This document shows positions 1-64,000 of a stretch of DNA of 64,000 nt, in pieces. Each line of letters begins with the position of its first letter. Positions within the stretch are counted from its first letter, which is position 1. A program made the position numbers and the translations under genes. The notes beneath the pieces were generated by a model. That model did no database searches and was not told the origin of the DNA. It was given only the letters and a program-made list of their open reading frames with translations. Origin of the DNA: Longimicrobiales bacterium (lineage in GTDB: Bacteria > Gemmatimonadota > Gemmatimonadetes > Longimicrobiales > Gaopeijiaceae); contig CBDFIQ010000002.1 in assembly GCA_965248195.1 (NCBI GenBank), positions 3,072,001 to 3,136,000 of the forward strand, read 5' to 3'.

Positions 1-384
1 CTCTCGTCGGTGGCTAACACGCCGTTGGATTTCACTACCCCGGAATTCATCGGGGCGCGCCTCGATCAGATTCACGAACCCGTCGAGGGCTTCTACGACC
101 ACAACTTCGTCTTCAACCGTGATGGCGATGGCGTAAATGTCGGTGGCGTGAACGACGAAGGCGCCGTTCTCGTGGCCCGCGTTCGTGAGCTCGGCAGTGG
201 GCGTGTCATGGAAGTGCGAACGGATCAGCCCGCCGTGCAGCTCTACACGGGCAACCCCGTCGGTTTCTGCCTAGAAACCCAGAACTATCCCGACGCCATC
301 AACCACGAAAGCTTTCCGTCGCCGATTCTGCGACCGGGCATGCCGTTTCGGAGCACGACTGTCTTCACCTTCTCGACTGAATAG
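1..384 (+). CDS. galM: Aldose 1-epimerase (galactose mutarotase), C-terminal part; 5' end lies before the window
   Basis: Open from base 1. Motifs TPLDFT, YDHNFV, SGRVMEVRTDQPAVQLYTGN, FCLETQNYPDAINH. Confidence 0.9.
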   Translation, partial: LSSVANTPLDFTTPEFIGARLDQIHEPVEGFYDHNFVFNRDGDGVNVGGVNDEGAVLVARVRELGSGRVMEVRTDQPAVQLYTGNPVGFCLETQNYPDAINHESFPSPILRPGMPFRSTTVFTFSTE

Positions 385-407
385 ACCCAGTCGAGGGTGG
401 CGAATCC

Positions 408-1787
408 CTACCTGGCCTTGCGTCCCGGCTGGTTCGCCCCACCCTGGTGCAGGATCATGCCGGTCACCGCGCCGGAATCGTCCTTCGTGAACGAAATTTG
501 GGCGTCGACAACCCTATAGAAAAATTTGATCTCAGACTCCGGAAAGATGGGGGCCTTCCCCTGTCCGGTGGCCTGCGCGAACAAGGCGCCGTCCTCCAGC
601 GTCACGAAAATGGAGAACGTGGGCGCGAGCGCGTACTCCCCGACGTAGGTCTCCAGGATTTCCTGGGCGACCACGACCTGGTTTCGCTCAACCGGCGCGG
701 GCGCGAGCGGCATCTCCGGGTTGATGAGGTGCAAGCCGATGTCGTCTGCGCCGTGCTCGGAATTGGTCAGGACGACAGCCCCAAGGCCCTTGTCCGGGTC
801 GAACCCAATGAACGTTCGGAAACCGGCGGTGCCTCCGTTGTGCCAGACGATCTTCTCGTCGCCCACACTAATGACGTGCCAGTTGAGGCCGATGCTCATC
901 TGCGCATTGATCTCCTCCCGCACTTCATGACTTGCTCGCATCGAGCGCTCGAGCCGCGACCCGGGCGGCCCGATGTTGGCGGCGAGGAAGGTCAGCATGT
1001 CCCCGACGTCGGACCGGAGCGCCCCTGCGCCCGCCAGCGTGGGCAGATCCCAGAGAGGTACGACACCACCCTGCTGGTTGTGGCCCTTCGCCATCCAGTC
1101 TCGCATGGCCCCCTCGAGGGTGATTCCCGTCATGCTCATCCCGAGCGGCTCGAGGACACGCTCACGCACGACTTCCTCGTAGCTGCCGCCTACGACCGTG
1201 GCGAGCACGTGGCCGAGCAGCCCCACTCCGAGGTTCGAGTATTCGTACTCCACGCCGATGTCGCGGCGCAGCTCGTGACCGGATAGGAAGGCATACATCT
1301 GTGCGACCGTGTAGTCGGCGTAAGGGTTCGACGCATCCGCGGGTGACATGTTGTCGGGAAGCCTCGGCAGCCCCGAATGCTGCGTGGAAAGGTCGAGCAA
1401 CGTGATCTCTCGACCCCTTCGGGACGGCATAGTGACCTCGTCCGGCAAGTAATCGGAGACGGGATCGGAGAGTGACACTTCGCCGCGGGCGACCATGTCG
1501 GCAAGCAGGGTCGCCGTAAACACCTTCGTGATCGAGCCGATCTCGAAGACCGACCTGGCGCCCAGGGGTCGCGCGTTCGGGCCAGCCTCCCCATACGAGA
1601 CGACGGGCGTCGAGCCATCGGCCTCCACGACGCCGATCACGATGCCGATCGCACGCTCTTCATCGACGCGAGTCCGGATCAGCTCGGTAAGATCCTCGTC
1701 GGATGCGAAGTGCTGGGCTCCGGCCGCGGTCGGACCCAGGAGCGGGAGCGCGAGCAGAAGGAGGGTGCTGCGGATTCGCACGTTCAT
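408..1787 (-). CDS. Secreted serine hydrolase (AmpC/beta-lactamase family) with C-terminal DUF3471-like domain
   Basis: SxxK (GSITK), YSN and HNGGT motifs; signal peptide. Start set at ATG 1787 rather than 1841. Confidence 0.9.
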   Translation of the reverse strand: MNVRIRSTLLLLALPLLGPTAAGAQHFASDEDLTELIRTRVDEERAIGIVIGVVEADGSTPVVSYGEAGPNARPLGARSVFEIGSITKVFTATLLADMVARGEVSLSDPVSDYLPDEVTMPSRRGREITLLDLSTQHSGLPRLPDNMSPADASNPYADYTVAQMYAFLSGHELRRDIGVEYEYSNLGVGLLGHVLATVVGGSYEEVVRERVLEPLGMSMTGITLEGAMRDWMAKGHNQQGGVVPLWDLPTLAGAGALRSDVGDMLTFLAANIGPPGSRLERSMRASHEVREEINAQMSIGLNWHVISVGDEKIVWHNGGTAGFRTFIGFDPDKGLGAVVLTNSEHGADDIGLHLINPEMPLAPAPVERNQVVVAQEILETYVGEYALAPTFSIFVTLEDGALFAQATGQGKAPIFPESEIKFFYRVVDAQISFTKDDSGAVTGMILHQGGANQPGRKAR

Positions 1788-1837
1788 GTTACGACTCCCG
1801 GAAGCAGGTCCGATCGGCGTGGTGTCAAACGTACACG

Positions 1838-2890
1838 TCACGCAGGCACGAACGCCAAGAACCGGCGCGGGTTGTCGCGCTGGATCGCCCCGAGCACATC
1901 CTCGTCGATCCCGGCTTCACGCAGCAGCGGCGCAAAGACCGTGATCGAGTTTCCGTAACCCGGACGGCTCTCAGACCGGCGGCCCGTAAAATCGGACGAG
2001 ATCAGCAGCTTGTCGGCGTGCCCGGCCTCCAGAAACGCCATGATCGTGACCACCTTCTGCGGGTCGTCGACCCGCCCTCCGGTCACCCGATCGAAGCCGA
2101 CGAACGCACCGCGCTCGGCGATCTCGATCAGCACGCTCGCCGAGGGGTCATCGAGACAGCATGCATGCCCGATCACGACATTCTCCGGGCTGACCCCCAC
2201 CGACTCGAGCACGTCGAGCTGCCTTAGGCCCGCGTCCGGTCTAACGTTTTCGCCGGTGCCGTAAGCGTTGTGTGTGAAGACCGGGAGGCCCGTGGCGAGG
2301 TGCGCCTTGCCTACGGCGCGAAACACCTTCCGCTCGTTGGGGGTCATTTCGGCGGCATCCGAGCTCTGGCCGATCTCGCCATAAGCACCCAGCCGAAAGC
2401 GGGCGGCGTCCGCTACCAGACCTTCGGCGATCTGATCCTCGCTGCTCGTCGCGACCTCGGGCCGATGGTACCGCTCCATGTAATATCCGGTGCACGCCAC
2501 GATGTGAACGTCAGTCTCGTTCGCGACTCGCATCACCGCGTCGAGATCCCGCCCCAGGTCCGGATGCCCACCATCGACGATACAGCCGACCCCTTCCGAG
2601 GCTGCGACCCGGATCTCACGGACAACGTTGTCGACGTCATCGGTCGCCGATGGCCGATCAGGCGACATACGAATCGACAAGTGCTCATGGAACAGGGTCA
2701 CGCCGTTGATGTCACCGGGGTCGATGTCGCCCAGCACCGTCCGGATAATTGCGTCCCGTGGGACTCCAGCCAATCCGGGATCTGCCTGGTCGAACCTGCA
2801 TCCGGCGACCATGCCGAGCCCGGCCGCACCACCCAGCAGCTGGACTACCTCACGACGGGTGAACCGAGCGGAGCGATCGTGTTGATCCAT
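1838..2890 (-). CDS. Phosphotriesterase-family metallohydrolase, probable Tat lipoprotein
   Basis: TLFHEHL, VFTH, IGH and ISSD metal ligands; N-terminal TRREVV...VAGC. Confidence 0.88.
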   Translation of the reverse strand: MDQHDRSARFTRREVVQLLGGAAGLGMVAGCRFDQADPGLAGVPRDAIIRTVLGDIDPGDINGVTLFHEHLSIRMSPDRPSATDDVDNVVREIRVAASEGVGCIVDGGHPDLGRDLDAVMRVANETDVHIVACTGYYMERYHRPEVATSSEDQIAEGLVADAARFRLGAYGEIGQSSDAAEMTPNERKVFRAVGKAHLATGLPVFTHNAYGTGENVRPDAGLRQLDVLESVGVSPENVVIGHACCLDDPSASVLIEIAERGAFVGFDRVTGGRVDDPQKVVTIMAFLEAGHADKLLISSDFTGRRSESRPGYGNSITVFAPLLREAGIDEDVLGAIQRDNPRRFLAFVPA

Positions 2891-2973
2891 TTTGCACCTC
2901 TACACGTGTAGGTTCACCGGCTCCAGACCGCTGCCGAAATGGGACGGCTGCTACCTCGAGCTATTCCCCACCA

Positions 2974-4026
2974 TCAGGGCCGACTTCCCCCGGCCTGCCT
3001 CTCCTGATAGCGCGCACCCCGCAACACGTTCGTCATCGCGTAGTTGCCCTCGTGGCAGGCGTACTCGTAGATCTGCTCGTCGAACCTCCGCCAGGGAACC
3101 TGCCCGCCCCAGACCTCGGTGTAGGTCCTCGGGTCGTGAATCTCGAACTCGTAGAGGATGTTGTCTTCGTCGACTCGGGTGAAGCGCTCGATCACTCTCA
3201 GATCCTCGGAGTTCGGGATCTTGTCGGCTTGCTCATTGTAGCCCATGTCGGGGTGGATGTTGGTGGTCTCGACCACCAGGGTATTACCCTCCCAGTGGCC
3301 CCAAGAGTCGCCGAACCAGGGTCGAACGTGGCTCGGCAGACGATTCGGCTCGCCGAGACGAATGATCCGGACGTCGTGGATCATCTCGCCGTAGATCACG
3401 ACGTGGTCCGCCGTCTGAATGACGCGGAAGTTGTTGTTGTATCCCCCAGTGGGCGTCATCGGAGGCCCGAGGAGGCCGGTGGGGCTCAACCCGTAGTAGA
3501 CGACGCAACGCTCCGCCATCGGCCGAAGCTCCGGATGGTCGTACTGGCCGAATTGGTCCCGGAACCCGTGGTACTCGTCCTTCCGTTCCTGGCCCTCGGC
3601 GGTGAGCACGGGAATCCGGCCGTTGGCCGGATAGGTGATGAGCGAAGTCCGGGGCTCGCCGTTGACGACAGCCACTTGGTCGCCCTGCTCGAACCAGACG
3701 TTGTTGTAGCTCCCGACCCCCTGGCCCGTCGGTGGTGCGGGGCGGTCGGGGTCGCTGGGCAGGGCGCCCTGTATGACGCGGTCCACGAAGGCCTGCTCCA
3801 TCTCGGCGACCTCTTCAGGCGTGAAGAGCCGACCCTGGCCAGGCCGACGCTGGAAGGGCGTCATGGTCCCGTTGTTCCACTTTCCCTGGAGGTCCGGATG
3901 ACCATCGGACGTCCGGGGCGGCACCCACTGAGCCGCGGCCGGGGAGAAAAATCCTGCCGCCGCGATCACGAGGCACGGCCCCAAAAGGCATAGCCCCGGA
4001 AGCCAAGTCGTAGATCGTGTGCTCAT
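2974..4026 (-). CDS. Conserved hypothetical secreted protein (PRTxDGxPDLQG...YEYACHEGN family), copy 1
   Basis: Signal peptide; GDSWGHWEGNTLVVET and YEYACHEGN motifs; paralog of 4141..5178. Confidence 0.85.
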   Translation of the reverse strand: MSTRSTTWLPGLCLLGPCLVIAAAGFFSPAAAQWVPPRTSDGHPDLQGKWNNGTMTPFQRRPGQGRLFTPEEVAEMEQAFVDRVIQGALPSDPDRPAPPTGQGVGSYNNVWFEQGDQVAVVNGEPRTSLITYPANGRIPVLTAEGQERKDEYHGFRDQFGQYDHPELRPMAERCVVYYGLSPTGLLGPPMTPTGGYNNNFRVIQTADHVVIYGEMIHDVRIIRLGEPNRLPSHVRPWFGDSWGHWEGNTLVVETTNIHPDMGYNEQADKIPNSEDLRVIERFTRVDEDNILYEFEIHDPRTYTEVWGGQVPWRRFDEQIYEYACHEGNYAMTNVLRGARYQERQAGGSRP

Positions 4027-4140
4027 CTCTCGTCCTCCTAGCGGTTGCGGCCCTTAGTTCTGCGGATTCCCGCGCCCGTTGCGACCCGTAGTTCAGGCTG
4101 CGCCCGACCTGCGCTTCAGCGGCCTCCATCGGCCTGTGCT

Positions 4141-5178
4141 TCAGCGGTTCCCCTCGGCCTGCCTCTCCTGGTAACGCGCGCCACTCAAGACGTTCGACAT
4201 CGAGTAGTTGCCCTCATGACAGGCGTACTCGTAAATCATCTGGTCGAACGCGTGCCAGGGGATCTGCCCGCCCCACACCTCGGTGTAGGTCCTCGGGTCT
4301 TGAACCTCGAACTCGTAGAGGATGTTGTCCTCGTCGATCCGCGTGAAGCGCTCGATCACCTTCAGATCCTCGGAATTCGGGATCTTGTCGCTCGACTCAT
4401 TGAAGCCCATGTCAGGGTGGATGTTGGTGGTCTCGACCACGAGGGTGTTACCCTCCCAACGACCCCACGAGTCGCCGAACCAGGGCCTTACGTGGGCCGG
4501 CAGTCGATTCGGCTCGCCGAGCCGGATGATCCGCGTGTCGTGGATCATCTCACCGTGAATCACGACGTAGTCCGCCGTCTGGATGACACGGATGTTTTGG
4601 TTGTATCCCCCGGAGGGTGTCATCGGAGGCCCGAGGGTGGCCGTGGGGCTCGAGGCGTAGTAAACGATGCACCGATCCGCCAGCGGCCGTAGCTCCGGAT
4701 GGTCGTATTCGCCGAACTGGTCTCGGAACCCGTGGTACTCGTCCTTCCGCTCCTGGCCCTCTGCCGTCAGCGCGGGTATCCGGCCACTCGACGGATAGGT
4801 GATGAGTGAGGTCCGGGGCTCGCCGTTGACGATGGCCACCCGCGCACCTTGCTCGAACCAGACTTGGTTGTAGCTACCGACCCCGCCAGTCACTTCCGGT
4901 GCAGGGCGGTTCGGGTCGCTCGGCAGGGAACCGCGCTCGACACGGTCCACAAATCCTTGTTCGCGCTCGGCGACCTCCTCCGGGGTATAGACCGGACCCT
5001 GGCCCGGGCGACGCTGGAACGGCGTCATCGTCGCGTTTCTCCACGTTCCCTGAAGGTCCGGATGGCCATCGGGCGTCCGGGGCATCACCCACTGTTGAGC
5101 CGCGGCGGGGGAGAAAAGCCCAGCCGCCGCGGTCGCGATGCAAAGCCCCATAAGCAAAGTCGAATATCGCATGCTCAT
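4141..5178 (-). CDS. Conserved hypothetical secreted protein (same family), copy 2
   Basis: Colinear with 2974..4026; AGGAGG RBS upstream. Confidence 0.85.
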   Translation of the reverse strand: MSMRYSTLLMGLCIATAAAGLFSPAAAQQWVMPRTPDGHPDLQGTWRNATMTPFQRRPGQGPVYTPEEVAEREQGFVDRVERGSLPSDPNRPAPEVTGGVGSYNQVWFEQGARVAIVNGEPRTSLITYPSSGRIPALTAEGQERKDEYHGFRDQFGEYDHPELRPLADRCIVYYASSPTATLGPPMTPSGGYNQNIRVIQTADYVVIHGEMIHDTRIIRLGEPNRLPAHVRPWFGDSWGRWEGNTLVVETTNIHPDMGFNESSDKIPNSEDLKVIERFTRIDEDNILYEFEVQDPRTYTEVWGGQIPWHAFDQMIYEYACHEGNYSMSNVLSGARYQERQAEGNR

Positions 5179-5383
5179 ATCCCTCCTCTCAGCGGTTGCG
5201 TCCTTCTCCTAGCCGACATTCCCCGTCCTCCTAGCCGGTGGGAATCCGACACAGATGTAACGCACTCAGACTCGAAAAGCGATCGGCACGCGGACCTCGA
5301 CCTGGGCGGTGCTTACCGTGCGGATCTAGACGGACGCATCGAGTGGGAGTACCATGCAGTCAACCGCTACCGAAAGGAAGACC

Positions 5384-7084
5384 ATGCTGAACTCCATCGC
5401 TGACCTGCGGCTCACGGGCCTCATCGTACTGCTCCCCACCCTCTTCCTCGGTCTGGTCATTCAACGGGCCGAGGCACAGGACAAGGAGGCATTCCCCTAC
5501 GAGACACTGCGTTCCCCAGTCATGGGTCTCCGAGGGGTCGTGGCCACGAGCCAACCGCTCGCCTCGAACGCCGGACTCGACATCCTGAAGAAGGGCGGCA
5601 ACGCGATCGACGCCGCCGTCGCTACCGCCGCCGTACTGACCCTCGTCGAGCCCGGGAGCACGAGCCTCGGCGGCGACGCGTTCATCATGATCTACATCGC
5701 CGCGGAGAAGAAGTTGGTCGGAATCAACGCGAGCGGGCGGGCTCCGTACTCGATGACGCTCGACGCCCTGAAAGTGAAGCTGGACGAACACGGGATGGAT
5801 CGGATCAGCGGCATCTACTCCGTCTCGGTGCCCGGTGCGGTCGACGGATGGTTCGAGGTGCTCGAGAAATACGGGACGATGACCATGGCCGAGGTCCTAG
5901 AGCCCGCGATCTACTATGCTGAGAATGGCTTTCCCGTGTCGCCCATCATCGCCAACGCCTGGCTTGGGCTTGAGCGAAATCAAGAGCCGTCGACGAGGGC
6001 CGCTCTGCTCCTCAACGGCGACCGTGCACCCAGGGCCGGCGATGTGTTCCGCAACCCGGATCTGGCCAACAGTTTCAGGTTGATTGCCGAACATGGCAGA
6101 GACGCCTTTTACAAGGGACCCATCGCTGAAGCGATCGTGGCGTACTCCGACCAGCACGACGGCTTCCTCACCATGAAGGACTTCGCGGATCACACCTCGA
6201 CGTGGGTCGAGCCGATCTTCGCCGACTACGGGGACTACAGGCTCTACGAGCTACCGCCCAACGGCCAAGGCATCGCCGCGCTCGAGATGATCAAGATCCT
6301 CGGCAACGTCGACCTCGGTGCGATGGGCCACAACTCCGCGGAGTACCTCCATCACATCATCGAGGCCAAGAAGCTCGCCTACGCAGACATCCAGAAGTGG
6401 AATGGGGATCCGGAGTTCAACCATCTCCCGATCCAGGAGATGATCTCTACCGAATACGCTCGGCGGCAGTTCGAGCGCATCGACCCGAAAAGGGCCATGG
6501 AACGTCCCGAGTCGGGCATCGACGGCAACGGAGACACGATACTCCTGGAAGTCATGGACAAGGATCACAACTCCGTCTCATTCATCTACAGCATCTTCGG
6601 CGGCTTCGGCTCCGGCCTCGTCGCTCCGACAACCGGCTTCCCGCTGCAGAACCGGGCCGCACTCTTCTCGCTGGAGCCGGGCCATATCAACGTCGTGGAG
6701 CCGCACAAGCGCCCCTTCCACACGATCATCCCGGCGATGGCGTTCAAGGACGGAGAGTTCTTCATGGGGTTCGGGGCCATGGGCGGCTCCGTCCAGCCCC
6801 AACAGCACGTGCAGATCTTCCTGAACGTCGTCGAATTCGGAATGAACGCGCAGCAAGCCGTCGAGATCCCTCGGATCAATCACAACAGCGGGTTCAGCGT
6901 GACCGTCGAGCCCGGCATCGACGAGGCGGCATTGGCCCAGCTCGAGGCAATGGGTCACGAGATCCAACGGAGAACGACGCGCGGAGGTGTGGGAGGCGCT
7001 CAGCTGATCATGTTCGATCCGCTCACCGGTACGATGATCGGCGGGTCGACACCGCACAAGGACGGGATGGCGGTGGCGTACTAG
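5384..7084 (+). CDS. ggt: Gamma-glutamyltransferase
   Basis: GGNAIDAAVA, SVPGAVDGW, LPPNGQG, GDT nucleophile, LQNR and KRPFHTIIP motifs. ATG 5384 has an AAAGGAAG RBS. Confidence 0.93.
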   Translation: MLNSIADLRLTGLIVLLPTLFLGLVIQRAEAQDKEAFPYETLRSPVMGLRGVVATSQPLASNAGLDILKKGGNAIDAAVATAAVLTLVEPGSTSLGGDAFIMIYIAAEKKLVGINASGRAPYSMTLDALKVKLDEHGMDRISGIYSVSVPGAVDGWFEVLEKYGTMTMAEVLEPAIYYAENGFPVSPIIANAWLGLERNQEPSTRAALLLNGDRAPRAGDVFRNPDLANSFRLIAEHGRDAFYKGPIAEAIVAYSDQHDGFLTMKDFADHTSTWVEPIFADYGDYRLYELPPNGQGIAALEMIKILGNVDLGAMGHNSAEYLHHIIEAKKLAYADIQKWNGDPEFNHLPIQEMISTEYARRQFERIDPKRAMERPESGIDGNGDTILLEVMDKDHNSVSFIYSIFGGFGSGLVAPTTGFPLQNRAALFSLEPGHINVVEPHKRPFHTIIPAMAFKDGEFFMGFGAMGGSVQPQQHVQIFLNVVEFGMNAQQAVEIPRINHNSGFSVTVEPGIDEAALAQLEAMGHEIQRRTTRGGVGGAQLIMFDPLTGTMIGGSTPHKDGMAVAY

Positions 7085-7100
7085 GCGGCCGGCCGTCGGG

Positions 7101-7616
7101 TCAGACGGTAGGAGGCTCGGGCATCTGCCAGGTATTACTCTGTCCCAGGCCCAGCGCTTTCTTCAACTGCACGATCTGCCCCAGGTGGTACGCGTTGTGA
7201 TCTGCCAGAATCAACGCCTCGCGGAGCAACGTGTGGCCCTCCTCGCTCCACGGGAACGCCTCGAAGAGGTCTCGTGAGGGATCGGACACGAGGTCGACCA
7301 TCTTCTGAAGGCCGTTTTTGAAGGCCATCACGCTCGCCTCCCACGCTTCCTCGTCCTCGGGCACGTCCGACTCGGGCCAGTATCCGTCCGGAAAGTCCGC
7401 CGAGATATGGTTTGGATCTCGGCTGTACTCCGCCAGGTCGTCCTGGCAGATCCGAAGGTGCTCCAGAAGCTGCCAGATCGTGTGTGGGTGGCTGAGTAGC
7501 CGGGCGCCACGCTGGTCGGGGGGTACACCGGCGATGCCGTCTTCCGCCGTGACGTGCGCCCATGCGCTCGTGAGGAGCCTCACCAGATGATCGCGAAGGG
7601 CCGTGTCGGTGCTCAT
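7101..7616 (-). CDS. DinB family protein
   Basis: HTIWQLLEHLRI, DGYWP and LADHNAYHLGQ motifs. Start ATG 7616. Confidence 0.88.
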   Translation of the reverse strand: MSTDTALRDHLVRLLTSAWAHVTAEDGIAGVPPDQRGARLLSHPHTIWQLLEHLRICQDDLAEYSRDPNHISADFPDGYWPESDVPEDEEAWEASVMAFKNGLQKMVDLVSDPSRDLFEAFPWSEEGHTLLREALILADHNAYHLGQIVQLKKALGLGQSNTWQMPEPPTV

Positions 7617-7741
7617 GGTCGCCTGGACGCGAACTTCTCCGAATCGGTGTCGAAATACACGGCACCGCGGTAGCTGGGTGTAAGTCGCCACGCCGTGGGA
7701 AGCTGCGAAGGTACTAGAGAACGCAGAGACGTTCCAGAGAC

Positions 7742-7810
7742 GCTTGCCACCCCACACGCCCTAGACGCATCTTGTCGGCCATGTCTGACGATCCCCGCAA
7801 GCGCTTCATC
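7742..7810 (+). promoter_or_regulatory. Duplicated sigma70-like promoter element, copy 1, followed by a possible leaderless 26-aa ORF (7781..7861)
   Basis: TTGCCA-N18-CATCTT-N7-ATG; similar to 10295..10363. Confidence 0.45.
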
Positions 7811-7878
7811 CGTGAGATTCACCGGGGGTCGCGTCAGACTCTACGGCAGGCAGGAGCCTAAACTGATAGGAGGAGAAC

Positions 7879-8802
7879 ATGTTTAGACGGTCTATCCCCC
7901 TCGTCATGTTCGTCGGCGTCGCACTTCTGGTGGTGGGGCCGTCCGCGGCGAACGCCCAGCTCGGGCAAACCAGCTCGTTCCTGGCTCACGTGTCCAACCA
8001 GTATCGTGTGATCCCCAACGTGACGTATCACGTTGCGAGCAACCAAGAGAACAAGCTCGACCTGTACGTCCCGAGGGACGCCACCGGCCCGACACCCGTG
8101 TTGATGTACATCCACGGTGGAGGATGGGTTGGCGGGACGAAGGAGAGCAACGTGCTTCGCATCCTCCCCTATCTCGAGATGGGGTGGGCCGTGGCCAACG
8201 TCGAGTACCGCCTGGGTGCGGTCGCGCGTGCGCCAGCCGCGGTAGAGGACGGTCTGTGTGCTCTGCGTTGGGTCATTCGAAACGCCGGACAGTACAACCT
8301 GGATGCGTCGCGTATCGTGACGACTGGCAACTCGGCAGGAGGCCACCTCGCCCTGACGACCGGGATGATCCCGGCATCGGCGGGTCTAGACCGAGAGTGT
8401 CCCGGCTCCGAAGAGCTGAGCGTCGCAGCGATCATCAACTGGTACGGGATCACCGATGTCGGCGACTTGCTCGACGGTCCCAATACCAAGAGTTACGCGG
8501 TCGAGTGGATGGGCAGCCTGGAGAACCGATTCGAGATCGCCGAACGCGTATCGCCGATGACGTACATCAAGGCGGGCTTGCCACCGACGTTGACGATCCA
8601 CGGTGATGCGGACCCAACCGTTCCGTATCAGCACGCGGTCTCGCTACACGAGAAGCTGGACGAGCTCGGTGTGCCGAACGTGCTACACACAGTGCCCGGT
8701 GGACGTCACGGTGGCTTCAATCGGGAGCAGACGCTGGCGATCTTCGAGACGATTCAGCGTTTCCTGTCGCAGCACGGGCTGGGTGGCGGTATGGCGCCCT
8801 AG
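7879..8802 (+). CDS. Secreted alpha/beta hydrolase (esterase/lipase, HGGG type)
   Basis: HGGGW, GNSAGG, HGDAD and GRHG triad motifs; AGGAGG RBS. Confidence 0.92.
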   Translation: MFRRSIPLVMFVGVALLVVGPSAANAQLGQTSSFLAHVSNQYRVIPNVTYHVASNQENKLDLYVPRDATGPTPVLMYIHGGGWVGGTKESNVLRILPYLEMGWAVANVEYRLGAVARAPAAVEDGLCALRWVIRNAGQYNLDASRIVTTGNSAGGHLALTTGMIPASAGLDRECPGSEELSVAAIINWYGITDVGDLLDGPNTKSYAVEWMGSLENRFEIAERVSPMTYIKAGLPPTLTIHGDADPTVPYQHAVSLHEKLDELGVPNVLHTVPGGRHGGFNREQTLAIFETIQRFLSQHGLGGGMAP

Positions 8803-8982
8803 GGCCGGGTCATGATCGAGGTCGACGGTCTGGTCTTCGCACGGTCTATGCCTGAGATGAACACACGCTAGAGGCCCCTTTGCAACTTTTCCCCTCCTGG
8901 GTGAGTTAGGGCGATCGAGGGATGCCGGCCAGGAGCGGCCGGCCTCGCCCCTCGATTGTTTCATGTGAGGAGGTGTGAGAAA

Positions 8983-9480
8983 ATGAGGAAGTCGACTATG
9001 GGATGGGTGGTACCCACCCTCGCTTTTATAGCAGTGTTAGTCGTACCCTCGGACGGGCAGAGCCAGGCGTCACAAGCCACTCAGATGGCCGTCGAGCTCG
9101 AGGCCGAAGCATCCAGGCTCCATGATCAACCGGATCGATGGGCGTATGCGGCCGATCTCTACCTGGCCGCCGTCCGGCACAGAGAAGACGGAGATCCCCA
9201 GGCACAAGAGAACCTCTTGCGCGCGGCCAACCTGAGCTACGAAACGGGCGACATGAAAGCTGCGATGGCCGCGTTGGAGTCGGCAGGCTCTCGAGCCTTG
9301 GCGAGCGGAGACGTCGTGCGAGCAGCAGAGATCTTCGCCGATGCAGCTTGGGTCGCACGGAAGGCGGGGCTCGGGATCAAGCTGAGCTTGCTGTCATCCA
9401 GGGTCGGCAGGTTGGCGGACTCGTCGAAGCTTACCAGAGCGGAGAGAAACCAGATTCTGTCGGCGTTTCGAGGGCGCTGA
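8983..9480 (+). CDS. Hypothetical secreted helical protein, tandem copy 1
   Basis: GAGGAGG RBS; signal peptide; paralog of 9695..10192. Confidence 0.8.
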   Translation: MRKSTMGWVVPTLAFIAVLVVPSDGQSQASQATQMAVELEAEASRLHDQPDRWAYAADLYLAAVRHREDGDPQAQENLLRAANLSYETGDMKAAMAALESAGSRALASGDVVRAAEIFADAAWVARKAGLGIKLSLLSSRVGRLADSSKLTRAERNQILSAFRGR

Positions 9481-9593
9481 GATGGCGTTCGCCGAGCTCG
9501 GCCGGGTTCCCCCACTAGAGCTCGTCAGCGGATGAGGTGGGTATGGCTCGGCGGCTAGCCGCCGAGCCCCCAACCGCTCTCGTCCCGCCCCTT

Positions 9594-9620
9594 TGCAACC
9601 TTTTCCCCCCAGGGAACGTC
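9594..9620 (+). promoter_or_regulatory. Putative ECF sigma promoter
   Basis: TGCAAC-N17-CGTC. The -35 TGCAAC is also conserved at 8881 upstream of the paralog. Confidence 0.4.
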
Positions 9621-9694
9621 TGGGGAATGAGGGATGCGCGCGTCGCAGGGGCCGGCGGCGCCCCTCGGTCGTTTCATTGTGAGGAGGTGGGAGG

Positions 9695-10192
9695 ATGAGG
9701 AAGACGATGGTGGGATGGGTGGTGAGCACCCTCGCTATGACAGCAGTGTTAGCCGTACCCTCGGACGTGCAGAGCCAGTTTTCGCGAGGCGCTCTGAGGG
9801 CCGCCGAGCTCGAGTCCGAAGCATTCAGGCTCCATAATCAACGGGATCGATGGGCGTACGCGGCCGCTCTCTACATGGCCGCTGTCCAGCTCAGAGCAGA
9901 GGACGATCCCAAGGCACAAGAGGACCTCTGGCTCGCTGCGAGCCTGGGTTATGAGACGGGCAACACGGCTGGTCCGTTCGCCGCGTTGGAGTCGGCAGGC
10001 GATCGTGCGTTGGCGAGCGGTGACATCGTGCGAGCAGCAGACATGTTCGCCGATGCAGCTTGGGTCGCACAGAAGGCGGGGCTCGGGATCGACCAGCGCA
10101 GGCTGACAGTCAAGAGCGTTGAATTGGCGGAATCCCCGGAGATCACCAGAGCCGAGAGACGCCAGATTCTGCGGCGGTTTCGAGGACGCTGA
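9695..10192 (+). CDS. Hypothetical secreted helical protein, tandem copy 2
   Basis: Same length and layout as 8983..9480; shared DRWAYAA, ALESAG and FADAAWVA blocks. Confidence 0.8.
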   Translation: MRKTMVGWVVSTLAMTAVLAVPSDVQSQFSRGALRAAELESEAFRLHNQRDRWAYAAALYMAAVQLRAEDDPKAQEDLWLAASLGYETGNTAGPFAALESAGDRALASGDIVRAADMFADAAWVAQKAGLGIDQRRLTVKSVELAESPEITRAERRQILRRFRGR

Positions 10193-10294
10193 GATGGCGT
10201 TCTACGAGTGCGGCCGGATTCCCGGCTAAAACTCGTCATCCGATGAAGTGCGTGGGGCTCGGCGGGTGGCCGCCGAGTCCCCACGGGGAAAGGT

Positions 10295-10363
10295 GCTTGC
10301 CGCTCCACACGCCTTAGACGCATGTTGTCCCTCATGTCGGATGCCGGCGGCGAGCGATTCCTC
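10295..10363 (+). promoter_or_regulatory. Duplicated promoter element, copy 2
   Basis: TTGCCG-N18-CATGTT-N7-ATG; aligns without gaps to 7742..7810. Confidence 0.45.
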
Positions 10364-10382
10364 GTGTATCGGAGGTGGTCTC

Positions 10383-10913
10383 ATGCGGTTTTTATGCTCT
10401 CTCACGATTCTTGCGTGTCTCGGAATTGCCACGAGTGTGCTCGCGCAAGATCCTTTCCAAGGTGTCCCGGTCGAACCCCGTCCCTCCGAGTACATCCACT
10501 GGGATGCGGAGGCGTTTGCGGAGCTTCAAAGCCAGCTCGAGCAAGAATTGCGTGACGGCAGCCGGATATGGGGTACGCGGTTCGTCTACACGAGCGCGCT
10601 GCCACGGGCCGATCATCGGCACCACGACGTGCAGATCATCCATCGGTCGGGCTATACCCAACCCGAGATCCACGCCACCAAGTGGGACATCTACGTCATC
10701 TTGGACGGATCAGGAACGGCCCGTATCGGTGGCGAGAGGGTGAATTGGATCGACGGCCGCCCCCCCGAAGAGCAGAGGCCACAACTCAGGGGCGCCCGGG
10801 AATTTCAGGTCACCGAAGGCGACATGCTGCACGTCCCCGCCCGCGTTTGGCACCAGGTGTTGACGGAGGCGGGAGAGTCGATCACGTACGCTCTCATCAA
10901 CGTGATCGAGTGA
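10383..10913 (+). CDS. Secreted cupin-domain protein
   Basis: PEIH...DIYVILDGSG and GDMLHVPARVWH cupin motifs; GGAGGT RBS. Confidence 0.82.
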   Translation: MRFLCSLTILACLGIATSVLAQDPFQGVPVEPRPSEYIHWDAEAFAELQSQLEQELRDGSRIWGTRFVYTSALPRADHRHHDVQIIHRSGYTQPEIHATKWDIYVILDGSGTARIGGERVNWIDGRPPEEQRPQLRGAREFQVTEGDMLHVPARVWHQVLTEAGESITYALINVIE

Positions 10914-11085
10914 TTGGGCGGTGGGCCCACCTCTGTAAGCTGAGCGTGGTCGGCGTACCCTCTCAGAACGATCGATAGGGTGGACGGCCTCGGGCGGCGA
11001 AGCCTACCTTGCCGCAGAACGGATCATCGAACGACGTCTCGGTCCCCCTGACGAGCGTTCGAGCCTTCCCCAAGTGAGGTATGCA

Positions 11086-11985
11086 ATGCGCACCCTACAG
11101 AGACTCGGCTCGCTAACGGCTCTTGTCGTCCTCGCTTCAATACTCACCCTGGCCGCAGGCCAGCAAGTCCCCACCCTCACGCCCGAGCAGCAGGCGCGGC
11201 TGCAGATTCGGGAAGTGATGGACGGCCTCTACGTCCTCCCCGGGTTCGACGGCGGGCAGTCCGGTGGGAACGTGGCGGTCCGGGTGACCGATGAGGGTGT
11301 CATTATCGTCGACGACAAATTCCCGTACAGCTTCGATTTCATCACCGCGCAGGTCCGCAGTGTCACGGACCAGCCGATCAAGTACGTGCTCAACACCCAC
11401 CACCACGACGACCATTCCGGCAGCAATGCCGACTTCATGCCGTCGGCCGAAGTGATCGTGCACAAGAACGCCCGCGCCAACATCGTCCGGAACAACCAGC
11501 CCGGCGCGCCGCGCCTCATCTTCGCGGACGAAACCGCGGTATTCCTGGGCGGTGCGGAGGTCCAGATGTTTCACTTCGGCCGGGGCCATACCAACGGGGA
11601 TGCCGTAGTCTATTTCCCTGACCTCCGCACCGTCCACACCGGCGATCTCTTCGTCTTTGGCCAGCGTTTGGACGGCAGCACCCTCTCGCCGTTCTGGGAC
11701 TTCGGTAACGGGGGCAGCGTGCTCGAGTGGCCGGCCACGCTGACCCGCCTGCTGGCCCTCGACTTCGACACCGTGATCCCGGGTCACGGGCCGATCCTGA
11801 CCAAGGCAGACGTCAGGACGTTCCGCGGCAAGCTCGAGACCGTGATCGATCGAGTCCGCGCCGAAATCGCGGCAGGCGCGAGGCGAGACGACATCGCCTC
11901 TCGGGTCGACACGGCCGACCTGGACTGGCCGCTCGCGCCGGTGCGTATCCAGAATGTGTTCGACGAGCTGACGGCAGCGCAGTAG
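11086..11985 (+). CDS. MBL-fold metallo-hydrolase, secreted
   Basis: THHHDDH, GHTNGD, TGD and PGHG motifs. Confidence 0.92.
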   Translation: MRTLQRLGSLTALVVLASILTLAAGQQVPTLTPEQQARLQIREVMDGLYVLPGFDGGQSGGNVAVRVTDEGVIIVDDKFPYSFDFITAQVRSVTDQPIKYVLNTHHHDDHSGSNADFMPSAEVIVHKNARANIVRNNQPGAPRLIFADETAVFLGGAEVQMFHFGRGHTNGDAVVYFPDLRTVHTGDLFVFGQRLDGSTLSPFWDFGNGGSVLEWPATLTRLLALDFDTVIPGHGPILTKADVRTFRGKLETVIDRVRAEIAAGARRDDIASRVDTADLDWPLAPVRIQNVFDELTAAQ

Positions 11986-12091
11986 TGCCTGGGGGCGCGA
12001 GTGCGATTACGCTGTCCCTGCGTAATACGAGGTCGTTATCGAAGGGCAATGCTTGAAAAGTAGGCGCCGATAATCGTGGGAGGATTTCTCG

Positions 12092-13000
12092 ATGAATCAG
12101 CAGATCGAATGGCCGGTAAAGACACGAGAGTTCCAGTCAGCCGCTATTGACTCGACCTACTGGAACGATTTCGCGTTCCGCGAGGACGACATCATTATCG
12201 GAACGTACGCCAAGTCGGGCACCACCTGGGTTCAGCAGATCGTCGCCCAGCTCATCTTCAACGGTGAGGAAGGATTGCCGGTAGCCCAGATGTCACCCTG
12301 GCTCGATTTTCGTCTGCCGCCGCTCGAAGAGAAGCTGCCCGGCATCGAGGCCCAGGAACATCAGCGTTTCATAAAAACTCACCTTCCGGTAGACGCGCTG
12401 GTGTTCTCTCCGAAGGCGAAATACCTCTACATCGCTCGCGATGGCCGTGACGTGGTGTGGAGTTTCTACAACCACCACTACTACATGAACGACATTTTTT
12501 ACGACGGCATAAGGGCCCTACGGTATCTCGGCCGCGTGTGGGAGCGGCCGCGCACCAACGACCTCAGAGAATATTTTCTCGACTGGTTCAATAATGAGGG
12601 CTTCCCGCTGTGGCCATTCTGGGAAAACCTTCGCACCTGGTGGGCAATCCGCGACCTTCCCAATGTCTATTTGGTTCACTACCAAAATCTCAAGGACGAC
12701 ATGGAAGGCCAGATGAGGAAGATCGCCGCCTTCCTTGATATTCCCATTGACGAGAGGCGATGGGATACCATGGTCGACCATTGCACCTTCGACTACATGA
12801 AGAACCATGCGCCTTTGAGCACGCCGCTAGAGGGGGTGATCTTCGACGGCGGCGCCAAGGTGTTCATCAACAAGGGTACCAACGGGCGTTGGCGTGATAC
12901 ACTGACCGGGGAAGACGTCGAGGCGTATGAGGGTCGGGCGATCGAAGAGCTCGGCCCCGAGTGCGCGCATTGGCTGGCGACGGGTGAGTTTCTGAAGTAG
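12092..13000 (+). CDS. Sulfotransferase (aryl sulfotransferase-like)
   Basis: PAPS-binding motifs TYAKSGTTW and RDGRDVVWS; KTH; NKGTNGRW. Confidence 0.92.
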   Translation: MNQQIEWPVKTREFQSAAIDSTYWNDFAFREDDIIIGTYAKSGTTWVQQIVAQLIFNGEEGLPVAQMSPWLDFRLPPLEEKLPGIEAQEHQRFIKTHLPVDALVFSPKAKYLYIARDGRDVVWSFYNHHYYMNDIFYDGIRALRYLGRVWERPRTNDLREYFLDWFNNEGFPLWPFWENLRTWWAIRDLPNVYLVHYQNLKDDMEGQMRKIAAFLDIPIDERRWDTMVDHCTFDYMKNHAPLSTPLEGVIFDGGAKVFINKGTNGRWRDTLTGEDVEAYEGRAIEELGPECAHWLATGEFLK

Positions 13001-13003
13001 GGG

Positions 13004-14833
13004 TTAATCCCTATGACCAAGCCTTTCGCGGACTGCCCGGAAGCGGGGCTCGTCCAAGACCGGATGAGAATAGGCGTTCGACTTTATGTGCGTCACGCTG
13101 AAATAGCCTACATAGGGCTCGGGGCTATCGGCGGCCGTATTCAGCCAATGAAGCGCTTGCTCATCGTCGCCCAACGCCAGGTAGCCCGTTACCCAGGCAG
13201 CGCTCGGAATACGGTGGATCTTCGCCGTCTCTTCTAGCCGATGAAAAATTCTTTCTGCGTCTTCCCGATGCCCACATCGCGAATAGTTAAACGCCAACTC
13301 ACCCAGAAAGACGGGATTGACATCGTCGCGCAGGAGTTGCTCGGCAATCTGAGTGTGCATTAACGTCTCGGCACGGTTGCCTTGAGCGAACCCCTGAATC
13401 CCGAGCATGAGATGCGCGACACCAAATGTCGGGGACAGCTCCACCGCACGGCGCTGCCCATCAATGGCTGCGTCGTGATCGCCACTGTGCATGTATATGA
13501 CAGCCATCCAAGAGTGTCCGAAAGCACTGTTCGGATCGAGTGTTATCGCCCGTTCCCCGAGCTCGATCGCCTCCTCCGTACGGCCGATAAGCGCACAGAA
13601 GACGGCGTAGTCCATAAGCACTTCGGGATCGTTTGGACTGAGCCGCAATGCGTGGCCGTAAGCTTCCCGAGCGTCCGATCCACGCCAGTTGAACTGATGG
13701 ATTCGGGCGAGGGCACCGTGCGCGGCCCCCGCGCTGGGGTCGAGCTCCAAGGCTTGCCGCAGATCCCCGAGAGCGAGACCCTCCAGCTCGGCACGGCGAC
13801 TGGCGTAATTCTCATGGATTCCCGGATCCTGGTTTAGCTGGGACAGATAGATACGCGCCCGCTCGACATACGCCATCGCGAAGTCAGGATCGAACGCTAT
13901 CGCCTGGTCCAGGTAGGATCGACTGCTCGAGCGCAGCTCTGGATGCCCGCCCACTACACCCCCGTGTTCCTGGAGGATCGCCAGCGCCCGCAAGTAAAGG
14001 GCATAAGCCTCAGGTGACTTCGTGGGCGGCTTCTCTATGCTTTCTTTCTCAGCCACGGAGAACTCCGTCTCGAGCGCCTCGGCGATCTTCCGGGCCACAT
14101 CTGCCTGGATCGCGAAGATATCAGCGAGATCCCGCTCGTAGACCTCCGACCACAGGTGATCTTGCGTCGCCGCATCGATCAGCTGCGCCGTCACGCGCAC
14201 ACGCTCTCCCGCATATCGTACGCTTCCCTCCATGACCGTGCCGACCCCGAGCTCTGCGGCGATCTCGGCTATCGACTTGTCTGTGTCACGGTACTTCTTG
14301 ACCGAAGTGCGGGCGATGACACTGAGGTCCTTGATCTTCGTCAGGCAATTGAGGATCTCCTCATGAATGCCGGCCGCGAAATACGCGTCGTCCGGGTTGG
14401 GGCTCAGGTTCTCCAAGGGCAGGACTGCCACCGAGTTGCGAAGAATTTCCGGCCGTGGTCTTATCGATTCTGCACGCGGACTTGGTGCCGTTCGCTCGGG
14501 GCTCGGCGCCGGCTGTTGGGGACTCGGTGCCGGCCGCTCGATGCTCGGCGCCGGCTGCTGAGGCGTGCCGAGGGAGACGCCGGTTTCCGCGACCGCATCA
14601 CTGGCCGGTGTACGAACCACCCCTGTGGGCGTGAGATCGAACGCCCAGGCGAGAACCACGGCGATAGGGAGCCCTACCGCGAGCAGAACGATCATGACCG
14701 TATCGAACCAGGCCGGTAAATTCAGCGGATCGTTTACGACATCAATGATCTGAATGAGCAGCCAAGCCACCACCGTATAGACGGCGGCGACCTGAAAGAC
14801 TTTGCGTCTCTTGATTTCCCCCAGAAAAGACAA
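13004..14833 (-). CDS. Membrane-anchored TolB-N-like/TPR protein
   Basis: EIKRRKVFQ N-terminus with 2 TM helices; SVAVLPLENLS...EGSVR domain; TPR repeats. Linker has four 7-aa xxxPAPS-like repeats (21-bp unit, about 14478-14562). TTG start. Confidence 0.85.
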   Translation of the reverse strand: MSFLGEIKRRKVFQVAAVYTVVAWLLIQIIDVVNDPLNLPAWFDTVMIVLLAVGLPIAVVLAWAFDLTPTGVVRTPASDAVAETGVSLGTPQQPAPSIERPAPSPQQPAPSPERTAPSPRAESIRPRPEILRNSVAVLPLENLSPNPDDAYFAAGIHEEILNCLTKIKDLSVIARTSVKKYRDTDKSIAEIAAELGVGTVMEGSVRYAGERVRVTAQLIDAATQDHLWSEVYERDLADIFAIQADVARKIAEALETEFSVAEKESIEKPPTKSPEAYALYLRALAILQEHGGVVGGHPELRSSSRSYLDQAIAFDPDFAMAYVERARIYLSQLNQDPGIHENYASRRAELEGLALGDLRQALELDPSAGAAHGALARIHQFNWRGSDAREAYGHALRLSPNDPEVLMDYAVFCALIGRTEEAIELGERAITLDPNSAFGHSWMAVIYMHSGDHDAAIDGQRRAVELSPTFGVAHLMLGIQGFAQGNRAETLMHTQIAEQLLRDDVNPVFLGELAFNYSRCGHREDAERIFHRLEETAKIHRIPSAAWVTGYLALGDDEQALHWLNTAADSPEPYVGYFSVTHIKSNAYSHPVLDEPRFRAVRERLGHRD

Positions 14834-14864
14834 ACTCGCTCCAGATTATTGATGCACAGTGGGC

Positions 14865-16688
14865 TCAGTTTCCGCTCGGCAGTGCGAACACGAACAAGTC
14901 GGTGCCCCTGCTCGGACGGAGCTCGGGTGTCAGATTCATCGATCCCGCACCAGTGTTGACCGCCACGTACTGGCGCCCGTCGACGGCGAAGGTGATCGGA
15001 TAGCCGCTGACCGAAGAGCCGAGATTGATCTCCCATAACACCTCGCCCGTCTCATCGTCGAAGGCGCGAAAGCGCCCGTTCGAATCGCCACCGAAGATGA
15101 GCCCACCGCCGGTCGCCACGAGAGACATCGTGCCTGCCCGCGTCTCGTAGAGCCACGACGTCTCGCCGGTCTCCACCGAGATGGCTCGGACGGTCCCGAG
15201 GTTGTCGGTGCCGGGCGCGACCTGGTGGCGCGCTGCCAGCGAATAGATGGCGAGGCCACCTTGCCCGCCGCGCGTCAGGGTCTGTGCCCGGACGCTCTCG
15301 AAGTCGGCCGTGGCCAACATTTGCGCGCAGGTGTTGCGCAGGGGGTAGTACATCGTGCGCGTCCGCGGGCTGTAGGCGCCGGCCTCCCAGTCTTTGCCGC
15401 CGGCCCAGGTGGGGCAGACGAACACCTCCTGCTCCGCCTCCCTGAAGACGACTTCCGCGTTTACTGTCACGGCTCCCGTCGCTCCGTCGATATCGTCGAT
15501 CACGTTCTGCCGGACCGTGGGAGTGGCCCAGAGAAACTCACCGGTCTCGCGATCGAGGGTGTAGACCAATCCGGTCTTGCCGGGAATACCGGTTATCACC
15601 TTGCGGACCTCTCCCGGTTGGAGCCGCGGGTTGATCCAGCGTACGGCCTCCGGGTCGGGCGCGACGGGCGTGTCGACGAGGAGCCGCTCGAAGGGATGGT
15701 CCAGGTCCCAGTGGTCGTTCAGGTGCTGGTAGTACCACCGGATCTCGCCGGTGTCGACCTCGAGTGCGAGCGTGGAGTTGTGGTAGAGGTGTGTGTTTTC
15801 GGTGCCGCCCAGGTAGAACTTCGGCGCCGGCGAGGTGACCGACGTGCCCATGTAGATCAGTTCCAACTCGGGATCGTAGCTCGGGACCATCCAGGCACCC
15901 ACGTGTTGCCGCCCCTCGAAGGGAACGTCGCCCCATGTCTCGTCGCCCGGCTCTCCCGGGGCCGGAATGAGACGTCGTCGCCACAGCTCTGCGCCCGTCA
16001 ATGCATCGTGGGCGGCGATGATACAGGCGTTCGGTCCACCCCACGGCCGGCAGCTACGCCCCGAGATGACCCGTCCGTCCGCGATGATCGGGCCCGAGCT
16101 GTGCGTGGCCGAGTTGACCTGGTAATCGAAGATCTGCGTTTCCCAAACGGTCTCACCGGTCAGGGCGTCGAGCGCGAACACGAAGTTGTCGTCGCTGGTG
16201 TTGATGATCATCCGGTCGTAGATGGCAACGTTGCGATTGTTGCGGGCATTGCCCCCGACGAGGCCGTAGAGGTCCTCCGGTAAATCGCGGCCATACTCCC
16301 ATATGAGGTCGCCGGTCGTAGCGTCGAGCGCCTGAATGACGTCCTCCGCCTGGGGCACGTAGAGGACGCCACCGTATGCCAACGGCGTGATCTCACCGGT
16401 TCGAGCCGCCAGGCTTCGCGTCCAGACCATCCGGAGCTCGCCGACGTTCTCCCGATTGACCTGATCGAGCGGGCTGTAGCCCCAACTGTCGAGCGTCCGG
16501 CGCCACATGAGCCAGTCCCCCGGTGCCGGGTCCTGGAGCATCGCGTCTGTAACGGGGACGAAATCATCGGATGACTGCACTTGAGCCGTAGCCGTGGACG
16601 ATGCCAGGAACAACAACACCGCGCATAGCGTGACCCGAACGCACACTGCGACCCGAACGCACGCTGCGAAAGGAGACTTTCTAAGCAT
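14865..16688 (-). CDS. PQQ-binding beta-propeller dehydrogenase-like protein
   Basis: WLMWRR..GYSPLDQVN, repeated ALDAxTGxxxW, WDLD and GRQYVAV motifs. Start ATG 16688; the 793-aa ORF is over-extended into the upstream gene. Confidence 0.9.
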   Translation of the reverse strand: MLRKSPFAACVRVAVCVRVTLCAVLLFLASSTATAQVQSSDDFVPVTDAMLQDPAPGDWLMWRRTLDSWGYSPLDQVNRENVGELRMVWTRSLAARTGEITPLAYGGVLYVPQAEDVIQALDATTGDLIWEYGRDLPEDLYGLVGGNARNNRNVAIYDRMIINTSDDNFVFALDALTGETVWETQIFDYQVNSATHSSGPIIADGRVISGRSCRPWGGPNACIIAAHDALTGAELWRRRLIPAPGEPGDETWGDVPFEGRQHVGAWMVPSYDPELELIYMGTSVTSPAPKFYLGGTENTHLYHNSTLALEVDTGEIRWYYQHLNDHWDLDHPFERLLVDTPVAPDPEAVRWINPRLQPGEVRKVITGIPGKTGLVYTLDRETGEFLWATPTVRQNVIDDIDGATGAVTVNAEVVFREAEQEVFVCPTWAGGKDWEAGAYSPRTRTMYYPLRNTCAQMLATADFESVRAQTLTRGGQGGLAIYSLAARHQVAPGTDNLGTVRAISVETGETSWLYETRAGTMSLVATGGGLIFGGDSNGRFRAFDDETGEVLWEINLGSSVSGYPITFAVDGRQYVAVNTGAGSMNLTPELRPSRGTDLFVFALPSGN

Positions 16689-16765
16689 TTCAGGACTCCC
16701 AAGCCGGAGGTTCCAACGGCCATCTGATGACGACGGATAGGCGATAATAGGTGGCGGGCCCTGAT

Positions 16766-16817
16766 CGAGGAAGCGTATGACACCGAGGAAGCGCATGACA
16801 CCGAGGAAGCGTATGAC
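16766..16817. repeat. Intergenic 18-bp tandem repeat, about 2.9 copies (CGAGGAAGCGYATGACAC)
   Basis: Read directly; no spacers. Confidence 0.9.
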
Positions 16818-16819
16818 GT

Positions 16820-18241
16820 TTACCGGATGAGGTGCCCGTATACCTCGGTGTACCGATGGGCGATCTCCTTCCAGTCGTACTCGCCACGGACGAGCGCCAG
16901 TGCGTTTATGCCGCGGCGTTTTCGTTCTGTCTCGTTCATTAGCGCCTGGTGCAGCGTCGCCGCCAAGGAATCCAGATCGTCGACTTCGCAAAGCCAGCCG
17001 TTCGCACGCGGTCCGGTTTCGACGACGAAATCGAGGGGCCCGCCGCTTCGGGTCGCGATCACTGGAACTCCCGTCGCCATCGCCTCGATGTAGACCTGGC
17101 CAAACGGTTCGTTGTAGGAGGGTGCGACCAAAACGTCGGCGAGGTTGAGTCCTCGAGAAAGAACATCGTGCGGCAACCACCCGCAGAAAAACACGTTCGG
17201 CAAGTCGAGGGAGCGGGCGACCGTATGAGGATGCTCGCCTTCCCATTCACCGGGCATGCCTCCCCAGACGAGCAGGTTGAACGGGGGGTGACTGTTGCTG
17301 TCGAACGATTGGTTGACCCGCGAGACGGCCTCGAGCAACAACGGAACGCGTTTGAAATCGAGAAAGCGACCCACGAATATCAGAAGCGGCTTCAAATCGC
17401 CTGATTCGTCTTTGAGCCTCTCGATGTCGGACTCGTCGTAGCGCACGTTCCCCGGGACACCGCCTTCGTCCCAGCCCTGAGGCTCCTCCACCAGGATCTT
17501 GCGGAGAAAACTCCATTTTTCGTCTTTGGACCAATTCAGCGGCTGGAACAGAGACGTGTCCACGCCATTCGGGATCGTGGTGATGTGGTTCTCGTCGATC
17601 GCGAGGCGTGCGATCGCCCGCTCACGAATGTCCGGGCTGATAGCGGCAAAGTGGTTCGTTATGTCGACTGCGTCGCTCAGGATGCCACGCCCAACGTGGT
17701 CCAGCTCATCGGGGCTACCAACTTCCCTGCTCAGCTCGTCGAGACGCTCCAGCATCTTGATCTCCGTCCCATGCAGTTGCGTCAGCTTGGGCACCGAGGG
17801 AAAGAGTTGCGCCGCGGCACCATGCGCGTGAGTGAGATGGTGGAGGTGGAGAAGGTCGGGCTGGAAGCGCTCTCTCACGTCTTCGAATACTCCGGTCCAG
17901 CACCGCAACAATGCTACATACTCGGCGTCCGTCAGCTTGTAGAAAACACGGTCGGGTACGCCGGATTTGTCTTCATAGCTCGGGTGAAACGGGATTTTCC
18001 AACCGTCGGATAGCGGATCTTCACCCTGTTCGAACCCGCGCCACGCGTCGGTATAATCGACCAAGGTCAGTGGGATTTCACCGAAAAAAAAGTTAGCGTC
18101 GTGTTGCGGGTCGCCGTCGTCCAGCGTGCCGGTGATCAGACGCACTTCGTGGCCCATCTGAATCAGGGCGGTCGACAGATAGCGGGCCACCTGCGCGCTT
18201 CCCCCCCTCGGATAGAAGATGAGGCTCATCAGGATTTTCAT
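16820..18241 (-). CDS. Glycosyltransferase family 4
   Basis: PRGGSAQV, HGTE, PNGVD, FVGRFLDFKR and EPFGQVYIE motifs. Start ATG 18241. Confidence 0.9.
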   Translation of the reverse strand: MKILMSLIFYPRGGSAQVARYLSTALIQMGHEVRLITGTLDDGDPQHDANFFFGEIPLTLVDYTDAWRGFEQGEDPLSDGWKIPFHPSYEDKSGVPDRVFYKLTDAEYVALLRCWTGVFEDVRERFQPDLLHLHHLTHAHGAAAQLFPSVPKLTQLHGTEIKMLERLDELSREVGSPDELDHVGRGILSDAVDITNHFAAISPDIRERAIARLAIDENHITTIPNGVDTSLFQPLNWSKDEKWSFLRKILVEEPQGWDEGGVPGNVRYDESDIERLKDESGDLKPLLIFVGRFLDFKRVPLLLEAVSRVNQSFDSNSHPPFNLLVWGGMPGEWEGEHPHTVARSLDLPNVFFCGWLPHDVLSRGLNLADVLVAPSYNEPFGQVYIEAMATGVPVIATRSGGPLDFVVETGPRANGWLCEVDDLDSLAATLHQALMNETERKRRGINALALVRGEYDWKEIAHRYTEVYGHLIR

Positions 18242-18245
18242 GAGA

Positions 18246-19289
18246 TCAATCGAAACGGATCGCCTCGAGGATGCGTTCGACGGTGTGATAATCGACCCCC
18301 CCGAACTCCAGGCGTTGGCCCTCTTCGTCGCTGGAAAAAACCACCTCGCCCAGCACCTCGAGGCCGCCGATCGTGCCCGACAGCTCCGGGGATCGTGATC
18401 GCAGTTGGTGGCGGGGAACGAAAAACAGCTCCAAATTTTTTTGGATGTCGTCGAAGGTCGCCACGATATTGGCTGAGATCGATGATTCTTGATGCCCGTT
18501 TTGCACCCTCCAGGCTCGAATCCATCGAGAAGCTGATTCGACGACCTCTTCAAGGTCGCCGCGCCAATACACGACGGCGATCGGATAATTATCGATCGCG
18601 CCGTGGGTTTCTATCCCCGACTTCCGTGCCGCGACCTCCAGTGGAAACGGGGCGTCGGACGCCGGCCTCTTGAAGAACTGGAAATGGAGATGACCGGGGA
18701 TGGAGGCGCCTGCGCCTGCGCCGTTATAATAACCCAGGAATCCCGGCAGCCTCCGCGCAAGCGTAACCAGATCTTTGAGGATCTCCTCGATACTCAGACA
18801 TACGTTCGCCGCGCTGTTGGTGCACCAAGCCTGTGGAATATGGTCGTCGCTGGCGATTACGCAGTGCAGCGGCATCAAAGGGTAAGCGTTCATCCAGGCG
18901 ATGTAGCGGGTGGAGTCGACGTCGATCTCATATCCCAATTCCACGCCGCTTTGTTGCCACTGGATGTTATCCCGGCAAAGAAAGCAGCCGTTGTGTTTTA
19001 CGCCGGTGCCGGACGGAGGCGTCGAACCGCCAGCGCCCTCAAATCGCAGCGCCCGTACCGGGTTGTACTGGACGAAAAAAAAGCGCGTCGGGTCCTCGGG
19101 GTGGGCGAAGCGATAACGACGCACCGATTGCAGGTCATCCTTGATAAATCCCTGATCGCGCTGTTGATTTCTGAGCGCCTCCAGGGCGGCAGCAAGCCCG
19201 CCATCGGTTCGCTCGATTTCCCTGAGTCGCCGGTTCAGGTCCGTCCAAATCTCGGAGTATTTCTTTTTGTTCGACTCAGAGGGCGACAT
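18246..19289 (-). CDS. DUF4922 / GDP-hexose phosphorylase-like HIT-superfamily protein
   Basis: CFLC, NAYPLMPLH and YNGAGAGASIPGHLHFQ (HxHxQ) motifs. Start uncertain (19289 or 19334). Confidence 0.75.
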   Translation of the reverse strand: MSPSESNKKKYSEIWTDLNRRLREIERTDGGLAAALEALRNQQRDQGFIKDDLQSVRRYRFAHPEDPTRFFFVQYNPVRALRFEGAGGSTPPSGTGVKHNGCFLCRDNIQWQQSGVELGYEIDVDSTRYIAWMNAYPLMPLHCVIASDDHIPQAWCTNSAANVCLSIEEILKDLVTLARRLPGFLGYYNGAGAGASIPGHLHFQFFKRPASDAPFPLEVAARKSGIETHGAIDNYPIAVVYWRGDLEEVVESASRWIRAWRVQNGHQESSISANIVATFDDIQKNLELFFVPRHQLRSRSPELSGTIGGLEVLGEVVFSSDEEGQRLEFGGVDYHTVERILEAIRFD

Positions 19290-19441
19290 GACTTCGATCC
19301 TGGTACTTGAACGCGGGGATTGACCGACTTTCAAAGGTCCTGCTTCTACGTGAATCTTATCTTAGCTATTTCTAGAAGTGACGGGGGTTTGCGAACAAAG
19401 CACGAAGTCGCCCGGGTGGAAACGACAGGCGGGATGCGATA

Positions 19442-20101
19442 ATGCTAGGTGATTCCATTGTCGTGGAAAAGCACCACCTCGAAGCGGCAGCCGGAATCGT
19501 CGAAATCGTATTGCCGTTGATCGAGCGACACCCCGGAAAGTACACCATCTCCATCGCTGGAGAGTCCGGCAGCGGCAAGTCAGAAACGGCGACGGCGCTC
19601 GCCGCCGCTTTGATCACCTCTGGAAAATCCTGCCTGATTCTTCAGCAGGACGATTATTTCGTCCATCCCCCGAAGACCAACGACCAAACCCGCCGCGAGG
19701 ATATCGGCCGGGTAGGCCCGCAGGAGGTGCACCTGGATCTCCTGGATGCCCATCTGCAATCCTTCCGGGAAGGATTTTCGGTCATCGAGAAACCCCTCGT
19801 CATCTACGAGGAGAACCGCGTCACGACGGAGCGCTTCGATTTCGGCGACAGCCAGGTTCTGATAGCCGAAGGCACCTACACGACGACCTTGTCGAACGTG
19901 AATACCCATGTTTTTATCGACCGCGACTACCGCGAAACCCGTTCCCATCGTGACAAACGGCGGCGCAGTGACGCCGAGTTGGACCCGTTTATCGAGAGGG
20001 TCTTGGCCATCGAGCACGAGATCATCTCGGCACACAAGGCAATGGCGCAGCTAATCGTCAACAAGGACTACTTCGTGCGACAACAGGCCGGATCGGGCTG
20101 A
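19442..20101 (+). CDS. Uridine-kinase/PRK-like P-loop protein
   Basis: Walker A AGESGSGKSE; QDDYF; AEGTY. Confidence 0.8.
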   Translation: MLGDSIVVEKHHLEAAAGIVEIVLPLIERHPGKYTISIAGESGSGKSETATALAAALITSGKSCLILQQDDYFVHPPKTNDQTRREDIGRVGPQEVHLDLLDAHLQSFREGFSVIEKPLVIYEENRVTTERFDFGDSQVLIAEGTYTTTLSNVNTHVFIDRDYRETRSHRDKRRRSDAELDPFIERVLAIEHEIISAHKAMAQLIVNKDYFVRQQAGSG

Positions 20102-20108
20102 TCGGTCC

Positions 20109-21452
20109 ATGCGCGTCGCTTTTCTCAATCCCCAGGGTAATTTCGATCCGGCGGATTCGTACTGGGCCGGCCATCCGGACTTCGGGGGGCAGCTGGTCTA
20201 CGTAAAAGAAGTCGCTCTGGCCTTGGCCAAACTCGACGTTCAGGTGGACATCGTGACGCGCCGCATGCGCGATCCCGACTGGCCCGAGTTCTCCGGGGAC
20301 GTCGATTATTATGAAGGATTCCCAGACAATCCGAGAATTCTCCGTATCCCCTGCGGCGGCGATTCATTTCTCAACAAAGAGGCGCTCTGGCCCTGCCTGA
20401 GCGAGTTCGTCGACAACCTGCTGGAGCTTTACGGTGTTGACTCCCCCGATTTCATTACCGCCCACTATGCGGACGGCGGCTATTGCGCGGCGTTTCTGCA
20501 GAGCAAGACCGGTCTGGGCTTTTCCTTCACCGGACATTCGTTGGGAGCGCAGAAGATGGACAAGCTCGGCGTTAACCCTGAAAACGCCGCGAAAATGGAA
20601 AAGACCTTCCACTTTTCCAAGCGCATTCATGCCGAGCGGCTCAGCATGGAGCGGGCGTCGACCATCGTTACGTCCACCGGGCAGGAGCGGTTCGAGCAGT
20701 ATTCCCACCCGCTCTATGCAGGCGCGGTGGATGTCGCCGATGACGCACGGTTTGCCGTTATTCCCCCGGGAGTAAACACCCGGGTGTTCAGCATCGAAGA
20801 AAAAACGCGCGACGATGAGGTACTGGATCGGCTCCTCGGGCGAGTGGCAACGTCCCGGCAACCTTACGTCATCGTCTCGAGCCGTCTGGACGCCAAAAAA
20901 AATATTGCCGGCGTGGTCGACGCCTATGTGTCCAATAAAACGTTACAGGAGAGCGCCCGACTCGCGATCGTCATACGGAGCGTGGAAGACCCCTATGCGG
21001 ACATCTCGACGCTGCCCGAGTCGGAACGAGAAGTGCTGCGACCGATTCTGGAAACCATAAAGGGGGCGCAGCTGAGAAACAGTATCGACTTTCTCGATAT
21101 CCGGTCGCAACAGGATCTGGCCAGCGTCTACCGGGTTCTGGCGCGGCGGCGGTCGGTGTTTGCGCTGACCTCGTTTTATGAGCCGTTCGGTCTTGCTCCC
21201 ATCGAGGCGGCTGCCTGCGGGCTTGCGGTGGTCGCCACCCGAAACGGCGGGCCGTCAGAGATCTTCGTCGACGAGGCCGGAGTATTGGTGGACCCGACGG
21301 ATGTTGAGGATATCGCCCGGGGCTTACTCGAGGCTCTGGAGCATTACGAGCGCTTTGCCGAGCGGAGTCGAGACCGTGTGGCTGAGAAGTATACCTGGCA
21401 CGCCACGGCAGCCGGCTACCTGGAGGTGATCGAACGAGGCGCCGGGCTATAG
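20109..21452 (+). CDS. sps: Sucrose-phosphate synthase (GT4, single-domain Halothermothrix type)
   Basis: VAFLNPQGNFDPADSYW..HPDFGGQLVYVKEV, FTGHSLGAQK, SSRLDAKKN and YEPFGLAPIE motifs; no HAD domain. Confidence 0.88.
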   Translation: MRVAFLNPQGNFDPADSYWAGHPDFGGQLVYVKEVALALAKLDVQVDIVTRRMRDPDWPEFSGDVDYYEGFPDNPRILRIPCGGDSFLNKEALWPCLSEFVDNLLELYGVDSPDFITAHYADGGYCAAFLQSKTGLGFSFTGHSLGAQKMDKLGVNPENAAKMEKTFHFSKRIHAERLSMERASTIVTSTGQERFEQYSHPLYAGAVDVADDARFAVIPPGVNTRVFSIEEKTRDDEVLDRLLGRVATSRQPYVIVSSRLDAKKNIAGVVDAYVSNKTLQESARLAIVIRSVEDPYADISTLPESEREVLRPILETIKGAQLRNSIDFLDIRSQQDLASVYRVLARRRSVFALTSFYEPFGLAPIEAAACGLAVVATRNGGPSEIFVDEAGVLVDPTDVEDIARGLLEALEHYERFAERSRDRVAEKYTWHATAAGYLEVIERGAGL

Positions 21453-22748
21453 CCGGCTTTTTGGCTCGGTTCCGAACGGCAGGTACTCGCGAACCTGTCC
21501 GAGCATGTCCCGGCTGACGACAACGACGCCTTTCGACGTGCGATGAAAACGCCGTGCGTCCTCCTCCGCGTCCTCTCCGATCACGGTCCCCGCGGGAACG
21601 TGGCATCCGTTGTCCAGAAGGACGCTTTTAAGCCGCACGTTTTCTCCGATCCTGCATTCCGGAAGCGCGAGAACACCCTGCAGCTCACAGCCTGAGTCTA
21701 CCACGACCTTCGAGAACAAAAGAGATGCCTCCAGCGAAGACTCATGGATCAGGCACCCGCCGCTGACCATGCTGTTTACGGCGTAGCTCGATGCTTCGTC
21801 CTTGAAGCCGACAAAACTTGCCGGAGGCAGCTGCTCCTGGTGGGTCCAGATACGCCAATGGGGATCGTAGAGATTCAACTGAGGGGAAGCACCGATCAGC
21901 TCCATGTTCGCCTCGTAGTACGCGTCGAGCGTTCCTACATCCCGCCAATACACATCCTCGACGGTCGTTTGCTCGGCGAATGAGAAGGCCTGGGCGTGGT
22001 GGCCGTTAGCCACGGCATAGGGAATGAGGTCCTTGCCGAAGTCATGACTGGAGTCTTCCAGCTCCGCGTCGCGTCGCAGCTGCTCGGATAGGTATTCAAA
22101 CGAGAATACGTAAATACCCATACTGACCAGCGCCAGATTCGGATCTTCCGGCGTGCCGGAAGGGTGCTCCGGCTTCTCGTCAAAATCCGTTACAACAAAA
22201 CCGGAATCGACCGTCAAGACGCCAAACTCACTGGCCTCGCTCACCGGGACGGTGGTGCAGACGATGGTCAGGTCGGCATGTGAATCCACGTGTGCAGCAA
22301 GCAGCTCGCCGTAATCCATCTTGTATACGTGATCCCCGGCCAATACGAGAACGTGGTGGGGATGATGGGTTTCGACGATGTCCAGGCTTTGATATACGGC
22401 GTCGGCGGTTCCCTGAAACCAGGATTCTTCCGTCAGCCACTGCTGCGCCGGGATGATGTCGACAAACTGGCCCATCTCATAGTTGAACCTGCTCCATCCG
22501 GTAACGATATGACGGATGAGAGAATGCGATTTGTACTGGGTCAGAACGGCGACTTTCTGGATGCCCGAGTTGACACAATTGGACAACACGAAATCGATGA
22601 TCCGGAATTTTCCGCCAAAGGGTACCGCCGGCTTGGCTCGCCATTCGGTCAACATCTCGAGGCGGGAGCCGCGACCGCCGGCGAGGATAAGCGCGACGGT
22701 GTCGCGGGTGAGCCGGCTGACGAACCGGGAGTGTCTCGTGGGCGTCAC
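21447..22748 (-). CDS. glgC: Glucose-1-phosphate adenylyltransferase (ADP-glucose pyrophosphorylase)
   Basis: [45 protein letters not shown] and YWRDVGT motifs. Confidence 0.96.
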
Positions 22749-22814
22749 AAAGCGGGTGGCCTCGGCGCCCTCACGATCATTGTCTTCTTCATTGCCTAGC
22801 TCATGAACACACCA

Positions 22815-23657
22815 TCAGCACCCGCTAGCGGGCGCAGGTATCGGCGCCATCCCTGCGTTGCCCAACGCCGTCAAGTCACTTCCCGCAATCCCGACACTGC
22901 CGCAGATCGAGTTGTTGAGCAGTGTGGCACTGCTGCCGTCGACCTGCAAGTCACCCACGACGCGGCTAAACGAAATCCCAGCATTGCTTCCCGGGATCGA
23001 GAGACTGCCGGTGATCCGCGCCCCACGGATGCGATTGCCGCTGCCCTCTACGGTGACGTCGCCGTCGAGCGTGACACTTCCGCCCGTGGGGCCTTCTCCG
23101 AACAGGGTCACGTTGCTTCCCGAGAACTTGAGATCGCCAGTATAGGTGCCCGCACTGAAGAAAACGATCGTGTTGCTTTGGGACAGAGCATTATTGACCT
23201 CGTCGAGCGACATCGACGGGGTAATCTCCACCAACTGGCCGCCCAGCGCATACCCGACATCAGCCATCACGGCCACGGAACCGCCGTCGGACGCAATTGC
23301 CACCTCGCGCAGGTCCTGGTCCGCGATGTCGACGCCAACGTCGTTCCCACCCACCGAGAGCGTTTTGACCCCGGCCACGACCTGGCTCAACACCACGACG
23401 CCACTGGCATCGGTAGATCCCGTAGGGCCTCCCGCCACCAAGACGTTCACGCCCGACTGTGTGGTCCCAGGTGTCGGCACTCCCGCTTGGTTGTCGTCAT
23501 TCACGACCGGGTTGACGAGCACCACGAAGGTGGTCTCGCCGAGCGTGACTTCCGTGCCCGTGGGCTCCGTGCCCGTGTCGTCCCCACATGCAAGGGCGGC
23601 AACCAGGCATGTACTCAGCGCGGCGTGGCGACGCGCGAGGCTCTTCACTATAAACAT
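22815..23657 (-). CDS. Hypothetical lipoprotein with a probable beta-helix C-terminal region
   Basis: ALAC lipobox; GGAGA RBS; repetitive beta-strand pattern after AGTYTG. Confidence 0.7.
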   Translation of the reverse strand: MFIVKSLARRHAALSTCLVAALACGDDTGTEPTGTEVTLGETTFVVLVNPVVNDDNQAGVPTPGTTQSGVNVLVAGGPTGSTDASGVVVLSQVVAGVKTLSVGGNDVGVDIADQDLREVAIASDGGSVAVMADVGYALGGQLVEITPSMSLDEVNNALSQSNTIVFFSAGTYTGDLKFSGSNVTLFGEGPTGGSVTLDGDVTVEGSGNRIRGARITGSLSIPGSNAGISFSRVVGDLQVDGSSATLLNNSICGSVGIAGSDLTALGNAGMAPIPAPASGC

Positions 23658-23753
23658 TAGTGTTTCTCCGTCAGTCGGTTGGAAGCAACAGCACTATTCC
23701 TAGATACCACAGTTGCGCATGCCGGTCACCAAAATCGTGACGACTGTCAGGCG

Positions 23754-23875
23754 GGTCGCGGTTCGTCGGCTCCACCTTGCGAACGGGAAGGGCTTTGGAC
23801 ATCCTCGCAATCCCGCGTACGATGGGGACGGACTTACCATCGCGCTCCGGCGCTAGGCTTGGCCGTGCGTTGCCA
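23754..23875 (+). repeat. 122-bp direct repeat: orphan copy of the 3' end and downstream flank of gene 26219..26806
   Basis: Matches 26704..26825 without gaps; 6 mismatches counted by eye. Confidence 0.92.
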
Positions 23876-23914
23876 AGGCCCACGCTCATGGAGTCGGGTG
23901 CCTAGGGTCCTTAT

Positions 23915-24514
23915 ATGTGTGAACAGGTCCGAGCCACACGTATTGTTGTTGTCGTACTCGTAGCTTGGCTGCTGGTTGCGTTCATAGTCGGCGCGTCGGG
24001 CCGGTTGCAAGGACTCCAACCGCCTGTGCCGCAGCTCGTTCTCGTCGCCCTCACGGTTGCGTTGCTCTTGACGCTCCGATTCGTCGGGCCTGTCCGCCAT
24101 TGGGCCTCAGTCGTGGACGTGCGGTGGCTCGTCGGCGCACATCTCACCCGCTTCGTGGGCATATACTTCCTGGTGTTGTACAACCGTGGTGAGCTGCCTT
24201 ACGCCTTTGCGGTGCCCGGCGGCTGGGGCGACATCATCGTCGCCATGCTCAGGCTGCTGGTGATCGCAACCGGTCCGCCTCAGGGATCGCGTCGACTACT
24301 GTTTCTTATTTGGAATGTCATAGGGTTGCTGGACATTCTCTTCGTCGTGGCCACGGCCACTCGGTTGGCGTTGGGAGATGTCAGTTCGATGGCGCCCTTA
24401 CTGCGCCTACCGCTCAGCCTGCTGCCAACCTTTGTCGTGCCGATCGTCATCGCCACGCACGTGTGGTTGTTCACGAGGCTCATCGGGCCCCAGGAAAACG
24501 AGACCGTCGCTTAG
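23915..24514 (+). CDS. Hypothetical integral membrane protein
   Basis: 5-6 TM segments; HLTRFVG, FAVPGGWGD, WNVIGLLD and LLPTFVVP motifs. Confidence 0.8.
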   Translation: MCEQVRATRIVVVVLVAWLLVAFIVGASGRLQGLQPPVPQLVLVALTVALLLTLRFVGPVRHWASVVDVRWLVGAHLTRFVGIYFLVLYNRGELPYAFAVPGGWGDIIVAMLRLLVIATGPPQGSRRLLFLIWNVIGLLDILFVVATATRLALGDVSSMAPLLRLPLSLLPTFVVPIVIATHVWLFTRLIGPQENETVA

Positions 24515-24678
24515 GACACACGTCCCACGCAAAGGCGATCCCCCGGCACGCGGACCCCGTAAAGCACAACACGGTATACCAGCAGGAGTTGCCCGGAGTG
24601 AGCATGGTGGGGCACCCCAACACGAACGCCGGTATCGACTCCGTGTTGGCACTTTGTCGGGGGGAGGTGTCGAAAGAT

Positions 24679-25266
24679 GTGCGCGTGAACCCGTCAGCGT
24701 TTCGGGCGCTAGACCTTCGCGCGCATCAGCTCCTGTCCGACGCGCCGCTCCACGACGCGTGGTGCTTCCAGCTGCGCGGTGGTGGTCCGGGCATCACCGT
24801 GCGCGATGCGATCGACGTCTTCGTCGAAATTGATGCCTCGAGGGCCGACCCCGCGGCCCGGGTCCTGATTGCTTTGCGCGCAATTATGGGGCGGGCGTTC
24901 GGCTGGGATCGTGAGGTCCCGGGCGCGTCCGCCCGTTCCTACGTCAATCGGCTATCCGCGGAGGACCGTGCGCGCTCACTCGACGCGCCCGGCTCGAAAC
25001 GCGGCTTCTGGACCACCGTGTATGCGTTCGACCGTGAGGCGCTGGGTGAGGTCATCAACCGTACAGTACATGCGTTTCTGCTCTTCGTCCTAGAACCGGC
25101 TCCAGGCGGGTATACCCTGTACTGGGGGATTTATGTCAAGCCGGTAAGTCGATTCACCGCGTTCTACATGGGGCTGATCGACCCCTTTCGGCGGCACCTG
25201 ATCTATCCTCGGCTCATTCGCCGATTTGAGGAGGTCTGGTCCAGAAGGTGGGAAGGCACAGCATGA
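24679..25266 (+). CDS. DUF2867-like protein
   Basis: LSDAPLHD, EVINRTVH and YMGLIDPFRRHLIYP motifs. GTG 24679 has a GGAGGT RBS; start uncertain. Confidence 0.72.
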   Translation: MRVNPSAFRALDLRAHQLLSDAPLHDAWCFQLRGGGPGITVRDAIDVFVEIDASRADPAARVLIALRAIMGRAFGWDREVPGASARSYVNRLSAEDRARSLDAPGSKRGFWTTVYAFDREALGEVINRTVHAFLLFVLEPAPGGYTLYWGIYVKPVSRFTAFYMGLIDPFRRHLIYPRLIRRFEEVWSRRWEGTA

Positions 25267-26222
25267 GGGTCTTTGTCGCTGGTGGGACAGGCGTTATTGG
25301 CCGACGCCTCCTCCCAATGCTGGCACGCGCCGGACATGAGGTGATCGTCCTGACTCGCTCCGTGAGCCGAGCGGAGGAAGTTCGCGCACCTGGAGTTCAA
25401 CCGGTGATGGCCGACGCGTTGGATGCCGCGGGCACGCGTCACGCCGTTATGGAGGCGACACCCGAGGTCGTGATCAACCAATTGACCAACATCCCCAGTC
25501 GGCTCAATCCTCGCCGTATCAAGGACGAGATGGGAGCAACCAACAGACTGCGAATCGAAGCTACACGAACGCTGGTGGAAGCGGCCCAGGCTGCCGGGGC
25601 ACACCGAGTGATCAGTCAGAGTATCTCGTTTGTTTATGACCCCAGGGGCGCAGCACCCGCGACGGAGGACGAACCGCTCCACCATGGCGCTCCCGCAGCT
25701 TTCAGCGACATGGTTCGCGCAATTGACGCGTCCGAGCACACCGTGCTAGACGCCAAAGGGGTCGCGGGCATTGTTCTCCGATACGGCTACTTCTACGGTC
25801 CAGGGACGATCTATGCGGCGGACGGGAGTTTTGCGGAGGATGTTCGCCGTCGCCGAGTGCCGATTGTCGCAGACGGCGAAGGCGTCTGTTCCTTCGTTCA
25901 CATCGACGATGCGGCCGCTGCAACCCTGCTCGCGCTAGAGCAGGGGGAGCCCGGCGCGTACAACGTCGTGGATGATGACCCAGCACCTGTCCGGGACTGG
26001 TTACCGATCTACGCTCAACACATTGGAGCTGCCCGTCCATTTCGGGTGCCGAGACTCATTGGCCGGCTAGGAGCAGGACCCTATGGGCTCTACTTCATGA
26101 CTCAGCAGCGGGGTGCATCTAACGAGAAGGCCAAGAAGCGACTTCGCTGGAAGCCCCGTTATCCGAGCTGGCGAGAAGGTTTCCGGTCGGAGCTGGCCGC
26201 CCCATTGGTCCCCGAATCGTGA
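25263..26222 (+). CDS. NAD-dependent epimerase/dehydratase family protein
   Basis: VAGGTGVIG, LRYGYFYGPG and SFVHIDDAA motifs; ATGA overlap with the upstream gene. Confidence 0.9.
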   Translation: MRVFVAGGTGVIGRRLLPMLARAGHEVIVLTRSVSRAEEVRAPGVQPVMADALDAAGTRHAVMEATPEVVINQLTNIPSRLNPRRIKDEMGATNRLRIEATRTLVEAAQAAGAHRVISQSISFVYDPRGAAPATEDEPLHHGAPAAFSDMVRAIDASEHTVLDAKGVAGIVLRYGYFYGPGTIYAADGSFAEDVRRRRVPIVADGEGVCSFVHIDDAAAATLLALEQGEPGAYNVVDDDPAPVRDWLPIYAQHIGAARPFRVPRLIGRLGAGPYGLYFMTQQRGASNEKAKKRLRWKPRYPSWREGFRSELAAPLVPES

Positions 26223-26806
26223 AGCCTCTACTCTTCGTCGGAATGCACGCGCTCCTCCTGTGTACAGTGCTCAGCGGCCTCGATGCAGAGCCCCTTGCCA
26301 GGCAGGAAGCCCTGCACGAGTACCAGTCGATCAGCCTTGAGATCTTCGGCAGCCAGGATTCGGATCGGGACATCCGCTTGTTTACCGACGGCGTTTCATG
26401 GGGCAGAGAGCTATTCCGAATCTTGTCCGGGCACATCGAGCCCAAGATCGTCTTTACCTCTGGCAACAGAGTGCCCGAGGATGAGCCGACGCCACCTCAG
26501 GAGGCGGACGGATTAGGGGTCGGTGCATCTGGTCTACTGCGATGGAGCCCCATTCGCATATGGGTTCTCGAGCCTCACGTCGAAGCCAGCACGGGGATGG
26601 TATTCACGACGGAGGAGTTTCCGCCGAGCGGAACGATCTGGAACTTCTGGAGCCGATGGGGAGCCGGTATATCGATCTGGCTAAGCGATGATGTTGCGCT
26701 CTTGGTCGCGGTTCGTCGGCTCCACCTTTCGAACTGGAAGGGCTTTGGACATCCCCGTAATCCCTCGTACGATGGGGACGGACTTACCATCGCGCTCCAG
26801 CGCTAG
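26219..26806 (+). CDS. Acyloxyacyl hydrolase / PagL-like outer-membrane beta-barrel
   Basis: Signal peptide; FPPSGTIWNF; HLSN catalytic motif; HPRNP. Confidence 0.7.
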   Translation: MKPLLFVGMHALLLCTVLSGLDAEPLARQEALHEYQSISLEIFGSQDSDRDIRLFTDGVSWGRELFRILSGHIEPKIVFTSGNRVPEDEPTPPQEADGLGVGASGLLRWSPIRIWVLEPHVEASTGMVFTTEEFPPSGTIWNFWSRWGAGISIWLSDDVALLVAVRRLHLSNWKGFGHPRNPSYDGDGLTIALQR

Positions 26807-26997
26807 GCTTGGCCGTGCGTTGCCATCGGCCCGGCGCTCTGGCGAGGGGATTCACGGAAAAAGACCTTTGAAATCCCTATCCCTGGGCCGATACTCAAAG
26901 TAGGGGCGTCCCTCAAGAAGCCCGGCGACTAGCCAATCGGACGCCCACCGCTTCGAGGCTCGGCTGGAGCCTTTGATCTCGCACCGGACGAATCGAC

Positions 26998-28323
26998 ATG
27001 CGCGCCACCCGCCGGAGTCTCGGACCGTTCCTGGTCCTTGCGATGCTCTTCTTCGGCACCTCCTGCTCGGATGGTTCGAGCAACCCGACGGACGCGGGAC
27101 CCGGGACCGAACAACCCCTCCAGACGCTTTCGGCGGTAGTAGAGAGGCTACCGGGCAGCCGGAATTTCAGCCCCGACGGTACGTGGTGGGGCTACAACAT
27201 GAGCAAAGTCGTTCGCCGCGGAGATTTCGTCTTCACGTATGTCATCGAGAACGACGACAATCCGTCCACCTACTCGACGTTCAGGATCTACGTGAAGGAA
27301 GGCGACGGACCCTGGACGGCGGGAGCCGGCTTCAACACGACGCGGCCGGGCAACATCCTTGTGGACTCGAACGGTGCCCTTCATGCGTTTGTCTTCGAGG
27401 CCACGGACATCGATCTGAACGACTCCGTCGGGAAGCTCCACCACTACACACTGGCCGGCGCGAGTATCGGAGACATTACCGGTTTCGCGCACGAGGTCGT
27501 CGTCGACCACGTGGCCGGAGACGAGACTGTCAATATGCGGGTCGGGGCAGCCATCGGTGCCGACAACCAGATGGTCCTCGCGTTCGGCCTGGGGACCGAC
27601 GCGGACGGCGACACCGAGCAGGTCCTCACAAAGACCGTCGGGGGTGCGGGCTGGGCGCAGGAAGCCGCCGGGACCCAACTCGGGCACGAATTCTACTACC
27701 CGTTGGTGGCGGTCAACTCCGTAGGAGCGATCGGCATTCTTCCCATCCAGGACGACTTCGAGGGGGTCGGGAATCCGAACACCTACCAGATCATCCGCTT
27801 CTTCGAGAGGAGCGGTTCCACGTGGTCGGCCGAGAGCGTCGTAGATCACACGTCCCAGGCCCTGGCCTCCACGCGTCCGCGTCTCCTGGAGCAGAGCGAT
27901 CTTTACGTCGATGCCAGCGACGGCGTGCACATCCTCTACAAGGAATACCTGGCTGCGGATGGTGGAACCACGTCCTCAATCAAGCACCTGACTGGCTCTA
28001 TTGGGTCGTGGACGACCCGCACGATCGACCCCGGCATGCTCAACCTCAACTGGTTGAAGATGATCGAGGTCGGTGGGACCAGGTATCTGGTCGGATCGAG
28101 CCACGACCGCTTGTACATGATGAACGAGGCCGCCACGACGTACCGTGAGGTCGCCCTGCCTTCCGGCATGTCCGGCATCTACCTCTACGTCGCCACTCGG
28201 CAGGGCGGCACATCGGATGCGGAGCCGTACGTGGACATCCTCCTGCTCAACGGGAACGGTGGAAACTACCCGGACGCCGCGAACTACTACGTGCGGATCG
28301 CGAAGGCGGATCTGACGTTCTGA
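26998..28323 (+). CDS. Hypothetical lipoprotein (probable beta-propeller)
   Basis: GTSC lipobox; long ORF with high-GC codon usage; beta-rich. Confidence 0.72.
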   Translation: MRATRRSLGPFLVLAMLFFGTSCSDGSSNPTDAGPGTEQPLQTLSAVVERLPGSRNFSPDGTWWGYNMSKVVRRGDFVFTYVIENDDNPSTYSTFRIYVKEGDGPWTAGAGFNTTRPGNILVDSNGALHAFVFEATDIDLNDSVGKLHHYTLAGASIGDITGFAHEVVVDHVAGDETVNMRVGAAIGADNQMVLAFGLGTDADGDTEQVLTKTVGGAGWAQEAAGTQLGHEFYYPLVAVNSVGAIGILPIQDDFEGVGNPNTYQIIRFFERSGSTWSAESVVDHTSQALASTRPRLLEQSDLYVDASDGVHILYKEYLAADGGTTSSIKHLTGSIGSWTTRTIDPGMLNLNWLKMIEVGGTRYLVGSSHDRLYMMNEAATTYREVALPSGMSGIYLYVATRQGGTSDAEPYVDILLLNGNGGNYPDAANYYVRIAKADLTF

Positions 28324-29324
28324 GTGTGACCCGATACGTGCGAGAGGCCACGCTCTCGCGCCTGACCGTCGCCGCCGTTTGGCTCCACCCACCCTACCTT
28401 GGGCTACCGTTCTAGGCGCACCGTCACCACATTAGGCCGCGCAACAGAGCCGGAGGCACGTAGTGCGTGCCGGAGACGACTGAGTACCACGAAGCGAGCG
28501 CAGATCAATCGCAAGTCCGTTGGACAACGGGCGTGTGAGAAACTGACAGAGGGGCACCGGACACAGTGGACGTCATCGCCATACTGGCAATCGCACTGGC
28601 ACTGGTTGCTTATGGACTGATCAGCCGGAAGATCGAAGGTTCGATCCTGACCGGGCCGATATTGTTTACCGTGTTCGGGCTGGTCGCGGGTCCTGCCACG
28701 TTGGGGCTGATACCGCTGCAGATGGGCAACGAAGCACTGCATCTGCTGGCAGAGGTCACCTTGATTCTGGTGCTGTTTTCCGACGCGGCCAACATCGACC
28801 TGGCCCAGCTGCGTCGCGACCATGACCTACCCGTCCGCATGCTGCTGGTTGGTATGCCATTGACGATTGCCCTTGGGGCCGTGGCCGCCTGGCTGCTTTT
28901 CGACGGCTTCGGACTCTGGGAGGCAGCGTTACTGGCGGCGATTCTCGCACCCACCGATGCTGCGCTCGGTCAGGCGGTCGTTTCCAATCGGCTCGTGCCG
29001 GTGCGAATACGCCAGGCGCTCAACGTTGAAAGCGGCCTCAACGACGGCATCGCCCTTCCCTTTGTCTTGATTTTTGCAGCGTTCGCAAGCGCCATGCATG
29101 CGGAAACCGTTGCTAGTGAGTGGCTCTTGTTCGGCGCCAAACAGGTCGTATTCGGCCCGCCTGCCGGTGTCGCGGTCGGTTATGTGGGCGCGAAACTCGT
29201 GGCACGGTGCCATCGCAGGCAATGGATGTCGGAGGGTGCCGAAGGCATGATCGCTTTAGGCCTGGCCTTCGGCGCATTCGCACTGGCCGAGGTGGTCCAG
29301 GGCAATGGCTTCATAGCCGCATTC

Positions 29325-30781
29325 TGAAGCTGTCCCAACCGTAGTTGAAGGTTCCTGATAGGGGAGAAAGAAAAGTGGTGGCTCCGGGGGTCCCGGGCCG
29401 ATAGGCTCGGGTAGGCAAAAACCCCAACACGGAGCCACCACGATGAAGAGAACGTACGAGGTAAGGGATCGGGCGGACAAGCGCGCGATCAGGGAGTTCC
29501 TGAAGCGGGAGGGGCAGTTTCTGCTTCCGATGCTTGAGCTCGTGGAGCAGACGGAGGTCGCGATCGACGAAGTCATCCAGGTGATGGGACGAGCGACGAT
29601 CGAAGCGGTGCTGGAGATGAGCGCCGAGGGTGTGGCAGGCGTGAAGCAGGCAGGTCGGTCACGAGCGGAAGACGACACGGTGTGGTATGGCCGGCAGGGT
29701 GGTGTGGTTTACCTGTCGGACCGGAAGGTGCGTGTGGAGCGGCCACGGCTCAGGCGCCGGGGCGCCGGGGAGGGTGGCGAGGTCGAGGTGCCGGCGTACG
29801 CAGCGATGCGGAGACCGGGCGCCGTGGCGGATCGGATGCTCGAGGTCCTGATGGCGGGGGTGAGCACGCGGAAGTACGGCCGTGTGATCGGTGAGATGGC
29901 CGACACGGTCGGGGTGAGCAAGTCGGCGGTGAGCCGTGAGACGGTCGAGGCCTCGGAGCGCGTGCTGAAGGAGCTGATGGAGCGCCGGCTGGATGCGTGG
30001 GACCTCCTGGTGATCTACCTGGACGGGATCCAGATGGGCTCGCACCACGTGCTTGCTGCGGTAGGCGTGGACTCAGACGGAAAGAAGCACGTGCTGGGCG
30101 TGAGGGAAGGAGCGAGTGAGAACGCCGAGGTGACCAGCGCGCTCCTAGAGGATCTGGTCGAGCGCGGCCTGGACCCGGGCAGGCGGCGGCTGTTCGTGAT
30201 CGATGGCTCGAAAGCGCTCAGGAAGGCGATCGAGAAGGTGTTCGGCCAACGTCACCCCATCCAGCGCTGCCGCAACCACAAGCTCCGCAACGTGCTGGGT
30301 CATCTGCCGAAGGATCAGCATCCTCAGGTGAAGGCGGCGTTCCGGGCGGCGATGAAGCTGGACGCGAAGCAGGGCGAGCAGAAGCTCGAGCAGCTCGCCC
30401 GATGGCTCGAGCGCGACCACCCCTCGGCCTCGGCCAGCCTACGCGAAGGCCTCAGCGAGATGTTCACGATCAACCGGCTCGGCCTCCCGCCGCGGCTGAG
30501 GAAGTGCCTGGGCTCGACCAACCTGATCGACAGCACCCACTCGGGCGTAAGACAGAAGACCCGCAGGGTGACCAACTGGAAGAACGGAGCGATGGCCTTG
30601 CGCTGGGCTGCGGCCTCGTTCGTGGAGACCGAGAAGAGCTACCGGAGGATCATCGGCTACGACCAGCTCTGGATGCTCAGGGCCCACCTCGACGACCATG
30701 AACCGGTTGCCGAAATGAGAAAGGCAGGCTAACAAGGAGACTCTCCGGAGCCACCACCTTCAACTGTCAGCGGGACACCAT
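29325..30781 (+). mobile_element. IS256-family element A
   Basis: 8-bp target duplication CCGCATTC (29317-29324 and 30782-30789); terminal IRs TGTCCC-N6-AGTTGAAGGT. Ends uncertain by 1 nt. Confidence 0.93.
29443..30732 (+). CDS. IS256-family (Mutator) transposase
   Basis: GVSTRK, YLDG, VIDG, QRCRNHK and STNLIDS motifs. Confidence 0.95.
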   Translation: MKRTYEVRDRADKRAIREFLKREGQFLLPMLELVEQTEVAIDEVIQVMGRATIEAVLEMSAEGVAGVKQAGRSRAEDDTVWYGRQGGVVYLSDRKVRVERPRLRRRGAGEGGEVEVPAYAAMRRPGAVADRMLEVLMAGVSTRKYGRVIGEMADTVGVSKSAVSRETVEASERVLKELMERRLDAWDLLVIYLDGIQMGSHHVLAAVGVDSDGKKHVLGVREGASENAEVTSALLEDLVERGLDPGRRRLFVIDGSKALRKAIEKVFGQRHPIQRCRNHKLRNVLGHLPKDQHPQVKAAFRAAMKLDAKQGEQKLEQLARWLERDHPSASASLREGLSEMFTINRLGLPPRLRKCLGSTNLIDSTHSGVRQKTRRVTNWKNGAMALRWAAASFVETEKSYRRIIGYDQLWMLRAHLDDHEPVAEMRKAG

Positions 30782-31069
30782 CCGCATTCGTCGCGGGACT
30801 GACATTTGGCAATACTCTGAAGCAAAAGTGCCTGTTCCTCTATGAGTTTGCCGAAGAGGAGGGTCAGATCCTGATTCTGCTTACGTTCACAGCCTTTGGC
30901 GCGGCCATGATCCCGCAAGCGATAGGCGCGGTGACGATCAATCACATTTTATTCGCTATCCTTGCGTTGACCGTATTGCGCATGTTGCCAATTCACCTGT
31001 CTCTGTTCGGTACAGGTATCAAACCGGTAACGTCTGCTTTCCTTGGTTGGTTCGGTCCGCGCGGGCTAG

Positions 31070-32445
31070 GGTCAAGTCCCGATTTGTGTGTAAAAGCGGA
31101 GGAAGCTCCTCGCCTTCGGCTAGGCTGCTTGGGCGACCTCCTGTTTCTGGAGGAGTGAGAGGTCGAGGTAACGCCGGTCGCCCCAGACGTGTGTGGTCCT
31201 GAGTGCGACGGCCGTGATGAGCCTGAGGGCGCTGGCCCGGTCCGGGAAGGCGCCGGCGGCCTTGATCCTGCGTTTGATCTCGCCGTGCAGCCGCTCGAGG
31301 CTGTTGGTGGTACGCAGCCGGGGCCAGTGCGCCTCGGGGAACGCGTAGAACTGCGTCGCTGCCCCGAAGCCCCGCTCCAGGACCTCCACGGCCTCGGGCA
31401 GCTCCTTCTTCCAGCGTGCGCCGAACTCGCCCAGGAGCTTCTTCGCCTCGGCGAGTCCGGATGTCTGGAAGATCACCGAGACCTCACGCGCCACGCGCTT
31501 GCGTAGGCGGTGGGGGACCCTCGCCCCCACATTACGCTGCAGATGGACCGTACACCTCTGACGGCGTGCCTCGGGCAGGAAGCGGCGGACCGCAGCTGCC
31601 AGGCCTGCGTGCTCATCGGCGATCACGAGCTCGACACCGCCGAGGCCGCGGTCCTGGAGTTGCTCGAGGAGCTCCGACCAGCTCTGCTGCGACTCCTCAG
31701 CGCCCAGCGTGACGGCCAGGAGCCGTCGGTGACCCTCAGGGCCCACTGCATACGCCACGAGCGCACTCACGTTCTCGACTTTGCGGGCCCAGCGGGCGTC
31801 CAAGAACGTGGCGTCCAGGTACAGATAGGGGTGAGGCCCCTCGATCGGCGCACGGCGCAGCCCTTCCACGGCCTCGTCGAGCCGTTTTGCCACACGACTC
31901 ACCGTCGAGCGCCCAACACGCTCGCCCATCAGCGCCTCGGTGACGTCGCCCATCTTGCGCTGTGACACGCCGCTCACATACGCCTCGACCATCATCTCGT
32001 CGAGCTCGGGGCTCCTGCGCTGGTAGCGGCCGATCACGTCGGCCGGCGAACCGTTGTCCCGGCTCCGGGGCATGGCGACCTCGATCTGCCCCAGGCTCGT
32101 CAGCAGCCGCCTCAGGTATGTGCCGTTCCTATGGTCCTTCCGGCTTCCCACCCGCTCGAAGCGGCGTGCACCTACCATGGCCTTCAGCTCCTCTTCCAGC
32201 ACCATCTCGAGCGTCAGCCGGATCGCGCCTTGAAACAGCTCGCGCAAATCATCGCGTAGCTCGTCTTGCGTGGCCCGACCGATCTCCACAATCTCTTGCA
32301 TCGGAAGCTCCTCTCCGGTTCCGAGCCTGCTCTGCAGACCCGGACTCCCGGGTTCATGTGACAGTGAACAACAACAGAGGAGCTTCCGTTTTTCTTTCCC
32401 TCCTGTCCAGCTTATCCGCTTTTACACAAATCTAGGGACACTACC
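31070..32445 (-). mobile_element. IS256-family element B
   Basis: 8-bp target duplication CGGGCTAG (31062-31069 and 32446-32453); about 31-bp imperfect IRs GGT-N3-GTCCC...TGTGTAAAAGCGGA. Confidence 0.95.
31120..32301 (-). CDS. IS256-family transposase
   Basis: RNG, GVSQRK, YLDA, IADEH, QRCTVH and TTNSLERLHGE motifs. Confidence 0.95.
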   Translation of the reverse strand: MQEIVEIGRATQDELRDDLRELFQGAIRLTLEMVLEEELKAMVGARRFERVGSRKDHRNGTYLRRLLTSLGQIEVAMPRSRDNGSPADVIGRYQRRSPELDEMMVEAYVSGVSQRKMGDVTEALMGERVGRSTVSRVAKRLDEAVEGLRRAPIEGPHPYLYLDATFLDARWARKVENVSALVAYAVGPEGHRRLLAVTLGAEESQQSWSELLEQLQDRGLGGVELVIADEHAGLAAAVRRFLPEARRQRCTVHLQRNVGARVPHRLRKRVAREVSVIFQTSGLAEAKKLLGEFGARWKKELPEAVEVLERGFGAATQFYAFPEAHWPRLRTTNSLERLHGEIKRRIKAAGAFPDRASALRLITAVALRTTHVWGDRRYLDLSLLQKQEVAQAA

Positions 32446-32690
32446 CGGGCTAGCTTCCATCCTGTTTGTTCTGTTGATCCTCGAGGAAGCGGAGCTGGCG
32501 AACGAAAGTAGCCTGTTCGCCATCGTGACTGTAACGGTGACGCTGAGCGTCGCGTTGCATGGCATGACCGCGGGACCCGCTGCCCGCTGGTACGGATTGA
32601 TGACGCAACGGTTTGGCGATTGTGAAGAGAACCGACCGGTGAGTGACGAGCCCTTCGTCGGAACGCCCACATAACGATAGGGGAGCGGAA

Positions 32691-33440
32691 ATGGCAACGT
32701 TGAACGAGAAGCAGCTGGAAATGTGCTCGACCAGCACATGGGACTTTTCGGATCTGAGTGCCGTGTTCATCAACTGTACGCTGAAGCGCTCACCAGAACT
32801 CTCGCATACGCAGGGGCTGATCGATATGTCCGCGGCTATCCTCGAGAAAAACGGCGTGTCCGTAGACGTGGTGCGTGCGGTGGATCACGACATTGCCTAC
32901 GGCGTCTGGCCGGATATGACCGAGCATGGCTGGGAAAACGATGCATGGCCCAGCATTCTCGAGAAGGTGATGAAGTCGGACATCCTCGTCCTCGCGTCGT
33001 CCATCTGGCTGGGCGAGAAAACATCCGTGTGTACAAAGGTGATTGAACGACTGTACGCGGCATCCGGGCAGCTCAACAGCGACGGGCAGTACGCCTACTA
33101 CGGTCGGGTCGGTGGCTGTCTGATCACAGGCAACGAGGATGGTGCCAAACATTGTTCGATGAATATTCTGTACTCACTGCAACATCTCGGCTACGTCATC
33201 CCACCCCAGGCCGATGCGGCCTGGCTCGGTGAAGCAGGCCCCGGACCTTCGTATCTCGACCCTGGATCAGGCGGTCCGGAAAACGATTTCACCATTCGCA
33301 ACACGACTTTCATGACATGGAATCTGCTGCACCTGGCGCGCATGATCAAAGACGTCGGCGGGATTCCAGCCCATGGCAATCAGCGCGCGGCGTGGGACGC
33401 AGGTTGCAGGCCTGATTTTGTTAATCCGGACTATCGTTAG
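32691..33440 (+). CDS. Flavodoxin family protein (NADPH-dependent FMN reductase-like)
   Basis: INCTLKRSPELSHT, SIWLG and ITGNEDG motifs. ATG 32691 has a GGGAG RBS. Confidence 0.9.
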   Translation: MATLNEKQLEMCSTSTWDFSDLSAVFINCTLKRSPELSHTQGLIDMSAAILEKNGVSVDVVRAVDHDIAYGVWPDMTEHGWENDAWPSILEKVMKSDILVLASSIWLGEKTSVCTKVIERLYAASGQLNSDGQYAYYGRVGGCLITGNEDGAKHCSMNILYSLQHLGYVIPPQADAAWLGEAGPGPSYLDPGSGGPENDFTIRNTTFMTWNLLHLARMIKDVGGIPAHGNQRAAWDAGCRPDFVNPDYR

Positions 33441-33498
33441 GGGCGTGGGGGGCAGTCATGGCGATCTAGGTGACACACTAGATGACAAAGGAGAACGC

Positions 33499-33756
33499 AT
33501 GAACCAGCAACCTCAACTTTCAGAACTGGCGGCCGCCTTGAAGGCTGCAGGTTCTGCGCATCACGAATATGAACAAACGGTCCTCAACGGCGTCTTCGAT
33601 GAGCAATGGCCGATGTTCTATGCAGCCTTTTTGCTCGGGCGAATAGGCGACTTTACGACCCCGAGCGCCCTTACATCCTGGCTAGTGGAAGTCCCCACAG
33701 ATGGCGTCTGGGCGGACGTGGCCGCAAAATACGTCATCGATAAACTGTTGCAGTAG
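33499..33756 (+). CDS. Small hypothetical protein (85 aa)
   Basis: AAGGAG RBS; AHHEYE...DEQWPMFYA motif. Confidence 0.7.
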   Translation: MNQQPQLSELAAALKAAGSAHHEYEQTVLNGVFDEQWPMFYAAFLLGRIGDFTTPSALTSWLVEVPTDGVWADVAAKYVIDKLLQ

Positions 33757-33778
33757 AACCAGCGGACAGCAAACGAAA

Positions 33779-36700
33779 CTAGCGCTGCCTGGGATCGAAA
33801 TCCTCAACCACGAAGACGTCCGATTGCGACGCGCGGACAGCCGCGACGATCCTGGCGCCGCCGTCATCGACGCTAGCGAACGTGACGTCGCCCGGTAGCG
33901 TGAAAAGCGCCTCACGATCGCCGCCGGTCGCCGGGACTCGGCCGACAAAGCTGCCGAATGGAAAACCCTGGATGACGTAGATCCACCGTCCGTCGGAAGA
34001 CCATCCGATGGGACTGAGCGGTTCTTCGTTCACCATGCGTTCCGAGTAAGGTTCCCGAGTGATCAACCAAAGCGCGGGTTGTGGGGGTCGGTTCCAGGTA
34101 ATGGCCACCCGCGTGCCGTCGGGGGAATATTCAGGATAGAAATTCCAGCCTCGGCCCTCGTCTCGCAGGAGAGGACGTTGTTCTCCCGTCGCTACATCCA
34201 GATAGGAAAAATTCCGATTACCCGGTCTTTGGTACAACGGTCTATCACCGGGTGACCAGACGACTCTCATCTCGTCGGCGCTTACTTCGGCTTGGGGAAA
34301 CTCCTGCGGCTGCGTGCCATCCGACCGCATCACCCACACACTGGCGCTTTCAGCGTCCCGCGCCGTGAATGCGATGGAGCTTCCGTCGGGCGCCCAGGCG
34401 GGACTGGTCTGGTAGTCGTCGGAGAACGTGAGCTGAACGGGGTCGCCGCCTGTGAGGGGCATCTTGAAGATATTAGCGCCGCCACTCGTCTGGGCGGAGT
34501 AGGCGATCCAGCGCCCGTCAGGCGAGATAGAGGGCCCTTCGATCAGTGCGGTGCCGCTCGTAAGCTGGCGTGTTTGAGGAAGTTGGTCCGACGCGTCGCC
34601 CGCAAGTTCAGCCAGCCAGAGATTGGAGTACACGAGACGCGTGCTGTAGACGAGGGTCCGGCCGTCCGCTGTCAAGTTGAAGGTGCTGTTGGCCGTTCGG
34701 GTGGCCTGCAGGCCACTGAGAACGACCGCGGGTTCACCCCAGGTGTCTCCGTCTGAAGTGAGATCGACCCGGAGGAGCTCAGCTAGATTGTTCTTGTGGC
34801 GGAGGAAATAGATCGCGTCGCCGCCGGGTGCCCAACGTGGAGATGACATGGGATCGGGGAGGGCGATCACTGACCTTCGGTCGTTGCCACTCGGATCGAC
34901 GGTGAAAAGCTCGTAAAGGCCGGAGGCAGTGGCGGTCAACATGGCCAGCCTGTCGCCGTTGGGAGACCAGCTGATCCCCGCGTTGAAGTCGTATCCATCG
35001 AGAGCCGTGAAGTCGGTTTCTCCGGTGCTTTCGGAGAAAACCGAGAAGCCCGTGGGCGCTTCCAGGGCGAAGGCGATCTGCGATCCGTCGGGCGACCACG
35101 TCGTGAAGGCTCCCGGACCGAGCCGACGGGGGTCGCCGCCCAACCGCGGAATCCGATACACGCGCGCCGGGGACGGCTGGTCTCTTAAGGCAGAAACCGT
35201 GAGAGCCGAGCCATCAGGAGACCATGCGGGCAACAACACCAGGCTCGCGTTGAAGATCTCTATGGCCTGTCCGCCGGCCAGATCCGCTAGCATCAGTCGT
35301 TGATGCTCCCCCGCACGCCCCGTTACGTAGACCACCGACGTGCCATCGGGCGAGATCGCCGCGTCGCTTGCATCACCCGCGAAGGTGATTTGCCGATGCA
35401 TCGGTGCCGACACCGGCCCGGTCTCGGCCGGCCCGGCGAACCTCAGGACGCCGAGCGTAACGGCTGCAGCGGTCGCCATTAGGCCGATCGTGGCACCGAC
35501 GTATCCGACACGCCTGATAGCGGTGCGGCCGCGAAAGCGGTCAGCGGTGGCGGTGGTCGGCCTTGGCTGGGGTGCCAGCCTCTGCGGCGGCTCCGAACGC
35601 GCCGTGAGAGCCTCGGTGAACGCGACAGCGGACGCGAAACGATCGGCCGGTGTCTTCTTGAGAGCCCGGTGGATCGCGGCTTCCATCGAGGCCGGCACGG
35701 TATCGCGGAGCACCGACACGGGGGTCGGCTCCTCGGTAAGGATCTTGGCCATGATCGCCTGCGCCGTTGAGCCGAGATGCGGGGGGTCCCCCACCAGCAT
35801 CTCGTACAACACGCACCCCAGCGAGTAGATGTCACTCTCCGGGCTCAACTGTCGGTCGGCGCTCGCTTGTTCGGGACTCATGTACTCCGGGGTTCCGAGT
35901 GACAATCCGGTTTCCGTCAAACGGTCGCCGCCGGCCGCGCTCACCGCCAGCGCGATCCCGAAGTCAGCCACGACCGCTTGTCCATCCTGGAGTAGGATAT
36001 TCTCCGGCTTGATGTCCCGGTGCAGCACCCCGTGGCGGTGGGCGTAGTCCAGCGCTTCACTTACCTGCGTGGCAATACGGAGTGCCTCGTCCAGCCCCAG
36101 CTGTTTCCTGGCATCGAGGTGTTGGCGAAGGGTCTCACCGTCTACGAACGGCATCACGTAGAAGAGGAATCCGTCGGCCTCACCGGAATCGTGGAGCCCG
36201 AGGATGTGTGGATGCTGGAGGTTCGCCGTCGTCTTGATCTCGGTCAGGAAACGGTCGGCGCCTACCACCGCCGAGAGCTCCGGCCTGAGCACCTTCAGGG
36301 CGACCTTTCGATCGTGCCGGAGATCGACGGCCAGGTACACCACGGCCATGCCGCCCTGGCCTAGCTCACCCTCCACGCGGTAGCGGCCCGCAAGAGCCGT
36401 GTTCAGGCGTACGGAGGCATCCGATCGGGAGGCGGGCTCACTTTGAATCTTTGTAAGAACGTCACCGCGAGTCGGGACGGCGATCTCGTCCGAGACGATC
36501 GCGTAGACCGCCAACGGCTCGTCGACGTTCTTTAGCTCGAAGTCACCGAGCGGAGTCGTCGAGATGTCATGCTGGTTCTTGATCTCGTCATGAGCCTTCG
36601 CAGAGACCAGGATGCTGCCGGCCGTCCCCAGTGATTGGATTCGAGAGGCGATGTTTACACTGTCACCGTAAGGGCCCTGGGTGTCATAGGTGATGTCACC

Positions 36701-37000
36701 CTGATGGATGCCGATCCGTAACGGGACGACGGGATCCTGGCGGAGAGCGTGTTGAACCTCTATAGCGGCGCGTACCGCATCGACGACACTCGGGAACGTG
36801 GTGAAGCTTCCATCGCCCAAGTACTGAAGCAGATCACCCCCGTGCGCCGGAACAGCCGTATCGAGCGCCTGCCGGTGGCGGCGTCGGACGATCCGGGCCT
36901 CCTCCTCGTCGCGCTGCATCAATGCCGTGTAGCCCACAACATCGGTGAACATCACGGCGAGAAGGCGACGGTCCTGGAAGCTAGTCATCGGGGGCGGCAT
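33779..37000 (-). CDS. Fusion of class III nucleotide cyclase, Ser/Thr kinase, TM helix and TolB/PD40 beta-propellers
   Basis: Cyclase motifs MFTDVVGY, GDG, RIGIH and GDSVNIASR; kinase motifs VALK, HRDIKPEN and DFG; repeated WSPDG. Confidence 0.92.
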   Translation of the reverse strand: MPPPMTSFQDRRLLAVMFTDVVGYTALMQRDEEEARIVRRRHRQALDTAVPAHGGDLLQYLGDGSFTTFPSVVDAVRAAIEVQHALRQDPVVPLRIGIHQGDITYDTQGPYGDSVNIASRIQSLGTAGSILVSAKAHDEIKNQHDISTTPLGDFELKNVDEPLAVYAIVSDEIAVPTRGDVLTKIQSEPASRSDASVRLNTALAGRYRVEGELGQGGMAVVYLAVDLRHDRKVALKVLRPELSAVVGADRFLTEIKTTANLQHPHILGLHDSGEADGFLFYVMPFVDGETLRQHLDARKQLGLDEALRIATQVSEALDYAHRHGVLHRDIKPENILLQDGQAVVADFGIALAVSAAGGDRLTETGLSLGTPEYMSPEQASADRQLSPESDIYSLGCVLYEMLVGDPPHLGSTAQAIMAKILTEEPTPVSVLRDTVPASMEAAIHRALKKTPADRFASAVAFTEALTARSEPPQRLAPQPRPTTATADRFRGRTAIRRVGYVGATIGLMATAAAVTLGVLRFAGPAETGPVSAPMHRQITFAGDASDAAISPDGTSVVYVTGRAGEHQRLMLADLAGGQAIEIFNASLVLLPAWSPDGSALTVSALRDQPSPARVYRIPRLGGDPRRLGPGAFTTWSPDGSQIAFALEAPTGFSVFSESTGETDFTALDGYDFNAGISWSPNGDRLAMLTATASGLYELFTVDPSGNDRRSVIALPDPMSSPRWAPGGDAIYFLRHKNNLAELLRVDLTSDGDTWGEPAVVLSGLQATRTANSTFNLTADGRTLVYSTRLVYSNLWLAELAGDASDQLPQTRQLTSGTALIEGPSISPDGRWIAYSAQTSGGANIFKMPLTGGDPVQLTFSDDYQTSPAWAPDGSSIAFTARDAESASVWVMRSDGTQPQEFPQAEVSADEMRVVWSPGDRPLYQRPGNRNFSYLDVATGEQRPLLRDEGRGWNFYPEYSPDGTRVAITWNRPPQPALWLITREPYSERMVNEEPLSPIGWSSDGRWIYVIQGFPFGSFVGRVPATGGDREALFTLPGDVTFASVDDGGARIVAAVRASQSDVFVVEDFDPRQR

Positions 37001-37080
37001 CGGACACGGAGTGGTCCCCGGCAGCGGAGGATCAGATTGAGGTCAAAAACCTACGTACCAGTAGGGGGCGCAAGCGAGTG

Positions 37081-37406
37081 TTAATCAGATTCATTCAGAC
37101 CCGCAACACTGAACACGACATGGAACGGCTTACAGCAGATGACGACACTCATCTGCGCCACCAGGTCCACGCTAGCAGGGACGTCGTAGTTCTGGTTTCC
37201 GACGTTGCCCTTGAGCCTGCCCAGTTCCACGTAGCCCTGGGCGTCCAGCTCGCCCCTGGTTGAAGGGTCAGGGTGGCCGGCCAGCAGGACGCGCAGATCT
37301 GGTCCGTTGGTAACCGTGAAATCCTCCAGTCGGAGTAACTGAGAGCCATCCTTCAGGTGGTAGATCGATGCCCGCCCGTTTCCCCGGTGAAACGAGTCGG
37401 CGTCCC
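37081..37406 (-). pseudogene. DM13-domain protein, 5'-truncated fragment
   Basis: RDADSFH.G.G, LRLEDFTVTNGPDL and LGRLKGNVGNQNY motifs. No native start; abuts the P460 fragment. Confidence 0.8.
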
Positions 37407-37569
37407 GACCCAAGAGGACAGCGACAGCGGCCGCGGCTGGTTTTGGTACGAGGCCACCAGCACCGAGCCAGGTGCCAACCCGTTCATGTCCGGCAACGGG
37501 ATACCGCTTTGCGCGGGATGTCACTCGAGGGGCAGCGACTATCTCCTCACAAGGTGGCCGCTTAGATAG
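37407..37569 (+). pseudogene. Orphan 163-bp copy of the 3' end of the cytochrome P460 gene
   Basis: Aligns without gaps to 41673..41835 with about 10 mismatches; retains CAGCH and the stop codon. Confidence 0.9.
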
Positions 37570-37631
37570 AAAGCGGGGTCAGGGATCGAGTCCGGTTACA
37601 GGCTTCGCTCTACCCCTCCGGCGACCCCAGG

Positions 37632-39212
<1,581 letters not shown>

Positions 39213-39331
39213 GGTTGCCTCCACTTCGTCCAGAAGATGCACTGAACAAAGAAGATACAGGCTGGATTGGAAGCGGTCCAACACGGAGCCGACGGCGGCC
39301 TTCCACCCAGTGGATGGGACGAGCCGGAGAG

Positions 39332-39685
39332 TCAGGTAGTTTCCCCGACCCGTTCCACGAGCAGCGATACCGCCTTCTCTGCCAATGTCTTCCTAGGGAT
39401 CGTCCCCAGGACCTGTTCCACCAAGTGGCCTCGCCAGAAGAAGAGTAGCGCGGGCACTGACTCGACGCCGTAGCGGGTCTTGATCCGGGACGCCCGGTCG
39501 ATGTCGACCAGGACCACCTTCAGTTGGCCCTCCAGTTCTCGTGCGATGGCCTCCACGACCGGAGCCATGACGTGGCAGGTGCCACTCCAATCTGCCCAAA
39601 AGCCGACGAGCACCAGGCCGTCACTGGCCAGTACCACGGTCTCGAAATCACGCTCGTGCAGGATTACGGGGAGTCGCTCTGACAT
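39332..39685 (-). CDS. Thioredoxin-fold protein with SxxC active site
   Basis: [18 protein letters not shown] and YGVESVPAL motifs. Start ATG 39685. Confidence 0.8.
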
Positions 39686-39856
39686 TTGATCTCTGGTGCG
39701 AGGGTGGCCCGGTGATCGATAAGGCACGTGGGCAATCCCCATGCCAAGAACACGAGGGCCGTGGAGCGTGTGCCGAAAGACGGGAACGCGGGCCACCAGA
39801 GCGCAGCACAGCTGGAATGGCGCCAGGGCGTGCGGGGCGCCGGCGCCGAGTGAGGG

Positions 39857-39890
39857 CACGGTATACCGTGGCGTCCACGGTGGGCCGTGG
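39857..39890. promoter_or_regulatory. Tandem palindromic operator (candidate upstream activator sequence), CACGG-N4-CCGTG x2
   Basis: CACGGTATACCGTG at 39857-39870 and CCACGGTGGGCCGTGG at 39875-39890, about 100 bp upstream of the -24 box. Confidence 0.65.
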
Positions 39891-39991
39891 CCCGCTCTTG
39901 CCGCGTCGGGGTGGGTCCGTGCAGCCCATCCAAACCCGTAAGCCGTTGGTCTTCATGTGGTTAGATCGTCTGTGACCGGCTGCTAGACCTC

Positions 39992-40006
39992 TGGCACACA
40001 ACTTGT
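39992..40006 (+). promoter_or_regulatory. Sigma54 -24/-12 promoter
   Basis: TGGCAC-ACAAC-TTGT versus consensus TGGCAC-N5-TTGC; divergent activator gene nearby. Confidence 0.7.
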
Positions 40007-40088
40007 CTTAGCAGTTGTTCAGTGCGGCATCGAGCCGCTCCACCAACCCATTGTCGGCCGAAACGGTCGACAGAAAGGGAGGCACAAC

Positions 40089-40544
40089 ATGCGTAACCGA
40101 CACCGTTCATCAGCTGTCTCCGTCATCCTCGGCGTTATCGCGTTGGGCGTCCTGCAGAGTAGCCCAGCCCTGGGCCAGCAGAAGTCGCTCTACGAGCGAC
40201 TCGGCGGCTACGAAGCGATCTCAGCCGTGGCGCACGAGTTCGCCGGAAGGCTCTTCACCGATCCGCAGGTCGGCCCCTTCTTCAGAGGGATGGGAACGGA
40301 CACCCGGCAGTCGTTCATCCAGAAAAACATCAACCTGCTCTGCAACGTCACGGGTGGGCCGTGCAAGATCCTCAGCCGTCCCGCCAGAACCGTTCACACA
40401 GGGCTCGGCATCACGGAATCCGACTTCAACGTCGTTGTGAACCACCTCGTGGATACCCTGGACGGATTCAAGGTACCCACTACGGAGAAGCAGGAGCTGC
40501 TCTCGATCATCGGCACACTCAAGTCGGACATCGTTGGGCTCTGA
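40089..40544 (+). CDS. glbN: Group I truncated hemoglobin with signal peptide
   Basis: SLYERLGG, PFF and TGGP motifs; proximal His in VHTGLGI; FNVVVNHL; signal peptide ending SPALG. Confidence 0.9.
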   Translation: MRNRHRSSAVSVILGVIALGVLQSSPALGQQKSLYERLGGYEAISAVAHEFAGRLFTDPQVGPFFRGMGTDTRQSFIQKNINLLCNVTGGPCKILSRPARTVHTGLGITESDFNVVVNHLVDTLDGFKVPTTEKQELLSIIGTLKSDIVGL

Positions 40545-40563
40545 ATGCCTCGACCTCGGCCAG

Positions 40564-40614
40564 GGCCGGGCGGCCGCTTAGCCAAGGCCGGGCGGCCGCT
40601 TAGCCAAGGCCGGG
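40564..40614. repeat. 22-bp tandem duplication (GGCCGGGCGGCCGCTTAGCCAA, about 2.3 copies)
   Basis: Read directly. Confidence 0.9.
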
Positions 40615-40668
40615 TCTTCTGCCGCTAATTCAGTTGCGATGATTCCTTGGAGCGATAAGGGGTGTGAT

Positions 40669-41835
40669 ATGACTGGCATGGGAACGAGACCGACGAAGGC
40701 CACGCTACATCGGGTCTCGCTCGCGGCTGTGCTTGTGGGAGTATTCCTGACGCTGGCCGCAGCTCTACCTGGGGTTGCCCAACAAGCTCCGGATTTTCCG
40801 AAGCCGTCGTTCAACGAGGATGGCAACCTGATCCGCCCGGACGTGAGCTATCGGCAGTGGGTTTACGTTGGCACACCGCTCACGCCCAACGACCTCAACC
40901 CACCAGAGGCGCCGTTCCCAGATTTCCACAACGTCTACATCCATCCAGATGACTTCGATCACTACAGTCGAACGGGCGATTTCCCACATGGAACCGTGAT
41001 CGTCAAGGAGCTTGTGAGCGTCGGCTCGAAGCAGGCGGTCAGTGGTAACGGCTACTTCATGGGTGAGTTCATCGGGCTCGAAACCACGATCAAAGATGCG
41101 GAACGTTTTCCGGAGGAGCCTGGCAACTGGGCGTATTTCAGCTTCGGCCACAGCTATCCCCTGGCTGACGAGGCTGCGGCTCTGCCGCCCGCCGCTTGTA
41201 ATGGTTGTCATGAAGCAAGTGCCGCGGACGACTTCGTGTTCACCCAGTACTACCCGATCCTTTCAGCGGCTAAGGGACCTGGTAAAGCGGGTAACCCGAA
41301 CAGTGGTCAGGTAATGGACCAGGACAATCCAGAGTTCCAGGCCATTAGAACGGCGATGGCAGATGCACTAGAGGCGGGAATGGGTGGGACCGCTCCGAGG
41401 GGACGTGCGCCAGGCGACGTGCCGACCGCAGACGGGGCCTTACATGATTATCTGCGGGCCGGTACCTATACCGAGATGCCGGCCGTGGAGGCGGGTCGCC
41501 ATCCATCGGCGGGGCCCCACGCGAGATTCGGTGCGCCGGTGCGGGTCTTCATCAACGCGACGCTGGCGGCGTCATTGGAGGCGGGAAATGAGCAACACCC
41601 GGTCGGCTCGGAGGCCGTCAAGGAGATGTATCTGACCGACGGCACCCTCGAGGGGTGGGCGGTGATGGTCAAGACCCAAGAGGACAGCGACAGTGGCCGC
41701 GGCTGGTTTTGGTACGAGGCCACCAGCACCGAGCCAGGTGCCGACCCGTTTATGTCTGGCAACGGGATTCCCCTTTGCGCGGGATGTCACTCGACGGGCA
41801 GCGACTATCTCCTGACAAGGTGGCCGCTCAGGTAG
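40669..41835 (+). CDS. Two-domain cytochrome P460-family protein (CytL-like domain plus a divergent P460 domain)
   Basis: Signal peptide. Domain 1: WVYVGTPLTPNDLN, VIVKELVSVGSK, SGNGYFMGE, PGNWAYF, CNGCH, VFTQYYP. Domain 2: VKE, WAVMVK, GWFWYE, CAGCH. Confidence 0.88.
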   Translation: MTGMGTRPTKATLHRVSLAAVLVGVFLTLAAALPGVAQQAPDFPKPSFNEDGNLIRPDVSYRQWVYVGTPLTPNDLNPPEAPFPDFHNVYIHPDDFDHYSRTGDFPHGTVIVKELVSVGSKQAVSGNGYFMGEFIGLETTIKDAERFPEEPGNWAYFSFGHSYPLADEAAALPPAACNGCHEASAADDFVFTQYYPILSAAKGPGKAGNPNSGQVMDQDNPEFQAIRTAMADALEAGMGGTAPRGRAPGDVPTADGALHDYLRAGTYTEMPAVEAGRHPSAGPHARFGAPVRVFINATLAASLEAGNEQHPVGSEAVKEMYLTDGTLEGWAVMVKTQEDSDSGRGWFWYEATSTEPGADPFMSGNGIPLCAGCHSTGSDYLLTRWPLR

Positions 41836-41877
41836 CAGCATCCGCGGAACTAAGTTAGACGCGACAAGGAGGCACGC

Positions 41878-42696
41878 ATGCCGATTTTCATGGATCGCCA
41901 CGACACTCTTGACACTACTGCGGGGGCCTTCGCCACGGCACATCAAGAAGAACTAAAGGTCCAGTCGGAGCATGGGTGCAACATGCTTACCTATTGGCTC
42001 GACGAGAATCGACAAACGGCTTTCTGCCTTGTTGAAGCTCCGACGGCAGAAGCAGTTCAGAAGATGCATTGCGAAACTCATGGGCTCGTTCCGAACGAGA
42101 TCATCGAAGTGGATCCGTCGGCGGTCGCTGGATTCCTCGGAAGAGTGACCGATCCTAAGAGCGCGGCGACCGAGCCGATCCGAGAACCCGGCTTCAGGGT
42201 CATCATGTTCACCGATATGGCGGACTCCGCAGGTATAACGATGGCCCTGGGGGACGATGCCGCATTTGCCGTCATGCAGAAACATCAAGAGATCATTCGC
42301 CGCGCCCTGCTGGCGCACGACGGCCGCGAGGTGGATCGTGCCGGAGACGGCTTTCTCACATGCTTTGCCTCCGTGTCGCGAGCGGTGAATTGCGCGGTTA
42401 CCATTCAGAGTGAGTTCGACCGCGACAACCGTGCCGAGGCCGGACCCGTCGGCATCATGGTGCGCATCGGCATGGGTGCCGGAGAACCCGTCACCGACGG
42501 AGAAGCGTTATTCGGCTCGACCGTCAATCTCACGGCCAGGATTTGTGCGCACGCCGAGCCAGGCCAGATTCTCGTATCCCACGTGATTCGCGAGCTTTGT
42601 TTGGGGAAGGGCTTTGTCTTCGAACCCTTGGGCAAACTCACGTTGAAAGGGTTTCCGGACCCCGTCGAGGTGGATGCGGTCGAGTGGGCAGCATAG
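41878..42696 (+). CDS. DUF4242 (SCO4226-like metal-binding) domain fused to a class III nucleotide cyclase
   Basis: MPIFMDRH, AH, YW, FCLVEAP and H..THG motifs; cyclase MFTD, GDG, VRIG and TVNLTAR. Confidence 0.88.
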   Translation: MPIFMDRHDTLDTTAGAFATAHQEELKVQSEHGCNMLTYWLDENRQTAFCLVEAPTAEAVQKMHCETHGLVPNEIIEVDPSAVAGFLGRVTDPKSAATEPIREPGFRVIMFTDMADSAGITMALGDDAAFAVMQKHQEIIRRALLAHDGREVDRAGDGFLTCFASVSRAVNCAVTIQSEFDRDNRAEAGPVGIMVRIGMGAGEPVTDGEALFGSTVNLTARICAHAEPGQILVSHVIRELCLGKGFVFEPLGKLTLKGFPDPVEVDAVEWAA

Positions 42697-42733
42697 CAGT
42701 GATCAACCAAAGGGCTTGAGTTGAGGGTCGTCT

Positions 42734-42761
42734 TCTCCTGACAAGGTGGCCGCTCAGGTAG
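42734..42761 (+). repeat. 28-bp exact copy of the last 28 nt of the P460 gene (41808..41835)
   Basis: TCTCCTGACAAGGTGGCCGCTCAGGTAG at both sites. Confidence 0.93.
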
Positions 42762-42816
42762 AAATTGTGGATCAACCTCGCGTCAGTTCTGATAACATCC
42801 GGAGCGGAGGGCTGAA

Positions 42817-43041
42817 ATGTCCGATGTAGCTACAACACCCGAGGCACCAGCTGCGTACGACTACTCGTCGCACGTAACTCTGGAGTGTCCGAAGTGCGGG
42901 CGCAGGGGTTCCTTCCCCTTCTCAAAAACGCACAAGAGTGCCGTAGAGTATGCCGGGGTCTGCGAGGCAGTGTTCGACGCGGGCCAGTGGTGTGGCACCG
43001 TACTCAACGTTCAGGTCACGACCCACGTTTTTCCGGCCTGA
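42817..43041 (+). CDS. Small Cys-rich (Zn-ribbon-like) hypothetical protein
   Basis: GGAGG RBS; CPKC...C-x8-C. Confidence 0.65.
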   Translation: MSDVATTPEAPAAYDYSSHVTLECPKCGRRGSFPFSKTHKSAVEYAGVCEAVFDAGQWCGTVLNVQVTTHVFPA

Positions 43042-43080
43042 TCATGGTGTGCCAACGGGGAAGTCACTGGAGCACGCGGC

Positions 43081-43707
43081 GTGCCGAAGATTAACCCCAT
43101 CGAACGGGTTGCTCGGCTCCGAAGAGCAAAACCCACGAGGAAGCGCGAGCTCGAAGACCGACTCCCCGAAGGGCAGTTCGTCACCGAGAAGTTTCCCGTA
43201 CTCACCTATGGTGCGGTGCCAAAGATCGATCTCGATACGTGGCGGCTCCGGGTCACGGGGCTCGTAGAGGAAGAATTCGAGCTCGACTGGAAGGAATTCA
43301 CGTCGCTGCCCACCACTCGTGTCGAGGCGGACATCCACTGCGTTACACGTTGGACCAAGCTGGACACGGTGTGGGAAGGAGTGGCAGTGCGAGATCTCGC
43401 CCTCCGGGCAAAGCCTCGCTCCGCAGCGCGATTCGTCATGCAGCACAGCTACGGCGGATATACGACGAATCTACCGTTGCACGAAATCGTGGATGAAGAC
43501 GTGCTGCTCGCCTATCGGTTCGGCGGTGACCCGCTCGCGGAGGAACATGGCGGTCCGGTGCGGGCCGTAGTTCCCAAGCTGTACTTCTGGAAAAGTGCGA
43601 AGTGGGTGAACGAGCTCGAGTTCTTAGCCGAGGATTCACCAGGGTTTTGGGAAGGTTACGGATACCACAACCACGGTGATCCCTGGAAGGAGGAGCGCTT
43701 CTCCTGA
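43081..43707 (+). CDS. Sulfite oxidase-like molybdopterin oxidoreductase (YuiH-like)
   Basis: RLPEGQ, DIHCVTRW (Mo-Cys), YTTNL, HGGPVR and YFWKSAKW motifs. Confidence 0.92.
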   Translation: MPKINPIERVARLRRAKPTRKRELEDRLPEGQFVTEKFPVLTYGAVPKIDLDTWRLRVTGLVEEEFELDWKEFTSLPTTRVEADIHCVTRWTKLDTVWEGVAVRDLALRAKPRSAARFVMQHSYGGYTTNLPLHEIVDEDVLLAYRFGGDPLAEEHGGPVRAVVPKLYFWKSAKWVNELEFLAEDSPGFWEGYGYHNHGDPWKEERFS

Positions 43708-43761
43708 TGTGACCTGCAGCCGGTGGTACGGGCTCTGCGTCGCATCAGGAATTGGGCCCAT

Positions 43762-44403
43762 CTAGGGGTACAAAGACCTGAATGCGTCCCTATCTGCGGC
43801 GGAGAACGGCGAGGCATGCCGGATGTCATCCCAGACCTCGAGCTGCTCGCGAAAGCGCATGAAATAGGCGACGAAGTCACCACCATATTGGAACGAGTAC
43901 ATGATGTCCGCGAAAGCACTGGTATGGGGGAGCCCAAACGCATGGCCTAGCTCATGAACACAGGTCAGATAAACGATCGTATCCCTGAAGAGCGGATCCA
44001 GCCTCGCCCTTTGCGCGATGTTCGGCCCAAGACCGTCGGTATCTGGGCGCACGAACACGTCGGCAGCGAGCCGCCCCTCCACCAGTCGCCCTCGCATCTC
44101 ACCGTATAGACCCGCGCCCGCGGGCACCCAATAGACGCGAATGGTTGCGGACGCTTCAGGGCCCGGCACCATGTCCACGGGGGGATCGGCCTGCCTGCCC
44201 CATGCCTCGAGCGCCCATTCGGCCAGGGTATGGTCTCCCTCCTTGAATCCCGATTCGGCGGAGCCTTCCGCAATGAAGTACGTCATGGACTCTGAACGGT
44301 CCAACCGCCAGACGCGCTGCTGGGAATAGGCCGCGAGCGGAGCGTTGAGGATCACGGCCGCGATCGTAAACGTCCCAAACCAGAGAATGCGCAGTCTCGC
44401 CAT
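43762..44403 (-). CDS. Matrixin-family zinc metalloprotease
   Basis: HELGHAFGLPH with Met-turn DIM; signal peptide. Start ATG 44403. Confidence 0.85.
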   Translation of the reverse strand: MARLRILWFGTFTIAAVILNAPLAAYSQQRVWRLDRSESMTYFIAEGSAESGFKEGDHTLAEWALEAWGRQADPPVDMVPGPEASATIRVYWVPAGAGLYGEMRGRLVEGRLAADVFVRPDTDGLGPNIAQRARLDPLFRDTIVYLTCVHELGHAFGLPHTSAFADIMYSFQYGGDFVAYFMRFREQLEVWDDIRHASPFSAADRDAFRSLYP

Positions 44404-44525
44404 AACCCCCGAACGTCCGTCACTCTGCCTGCCACCGCAAGCGGGGTCGTCGAATCTTCCCACGGGCCCTAGGTTAGCGGGACCGAACCATCGCTTCGAG
44501 ATCCCAAACGATCGGAGAACGACCC

Positions 44526-45827
44526 TTGAGAGCACGCACCGGTACCGTCGCCTTCGTGGCCATCCTGGCGGTTCTTCCTGCGTCATCCGCGACGGCACAG
44601 ACCATCGAGCCCGAATACCTGGAGGAGATGGAGGCCCTGGCCGCTGAGCAGGCGGTGATGAACGCGCTGAGCCGGGTGGAGGACCTCGACCCGTGGGGCA
44701 TGGACCTCCTCGTCGAGCTCACCGAGATCCCGGCACCGCCTTTCATGGAGGAGGTACGCGCCGCCCGTTTCGCCGAACTCCTCCAGGAGGCGGGAGCCGA
44801 CAGCGTATGGATCGACGCCGAGGGGAACGTGCTCGGGTTGAGGCGTGGACGGGGCGGGGAACGGACGGTTGCATTTGGCGCCCACCTGGACACGGTCTTC
44901 CCGGAGGGAACAGACGTCACGGTACGCATGCGGGGTGATACGCTCTACGCGCCGGGCGTGGGTGACGACACGAGGGGCCTCATCGTCGTCCTCACCGTCC
45001 TGAGAGCGATGGAGGAGGCCAACGTCGAAACGTCCGACGACGTGCTCTTCATCGGCACCGTGGGAGAGGAGGGTCTGGGCGACCTCCGCGGCATGAAGCA
45101 CCTCTTCAGGGATGGGGCCGACCCGATCGACGCGTGGATCTCGATCGATGGTGGCGGTCTGACCCGCCTGATCACCCAGGGACTGGGCTCCGTTCGGTAT
45201 CGAGTCACCTTCGCCGGACCTGGTGGTCATTCGTGGGGTGCTTTCGGCATGGCCAATCCGGCGCACGCCTTGAGCCGGGCGGTCCGCCTCTTCCAGGACG
45301 CGGCAGACGCGCTGACGCGCACCGGACCCCGGACGAGCTACAACGTGGGGAGGATCGGAGGAGGAACGTCGGTCAACTCCATCCCGTTCGACTCGTGGAT
45401 GGAAGTCGACATGCGGTCGGTGAGTCCCGAGAGCTTGATGCGTATCGAGCAGGCCTTCATCGACGCGATGAACCGGGGCTTGGAGGGCGAGAATGGCTTG
45501 CGCCGGGAGGGCCCGGCGCTCGAGGTGGAGTTGGACCGGATCGGAGACCGGCCCTCCGGCGAGCTACCCCCGTCCACTCCCGTGATCCAACGTGCCCTCG
45601 CCGCCACGGCCCAGTTCGGCGTCTCCGGCACGCTGGGCCGCTCCTCCACCAACTCCAACCTCCCCATCGCTCTAGGCATTCCGGCCGTAACGCTGGGCCG
45701 AGGCGGTAGGGGTGGAGAGGGCCACGCCCCAGGCGAATGGTGGATCAACGAGGACGGCCATCTGGCCATTCAACGCGCGCTGTTGGTGGTAGCTGCGGAA
45801 GCGGGGCTGGTCGGCATCATCCCTTGA
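44526..45827 (+). CDS. M20/M25/M40 family metallo-hydrolase, secreted
   Basis: AHLDTVF, GDD, GEEG, GGHSWG and H..GEW motifs. Start uncertain. Confidence 0.9.
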   Translation: MRARTGTVAFVAILAVLPASSATAQTIEPEYLEEMEALAAEQAVMNALSRVEDLDPWGMDLLVELTEIPAPPFMEEVRAARFAELLQEAGADSVWIDAEGNVLGLRRGRGGERTVAFGAHLDTVFPEGTDVTVRMRGDTLYAPGVGDDTRGLIVVLTVLRAMEEANVETSDDVLFIGTVGEEGLGDLRGMKHLFRDGADPIDAWISIDGGGLTRLITQGLGSVRYRVTFAGPGGHSWGAFGMANPAHALSRAVRLFQDAADALTRTGPRTSYNVGRIGGGTSVNSIPFDSWMEVDMRSVSPESLMRIEQAFIDAMNRGLEGENGLRREGPALEVELDRIGDRPSGELPPSTPVIQRALAATAQFGVSGTLGRSSTNSNLPIALGIPAVTLGRGGRGGEGHAPGEWWINEDGHLAIQRALLVVAAEAGLVGIIP

Positions 45828-45879
45828 CGGCCGTCCGACCACTCGCCGCCGTCGGCGGGCCCCCTAACGGCGAAGGACT

Positions 45880-47448
45880 CTAACGGCGAAGGACCCTCCC
45901 GGCCCGCACGTCGCTGAAGACCCCGTCGTCCACGGCCACGAGTCCGTTGATGATCACGAAGTCGATGCCATCCGGATATTGGTGCGGATCCTGAAAGGTC
46001 GACCGGTCGACCACCGTCTCGGGGTCGAAGACGACGATGTCCCCGATCATGCCCTCCGAAAGAACTCCGCGCTCCGACATTCCCATGTGATCGGCCGGGA
46101 GTGAAGTCATCTTGCGCACCGCGTCTTCGAGCGTGAGCACACCCCTCTCGCGCACGTACTCGCCGAGGACGCGTGGAAAGGTCCCGTACCATCGAGGATG
46201 TGGCTGTCCCTCACCGGGCTGTACGAGTCGCCCATCGGACGCGATCGCGGTCATGGGGTGTCGCATGATCGACTCGACATCGGCCTCATCCATCACGTGG
46301 TAGATCGCGCTGGCGCCGCCCCGGCGTATCGCGTCGATCACCAGCTCCGCGCCGGTCTCCATGGTAGGCGGCAGTCCACGCATCTCCGCCCAGTCACGGA
46401 GCGTCTGGCCCTCCAACTCGGGCATCCACGGCACGAGCGCGAACTGGACCCGTGAGAGGTCGTTGCCGCCCCGATCGTTGACGAGGATGAAGACGATCCC
46501 GTCCACGATGCTGTCACGGAGCATCGGGTGTTCGAGGCGCTCCAAGAACGCCTCGTCGCCGCCGGCCCTCGCCCAGGGCGGCACCAGGATCCCGATTCCC
46601 GAGTATGACGCCGTGTAGGGATACTGGTCGATACGGATCTTTCGACCGGCAGCGTTGGCGGAATCCACCATAGCGAGCGTGCGGTCCGAGGAGCCCCACA
46701 TCGGTTGACCGACGACCTTGTGGTGCGTGAGCACGATCGGCAGGTCTGCGCGGCGCCCGATCTCGATCGCTTCGGCGACACCGGCGATTAGCTCGAGCCC
46801 TTCCTCACGCAAATGGGAGGTGTAGACACCGCCCGCCTCGCCCGCGACCTCGGCCAGCGCCACCACTTCATCGACGTCGGAGAAGGCGCCGGGTAGATAC
46901 CTCAGGCCGGTCGACAATCCCCAAGCGCCCTCGGCCATCGCCTGCCGCACCATCTCCTGCATTTCAGCCAGCTCATCCGAAGTCGGAGGTCGGTCCTCCA
47001 TTTCCATGACTCGCCGCCGAATGGTGTTGTGTCCCACGAGCATCGCCACATTGATCCCCACGCCGATCGTTGCAGCGGAATCCAGATAAGCCCCCATCGG
47101 CCAGGGTGCGCTACCGTCGGGGCCACCCACGACGGTCGTCACCCCCTGTCGTGCCTTGCTTTCACCCTCGGGAAGGCGGAGCAGCGGATCGAGGTGCGAA
47201 TGGATGTCGATGAAGCCCGGCGCCACGATCTTGCCGGTCACGTCGATCACACGTACCGCGCCGGCACGCTCGACGCCCCTCCGCGAGACGGCCACGATGC
47301 GGTCCCCGCGGATGGCCACGTCGGCTCTGAATCGATCCGAGCCCGTGCCGTCGATGACCGTTCCGCCAACGAGGACGACATCGTACTGTGGCGGATCGCA
47401 GGCGCAAACGGCCACGGCCACCCAAGCCAGGAGGTATCGTATCCGCAT
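45880..47448 (-). CDS. N-acyl-D-amino-acid deacylase (D-aminoacylase), lipoprotein
   Basis: PGFIDIHSH, SHLRE, DQYPY, ASDG and HPRWYGTFPR motifs. Confidence 0.92.
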   Translation of the reverse strand: MRIRYLLAWVAVAVCACDPPQYDVVLVGGTVIDGTGSDRFRADVAIRGDRIVAVSRRGVERAGAVRVIDVTGKIVAPGFIDIHSHLDPLLRLPEGESKARQGVTTVVGGPDGSAPWPMGAYLDSAATIGVGINVAMLVGHNTIRRRVMEMEDRPPTSDELAEMQEMVRQAMAEGAWGLSTGLRYLPGAFSDVDEVVALAEVAGEAGGVYTSHLREEGLELIAGVAEAIEIGRRADLPIVLTHHKVVGQPMWGSSDRTLAMVDSANAAGRKIRIDQYPYTASYSGIGILVPPWARAGGDEAFLERLEHPMLRDSIVDGIVFILVNDRGGNDLSRVQFALVPWMPELEGQTLRDWAEMRGLPPTMETGAELVIDAIRRGGASAIYHVMDEADVESIMRHPMTAIASDGRLVQPGEGQPHPRWYGTFPRVLGEYVRERGVLTLEDAVRKMTSLPADHMGMSERGVLSEGMIGDIVVFDPETVVDRSTFQDPHQYPDGIDFVIINGLVAVDDGVFSDVRAGRVLRR

Positions 47449-47516
47449 CGGGCTGAGCTCCTTGATTATCGGTTCTCGAGTGGGGCCTCGGGATCGGGCA
47501 CGAGCCCGTTCTCCGG

Positions 47517-48122
47517 TCAGCGAGCCGGATACTTCTCCCGGACGCCGGTGGCCAGGAACTCATCGCGGGAGTTGATCCCGATGTCGTTCCCCAGATAGTC
47601 CTCGTCACCCACCTCCTCCATCCAGTACGTCCCGGTGGGCTGTACGGAAACCTGTAACCAATGGCCATGACTGTCGGGGGATGCCCCGTGCCAGTGCTCC
47701 ATCCAAGGAGTGGCGTAGGACATCTCGCCCCGTTGCAGGATACGAACCCTTTCTCCGCGGTTCTGGGTACGGCCCTCGCCCTCCCACATTACGAGGATCT
47801 GGCCGCCACGGTGGCAGTGCCAGTAGGAGCGGTCACCCGCCGCCCAGTCGGCACCTCCCCACGGTTCCCCGTTGATGTGCACAACCTGGCTTCCGTCCCT
47901 GTATTCTCCGTTCTCCGTCGTCGCGCTACGGTATTCGCCCGTGGCCTGGACTCCCATCCTCTCACCTGGACATCCAGGGGCCTCCTGCGCCGCCAGGGCA
48001 TGCGCGGGTGGCTGGGCGAATCCAAACTCCCTGTTGGAAGTCACGATCACGACCACTACTGTGAACACGGAAAACCAGAGCATGAACGACGCCAACTTGC
48101 GAATCCGTAGCGTGATCGCCAT
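47517..48122 (-). CDS. Secreted cupin-domain protein
   Basis: WHCHRGGQIL..EGEG, EHWHGA and WMEEV motifs; GGAGG RBS before ATG 48122. Confidence 0.82.
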   Translation of the reverse strand: MAITLRIRKLASFMLWFSVFTVVVVIVTSNREFGFAQPPAHALAAQEAPGCPGERMGVQATGEYRSATTENGEYRDGSQVVHINGEPWGGADWAAGDRSYWHCHRGGQILVMWEGEGRTQNRGERVRILQRGEMSYATPWMEHWHGASPDSHGHWLQVSVQPTGTYWMEEVGDEDYLGNDIGINSRDEFLATGVREKYPAR

Positions 48123-48277
48123 TTCGCTTCCTCCCAAGTCAGGAATCAACACCGGGCTAGCGTCTCGGGCCAGGCAGAAACTTCGGCCGCCTCTTCCGGC
48201 ACGACGCACATGGGGCCGTGCAACCGTCTCCGTCAAGGACCCGTGACACCAAGGTACGGCTGAGCGACGGCGACGCC

Positions 48278-49216
48278 TCAGTCGTCTTCCCAGCTAGACC
48301 GGTCGGAGAGATGGAGATCCGCGGCCTCGACTCTGAGGGTGAGGTCTTGGGACACCTCCAGAGCCCTGGCGGGCGCTTCGTACCCGACCTTCCAGATCAA
48401 CAGTTCATAGGAGCCTCCAGCCACTGCCAGGATCGCGCGCCCGGACTCGTCGGTAGAGGCTCGATACGCCCCGAGGCTCACTTCGGCGTTCGGGACGGGG
48501 ACGCTCGACTCCCGCTCGACTACCTCGACGGTGAGCCGGTGCTCGGGTGGTTTGGTGGTCGCGAAACCGAACCGGGCAGATGCTTCTCGGTGGGGGAGCT
48601 CCAGATCCGCTTCCGAAAAAGCTACCGACCACGAAACCACCCCCTCCCCTACCGGAGCAACCAACTCCACTTCGGCCCAGTATAGGCCGTCCGACCCGGG
48701 CCAGAACGCATCCCCGAACTCCGCGGTCCCGAGTCTGTCGCCCAATCCGTCGCGGACCTCGATTCTCCGGCCCTGCAGATCGCACTCCTCCGCGCATTTG
48801 GCCCCTATCTTGACCATGAAGGGCTCACCCATCACCACGGGTGAAGGCACGTCCCAGATCGCGAGGCTGGTTCTGTGGGCTTCGGTCCTGAAGGGCACGG
48901 CAAGAGAAGTCCCGGCATGCGCGGGGGGCTCACCCGCCTGAGGTTCACTCGCCTGAGGTCGAAACCGCACACTCCACTCGTGATCGCCGACTTCCGGAGG
49001 AGCCCTGAGCATGAACTCGCCCGTCTCGTTGATCCCTTGGTCGAACGAAACGAGTTCGCTCGTCATGACCGGACCCTCGGGAGTCGTCACCGCGACTTCC
49101 GTGCCGCGCAGGTCACACCCGGAGGGACACGTGACCCGGACCTGGAAGGTCAGCTCGGCACCGGCCGCCACCTCCGACGGAAACCACCGACTGACTTCGA
49201 GGTGGGGCTCATGCAC
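48278..49216 (-). CDS. Hypothetical protein with two CxxxCDL Ig-like repeats and a carboxypeptidase-regulatory-like domain
   Basis: CPSGCDLRG and CAEECDLQG repeats; PVPNAEV...TDESG...GY. Confidence 0.75.
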   Translation of the reverse strand: MHEPHLEVSRWFPSEVAAGAELTFQVRVTCPSGCDLRGTEVAVTTPEGPVMTSELVSFDQGINETGEFMLRAPPEVGDHEWSVRFRPQASEPQAGEPPAHAGTSLAVPFRTEAHRTSLAIWDVPSPVVMGEPFMVKIGAKCAEECDLQGRRIEVRDGLGDRLGTAEFGDAFWPGSDGLYWAEVELVAPVGEGVVSWSVAFSEADLELPHREASARFGFATTKPPEHRLTVEVVERESSVPVPNAEVSLGAYRASTDESGRAILAVAGGSYELLIWKVGYEAPARALEVSQDLTLRVEAADLHLSDRSSWEDD

Positions 49217-49233
49217 CGAATGCCTACCCGGTT

Positions 49234-50910
49234 TCAGCCCTCCCGCCCGTTCCGAGCCGCATCCATGCCCGCAATGCGCCCATAGACGAATGCCCTCCCC
49301 AGCCCATGCTGGCCGAAGCCGCCCGAGGACTCACCAGCGACGTAGAGGCCCGGAATGACCTCGCCCTGCGTATCCAGCACTTGAGCCCTCGTATTCATAC
49401 GGATACCCGCGTAGGTGTCGTGTACGCAGGGGGTGTCCCACGCCGCGTAGAACGGCGGGCGCTGTATCTTGTATAGAGGCCTCGGCTTCTGGAAATCTTC
49501 ATCGACCCCCGAGTCGACGAAGGAGTTGTACCTCTCGACGGTCTCCCGCAGGACCTCACCGGGCATGGGACGCCACTGGTATTTGCTCTTGATGCTGGAA
49601 GCCAGTTGCTCGAGGGTATCGGCTGTGAAGAAGTAGCCGTCCGGGTCCACGTAGGGCGGCTTGACATTCCACCCCTCCCGCTCGACGCCGTCGGCGTCGA
49701 AGATGGCCCAGATCGGTCCTCCTCCGTTCAATTTGTTGGGATCGCCGGTCCACTGCATCGCTGCGAAGAAATACTGGTAGTCCCTGATCCCGGCAGTCTC
49801 GTCATAGAACCTCCGACCGGTCTCCTTGACGAGAATCAAATTCTGCCAGTCCCTCACCCGCAGGCCGGTGGCCTTCTCGCGAAAAAAGTTCGGAGCATCG
49901 GGGGTAAAGGCGAGGCCGTGGTAATTGGACCTCGTCGCCAGCCGTCCCTTGGAGAGCTGGCCATCCGATTCGTTCGTTTGGTTGGCGGTACCCCACAGCG
50001 ATGCCCCGATCGCCATGGCAGCCAGCTCTCCGTCGGCATTCTGTGGCGTCCAGCCGTCGCCGTGTACCTGGTATTCCTCGGTAAGCCTTGGATCGAACAT
50101 TCTGCGAAAGTTGACGTTGCTCGAATGCCCGCCCGTCGCAAAGATCACGCCATTCCTTGCCTCGATCGCGACGGTCCGGCCCGTGGGCTCGTACCACTCG
50201 TCGACCTCCATGGCCGTGACGCCGAGGACCCTACCCGAAGTGGGGCCCTCTCGCACGAAGCTCGTCATTCTGTGGCTCAGCAGGATTTCCACCCCCTTCG
50301 CGCGCGCACTCCGCTCCAGCGGCCTCATCAGGCCGGAGCCCCTCTGCGTGGGCACGATGACCTCACTTTCGATCGGCCACTGACGGGGGGAAGGTCGTCT
50401 CGGGACGGAATCAAGACGGCTCGCCGACCCCAACGGCAGCCAATCCACTCCGTTCTCGGTCAGGAAGTCGAAGGTCGCGATGCAATTGTCCACATAGGTA
50501 CGAACGATCTCCCGATCGTTGTAGCGGTTCATCGGATGGTCCTGCAACGTCCAGTCGTAGAAAACGGCCTCGGGCGAATCCTCGATACCTGCCTCCTTCT
50601 GAAGCCAAGTCCCGCCGCCGAGGTAGCAGGCTCCACCGCTCAGGATCGCTCGTCCACCGATGTCGAAGTTCTGTTCTACCAGCATGACAGACACGCCCTG
50701 ATCCCGCGCGGCGAGAGCCGCAGCGAACCCGCCCGCCCCTGCCCCGATGACGACCACGTCTGCCTGTCGGTCCCACTCTATCGCTTGCGCCTGCCCCGTA
50801 CGTGTCAAAAACGGGCTCTCACCGACACCGACAGCCGCCGCGGTACCCACCACCGCACTGTTCTTGACGAATTCTCTCCTGCTCTGAGCTTTCGGTGTCT
50901 TCTCACCCAT
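49234..50910 (-). CDS. Tat-exported FAD-dependent oxidoreductase (flavocytochrome c / SdhA / KstD family)
   Basis: SRREFVK Tat motif; VIGAGAGG, FATGG and IPGLYVAGE motifs. Confidence 0.9.
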   Translation of the reverse strand: MGEKTPKAQSRREFVKNSAVVGTAAAVGVGESPFLTRTGQAQAIEWDRQADVVVIGAGAGGFAAALAARDQGVSVMLVEQNFDIGGRAILSGGACYLGGGTWLQKEAGIEDSPEAVFYDWTLQDHPMNRYNDREIVRTYVDNCIATFDFLTENGVDWLPLGSASRLDSVPRRPSPRQWPIESEVIVPTQRGSGLMRPLERSARAKGVEILLSHRMTSFVREGPTSGRVLGVTAMEVDEWYEPTGRTVAIEARNGVIFATGGHSSNVNFRRMFDPRLTEEYQVHGDGWTPQNADGELAAMAIGASLWGTANQTNESDGQLSKGRLATRSNYHGLAFTPDAPNFFREKATGLRVRDWQNLILVKETGRRFYDETAGIRDYQYFFAAMQWTGDPNKLNGGGPIWAIFDADGVEREGWNVKPPYVDPDGYFFTADTLEQLASSIKSKYQWRPMPGEVLRETVERYNSFVDSGVDEDFQKPRPLYKIQRPPFYAAWDTPCVHDTYAGIRMNTRAQVLDTQGEVIPGLYVAGESSGGFGQHGLGRAFVYGRIAGMDAARNGREG

Positions 50911-51047
50911 GTCTCTTTCCTCGCTTCAGGTTTTCAGGGAGTCTTCGTTCTTCCTCGTGCGCGCCTTACTGACCGTCTTCAACCGACGCCGACCGCAGAT
51001 CGGCTCAACGTGCTCTGAAGTGCGGTGGCTGGCAACTTCCGCGTCCG

Positions 51048-51092
51048 AAAAAAAGAGCGCCCGGGCGCGGTGTGATCCGCGCCCGGGCACTC
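51048..51092 (-). terminator. Rho-independent terminator
   Basis: 16-bp GC stem (51055-51070 with 51077-51092) followed by T7 on the minus strand, downstream of 51144..52514. Confidence 0.85.
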
Positions 51093-51143
51093 TCTTCGGT
51101 GACTTCTTTCCGTTACAGGCGGCCGGCCGCCGGTCTCGCGGCG

Positions 51144-52514
51144 CTACCCCCCACCTTGTTCCTCCTCCAGTCGAGCGATCCGCTGCTCCCGCTGGGCCTT
51201 CAGGTATTCGAAGTCCTCGTCGCTCAGATAGGTGGTGCCGATCCACATGTGCGACATCTCATCGGCGCTGCGCCTGCCGAAGATCACCCACTGGTCCGGA
51301 TCAGGGTTCACCGGATTGGCGGCCGTGTTGTCATACCAGGCCGTGAGAACGAGCACCGTGCCCTTGGGCAGCAACGGCATCACATGGTCTTCAAAGAGGT
51401 AGTTGATGTGCCATTCGCCGTTCCAGTTCACTTTGCACAGAATCTCCAGGTGACCATCGGGGAAGATCGCTTCCATCGACTGCGATGCTCCGCGCAGGTG
51501 CATGTGGCCCCGGCAGCTGTGGAGTCGGGTATTTTCTTGCAGCACGTGGAACCCCTGCGTCACCGCACGCCCGTGGGGCGGGAGGACCACCTGCTGCACC
51601 GTCAGGCCGCGGCCGCGGCCCTCGGCGCTTCCGAGCTGCCGCTGCGAGCTCCAGGAGACATCACCTTCCGTCGCGAAACGCGGGTCCTCACCTTCCGGGT
51701 AGAACCATAGTCCGACTTCGACGACGTCGTCATCGATCGCCACACCGTTGGGGTAGTAGTGGATGTTGAAGCTGAGGCTGTTTCCCGGCGCGATCAGCCG
51801 CCCTGTATTCTCTGGGAAAATATCGAAGGGCTTGCCGATCCCATAGTTGGAAAAGCCGCCCCGCCCATCCTCCGTAATGAGGCTGCTGTTCGCGTGATGG
51901 ACGACGCCCTTGCCCAACATGGAAGGTTTGGTCTCGTTCGCCATGACCCACCGAGGGCCGTCGAGTCCCTCCACCTCCACCTGATGAGGCCACCAATTGT
52001 CCAGGCCGCTCGCCGGCACGTCGAATGGGCTCGACTTGATGATCAGATCCGGCGGGCCGAACTGCGTTGCCAGCCGCCACTCGGCGCCCGACGGGATCTC
52101 GGGGACGGGCGGAGCGTGCGTCATGTCTCCCTGCGGCGCTCCGGCGTCGACCCACTGGACGACCCTCTGGATTTCCTCTTCCGAGAGCGAGACGTCGTTC
52201 TTGAACTCCTGAATCCCCACGTCCTGGTCGACGTGCCACGGCGGCATCTGGCGCGTCTCGACTTTGACCTTGATCAATGGGGCGTAAAGCCTGGCCGTCT
52301 CGTAGTCGAGGAGCGACATGGGTCCGATGCCTTCCGGCTGATGACACCCCACGCACGACTCGTATAAGATAGGCGCGACGTCCTCGGCCCACGTGGCGTC
52401 CTGTCCGAACGCGGGCTGCGGCTGCAGCACGGCCATCAGCAAGAAGATCGGCGCGGCGATCCAGAGGCCATGCCACGCCCGAGGGCGGTGGCTCTGTTTT
52501 GTCATGCGGTCCAT
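51144..52514 (-). CDS. Cytochrome c fused to a copper type II (PHM/DBH-like) monooxygenase domain
   Basis: Signal peptide; CVGCH...MPPW heme domain; CuH-type HH (VVHHA) and IHY; CuM-type HMH and DEM. Confidence 0.85.
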   Translation of the reverse strand: MDRMTKQSHRPRAWHGLWIAAPIFLLMAVLQPQPAFGQDATWAEDVAPILYESCVGCHQPEGIGPMSLLDYETARLYAPLIKVKVETRQMPPWHVDQDVGIQEFKNDVSLSEEEIQRVVQWVDAGAPQGDMTHAPPVPEIPSGAEWRLATQFGPPDLIIKSSPFDVPASGLDNWWPHQVEVEGLDGPRWVMANETKPSMLGKGVVHHANSSLITEDGRGGFSNYGIGKPFDIFPENTGRLIAPGNSLSFNIHYYPNGVAIDDDVVEVGLWFYPEGEDPRFATEGDVSWSSQRQLGSAEGRGRGLTVQQVVLPPHGRAVTQGFHVLQENTRLHSCRGHMHLRGASQSMEAIFPDGHLEILCKVNWNGEWHINYLFEDHVMPLLPKGTVLVLTAWYDNTAANPVNPDPDQWVIFGRRSADEMSHMWIGTTYLSDEDFEYLKAQREQRIARLEEEQGGG

Positions 52515-52533
52515 GATGTGTTTCTCCTTTTTA

Positions 52534-53436
52534 TTATGGGGTGACGGTAACCTTCACGTAGTTGTTCGTATAGCAGCAATGCTGCACCATCGCAGAAAGC
52601 GTCTGGAGCCCGGTGACCCGGAGCATGTACTCCCCCGGCTCGCTGAAGCTGGCGGTCGTCGTCACCTGGCCCCCTTCCGCCGGAACCTCGAACCGTCGCT
52701 CCTCAAAGTCGACGGCGACAGGCCCCTGGTGCTCGAACCAGAAAAGGAGGAAGTCACGCTCCGTGGGGGCGAACGGCTCGAGCCACACGCTCAACGGCAA
52801 CGGCTCCCCCACCGCCACGGTGAGCGGACCCAGGGTTACGCCGGATCGCCCTCTCCCCCTCGGGCCCGACGGGTCGAACGCGAGCACCGGTGCGACCGGC
52901 GCACTCGTGCTGGCTTCGAGATTTTCGATGCGACTGCCTTCTACCGTGAGGCGCCCCGGGACCCGGATCGTCTTGCCCTTGTAACGCAAGGTCCAGACGA
53001 CATCCTCAGTCCCGAAATCCGCCGGTACCTCGACGGTGAAGACGGCCTGGTGTCGATAATGTCTGCTTTGTCCGTCCTGCCCCCGGGGCGGCGCCGTCAT
53101 GAAGTACGTCGGCTGCATCCCGTTGTATTCGGCCGGCTCGAGGAAGTTGTCGGGCCCGATCGGGATCTGGAACACCTCCTCGAAGTTCATATTGAAGTAA
53201 CTGAAAGAGAGGCTGTACGTGCCATCCGGATTCGGGTACCAACCCTCGAACAGGGGAATGAGTGGCTGATCCCGGGGCCTGACGGTCACCAGGTTGTATT
53301 GGTAAGGTGTGAGGGCCCACCATTCGTCGAATTGACGATCCTGCCCTCCGAACTGGTCCACCTGGCCCACGAGAGGAGCCCATGGCACCATCGTGAGTGC
53401 GGTCACCGCCACAACGACGTTACGCGCCCTCTTCAT
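52534..53436 (-). CDS. Conserved hypothetical secreted protein
   Basis: PLFEGWYPNPDG..FSYFN, IPIGPDN, FSEPGEY and C-terminal CC motifs; GGAGGAGG RBS before ATG 53436. Confidence 0.8.
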   Translation of the reverse strand: MKRARNVVVAVTALTMVPWAPLVGQVDQFGGQDRQFDEWWALTPYQYNLVTVRPRDQPLIPLFEGWYPNPDGTYSLSFSYFNMNFEEVFQIPIGPDNFLEPAEYNGMQPTYFMTAPPRGQDGQSRHYRHQAVFTVEVPADFGTEDVVWTLRYKGKTIRVPGRLTVEGSRIENLEASTSAPVAPVLAFDPSGPRGRGRSGVTLGPLTVAVGEPLPLSVWLEPFAPTERDFLLFWFEHQGPVAVDFEERRFEVPAEGGQVTTTASFSEPGEYMLRVTGLQTLSAMVQHCCYTNNYVKVTVTP

Positions 53437-53825
53437 CCAAACCTCCTCCCTTTCGATCGTTTCTGCTCTTCTCATACGGCCGTCACCCCATCCTGTTCCG
53501 ATCGCTGAGGTGCCGTGCATCGAGACGAACGTAAAGGATTGCTACATTTCTTTGTGTAATCCTCCAACCTACAGGGTTGGCACACCCAGTCAAATCCTGC
53601 TGAGGTTCCCCGGGCCAATGAGGGGAAGCCTATCCGGCAGGTGCCGCGGATCTAGATCGAAGGCTGTCCGCGTGAGGCCATTGACGAAACGGTATGACAA
53701 CGCTCACTGTGCCACTGTCCGGAGCGTGCCTTCATGGGCTGCCGACTCCGAGCCCCGGTCATTCTGGGAGGCGCTGCTGAGCGCCCGATCCCACCGTTGA
53801 ACATCCGTTGAAGGCGGGAAGAGAT

Positions 53826-56090
53826 ATGAACTACCGCAAATTGACGCCAGTTCCTTCATACCAGCAATTATCGAGAAGGGCGCCGGTATCAGCGAGGAGA
53901 CATCAAACCCCCGGTCCGCTCCGGACGGCCTGCCTCTGCATTGTCTCTGCGCTCTCGCTGAGTGTGGTGAGCCTATGGGTGACCCCGATCTCCGCCTTCG
54001 GCCAGGAGCCTTCGGGGTCCTACACCAACGCCCAGGCCGAAGCCGGGGCGACTGTATATGAGTCCACCTGCTCGGTGTGTCACCTGACCGATTTCCAGGG
54101 CTCGTTCGAGGCCCCCGAGTTGGCGGGCCCGAACTTCCGAAACACGTGGGGTGGCCGGCGGGTGGGCGACCTACTCGTGCTGATCGAGGCCACCATGCCG
54201 CCCCAAGCCGCCGGGTCTCTGAGCGCTGAGCAGGTCGCCTCGGTCGTGGCCTATATCCTCCGAGCGAACGAGGTTCAGGCGGGCGGAACCGAGTTGAGCC
54301 TCGCTTCCGCCGTAACGGTGATCCCGGGTGCGGAGCCGGCGGCCGTCACGACCGCGGCGGGTATCCCTCCGATTCCCGGTCGGGTCGGGACGACCTTTTC
54401 GCCGGAGGCGGTGCAGGCTCCGCCTGAATTTCTCGGCGCGATATCTGAAACTCCTGCTGGTATCACGGAGACCTATCGAGCGCCGGAGGGATACACACCG
54501 GTGTCGAACGCCGAATTGGTCTCGCCTCCCGATGGAGACTGGCTGCACTGGCGAAATTCCCCCGGATCGACCGGTTTCAGCCCGCTGTCGCAGATCAATA
54601 CGGAGAACGTTCACCGGCTGCAGCTGGCCTGGGTCTGGGCGTTGCCCGATGGAAGCCGTTACCGCACCGCGCCTCTCGAGAGATCCGGCATTCTCTTCCT
54701 GACGACAGCCGGCGGCTCCGTGCAGGCGCTAGACGCTACCGACGGCACCCTCCTCTGGGAGCACCGCAGAAAGGACGCCCGCATCGGTCAACGGGTGCAA
54801 AGCGTCGCTCTCTGGGAGGACCTCGTTCTTCTGTCCACTCCCGACGGAGCGATGGTAGCCTTGGACGCTCCGACCGGAGTCGTTCGCTGGGAGACCCCGC
54901 GGATGGGGTTCGGTAACACCGCGGGACCCATCGTGGCTGACGGGAAAGTGATCAACGGGGCCAACGGCTGCGGCAGATTCATCGAACAAAAGTGTTTTGT
55001 CAGCGCCCACGACGTCCGTAGTGGCGAGTTTCTTTGGCAGACGGAGGTGATCGCTCGGCCCGGCGAGCCGGGCGGGGACACCTGGGGCGAGCTCCCGTTC
55101 GAGATGCGGGCGGGGGCGGACATGTGGAATGGCGTCAGCTGGGATCCCGATTTGGGCTTGGTCTACATCGGCACCGCGCAGGCGAAGCCGTGGGTGGCCG
55201 TCAGCCGAGGGCTCACCACCGCCGACTCGACGCTCTACGCGAACTCGACCCTGGCCCTCGATGTGGAGACCGGACGCATCGTGTGGTACCGGCAGCACGT
55301 TCCGGGCGAGTCCTTGGACATGGACGAGGGATTCGAGCAGGTCCTCGCGGACATCGACGGCGTGCCCGCGCTCCTCACCATCGGCAAACATGGTGTGCTC
55401 TGGAAGCTCGACAGGCGAGACGGGACCTTCCTGGGTATGAAGGAAACGGTGTTCCAGAACATTCTCTCGATTGATCCCGAGACAGGCGCGGTGCAGTACC
55501 GGGAGGACATCGCGAACGCCAGGGTGGGTGACTGGGTGTCGGTGTGCCCCTCCACGGCTGGGGGGAAGAACTGGCAGGCGACCAGTTACTCTCCCGATGC
55601 GGGCCTCATCGTCATCCCGCTAAGCCAAAGCTGCATGGATATGACCGCACGCGAAGTCGTCCTGGAGGCGGGTGGCGGTGGCAGTGGGGGGGAGCGCGCG
55701 TGGAAAGAGATGCCCGGTACCCGCGGGATGTTCGGAAAGCTCGCGGCGTTCGATGTTGCGACGATGGAGGAGGTGTGGAGTGTCGAACAGAGAGCCCCCT
55801 TCCTCATGGGAGCCTTGACGACCGCGGGTGGACTCGCGTTCGCCGGATCCTATGACAGGTGGTTCAAGGCGTATGACATCCAAACGGGTGACGTGCTCTG
55901 GCAGACCCGGCTTGGCACGTCGGTCCAAGGTTTCTCGATGACCTTCGAGGTGGACGGCGTGCAGTACCTTGCGATGACCGCAGCGCGCAACGGTGGGAGT
56001 CCCTGGCGGGTAGCGACCTTCCTGGCGACGGAGTTCGTGAGTCGTCCTCAGGCAAATGCCCTTTACGTGTTCCGGCTAGGCCAACCATAG
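53826..56090 (+). CDS. N-terminal cytochrome c fused to a PQQ-binding beta-propeller dehydrogenase
   Basis: CSVCH...[19 protein letters not shown]; propeller Trp repeats; LDMDE; DGVQY. Confidence 0.9.
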
Positions 56091-56147
56091 GCTGGCGCCG
56101 ACCCCATGCGGTGGTTACCTGTTCTCTACACCAATGAGGAGGGAATC

Positions 56148-57398
56148 ATGAGTTCATTGTTTCGGTGTTCCAGGCTCCTGACGCTGGCTGCCGTCCTTGG
56201 GGTCGTCTCGACCACGGGGTGTGCACAGCAGGAGACGGCGTCAGGAAGCGAGGCCAGCGCCATGAGCAGCATGCAGGAAGGCTCGCTGGTGCATGATGGG
56301 CAGGAGCTATTCGGCCATTACCACCAGCCTAGTCCGTTCCCGCAGCCTCTGCCGGACGACGCGCACTCACACGACGGCTGGACTTGGGGGTCCATGGGGG
56401 CCGTCTTTGCCGAGAGCCCGGACAAGATCTGGCTCGCCATGCGGGGAGAGCTCCCGCTCCCGGAGGGGACAGATCCGTGGACACCCTACGCCCTCCTGAA
56501 CCCCTCCCGGGGAAACGCCTCGCCCAACGACGACAACGGAATTCGCGGGTATGAGCGGCGGTATCTGCACGTCATGATCGCCGTGAATTCCGAGGGAGAG
56601 CTGGTTGAATATTGGCCGCAGCATGACCAGCTCTTCGACGTACGGGGCGGGCGCGGACCCCACAAGATCAAGATGAGCCCCTACGACGACGAGAAGCATA
56701 TCTGGGTCGTCGATGACAACCTCCACCAGATCCACAAGTTCACCTACGACGGGGAGTTGGTGCTCACGCATGGAGAGCAGCTCGTACCCGGACGGGGGCC
56801 GAACAACTTCTCGCGCCCGACGGACATCGCGTGGCTACCGGACGGCACCTACTTCATCAGTGACGGCTACGTAGGAACCCGCGTAGCGAAGTTCGACGCC
56901 AACGACAACTTCATCATGGACTGGGGCCAGGCCCCGGCCGATCCCGCCAACCCGGGTCCCAACGAATTCAACACTGTCCACGCTATCACGATCAGCGCGG
57001 ATCGGTTGATCTACGTGTCGGATCGGGCTCACGCCCGGATCCAGGTGTTTGACGAAAACGGCGACTTCCAGTTCCTGTTCCCGACTGGCCAGCGAGGCGA
57101 GTCTCTCCCGTACGCGATCGAGATCCTTCGGGATCCGTCTGGAGAGGAGTTCCTTTGGGTCGCGGACGGCAGCTCGAACCGAATGCTGAAGTTCGATCTA
57201 GACGGGAATTACCTCTATGGCTGGGGCACCCCTGGCGACGATTACGGGCACTTCAACGGCCCGCACTCGATCACGACCGACCAGGACGGCAACCTTTACA
57301 TTTCGGAGGTGTTCGCCGGGCGTGTACAAAAGTTCGTCCCAAGGTCCGGTGCCGACCCTGCCAAGATCGCGGGACAGCAGCTGCGGGAGTGGAACTGA
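56148..57398 (+). CDS. Peptidyl-alpha-hydroxyglycine alpha-amidating lyase (PAL)-like NHL-repeat lipoprotein
   Basis: TTGC lipobox; GPH, PTD..SDGY, VHAI..SDRAHARIQ and GPHS motifs. ATG 56148 has a GAGGAGG RBS. Confidence 0.85.
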   Translation: MSSLFRCSRLLTLAAVLGVVSTTGCAQQETASGSEASAMSSMQEGSLVHDGQELFGHYHQPSPFPQPLPDDAHSHDGWTWGSMGAVFAESPDKIWLAMRGELPLPEGTDPWTPYALLNPSRGNASPNDDNGIRGYERRYLHVMIAVNSEGELVEYWPQHDQLFDVRGGRGPHKIKMSPYDDEKHIWVVDDNLHQIHKFTYDGELVLTHGEQLVPGRGPNNFSRPTDIAWLPDGTYFISDGYVGTRVAKFDANDNFIMDWGQAPADPANPGPNEFNTVHAITISADRLIYVSDRAHARIQVFDENGDFQFLFPTGQRGESLPYAIEILRDPSGEEFLWVADGSSNRMLKFDLDGNYLYGWGTPGDDYGHFNGPHSITTDQDGNLYISEVFAGRVQKFVPRSGADPAKIAGQQLREWN

Positions 57399-57463
57399 GG
57401 CGCTAAGCGCTGAGCCGGGGTGCGCGCGCACAAGGCCGGAGCCGGCCAGCGTGCGCACTCCGC

Positions 57464-58351
57464 TCAGCGCAACGTCCGGTTGAAGAAGTCGACGGTCCGC
57501 TGCCATGCCAGCGTGGCCGCTGCTTCGTCGTAACGGGGCGTGGTGTCGTTGTGGAACCCGTGATTGGTGCCCTCGTACATGTGCATCGTGTAGGTCTTGC
57601 CGTTGGCCTTTAGCGCGTCCTCGTAGGCCGGCCATCCGGCGTTGATTCGCTGGTCCAGACCCGCGTAATGGATGAGAAGGGGCGCGGCGATTCTGGGTAC
57701 GTCCTCTACCGCGGGTTGACTCCCGTAAAAGGGAACGGAGGCGCCCAGATCGGGGATGCGCACGGCCATCATGTTGCAGATCCCTCCACCGAAGCAAAAG
57801 CCTACCACGCCGACTGCCCCGCTGCATTCTTCGTGGGCTTTCAGAAAGCCTCCGGCCGCGACGAAATCCTCCTGCATCTCCCCGCGATCCCGCTGGCCCT
57901 GAAGCGTACGGCCGTCGTCATCGTTGCCGGGGTAGCCGCCGAGCGGCGCAAGCGCGTCGGGCGCGAATGCAAGGAAACCAGCGACCGCGGCACGCCGCAC
58001 GACATCCTCGATGTGCAAGTTGAGGCCGCGATTCTCATGCACCACGACAACGCCCGGCAGGTCGCCGTCCGAACCCGCTGGTCGCACCAAATATCCACGC
58101 ATCGTGCCTGCGCCCCGCGGTGAAGAGTACTCGACGTACTCTCCGCTCACCTGCGCATCGTCACTCCTCACTTGCTGCAACTCGTCGTACTTAGGGCTCA
58201 GGCTCTCCAACAGGGCGCTGGCGGAAACACCCCCTACGGCGTAGGACGCCGCTCGGTCGAGGAACTGACGCCGGTCGATGAAACCGTGAACGTATTTGTC
58301 GAACAGATCGAGAAGTCCCTGATCGAAGTCGCTTGCCTTTTTGCGCGTCAT
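57464..58351 (-). CDS. Dienelactone hydrolase family protein (YghX-like)
   Basis: YVHGFIDRRQF, HENRGLN, GFCFGG and HGFHNDTTPRY motifs. Confidence 0.92.
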   Translation of the reverse strand: MTRKKASDFDQGLLDLFDKYVHGFIDRRQFLDRAASYAVGGVSASALLESLSPKYDELQQVRSDDAQVSGEYVEYSSPRGAGTMRGYLVRPAGSDGDLPGVVVVHENRGLNLHIEDVVRRAAVAGFLAFAPDALAPLGGYPGNDDDGRTLQGQRDRGEMQEDFVAAGGFLKAHEECSGAVGVVGFCFGGGICNMMAVRIPDLGASVPFYGSQPAVEDVPRIAAPLLIHYAGLDQRINAGWPAYEDALKANGKTYTMHMYEGTNHGFHNDTTPRYDEAAATLAWQRTVDFFNRTLR

Positions 58352-58479
58352 GTCGGCCCCCACTTTTCGTTCGATGGGTGGATCTCAGGCTCGCTGCAAT
58401 TCACGGCGGCGGTCCCGGGCTGGGTCTGTCCGCCGCAAAGGTAGCTGGGAAGGGTGTCCGCCGCATTACCTCGCTGGCG

Positions 58480-59772
58480 TCACTGGGACGCGCCGGCGCG
58501 GAAGCGCGCGCCCAGCGCGTCCCGGTCGACCTCCATGCCGCGGAGATAGACCGCGGCGATCCGCCTCGTGTTCGTGATTTCGTCCAGGGGGTTCGCATCC
58601 AGGACGATGAAGTCCGCGCTTTTACCCACCGCCACCGTGCCGATATCGGTCACCTGCATCAGCTCGGCCGAGTTACGCGTTGCCGCGACGATGACCTCGG
58701 CGGGGGTCATTCCGGATCTCACCATATCCTCCATCTCTTGATGAAGGGCCCACGGCGTGCTTCCGTCCGTGCCGAACGCAATCCTCACTCCCTCTTGGTT
58801 GAGCCGAGCCAGGTTACGCGCCTGGATGCCGAACGACTCCTGGGCTGCCGGCCGATCCCTCGACGCCTCCTGCATCTCTTGCAACTCGCCGGCGGGGACC
58901 GTCCCGCTCAGCCAGCCGAGGTCTAGCGCCACCCCCGGGTTCGGGAGGTTCGGAACCAGGACCACATTGGGGCGCTCGCTCCAGAGGGCGACGAGCTCAT
59001 CGTCGATATCCCGGTCGCGCACGCCGTGGGCGAACGCGTCGATCCCAGCCCGGAGAAGCCCCTTCGCGTCCTCGAGGGTGAATATGTGGGCCGTGACACG
59101 GAGTCCGTGCCTGTGGGCCTCGTCGATGACGGCGCCGTACAGCGCCGGCGAGAGTTTCTCATATTGGCCGTTGCGATCGTCGACCCAGATTTTCACGAAG
59201 TCCACCTCCTGCGCGGCCAGCTCCTGCACGGCGGTCCGCGCCTCCTCCTCGCTCGTGATCCAGAAGGGGACATCCGACCGCCCAGGCTCGGGGGTGGTGA
59301 TCCCGCGCCCCGCAGAGCGTGACCGGGCGCCGTCGGGAACCGCCTCGTCCCGCATCTCGAACGGGACGTCGCCCGTGTCTTGGCCCAGACTCACGGCCAG
59401 GCCGGCCCCGTAGTACGCCAAGTGCTGGAGTTGAGCGACCCGATCGTCACGCGTGGACGCCAAGTGCATGTGGGCGTTGACGACCGCCGGCATGACGGTC
59501 TTGCCGCTGAGATCCACGCGGGTCGCGCCCCCCGGAATCTGCACGTCCGCCCTTCGTCCTGCCTGCATGAAGCGGTCGCCCGCGACGACGAACACCGCGT
59601 CCTCGATCGGTGCGCTTCCGTCCCCGACGATGAGGCGAGCGCCCTCGAACACGGTCACGGCCGCGTCGCTACCGGCCTCCGGACCGGTGCAACCGGCCAT
59701 CAGGACGGCACCCAGGGAGAGCACGGCGGACATCACGACCACAATGTGGGACTCACTCTTGGCTCGGCGCAT
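58480..59772 (-). CDS. Amidohydrolase family lipoprotein
   Basis: MAGC lipobox; NAHMH, KIWVDDR, TAH, FAH, FGTD and LDANPL motifs. Confidence 0.9.
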   Translation of the reverse strand: MRRAKSESHIVVVMSAVLSLGAVLMAGCTGPEAGSDAAVTVFEGARLIVGDGSAPIEDAVFVVAGDRFMQAGRRADVQIPGGATRVDLSGKTVMPAVVNAHMHLASTRDDRVAQLQHLAYYGAGLAVSLGQDTGDVPFEMRDEAVPDGARSRSAGRGITTPEPGRSDVPFWITSEEEARTAVQELAAQEVDFVKIWVDDRNGQYEKLSPALYGAVIDEAHRHGLRVTAHIFTLEDAKGLLRAGIDAFAHGVRDRDIDDELVALWSERPNVVLVPNLPNPGVALDLGWLSGTVPAGELQEMQEASRDRPAAQESFGIQARNLARLNQEGVRIAFGTDGSTPWALHQEMEDMVRSGMTPAEVIVAATRNSAELMQVTDIGTVAVGKSADFIVLDANPLDEITNTRRIAAVYLRGMEVDRDALGARFRAGASQ

Positions 59773-59809
59773 AAGAACCTCACATCAAAGGTGGCAATTT
59801 CAGACGACG

Positions 59810-61144
59810 CTACACCCCGCTTAGCGCGTCGAGCGGCAGTCGACCGGTCGCGTCCCCCAGCGACTCGATGGGCACACCCATCTTGTCGAGCAGGCTCAGA
59901 TGCAGGTTCGCGAGCGGCGTGTCTTCGGCGTACTGCGTGTGACGCCCGCCCGTGCCCGCCCCGCCACCGGCGAGGAGGATCGGCAGGTTCCCGGAGTAAT
60001 GGGAGTTGCTGTCGGCCATGCCGGCGCCGTAAACGATCATCGAGTGATCGAGCAGCGTCCCGTCGCCATCGGGCGTCGAGCTCAGTCGCGTGATGAACTC
60101 GGAAAACAGCTCCGCGTGGTACCGGTTGATCTTCCTCAGCTTCTCGAGCTTGACCGGATCCCTCTGATGGTGGGAGATGGGATGGTGGGCGTCTGGCACG
60201 CCGATCTCGGCGTAGGTGCGGCCCGTGATCTCGCGTCCCATCATGAACGTCGCCACGCGAGTGAGATCCGTTTCGTACGCGAGGGCCAGGAGATCGAACA
60301 TCAGCCTCGTGTGCTCGCCGAAGGTGCTCGGGATCCCCGCCGGCTGATCGATCACCGGCAGCTCACGCTCGCTCTGCGCTTCGGCCATCTGGATTCGCCG
60401 CTCGATGTCGCGTACCGCCTCGAGGTACTGGTCCAGCTTGGCTTGGTCGCTCGACCCGAGCTGCCGGGACAGAGCACGCGCTCGCTCGGTGACGGAATCG
60501 AGCAAGCTCGCGTCCTTCCCCAGCCGCGCCTTCCGGACCGCCGGATCGGTGCTGCCGCTGTCGCCGAAGAGCCGCTCGAATACCGCACGTGGGTTGTTCT
60601 CCATCGGGAGCGGCGTCGTATCATTCGCCCAGGAGATCGTGTTGGTGTACGCGCAGCTGAAGCCCTCGTCACACGAGCCGGCAAAGTCACGCCCGTCGAT
60701 GGCGAGCTCGAGCGTGGCAAGCTGCGTCTCGCGACCGAGCACACGTCCCGCGATCTGATCCATCGAGATGCCGGCCCGAAGATTCGACCCATTGTCCCGC
60801 TGTGAAGCAACGCCGGTCAGGAAGCGCGTGGAGGCGCGCGCATGCGGCCCCTCGGCGTCCACGCCGTGCATGCCCGAGAGCACCTGTACTTGGTTGCGGA
60901 ACGGCTCGAGCGGCTGGAGGATCGTCGGGAAGTCGAAGCCGCTGCCGTCGGTGGTCGGGGTCCAGTGATCCATCATCATGCCATTCGGGACGTAAACGAT
61001 CCCCAGTCGACGCACGGGGTTCGCGGCCGTGTCGCGGAGTGCCGTAAAGGCCGGCACCATCCCGTCGAGGAGCGGCAACGCGAGCGACGCGCCGAGCCCA
61101 CGGAGCATCGTGCGGCGAGGGATTACCTTCTTGGTAATGATCAT
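59810..61144 (-). CDS. DUF1552 (HXXSHH) domain protein
   Basis: RRTMLRG..LPLLDGMVP, YVPNG and HHPISHH motifs. Confidence 0.92.
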   Translation of the reverse strand: MIITKKVIPRRTMLRGLGASLALPLLDGMVPAFTALRDTAANPVRRLGIVYVPNGMMMDHWTPTTDGSGFDFPTILQPLEPFRNQVQVLSGMHGVDAEGPHARASTRFLTGVASQRDNGSNLRAGISMDQIAGRVLGRETQLATLELAIDGRDFAGSCDEGFSCAYTNTISWANDTTPLPMENNPRAVFERLFGDSGSTDPAVRKARLGKDASLLDSVTERARALSRQLGSSDQAKLDQYLEAVRDIERRIQMAEAQSERELPVIDQPAGIPSTFGEHTRLMFDLLALAYETDLTRVATFMMGREITGRTYAEIGVPDAHHPISHHQRDPVKLEKLRKINRYHAELFSEFITRLSSTPDGDGTLLDHSMIVYGAGMADSNSHYSGNLPILLAGGGAGTGGRHTQYAEDTPLANLHLSLLDKMGVPIESLGDATGRLPLDALSGV

Positions 61145-63618
61145 GACTCCGACCTCCGCTTGCGGAACGGGGTGCTTTGCACGATGCCCACAATGATAGA
61201 CGACCAGCGGTAATTCTCCAAAGATGCTGTGCGAGTGATGTCCCGTACAGTCGGCCGGTCGTAGTGTTCGGGCGCCCGGCCGATTGCATACGCCAGCAGC
61301 TTCTCAGTCACGGTGCCGCTGAACTGTTCCCGGCGCTCGAGGAGCAGCGTCCGGAGGCCCTGTGGCCCATAAAACTGGGTCCCGTTGGGCAACTGACCCG
61401 ACGCGTCGATCGCCAGATTGGCCTCCCCGGTGCTTCGCCACCTGCCAATCGCGTCGTAGTTCTCGAGCGCCAACCCCAGGGGATCCATCGGTGCGTGGCA
61501 GGCCGAGCAGACGGGGTCCTCTCGGTGGCGTAGCATCCGATCGCGAACCGTGGCCGGCTGACCGTCCTCACCCCGGTCCGGAAGATCCGGCACGTCGGCC
61601 GGTGGCGGCGGTGGCGGCGTCCCGAGGATGTTCGTCAGCACCCACTTGCCGCGGAGTACCGGTGAGGTCCGATTCGCATAGGAGGTGACGGTGAGCAGAC
61701 TTCCCTGTCCCAAGATGCCACCTCGTCGCTCGGCAAGGTCACCATCGAGCGGCACCCGGCGGAAGTGGCTGCCGTAGACGCCGGGAATGCCGTAGTGCTC
61801 CGCGAGCCGCTCATTGGCGAACGTGTAGTCGGCGCCGAGCAGATCGAGCACGCTTCGGTCGTCGCGAATCAAGCTTTCGACGAAGAGCTCGGTCTCCTGC
61901 CGGAACGCGTCGCGCAGATTTTCGTCGAACTCGGGAAACGTGACCGCGTCGGGCACCACGCTGCGCAGGTTCCGCAGGTAGAGCCATTGGCCGGCGAAGT
62001 TCTGCACCAGCGCCTTCGAGCGGGAGTCGGCCAGCATGCGTCGGGTCTGCTGCTCGAGCACCTCCGGATCCTGGAGCATACCGCGCTCGGCAGCTTCGAG
62101 TAGCTCGGCGTCCGGGATGCTGCTCCACAGAAAAAACGAGAGCCGCGAGGCGAGCTCGAGATTGCTCAAAGCGTAGACGGTCCCCGGTGCGATACCGGTC
62201 GGGTCGCGCTCTACGCGGAACAGGAAATCGGGCGAGATGAGCAGTCGCTCCAGCGCGAGCTGGATGCCGGCATCGAAGCTGCCGTCGCTCCGTCCCGCGT
62301 GGTAGAATTCCATGAGCGTAGCGAGATCGTGCGCCTCGACCGGTCGCCGGTACGCGTGGCGCGCCAGCGACGACAGAATCTCGCGGGCGCACACTTCCTC
62401 GTCCGAAGATGCGTCGCTCGCCGGTCGGCAGGTGAACACCGCCCGGCGGCTCGGCGTGTCACCCGGGCCACCGCTCCCATACGGTCCGGTGATCGCCACG
62501 TGCTCAACGGCCGCGTTCCCGTCGCGCATCTCGTTCACCGCCGCCGCGAACACGCTCTGGCGAGGCTGAAGCACGCCTTCGGGCTCGGTAAACCTCCGGA
62601 CGAACGAGACGCCGACGAGGCGCGGCCCCGCCTTGGCCGTAAAGCGTATCCGCAGATCGGCGTCGGCGAAGAGCATGTACTCTTCCCAGGCCGGATCGCC
62701 GAACTGGTTGCCTCCGTAGCTCGCGGGCGCCTGCAGGACGTCCGGCTCCTCGCCACCGAAGGTGAACGTACGGACCAACTCGCCGTCGAGGCGGACCTCC
62801 AGCTCGTGGCGCGACCCTAGGCCGCGCACGTAGTTCACATAGTTCCGATGAAGTCCGATCGCGAGGTCGTATTCGCCGTCGAGGGGGAAGTAGTGGCGGA
62901 TTCCAATCCCTCCGCGCGAGCCAAACGGGAGGTCGTCCCCCATTCGGTCGTTCTGTACGAGCAGAATCGGCACCGCGTAGGTCTCGCCTACCGGTCCCAG
63001 CGGAGCTTCGCCGACCGCCAGTCGTGCCGTCTTCCGCGCCGCCGATAAGTACCGCTCCATCAAGGCGGGTGAGACCGTCAACACGTCGGCCATGTTGTCG
63101 AAACCGTGCTCGTCGATGTCGTCCGCGGGCAACAGCGCCTCCACGTCGACATCGAGCGCCAACAGATCACGAACGGCGTTGGCGTATTCGGCGCGATTGA
63201 GGCGATGGAACGCCTCGGTCCGGCCAGGATTCGGATTGGCCGCCGCGAACTGGTCGATCTCGGACTCGAGCCATGCGGTGAGCACGGCGTAGGTCTCGTC
63301 CGCCGGACGCGACCGGCCCACCGGCGGCATCCGCCGTGAGCGAAGCTGCAGGAGGACCCTTTCAGGAATCCCGGCGTGTTCACCCACCCGTGCAAGATCG
63401 AGGCCCTCGAAGGAGAGGTCGCCCCTGCGGCTTCGGTCGTTATGGCAGCTGACGCAGTACTCGCCGAGGGTCGCCTGGAGAAGTTCGGCTTCGGAGGCCG
63501 GCTGCGCTTGGGCGCTGACAGCCAGTGGGGCGGAAAAGAGTACCACGGTCACGAGGACCACCGTCCCGAGCACCGCTGTTCTGAACACGGACTCCAGCGA
63601 CAGGTTTCGTGACATCAT
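61141..63618 (-). CDS. DUF1592/DUF1588 (PSD/PSCyt) diheme cytochrome-like protein
   Basis: CVSCH..MPP, RLNRAEY, LASRLSFFLWSS, RTSPVLRGKW and CSACH motifs. Confidence 0.92.
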   Translation of the reverse strand: MMSRNLSLESVFRTAVLGTVVLVTVVLFSAPLAVSAQAQPASEAELLQATLGEYCVSCHNDRSRRGDLSFEGLDLARVGEHAGIPERVLLQLRSRRMPPVGRSRPADETYAVLTAWLESEIDQFAAANPNPGRTEAFHRLNRAEYANAVRDLLALDVDVEALLPADDIDEHGFDNMADVLTVSPALMERYLSAARKTARLAVGEAPLGPVGETYAVPILLVQNDRMGDDLPFGSRGGIGIRHYFPLDGEYDLAIGLHRNYVNYVRGLGSRHELEVRLDGELVRTFTFGGEEPDVLQAPASYGGNQFGDPAWEEYMLFADADLRIRFTAKAGPRLVGVSFVRRFTEPEGVLQPRQSVFAAAVNEMRDGNAAVEHVAITGPYGSGGPGDTPSRRAVFTCRPASDASSDEEVCAREILSSLARHAYRRPVEAHDLATLMEFYHAGRSDGSFDAGIQLALERLLISPDFLFRVERDPTGIAPGTVYALSNLELASRLSFFLWSSIPDAELLEAAERGMLQDPEVLEQQTRRMLADSRSKALVQNFAGQWLYLRNLRSVVPDAVTFPEFDENLRDAFRQETELFVESLIRDDRSVLDLLGADYTFANERLAEHYGIPGVYGSHFRRVPLDGDLAERRGGILGQGSLLTVTSYANRTSPVLRGKWVLTNILGTPPPPPPADVPDLPDRGEDGQPATVRDRMLRHREDPVCSACHAPMDPLGLALENYDAIGRWRSTGEANLAIDASGQLPNGTQFYGPQGLRTLLLERREQFSGTVTEKLLAYAIGRAPEHYDRPTVRDITRTASLENYRWSSIIVGIVQSTPFRKRRSES

Positions 63619-63780
63619 CTGTCAGTCCCCCACTGAATCCTAGGCTAACCCTAGTGTGACTATCCCGGCGTCCCGGGGCATCTCGGTGGATCGCGAACTT
63701 CTGGGACAAACACCGGGCCTAGATTGGCCCGCCCTGACTGGGGTGTCAATGTTGGACCGAATGCCGTAGCATGGATCAAC

Positions 63781-64000
63781 ATGTGTAAGAGACTTCGTGC
63801 CACGGTACCGCTCATCGCCATGCTGGCCGCCGTTCTCGCCTGGCCGGTCGCAGCCCACTCGCAGTCTGCGCCTGCGATCATCGAGGCGTTGAAAGCGGGT
63901 GACCTCGAGACGGCACGCACGCTGGTCGCCGTGGGAGCCGACGTCAATGCACCCCAGGGCGATGGCGCCACGGCGCTCCACTGGGCAGCGCACCGGAACC
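63781..64000 (+). CDS. Secreted ankyrin-repeat protein, N-terminal part (runs off the window)
   Basis: My translation: MCKRLRATVPLIAML...GADVNAPQGDGATALHWAAHRN. Confidence 0.85.
   Translation, partial: MCKRLRATVPLIAMLAAVLAWPVAAHSQSAPAIIEALKAGDLETARTLVAVGADVNAPQGDGATALHWAAHRN

Follow-up and report, generated by a model that had tools for sequence, protein, structure and literature searches.

The locus described here, in a window of 64,000 nucleotides (the whole stretch of DNA that was analysed), is best explained as carrying one of about 25 copies, within the source genome, of a two-gene oxygenase module (P0001 and P0002; Table 1) that would be fed with electrons through heme, with a neighbouring cytochrome c-PQQ dehydrogenase (P0003) as the likely donor and a PAL-like lipoprotein (P0004) as a facultative companion; we regard this explanation as rather probable. 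The module would hydroxylate a periplasmic substrate with O2, and the c heme of P0001 itself would be the electron inlet to CuH in place of ascorbate. For the subfamily defined by Arg335 (R-type), to which P0001 belongs, electrons would likely be supplied by the neighbouring dehydrogenase through its oxidation of the alcohol product or of a co-substrate.

Translation recovered the four open reading frames where the preliminary description had placed them. P0002 and P0001 share a strand, with P0002 upstream and 19 bp between them, and P0004 lies 15 bp downstream of P0003. Amidohydrolases had been reported near the locus, and two were found, together with an M20 peptidase.

Table 1. Genes and sequence features at the locus, in positions of the window.
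Feature	Position	Strand	Description and basis
P0001	51144..52514	-	Exported cytochrome c + PHM/DBH-fold two-copper domain, 456 aa (translation, predicted structure)
P0001 CVGCH (C54, C57, H58)	52341-52355	-	Heme c attachment (translation)
P0001 Met90, within MPPWH		-	Predicted axial heme ligand (invariant in alignments)
P0001 H206-H207	51894-51899	-	Predicted CuH ligands (PHM H107/H108 order)
P0001 H252	51759-51761	-	Predicted third CuH ligand (PHM H172 order)
P0001 RGHMH (R335-G-H337-M-H339)	51498-51512	-	Predicted CuM His pair (spacing and fold)
P0001 Met420, in DEMSH	51255-51257	-	Predicted CuM methionine (invariant)
P0002	52534..53436	-	Exported partner, 300 aa, two beta-sandwich domains; ORF readable back to 53520, start in relatives ATG at 53436
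P0002 vicinal Cys pair	52573-52578	-	
P0003	53808..56090	+	Exported N-terminal cytochrome c + PQQ-type eight-bladed dehydrogenase propeller; likely start ATG at 53826
P0003 CSVCH	54069-54083	+	
P0004	56106..57398	+	PAL-like six-bladed NHL propeller lipoprotein; likely start ATG at 56148
P0004 lipobox Cys39	56220-56222	+	
M20 peptidase	44526-45827		Nearby
Amidohydrolase	45880-47448		Nearby
Amidohydrolase	58480-59772		Nearby

The cytochrome c–copper protein and its partner

As judged from its translation and structural model, P0001 combines, in one polypeptide, a cytochrome c and a two-copper domain of the PHM/DBH fold. A signal peptide precedes the cytochrome c domain (approximately residues 38-140), and the two-copper domain spans residues 143-435. 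The exported monooxygenase had been described as having HH + H and HxH + M copper ligands and an N-terminal c heme, and these residues are present: C54, C57, H58, M90, H206, H207, H252, H337, H339, and M420 are invariant in 32/32 aligned family members and in 25/25 paralogs of the source genome. Each of these ten residues is also retained in 73-76 of 76 metagenome homologs, the exceptions being gaps in cut ORFs and one H207R; Met420 is present in all 76.

The proposed likeness to PHM extends to the fold. The predicted structure (pLDDT 82.5) aligns over residues 143-435 with residues 45-328 of rat PHM (1sdw) at Z 19.4 (rmsd 3.1 Å, 247 residues), and Z ranges from 16.9 to 19.4 across PHM structures; the best unrelated fold, PNGase F, scores Z 8.1. 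In a Foldseek search, all 27 matches listed down to rank 28 were DBH or PHM (probability 1.00). A sequence search of the PDB gave no match for P0001, and a Pfam scan gave none to the Pfam copper-monooxygenase models. Across the family, PF03712 is matched weakly by 19 of the 32 members (best E 4.7e-4), one distant paralog exceeds the PF03712 cut-off (23.9 vs. 23 bits), and PF01082 is absent from the 15 Pfam families listed for the 32 members; PF03712 is found on 20 of the 30 nearest named ESM-Atlas cluster matches to the copper domain. The copper-ligand assignment rests on the predicted structure together with motif order and approximate spacing, rather than on residue-level superposition; on this basis, we infer that two coppers are bound and that P0001 has monooxygenase activity.

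PHM, the core of PAM (1phm, 1opm, 1sdw), shares with P0001 two beta-sandwich domains, the HH...H / HxH...M order, and an arginine two residues ahead of HxH. The PHM ligands are H107/H108/H172 and H242/H244/M314, and Arg240 binds the substrate carboxylate (consulted portion of PMC12164859). By linear spacing (R-x-H-x-H) and fold, Arg335 is the predicted equivalent of Arg240, which suggests by analogy that the P0001 substrate carries a carboxylate. In contrast to PHM, to which it is only ~15% identical, P0001 is bacterial and periplasmic, has an N-terminal c-type cytochrome, is paired with a separate constant partner protein, lacks a fused or conserved PAL, and has His422 at the position of PHM Asn316; ascorbate would be an unlikely reductant. 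DBH (4zel) likewise carries the common catalytic core behind an extra N-terminal domain (Z 18.9, model residues 52-430), which is a DOMON domain in DBH (consulted portion of PMC12164859). In P0001, a heme c cytochrome takes the place of DOMON and the dimerisation domain is missing; furthermore, Arg335 suggests an acidic substrate rather than an amine.

The P0001 family comprises 2,891 clusters (50% identity, E<=1e-30), with up to 34 matches in a single genome, and is present in 17 of 31 related genomes; no study of it was found in the literature searched. The residue at the Arg240-like position varies among R, Q, and E.

The one constant partner of the monooxygenase, overlooked in the preliminary description, is P0002, whose association is near-obligate. 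That description had noted only a CC-bearing protein upstream of the monooxygenase; the Cys pair is confirmed and is invariant among relatives. A P0002-family gene adjoins the monooxygenase gene on the same strand in 22 of the 25 copies in the source genome (null mean 0.38) and is adjacent to 45 of 47 evaluable metagenome monooxygenase genes. The ortholog pair is preserved in a genome of the same genus (G011), and the P0002 family occurs in 16/31 related genomes, all of them among the 17 with the monooxygenase family. Natural fusions of the two proteins occur in both orders (metagenome locus L131 and 4/150 representatives). P0002 would probably form a complex with P0001. A Pfam scan assigned P0002 to no Pfam family, and a structure search gave no specific PDB fold match; possible roles are substrate binding, or redox chemistry via the Cys pair.

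Instead of a hydroxylase, P0001 might be a copper-heme redox protein of a different kind, such as an oxidase or a peroxygenase, which would use H2O2 or release the electrons of its substrate through the heme. In favour of this reading, 17 of the 27 long wider-family representatives scanned have an N-terminal AhpC/redoxin domain, a hint of peroxide or thiol chemistry, and the Cys pair of P0002 is invariant. We consider it highly improbable, given that none of the PHM-type ligands varies, the CuM methionine included, and that PHM uses these ligands to activate O2 and hydroxylate C-H bonds (consulted portion of PMC12164859).

The PQQ dehydrogenase and the proposed supply of electrons

The cytochrome c-PQQ dehydrogenase described upstream of the PAL-like gene, on the same strand, is borne out by its CSVCH motif and PQQ propeller. 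P0003 matches the Pfam families PQQ (PF01011, 1.2e-61) and Cytochrome_CBB3 (PF13442, 1.4e-08), and combines an eight-bladed PQQ propeller with a cytochrome c domain, as in quinohemoprotein-type PQQ alcohol dehydrogenases. Its nearest solved relatives are PQQ alcohol and sorbose dehydrogenases (9m2c, 4cvb, 4mh1; E ~1e-86), to which the propeller aligns end to end (9m2c and 4cvb checked); it falls under the cut-off of the NCBIfam methanol/ethanol family TIGR03075 (316.1 vs. 480 bits). The cytochrome c of P0003 is N-terminal, and the match to the type II quinohemoprotein alcohol dehydrogenase 1kv9 (668 residues), whose heme domain we take to be C-terminal, spans only residues 14-524.

A cytochrome c-PQQ dehydrogenase recurs in operons with monooxygenases of the Arg335 subfamily. 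A P0003-like gene stands beside 16/46 R-type monooxygenases, compared with 1/47 Q-type and 0/8 others, and the PQQ-linked R-type monooxygenases fall into six or more R-clade branches. Same-strand operons of P0002, P0001, and cytochrome c-PQQ genes were found in metagenome loci L104, L106, L110, L111, L114, L115, L117-L119, L122, L125, and L126, and in L124, where the cytochrome c-PQQ copy is cut by the contig end. An N-terminal CxxCH is present in 13/13 of the operon-linked dehydrogenases in metagenome loci. Within the source genome, three of six close cytochrome c-PQQ paralogs lie <=5 kb from a module (0.42 expected). In G011, the P0003 ortholog is 9 kb from the P0001 ortholog. The preliminary description had proposed electron flow from PQQ via heme to copper; because P0003-like neighbours concentrate on R-type monooxygenases, this route gains some support, to which the CxxCH of the linked dehydrogenases adds. 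The adjacency of P0003 and P0001 is compatible with either an electron donor or the next pathway step, and does not tell the two apart.

A precedent for transfer from PQQ via heme to a copper monooxygenase is the fungal PQQ pyranose dehydrogenase that drives LPMO (consulted portion of PMC5960967). As in the route proposed here, electrons pass from PQQ to the dehydrogenase's own cytochrome domain and then to copper. The fungal system is secreted, has a b-type heme in an AA8 domain, and serves a mononuclear LPMO; P0001 and P0003, by contrast, both have heme c, and P0001 belongs to the PHM type with two coppers.

Alternatively, P0001 and P0002 would be reduced by the general periplasmic cytochrome c pool. 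P0003 would then be not their reductant but a routine catabolic dehydrogenase belonging to that pathway or island; it might, for instance, oxidise the alcohol product and pass its electrons on to respiration. Most members of the family lack a P0003-like neighbour: such a gene lies <=1.5 kb away in 7/23 evaluable metagenome loci and is missing in 16/23, and L099, the closest metagenome relative of P0001, has no PQQ dehydrogenase alongside. Furthermore, the source genome has 49 PQQ-propeller matches, for which label shuffling shows island-level clustering only, and several more PQQ dehydrogenases, as well as di-heme peroxidases, are encoded in the metagenome loci. Nevertheless, the tight same-strand operons in several R-clade branches, with gaps of a few bases, and the cytochrome c carried by every linked dehydrogenase, as a dedicated heme-to-heme hand-over predicts, argue against this alternative, which we consider unlikely.

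The PAL-like lipoprotein and a proposed PAM-like pathway

P0004 residues 193-411 align in one stretch with rat PAL (3fvz; E 3.4e-21, 220 residues), although TRIM-type NHL domains score equal to or above PAL. The retention of His, Tyr, and Arg residues described earlier holds: the Tyr of DGY (Y255), H292, the Arg of DR (R307), and H387 are identical in PAL, and H186, just outside the printed alignment, corresponds to PAL's first His by inference. These match what we take to be the zinc ligands and catalytic residues of PAL. With this qualification for H186, P0004 has the six-bladed NHL propeller with His triad, Tyr, and Arg of PAL, and the five residues are invariant in 28 relatives. P0004 differs from PAL in being a lipoprotein with an N-terminal extension of ~150 residues (containing further invariant His residues, H89 and H155), and in being neither fused to, nor conserved beside, a PHM-like gene. 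It is probably a working metallo-lyase or hydrolase in its own right.

The monooxygenase and P0004 had been proposed as two halves of one PAM-like pathway, in which P0001 would hydroxylate a glycine-ended peptide or an N-acylglycine at the alpha-carbon, P0004 would cleave the carbinolamide to the amide and glyoxylate, and PQQ/heme electrons would replace ascorbate. Consistent with this, P0001 and P0004 each retain the residue set of the corresponding animal enzyme, Arg335 has the spacing of the carboxylate-binding Arg240, and the two genes are 3.6 kb apart. In the source genome, four of the five closest PAL-like paralogs lie <=5 kb from a monooxygenase gene (0.32 expected); in one pair, the two genes share a strand with 102 bp between them. 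Some kind of NHL gene occurs <=5 kb away in 6/18 metagenome loci, and an NHL gene directly follows the PQQ gene in L111, L114, and L125. The PAL-like subfamily (12/31 related genomes) is confined to genomes with the monooxygenase family, although this nesting is mostly within one genus.

Against a fixed coupling, a P0001-family gene lies <=10 kb away in only 4/80 loci of the closest P0004 relatives (53-92% identity), even though four of the five such genomes checked hold 8-28 monooxygenase-family matches elsewhere. In the fifth, whose PAL-like gene is 62% identical, there is only a heme-domain match. The commonest neighbour of P0004 relatives is instead a TonB-receptor-like outer-membrane protein (19/80 loci). 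In G011, the P0001 and P0004 orthologs are 16 kb apart, and those of P0003 and P0004 are split by 4 kb. A gene of the PAL-like subfamily was found in 0/18 evaluable metagenome loci around P0001 relatives, and fusion to an NHL domain in 0/150 P0001-family representatives; most NHL neighbours are of a second type, with His at position 255 and Glu at 387. An NHL gene of any kind lies <=5 kb from 7 of the 25 monooxygenase genes of the source genome (2.8 expected, P 0.035), but when labels are shuffled NHL genes are no more favoured as neighbours than PQQ genes. By these counts P0004 is not genetically coupled to the PHM-like gene as PAL is to PHM, and the view of the two as fixed halves is not supported; the PAM-like pathway itself we judge quite unlikely. 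Lyase-like P0004 is probably not a fixed part of the monooxygenase module, but rather a facultative island neighbour at this locus than an obligate second step.

A more elaborate form of the favoured heme-fed module, which we put forward only tentatively, is a self-reducing periplasmic oxygenase. The Arg335-clade enzyme, with its partner subunit, would hydroxylate a carboxylate compound, and the quinoprotein would oxidise the new alcohol or a co-substrate and return two electrons from heme to heme to copper, so that neither NAD(P)H nor ascorbate would be required. At loci that also encode a PAL-like NHL lyase, as here, the system would be a catabolic bacterial counterpart of PAM, acting on glycine-ended or N-acyl substrates.

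Implications for two-copper monooxygenases

In animals, PHM, DBH, and related enzymes work in secretory granules and depend on ascorbate, and electron transfer between their coppers has long been debated. The present analysis describes a very large bacterial family in which the two-copper core is connected with a covalent c heme and a dedicated second protein, and sometimes with a quinoprotein in the same operon. The R/Q/E variation at the Arg240-like position offers a concrete handle on substrate classes. If the members are active monooxygenases, they would demonstrate an ascorbate-free supply of electrons to PHM-type copper chemistry and allow electron transfer between the coppers to be studied in a tractable bacterial model. 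They would also indicate that Gemmatimonadota, Acidobacteriota, and marine Gammaproteobacteria have an unrecognised route for attacking dissolved organic compounds oxidatively.

Gene layout and surroundings

Two divergent gene pairs occupy positions 51144–57398 of the window, where the preliminary description had placed them. The minus-strand pair encodes an exported cytochrome c fused to a two-copper domain of the PHM/DBH fold (P0001) and a partner bearing a vicinal cysteine pair (P0002), and the plus-strand pair encodes a cytochrome c–PQQ dehydrogenase (P0003) and a PAL-like NHL lipoprotein (P0004). All four proteins have signal-peptide-like N-termini, and the lipobox cysteine of P0004 is nearly invariant among its relatives.

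Positions of the four genes in the window
Protein	Position	Strand	Likely start	Arrangement
P0001	51144–52514	−		second gene of minus-strand pair
P0002	52534–53436	−		19 bp upstream of P0001
P0003	53808–56090	+	53826	first gene of plus-strand pair
P0004	56106–57398	+	56148	15 bp after P0003

The surrounding genes encode an M20 peptidase, the two amidohydrolases already noted at this locus, a cupin, an FAD oxidoreductase, a dienelactone hydrolase, and DUF1552/DUF1592 proteins. The closest genomes carry the labels Longimicrobiales or Gemmatimonadota. A promoter and terminator scan gave signals not above chance, and, as to substrate clues, the flanking genes of the window each turn up beside P0004 relatives in at most 9 of 80 loci. 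Elsewhere, the window encodes a small DM13 ("electron transfer") domain protein (37081–37524, minus strand; PF10517, E 2.9e-15), adjoining a sigma-54 activator and a thioredoxin; a bacterial globin and, after it, a protein of 398 aa containing a cytochrome P460 domain (40089–41835, plus strand); and two Mutator-family transposases (29443–30732, plus strand; 31120–32301, minus strand), beside which the Pfam match of a Na/H-exchanger gene spans only positions 2–236 of the 375-position model.

The predicted monooxygenase family and its partner P0002

For P0001, Pfam gives a weak cytochrome c signal only, phmmer against the PDB returned 0 matches, and the family profile found in the PDB only a heme-region match (hydrazine synthase alpha, E 0.19). 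In an alignment of 32 relatives (47–86% identity), C54, C57, H58, and M90 are invariant and constitute a c-type heme site with Met as the likely axial ligand. Also invariant are H206, H207, H252, H337, H339, and M420, which follow the order HH, H, HxH, M shared with the copper ligands of PHM (H107/H108/H172 and H242/H244/M314, as given in the accessible text of PMC12164859). With the AlphaFold model (pLDDT 82.5), Foldseek retrieved DBH and PHM only, down to rank 28, and VIA-align matched model residues 143–435 to PHM 45–328 (Z 19.4, rmsd 3.1 Å, 247 residues), followed by DBH (Z 18.9) and, as the first unrelated fold, PNGase F (Z 8.1). Weak matches to PF03712 occur in 19 of the 32 relatives, one distant paralog scores above the Pfam cut-off for this family, and the nearest named ESM-Atlas clusters carry it. 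The predicted equivalence of P0001 and PHM ligands is based on their order and spacing, their invariance, and the fold. The residues first proposed as copper ligands of P0001, and its N-terminal c-heme motif, are conserved, with the structural comparison made at the level of the fold and on a predicted model. The distant paralog (G000:C2:2208305-2210107, the sole copy in this genome above the cut-off) has Tyr at the position of Arg335 and a C-terminal TPR extension; as a candidate sequence bridge to PHM it was rejected, having matched only TPR proteins via that extension.

When 1.84 billion representatives were searched with a profile, 2,891 clusters matched at E ≤ 1e-30. The organism's own genome encodes 25 full-length paralogs, all with the ten key residues, and same-genus genomes have 2 to 34 matches each; because paralogs are so numerous, the possibility that linkage reflects paralog number becomes the central test. 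On the minus strand, four monooxygenase–partner modules follow one another in tandem over 13 kb (G000:C1:1187696-1200925), and two near-identical copies occur at G000:C1:1275502-1279659. Of 27 long representatives of the family that were scanned, 17 (P0373, P0438, P0441, P0449, P0456, P0461, and P0466, among others) have an AhpC/TSA-redoxin domain N-terminal to the heme–copper core, and of 8 distant paralogs in the own genome 0 have a redoxin domain; EF-hand, ankyrin, TPR, esterase, or 3-keto-disaccharide hydrolase domains extend some long representatives. A search of the open literature turned up no publication on heme-fused PHM-like enzymes of bacteria and none on bacterial PAL-like enzymes; in the portion of the preprint 10.1101/2025.10.30.685615 that was available, PAL is mentioned only as an analogy.

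P0002 is the constant partner of the P0001 family. In the own genome, a P0002-family gene lies within 500 bp of 22 of 25 family genes, vs. 0.38 expected from 5,000 trials of random placement. Across 77 metagenome loci, such a gene is adjacent on the same strand for 45 of 47 evaluable monooxygenase genes (upstream in 25, downstream in 19), and the pair is retained in a same-genus genome (G011). Among 31 related genomes, the monooxygenase family is present in 17 and the P0002 family in 16, all 16 falling inside the 17. Single-chain fusions of the two, in both orders, account for 4 of 150 representatives (P0377, P0381, P0383, and P0389 are among the fusion proteins), and a one-contig metagenome fusion of P0002-like and P0001-like parts (L131:9068-11287, plus strand) has no signal peptide between them. 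P0002 itself matched no Pfam family; its model (pLDDT 81.6) has two beta-sandwich domains, and its vicinal Cys pair is invariant. Searches for a specific fold gave generic tandem Ig-like matches only in Foldseek (TM about 0.25), and a wide VIA search reached no more than Z 7.2, with the C-terminal domain; neither result was accepted. An ESM Atlas search returned unnamed clusters only.

The PQQ dehydrogenase and the Arg335 clade

P0003 comprises a cytochrome c and a PQQ propeller, and its nearest structures are alcohol/sorbose dehydrogenases (9m2c, 4cvb, 4mh1). A second PQQ-propeller protein of the window (14865–17246, minus strand), 793 aa in length and with a long N-terminal region, is encoded beside a TPR protein.

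The residue two before HxH in P0001 is Arg (Arg335), with the spacing of PHM Arg240, which binds carboxylate (PMC12164859, accessible text); by analogy, Arg335 suggests a carboxylate-bearing substrate. This position differs by clade, being R in 12, Q in 6, E in 6, M in 1, and Y in 1 in the own genome, and Q in 41 and R in 35 in the metagenome set. Of 46 R-type genes, 16 have a P0003-like gene within 2.5 kb, as do 1 of 47 genes of the Q type and 0 of the 8 others (raw counts that include short contigs and kin). In a FastTree phylogeny of 101 sequences, the R type forms one clade, with the PQQ link in at least six of its branches. A dozen metagenome loci have same-strand operons of P0002-, P0001-, and P0003-like genes with few-base gaps (7 of 23 under strict flank requirements), and all 13 linked dehydrogenases of the metagenome loci have an N-terminal CxxCH. 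In the own genome, a module (a monooxygenase gene with its P0002-family gene) is found no more than 5 kb from three of six close P0003 paralogs, vs. 0.42 expected. The cytochrome c–PQQ dehydrogenase is therefore a recurrent partner of the R-type clade.

This linkage fits an electron route from PQQ through two hemes to copper. The same type of route, from PQQ via heme to a copper monooxygenase, has a precedent in a fungal system, as described in the part of PMC5960967 available. Gene adjacency alone is equally compatible with a dehydrogenase that simply acts on the monooxygenase product, which could be the case here. The earlier proposal of a PQQ-to-heme-to-copper supply gains some support from the operons of one clade; most members of the P0001 family have no P0003-like neighbor. 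Three marine loci with the three-gene operon (L106, L115, L119) have, upstream on the other strand, a YtkA-like protein and di-heme cytochrome c peroxidase pair, as well as two further PQQ dehydrogenases.

The PAL-like lipoprotein and the proposed pathway

P0004 aligns with rat PAL (3fvz) over one stretch (E 3.4e-21), with identities at the DGY Tyr, H292, the DR Arg, and H387; these positions and H186 are invariant in 28 relatives, so the three His, Tyr, and Arg recognized at the outset are all conserved. A profile of the relatives against the PDB gave a PAL alignment still short of H186. One relative bears the source name peptidylamidoglycolate lyase. We take the aligned positions (DGY Tyr, H292, DR Arg, H387) to be zinc ligands and catalytic residues of PAL.

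The preliminary description had read P0001 and P0004 as two halves of one PAM-like pathway; this partnership fails a cross-genome test. A P0001-family gene lies within 10 kb in 4 of 80 loci of the closest P0004 relatives (4 of 47 when loci shorter than 15 kb are left out), and no gene of the PAL-like subfamily was found in the 18 evaluable metagenome loci around P0001 relatives. In G011, 16 kb separate the P0001 ortholog from the P0004 ortholog, and 4 kb lie between the orthologs of P0003 and P0004. Of five P0004-relative genomes checked, four have 8 to 28 P0001-family matches elsewhere and one has a heme-domain match only. P0004 relatives most often neighbor a gene for a TonB-receptor-like outer-membrane protein (19 of 80 loci) and, next most often, one for a second NHL protein (16 of 80).

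Several observations nonetheless favor the two-enzyme pathway: four of the five closest PAL-like paralogs in the own genome lie within 5 kb of a module, vs. 0.32 expected (one pair 102 bp apart); 6 of 18 metagenome loci have an NHL gene of some kind no farther than 5 kb away, and in L111, L114, and L125 it comes immediately after the PQQ gene; and the PAL-like subfamily, present in 12 of 31 related genomes (mostly one genus), is confined to those with the monooxygenase family. However, the excess of any NHL gene near modules is small (7 of 25 vs. 2.8 expected, P 0.035) and disappears when NHL/PQQ labels are shuffled among positions (7 observed vs. 6.97 expected), and most NHL neighbors of modules represent a second type that has His at position 255 and Glu at position 387. 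A fixed two-enzyme pathway is not supported, and we read the proximity of NHL genes and modules as clustering in catabolic islands together with a few truly tight pairs.

The second NHL subfamily, with His at the PAL Tyr position and Glu at the last His position (in a register that is provisional across repeated blades), occurs beside modules at G000 C2:3150116-3151960, C1:1257380-1258441, and C1:1271265-1272332, and also at L099, L105, L111, L116, L147, and L157. In L111 a DUF5916 protein (L111:10944-13274) follows the NHL gene. G011 has another (L018:12468-15332), placed between its orthologs of P0003 and P0004, and homologs of this G011 protein are encoded close to P0004 relatives in 5 of 80 loci.

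We infer each catalytic step of the mechanism proposed for P0001–P0004. P0001 with P0002 would constitute a periplasmic two-copper monooxygenase, with the c heme as its electron inlet; in the Arg335 clade, electrons are likely supplied or recycled by the cytochrome c–PQQ dehydrogenase, and P0004, which would be dispensable, may act on some of the products.
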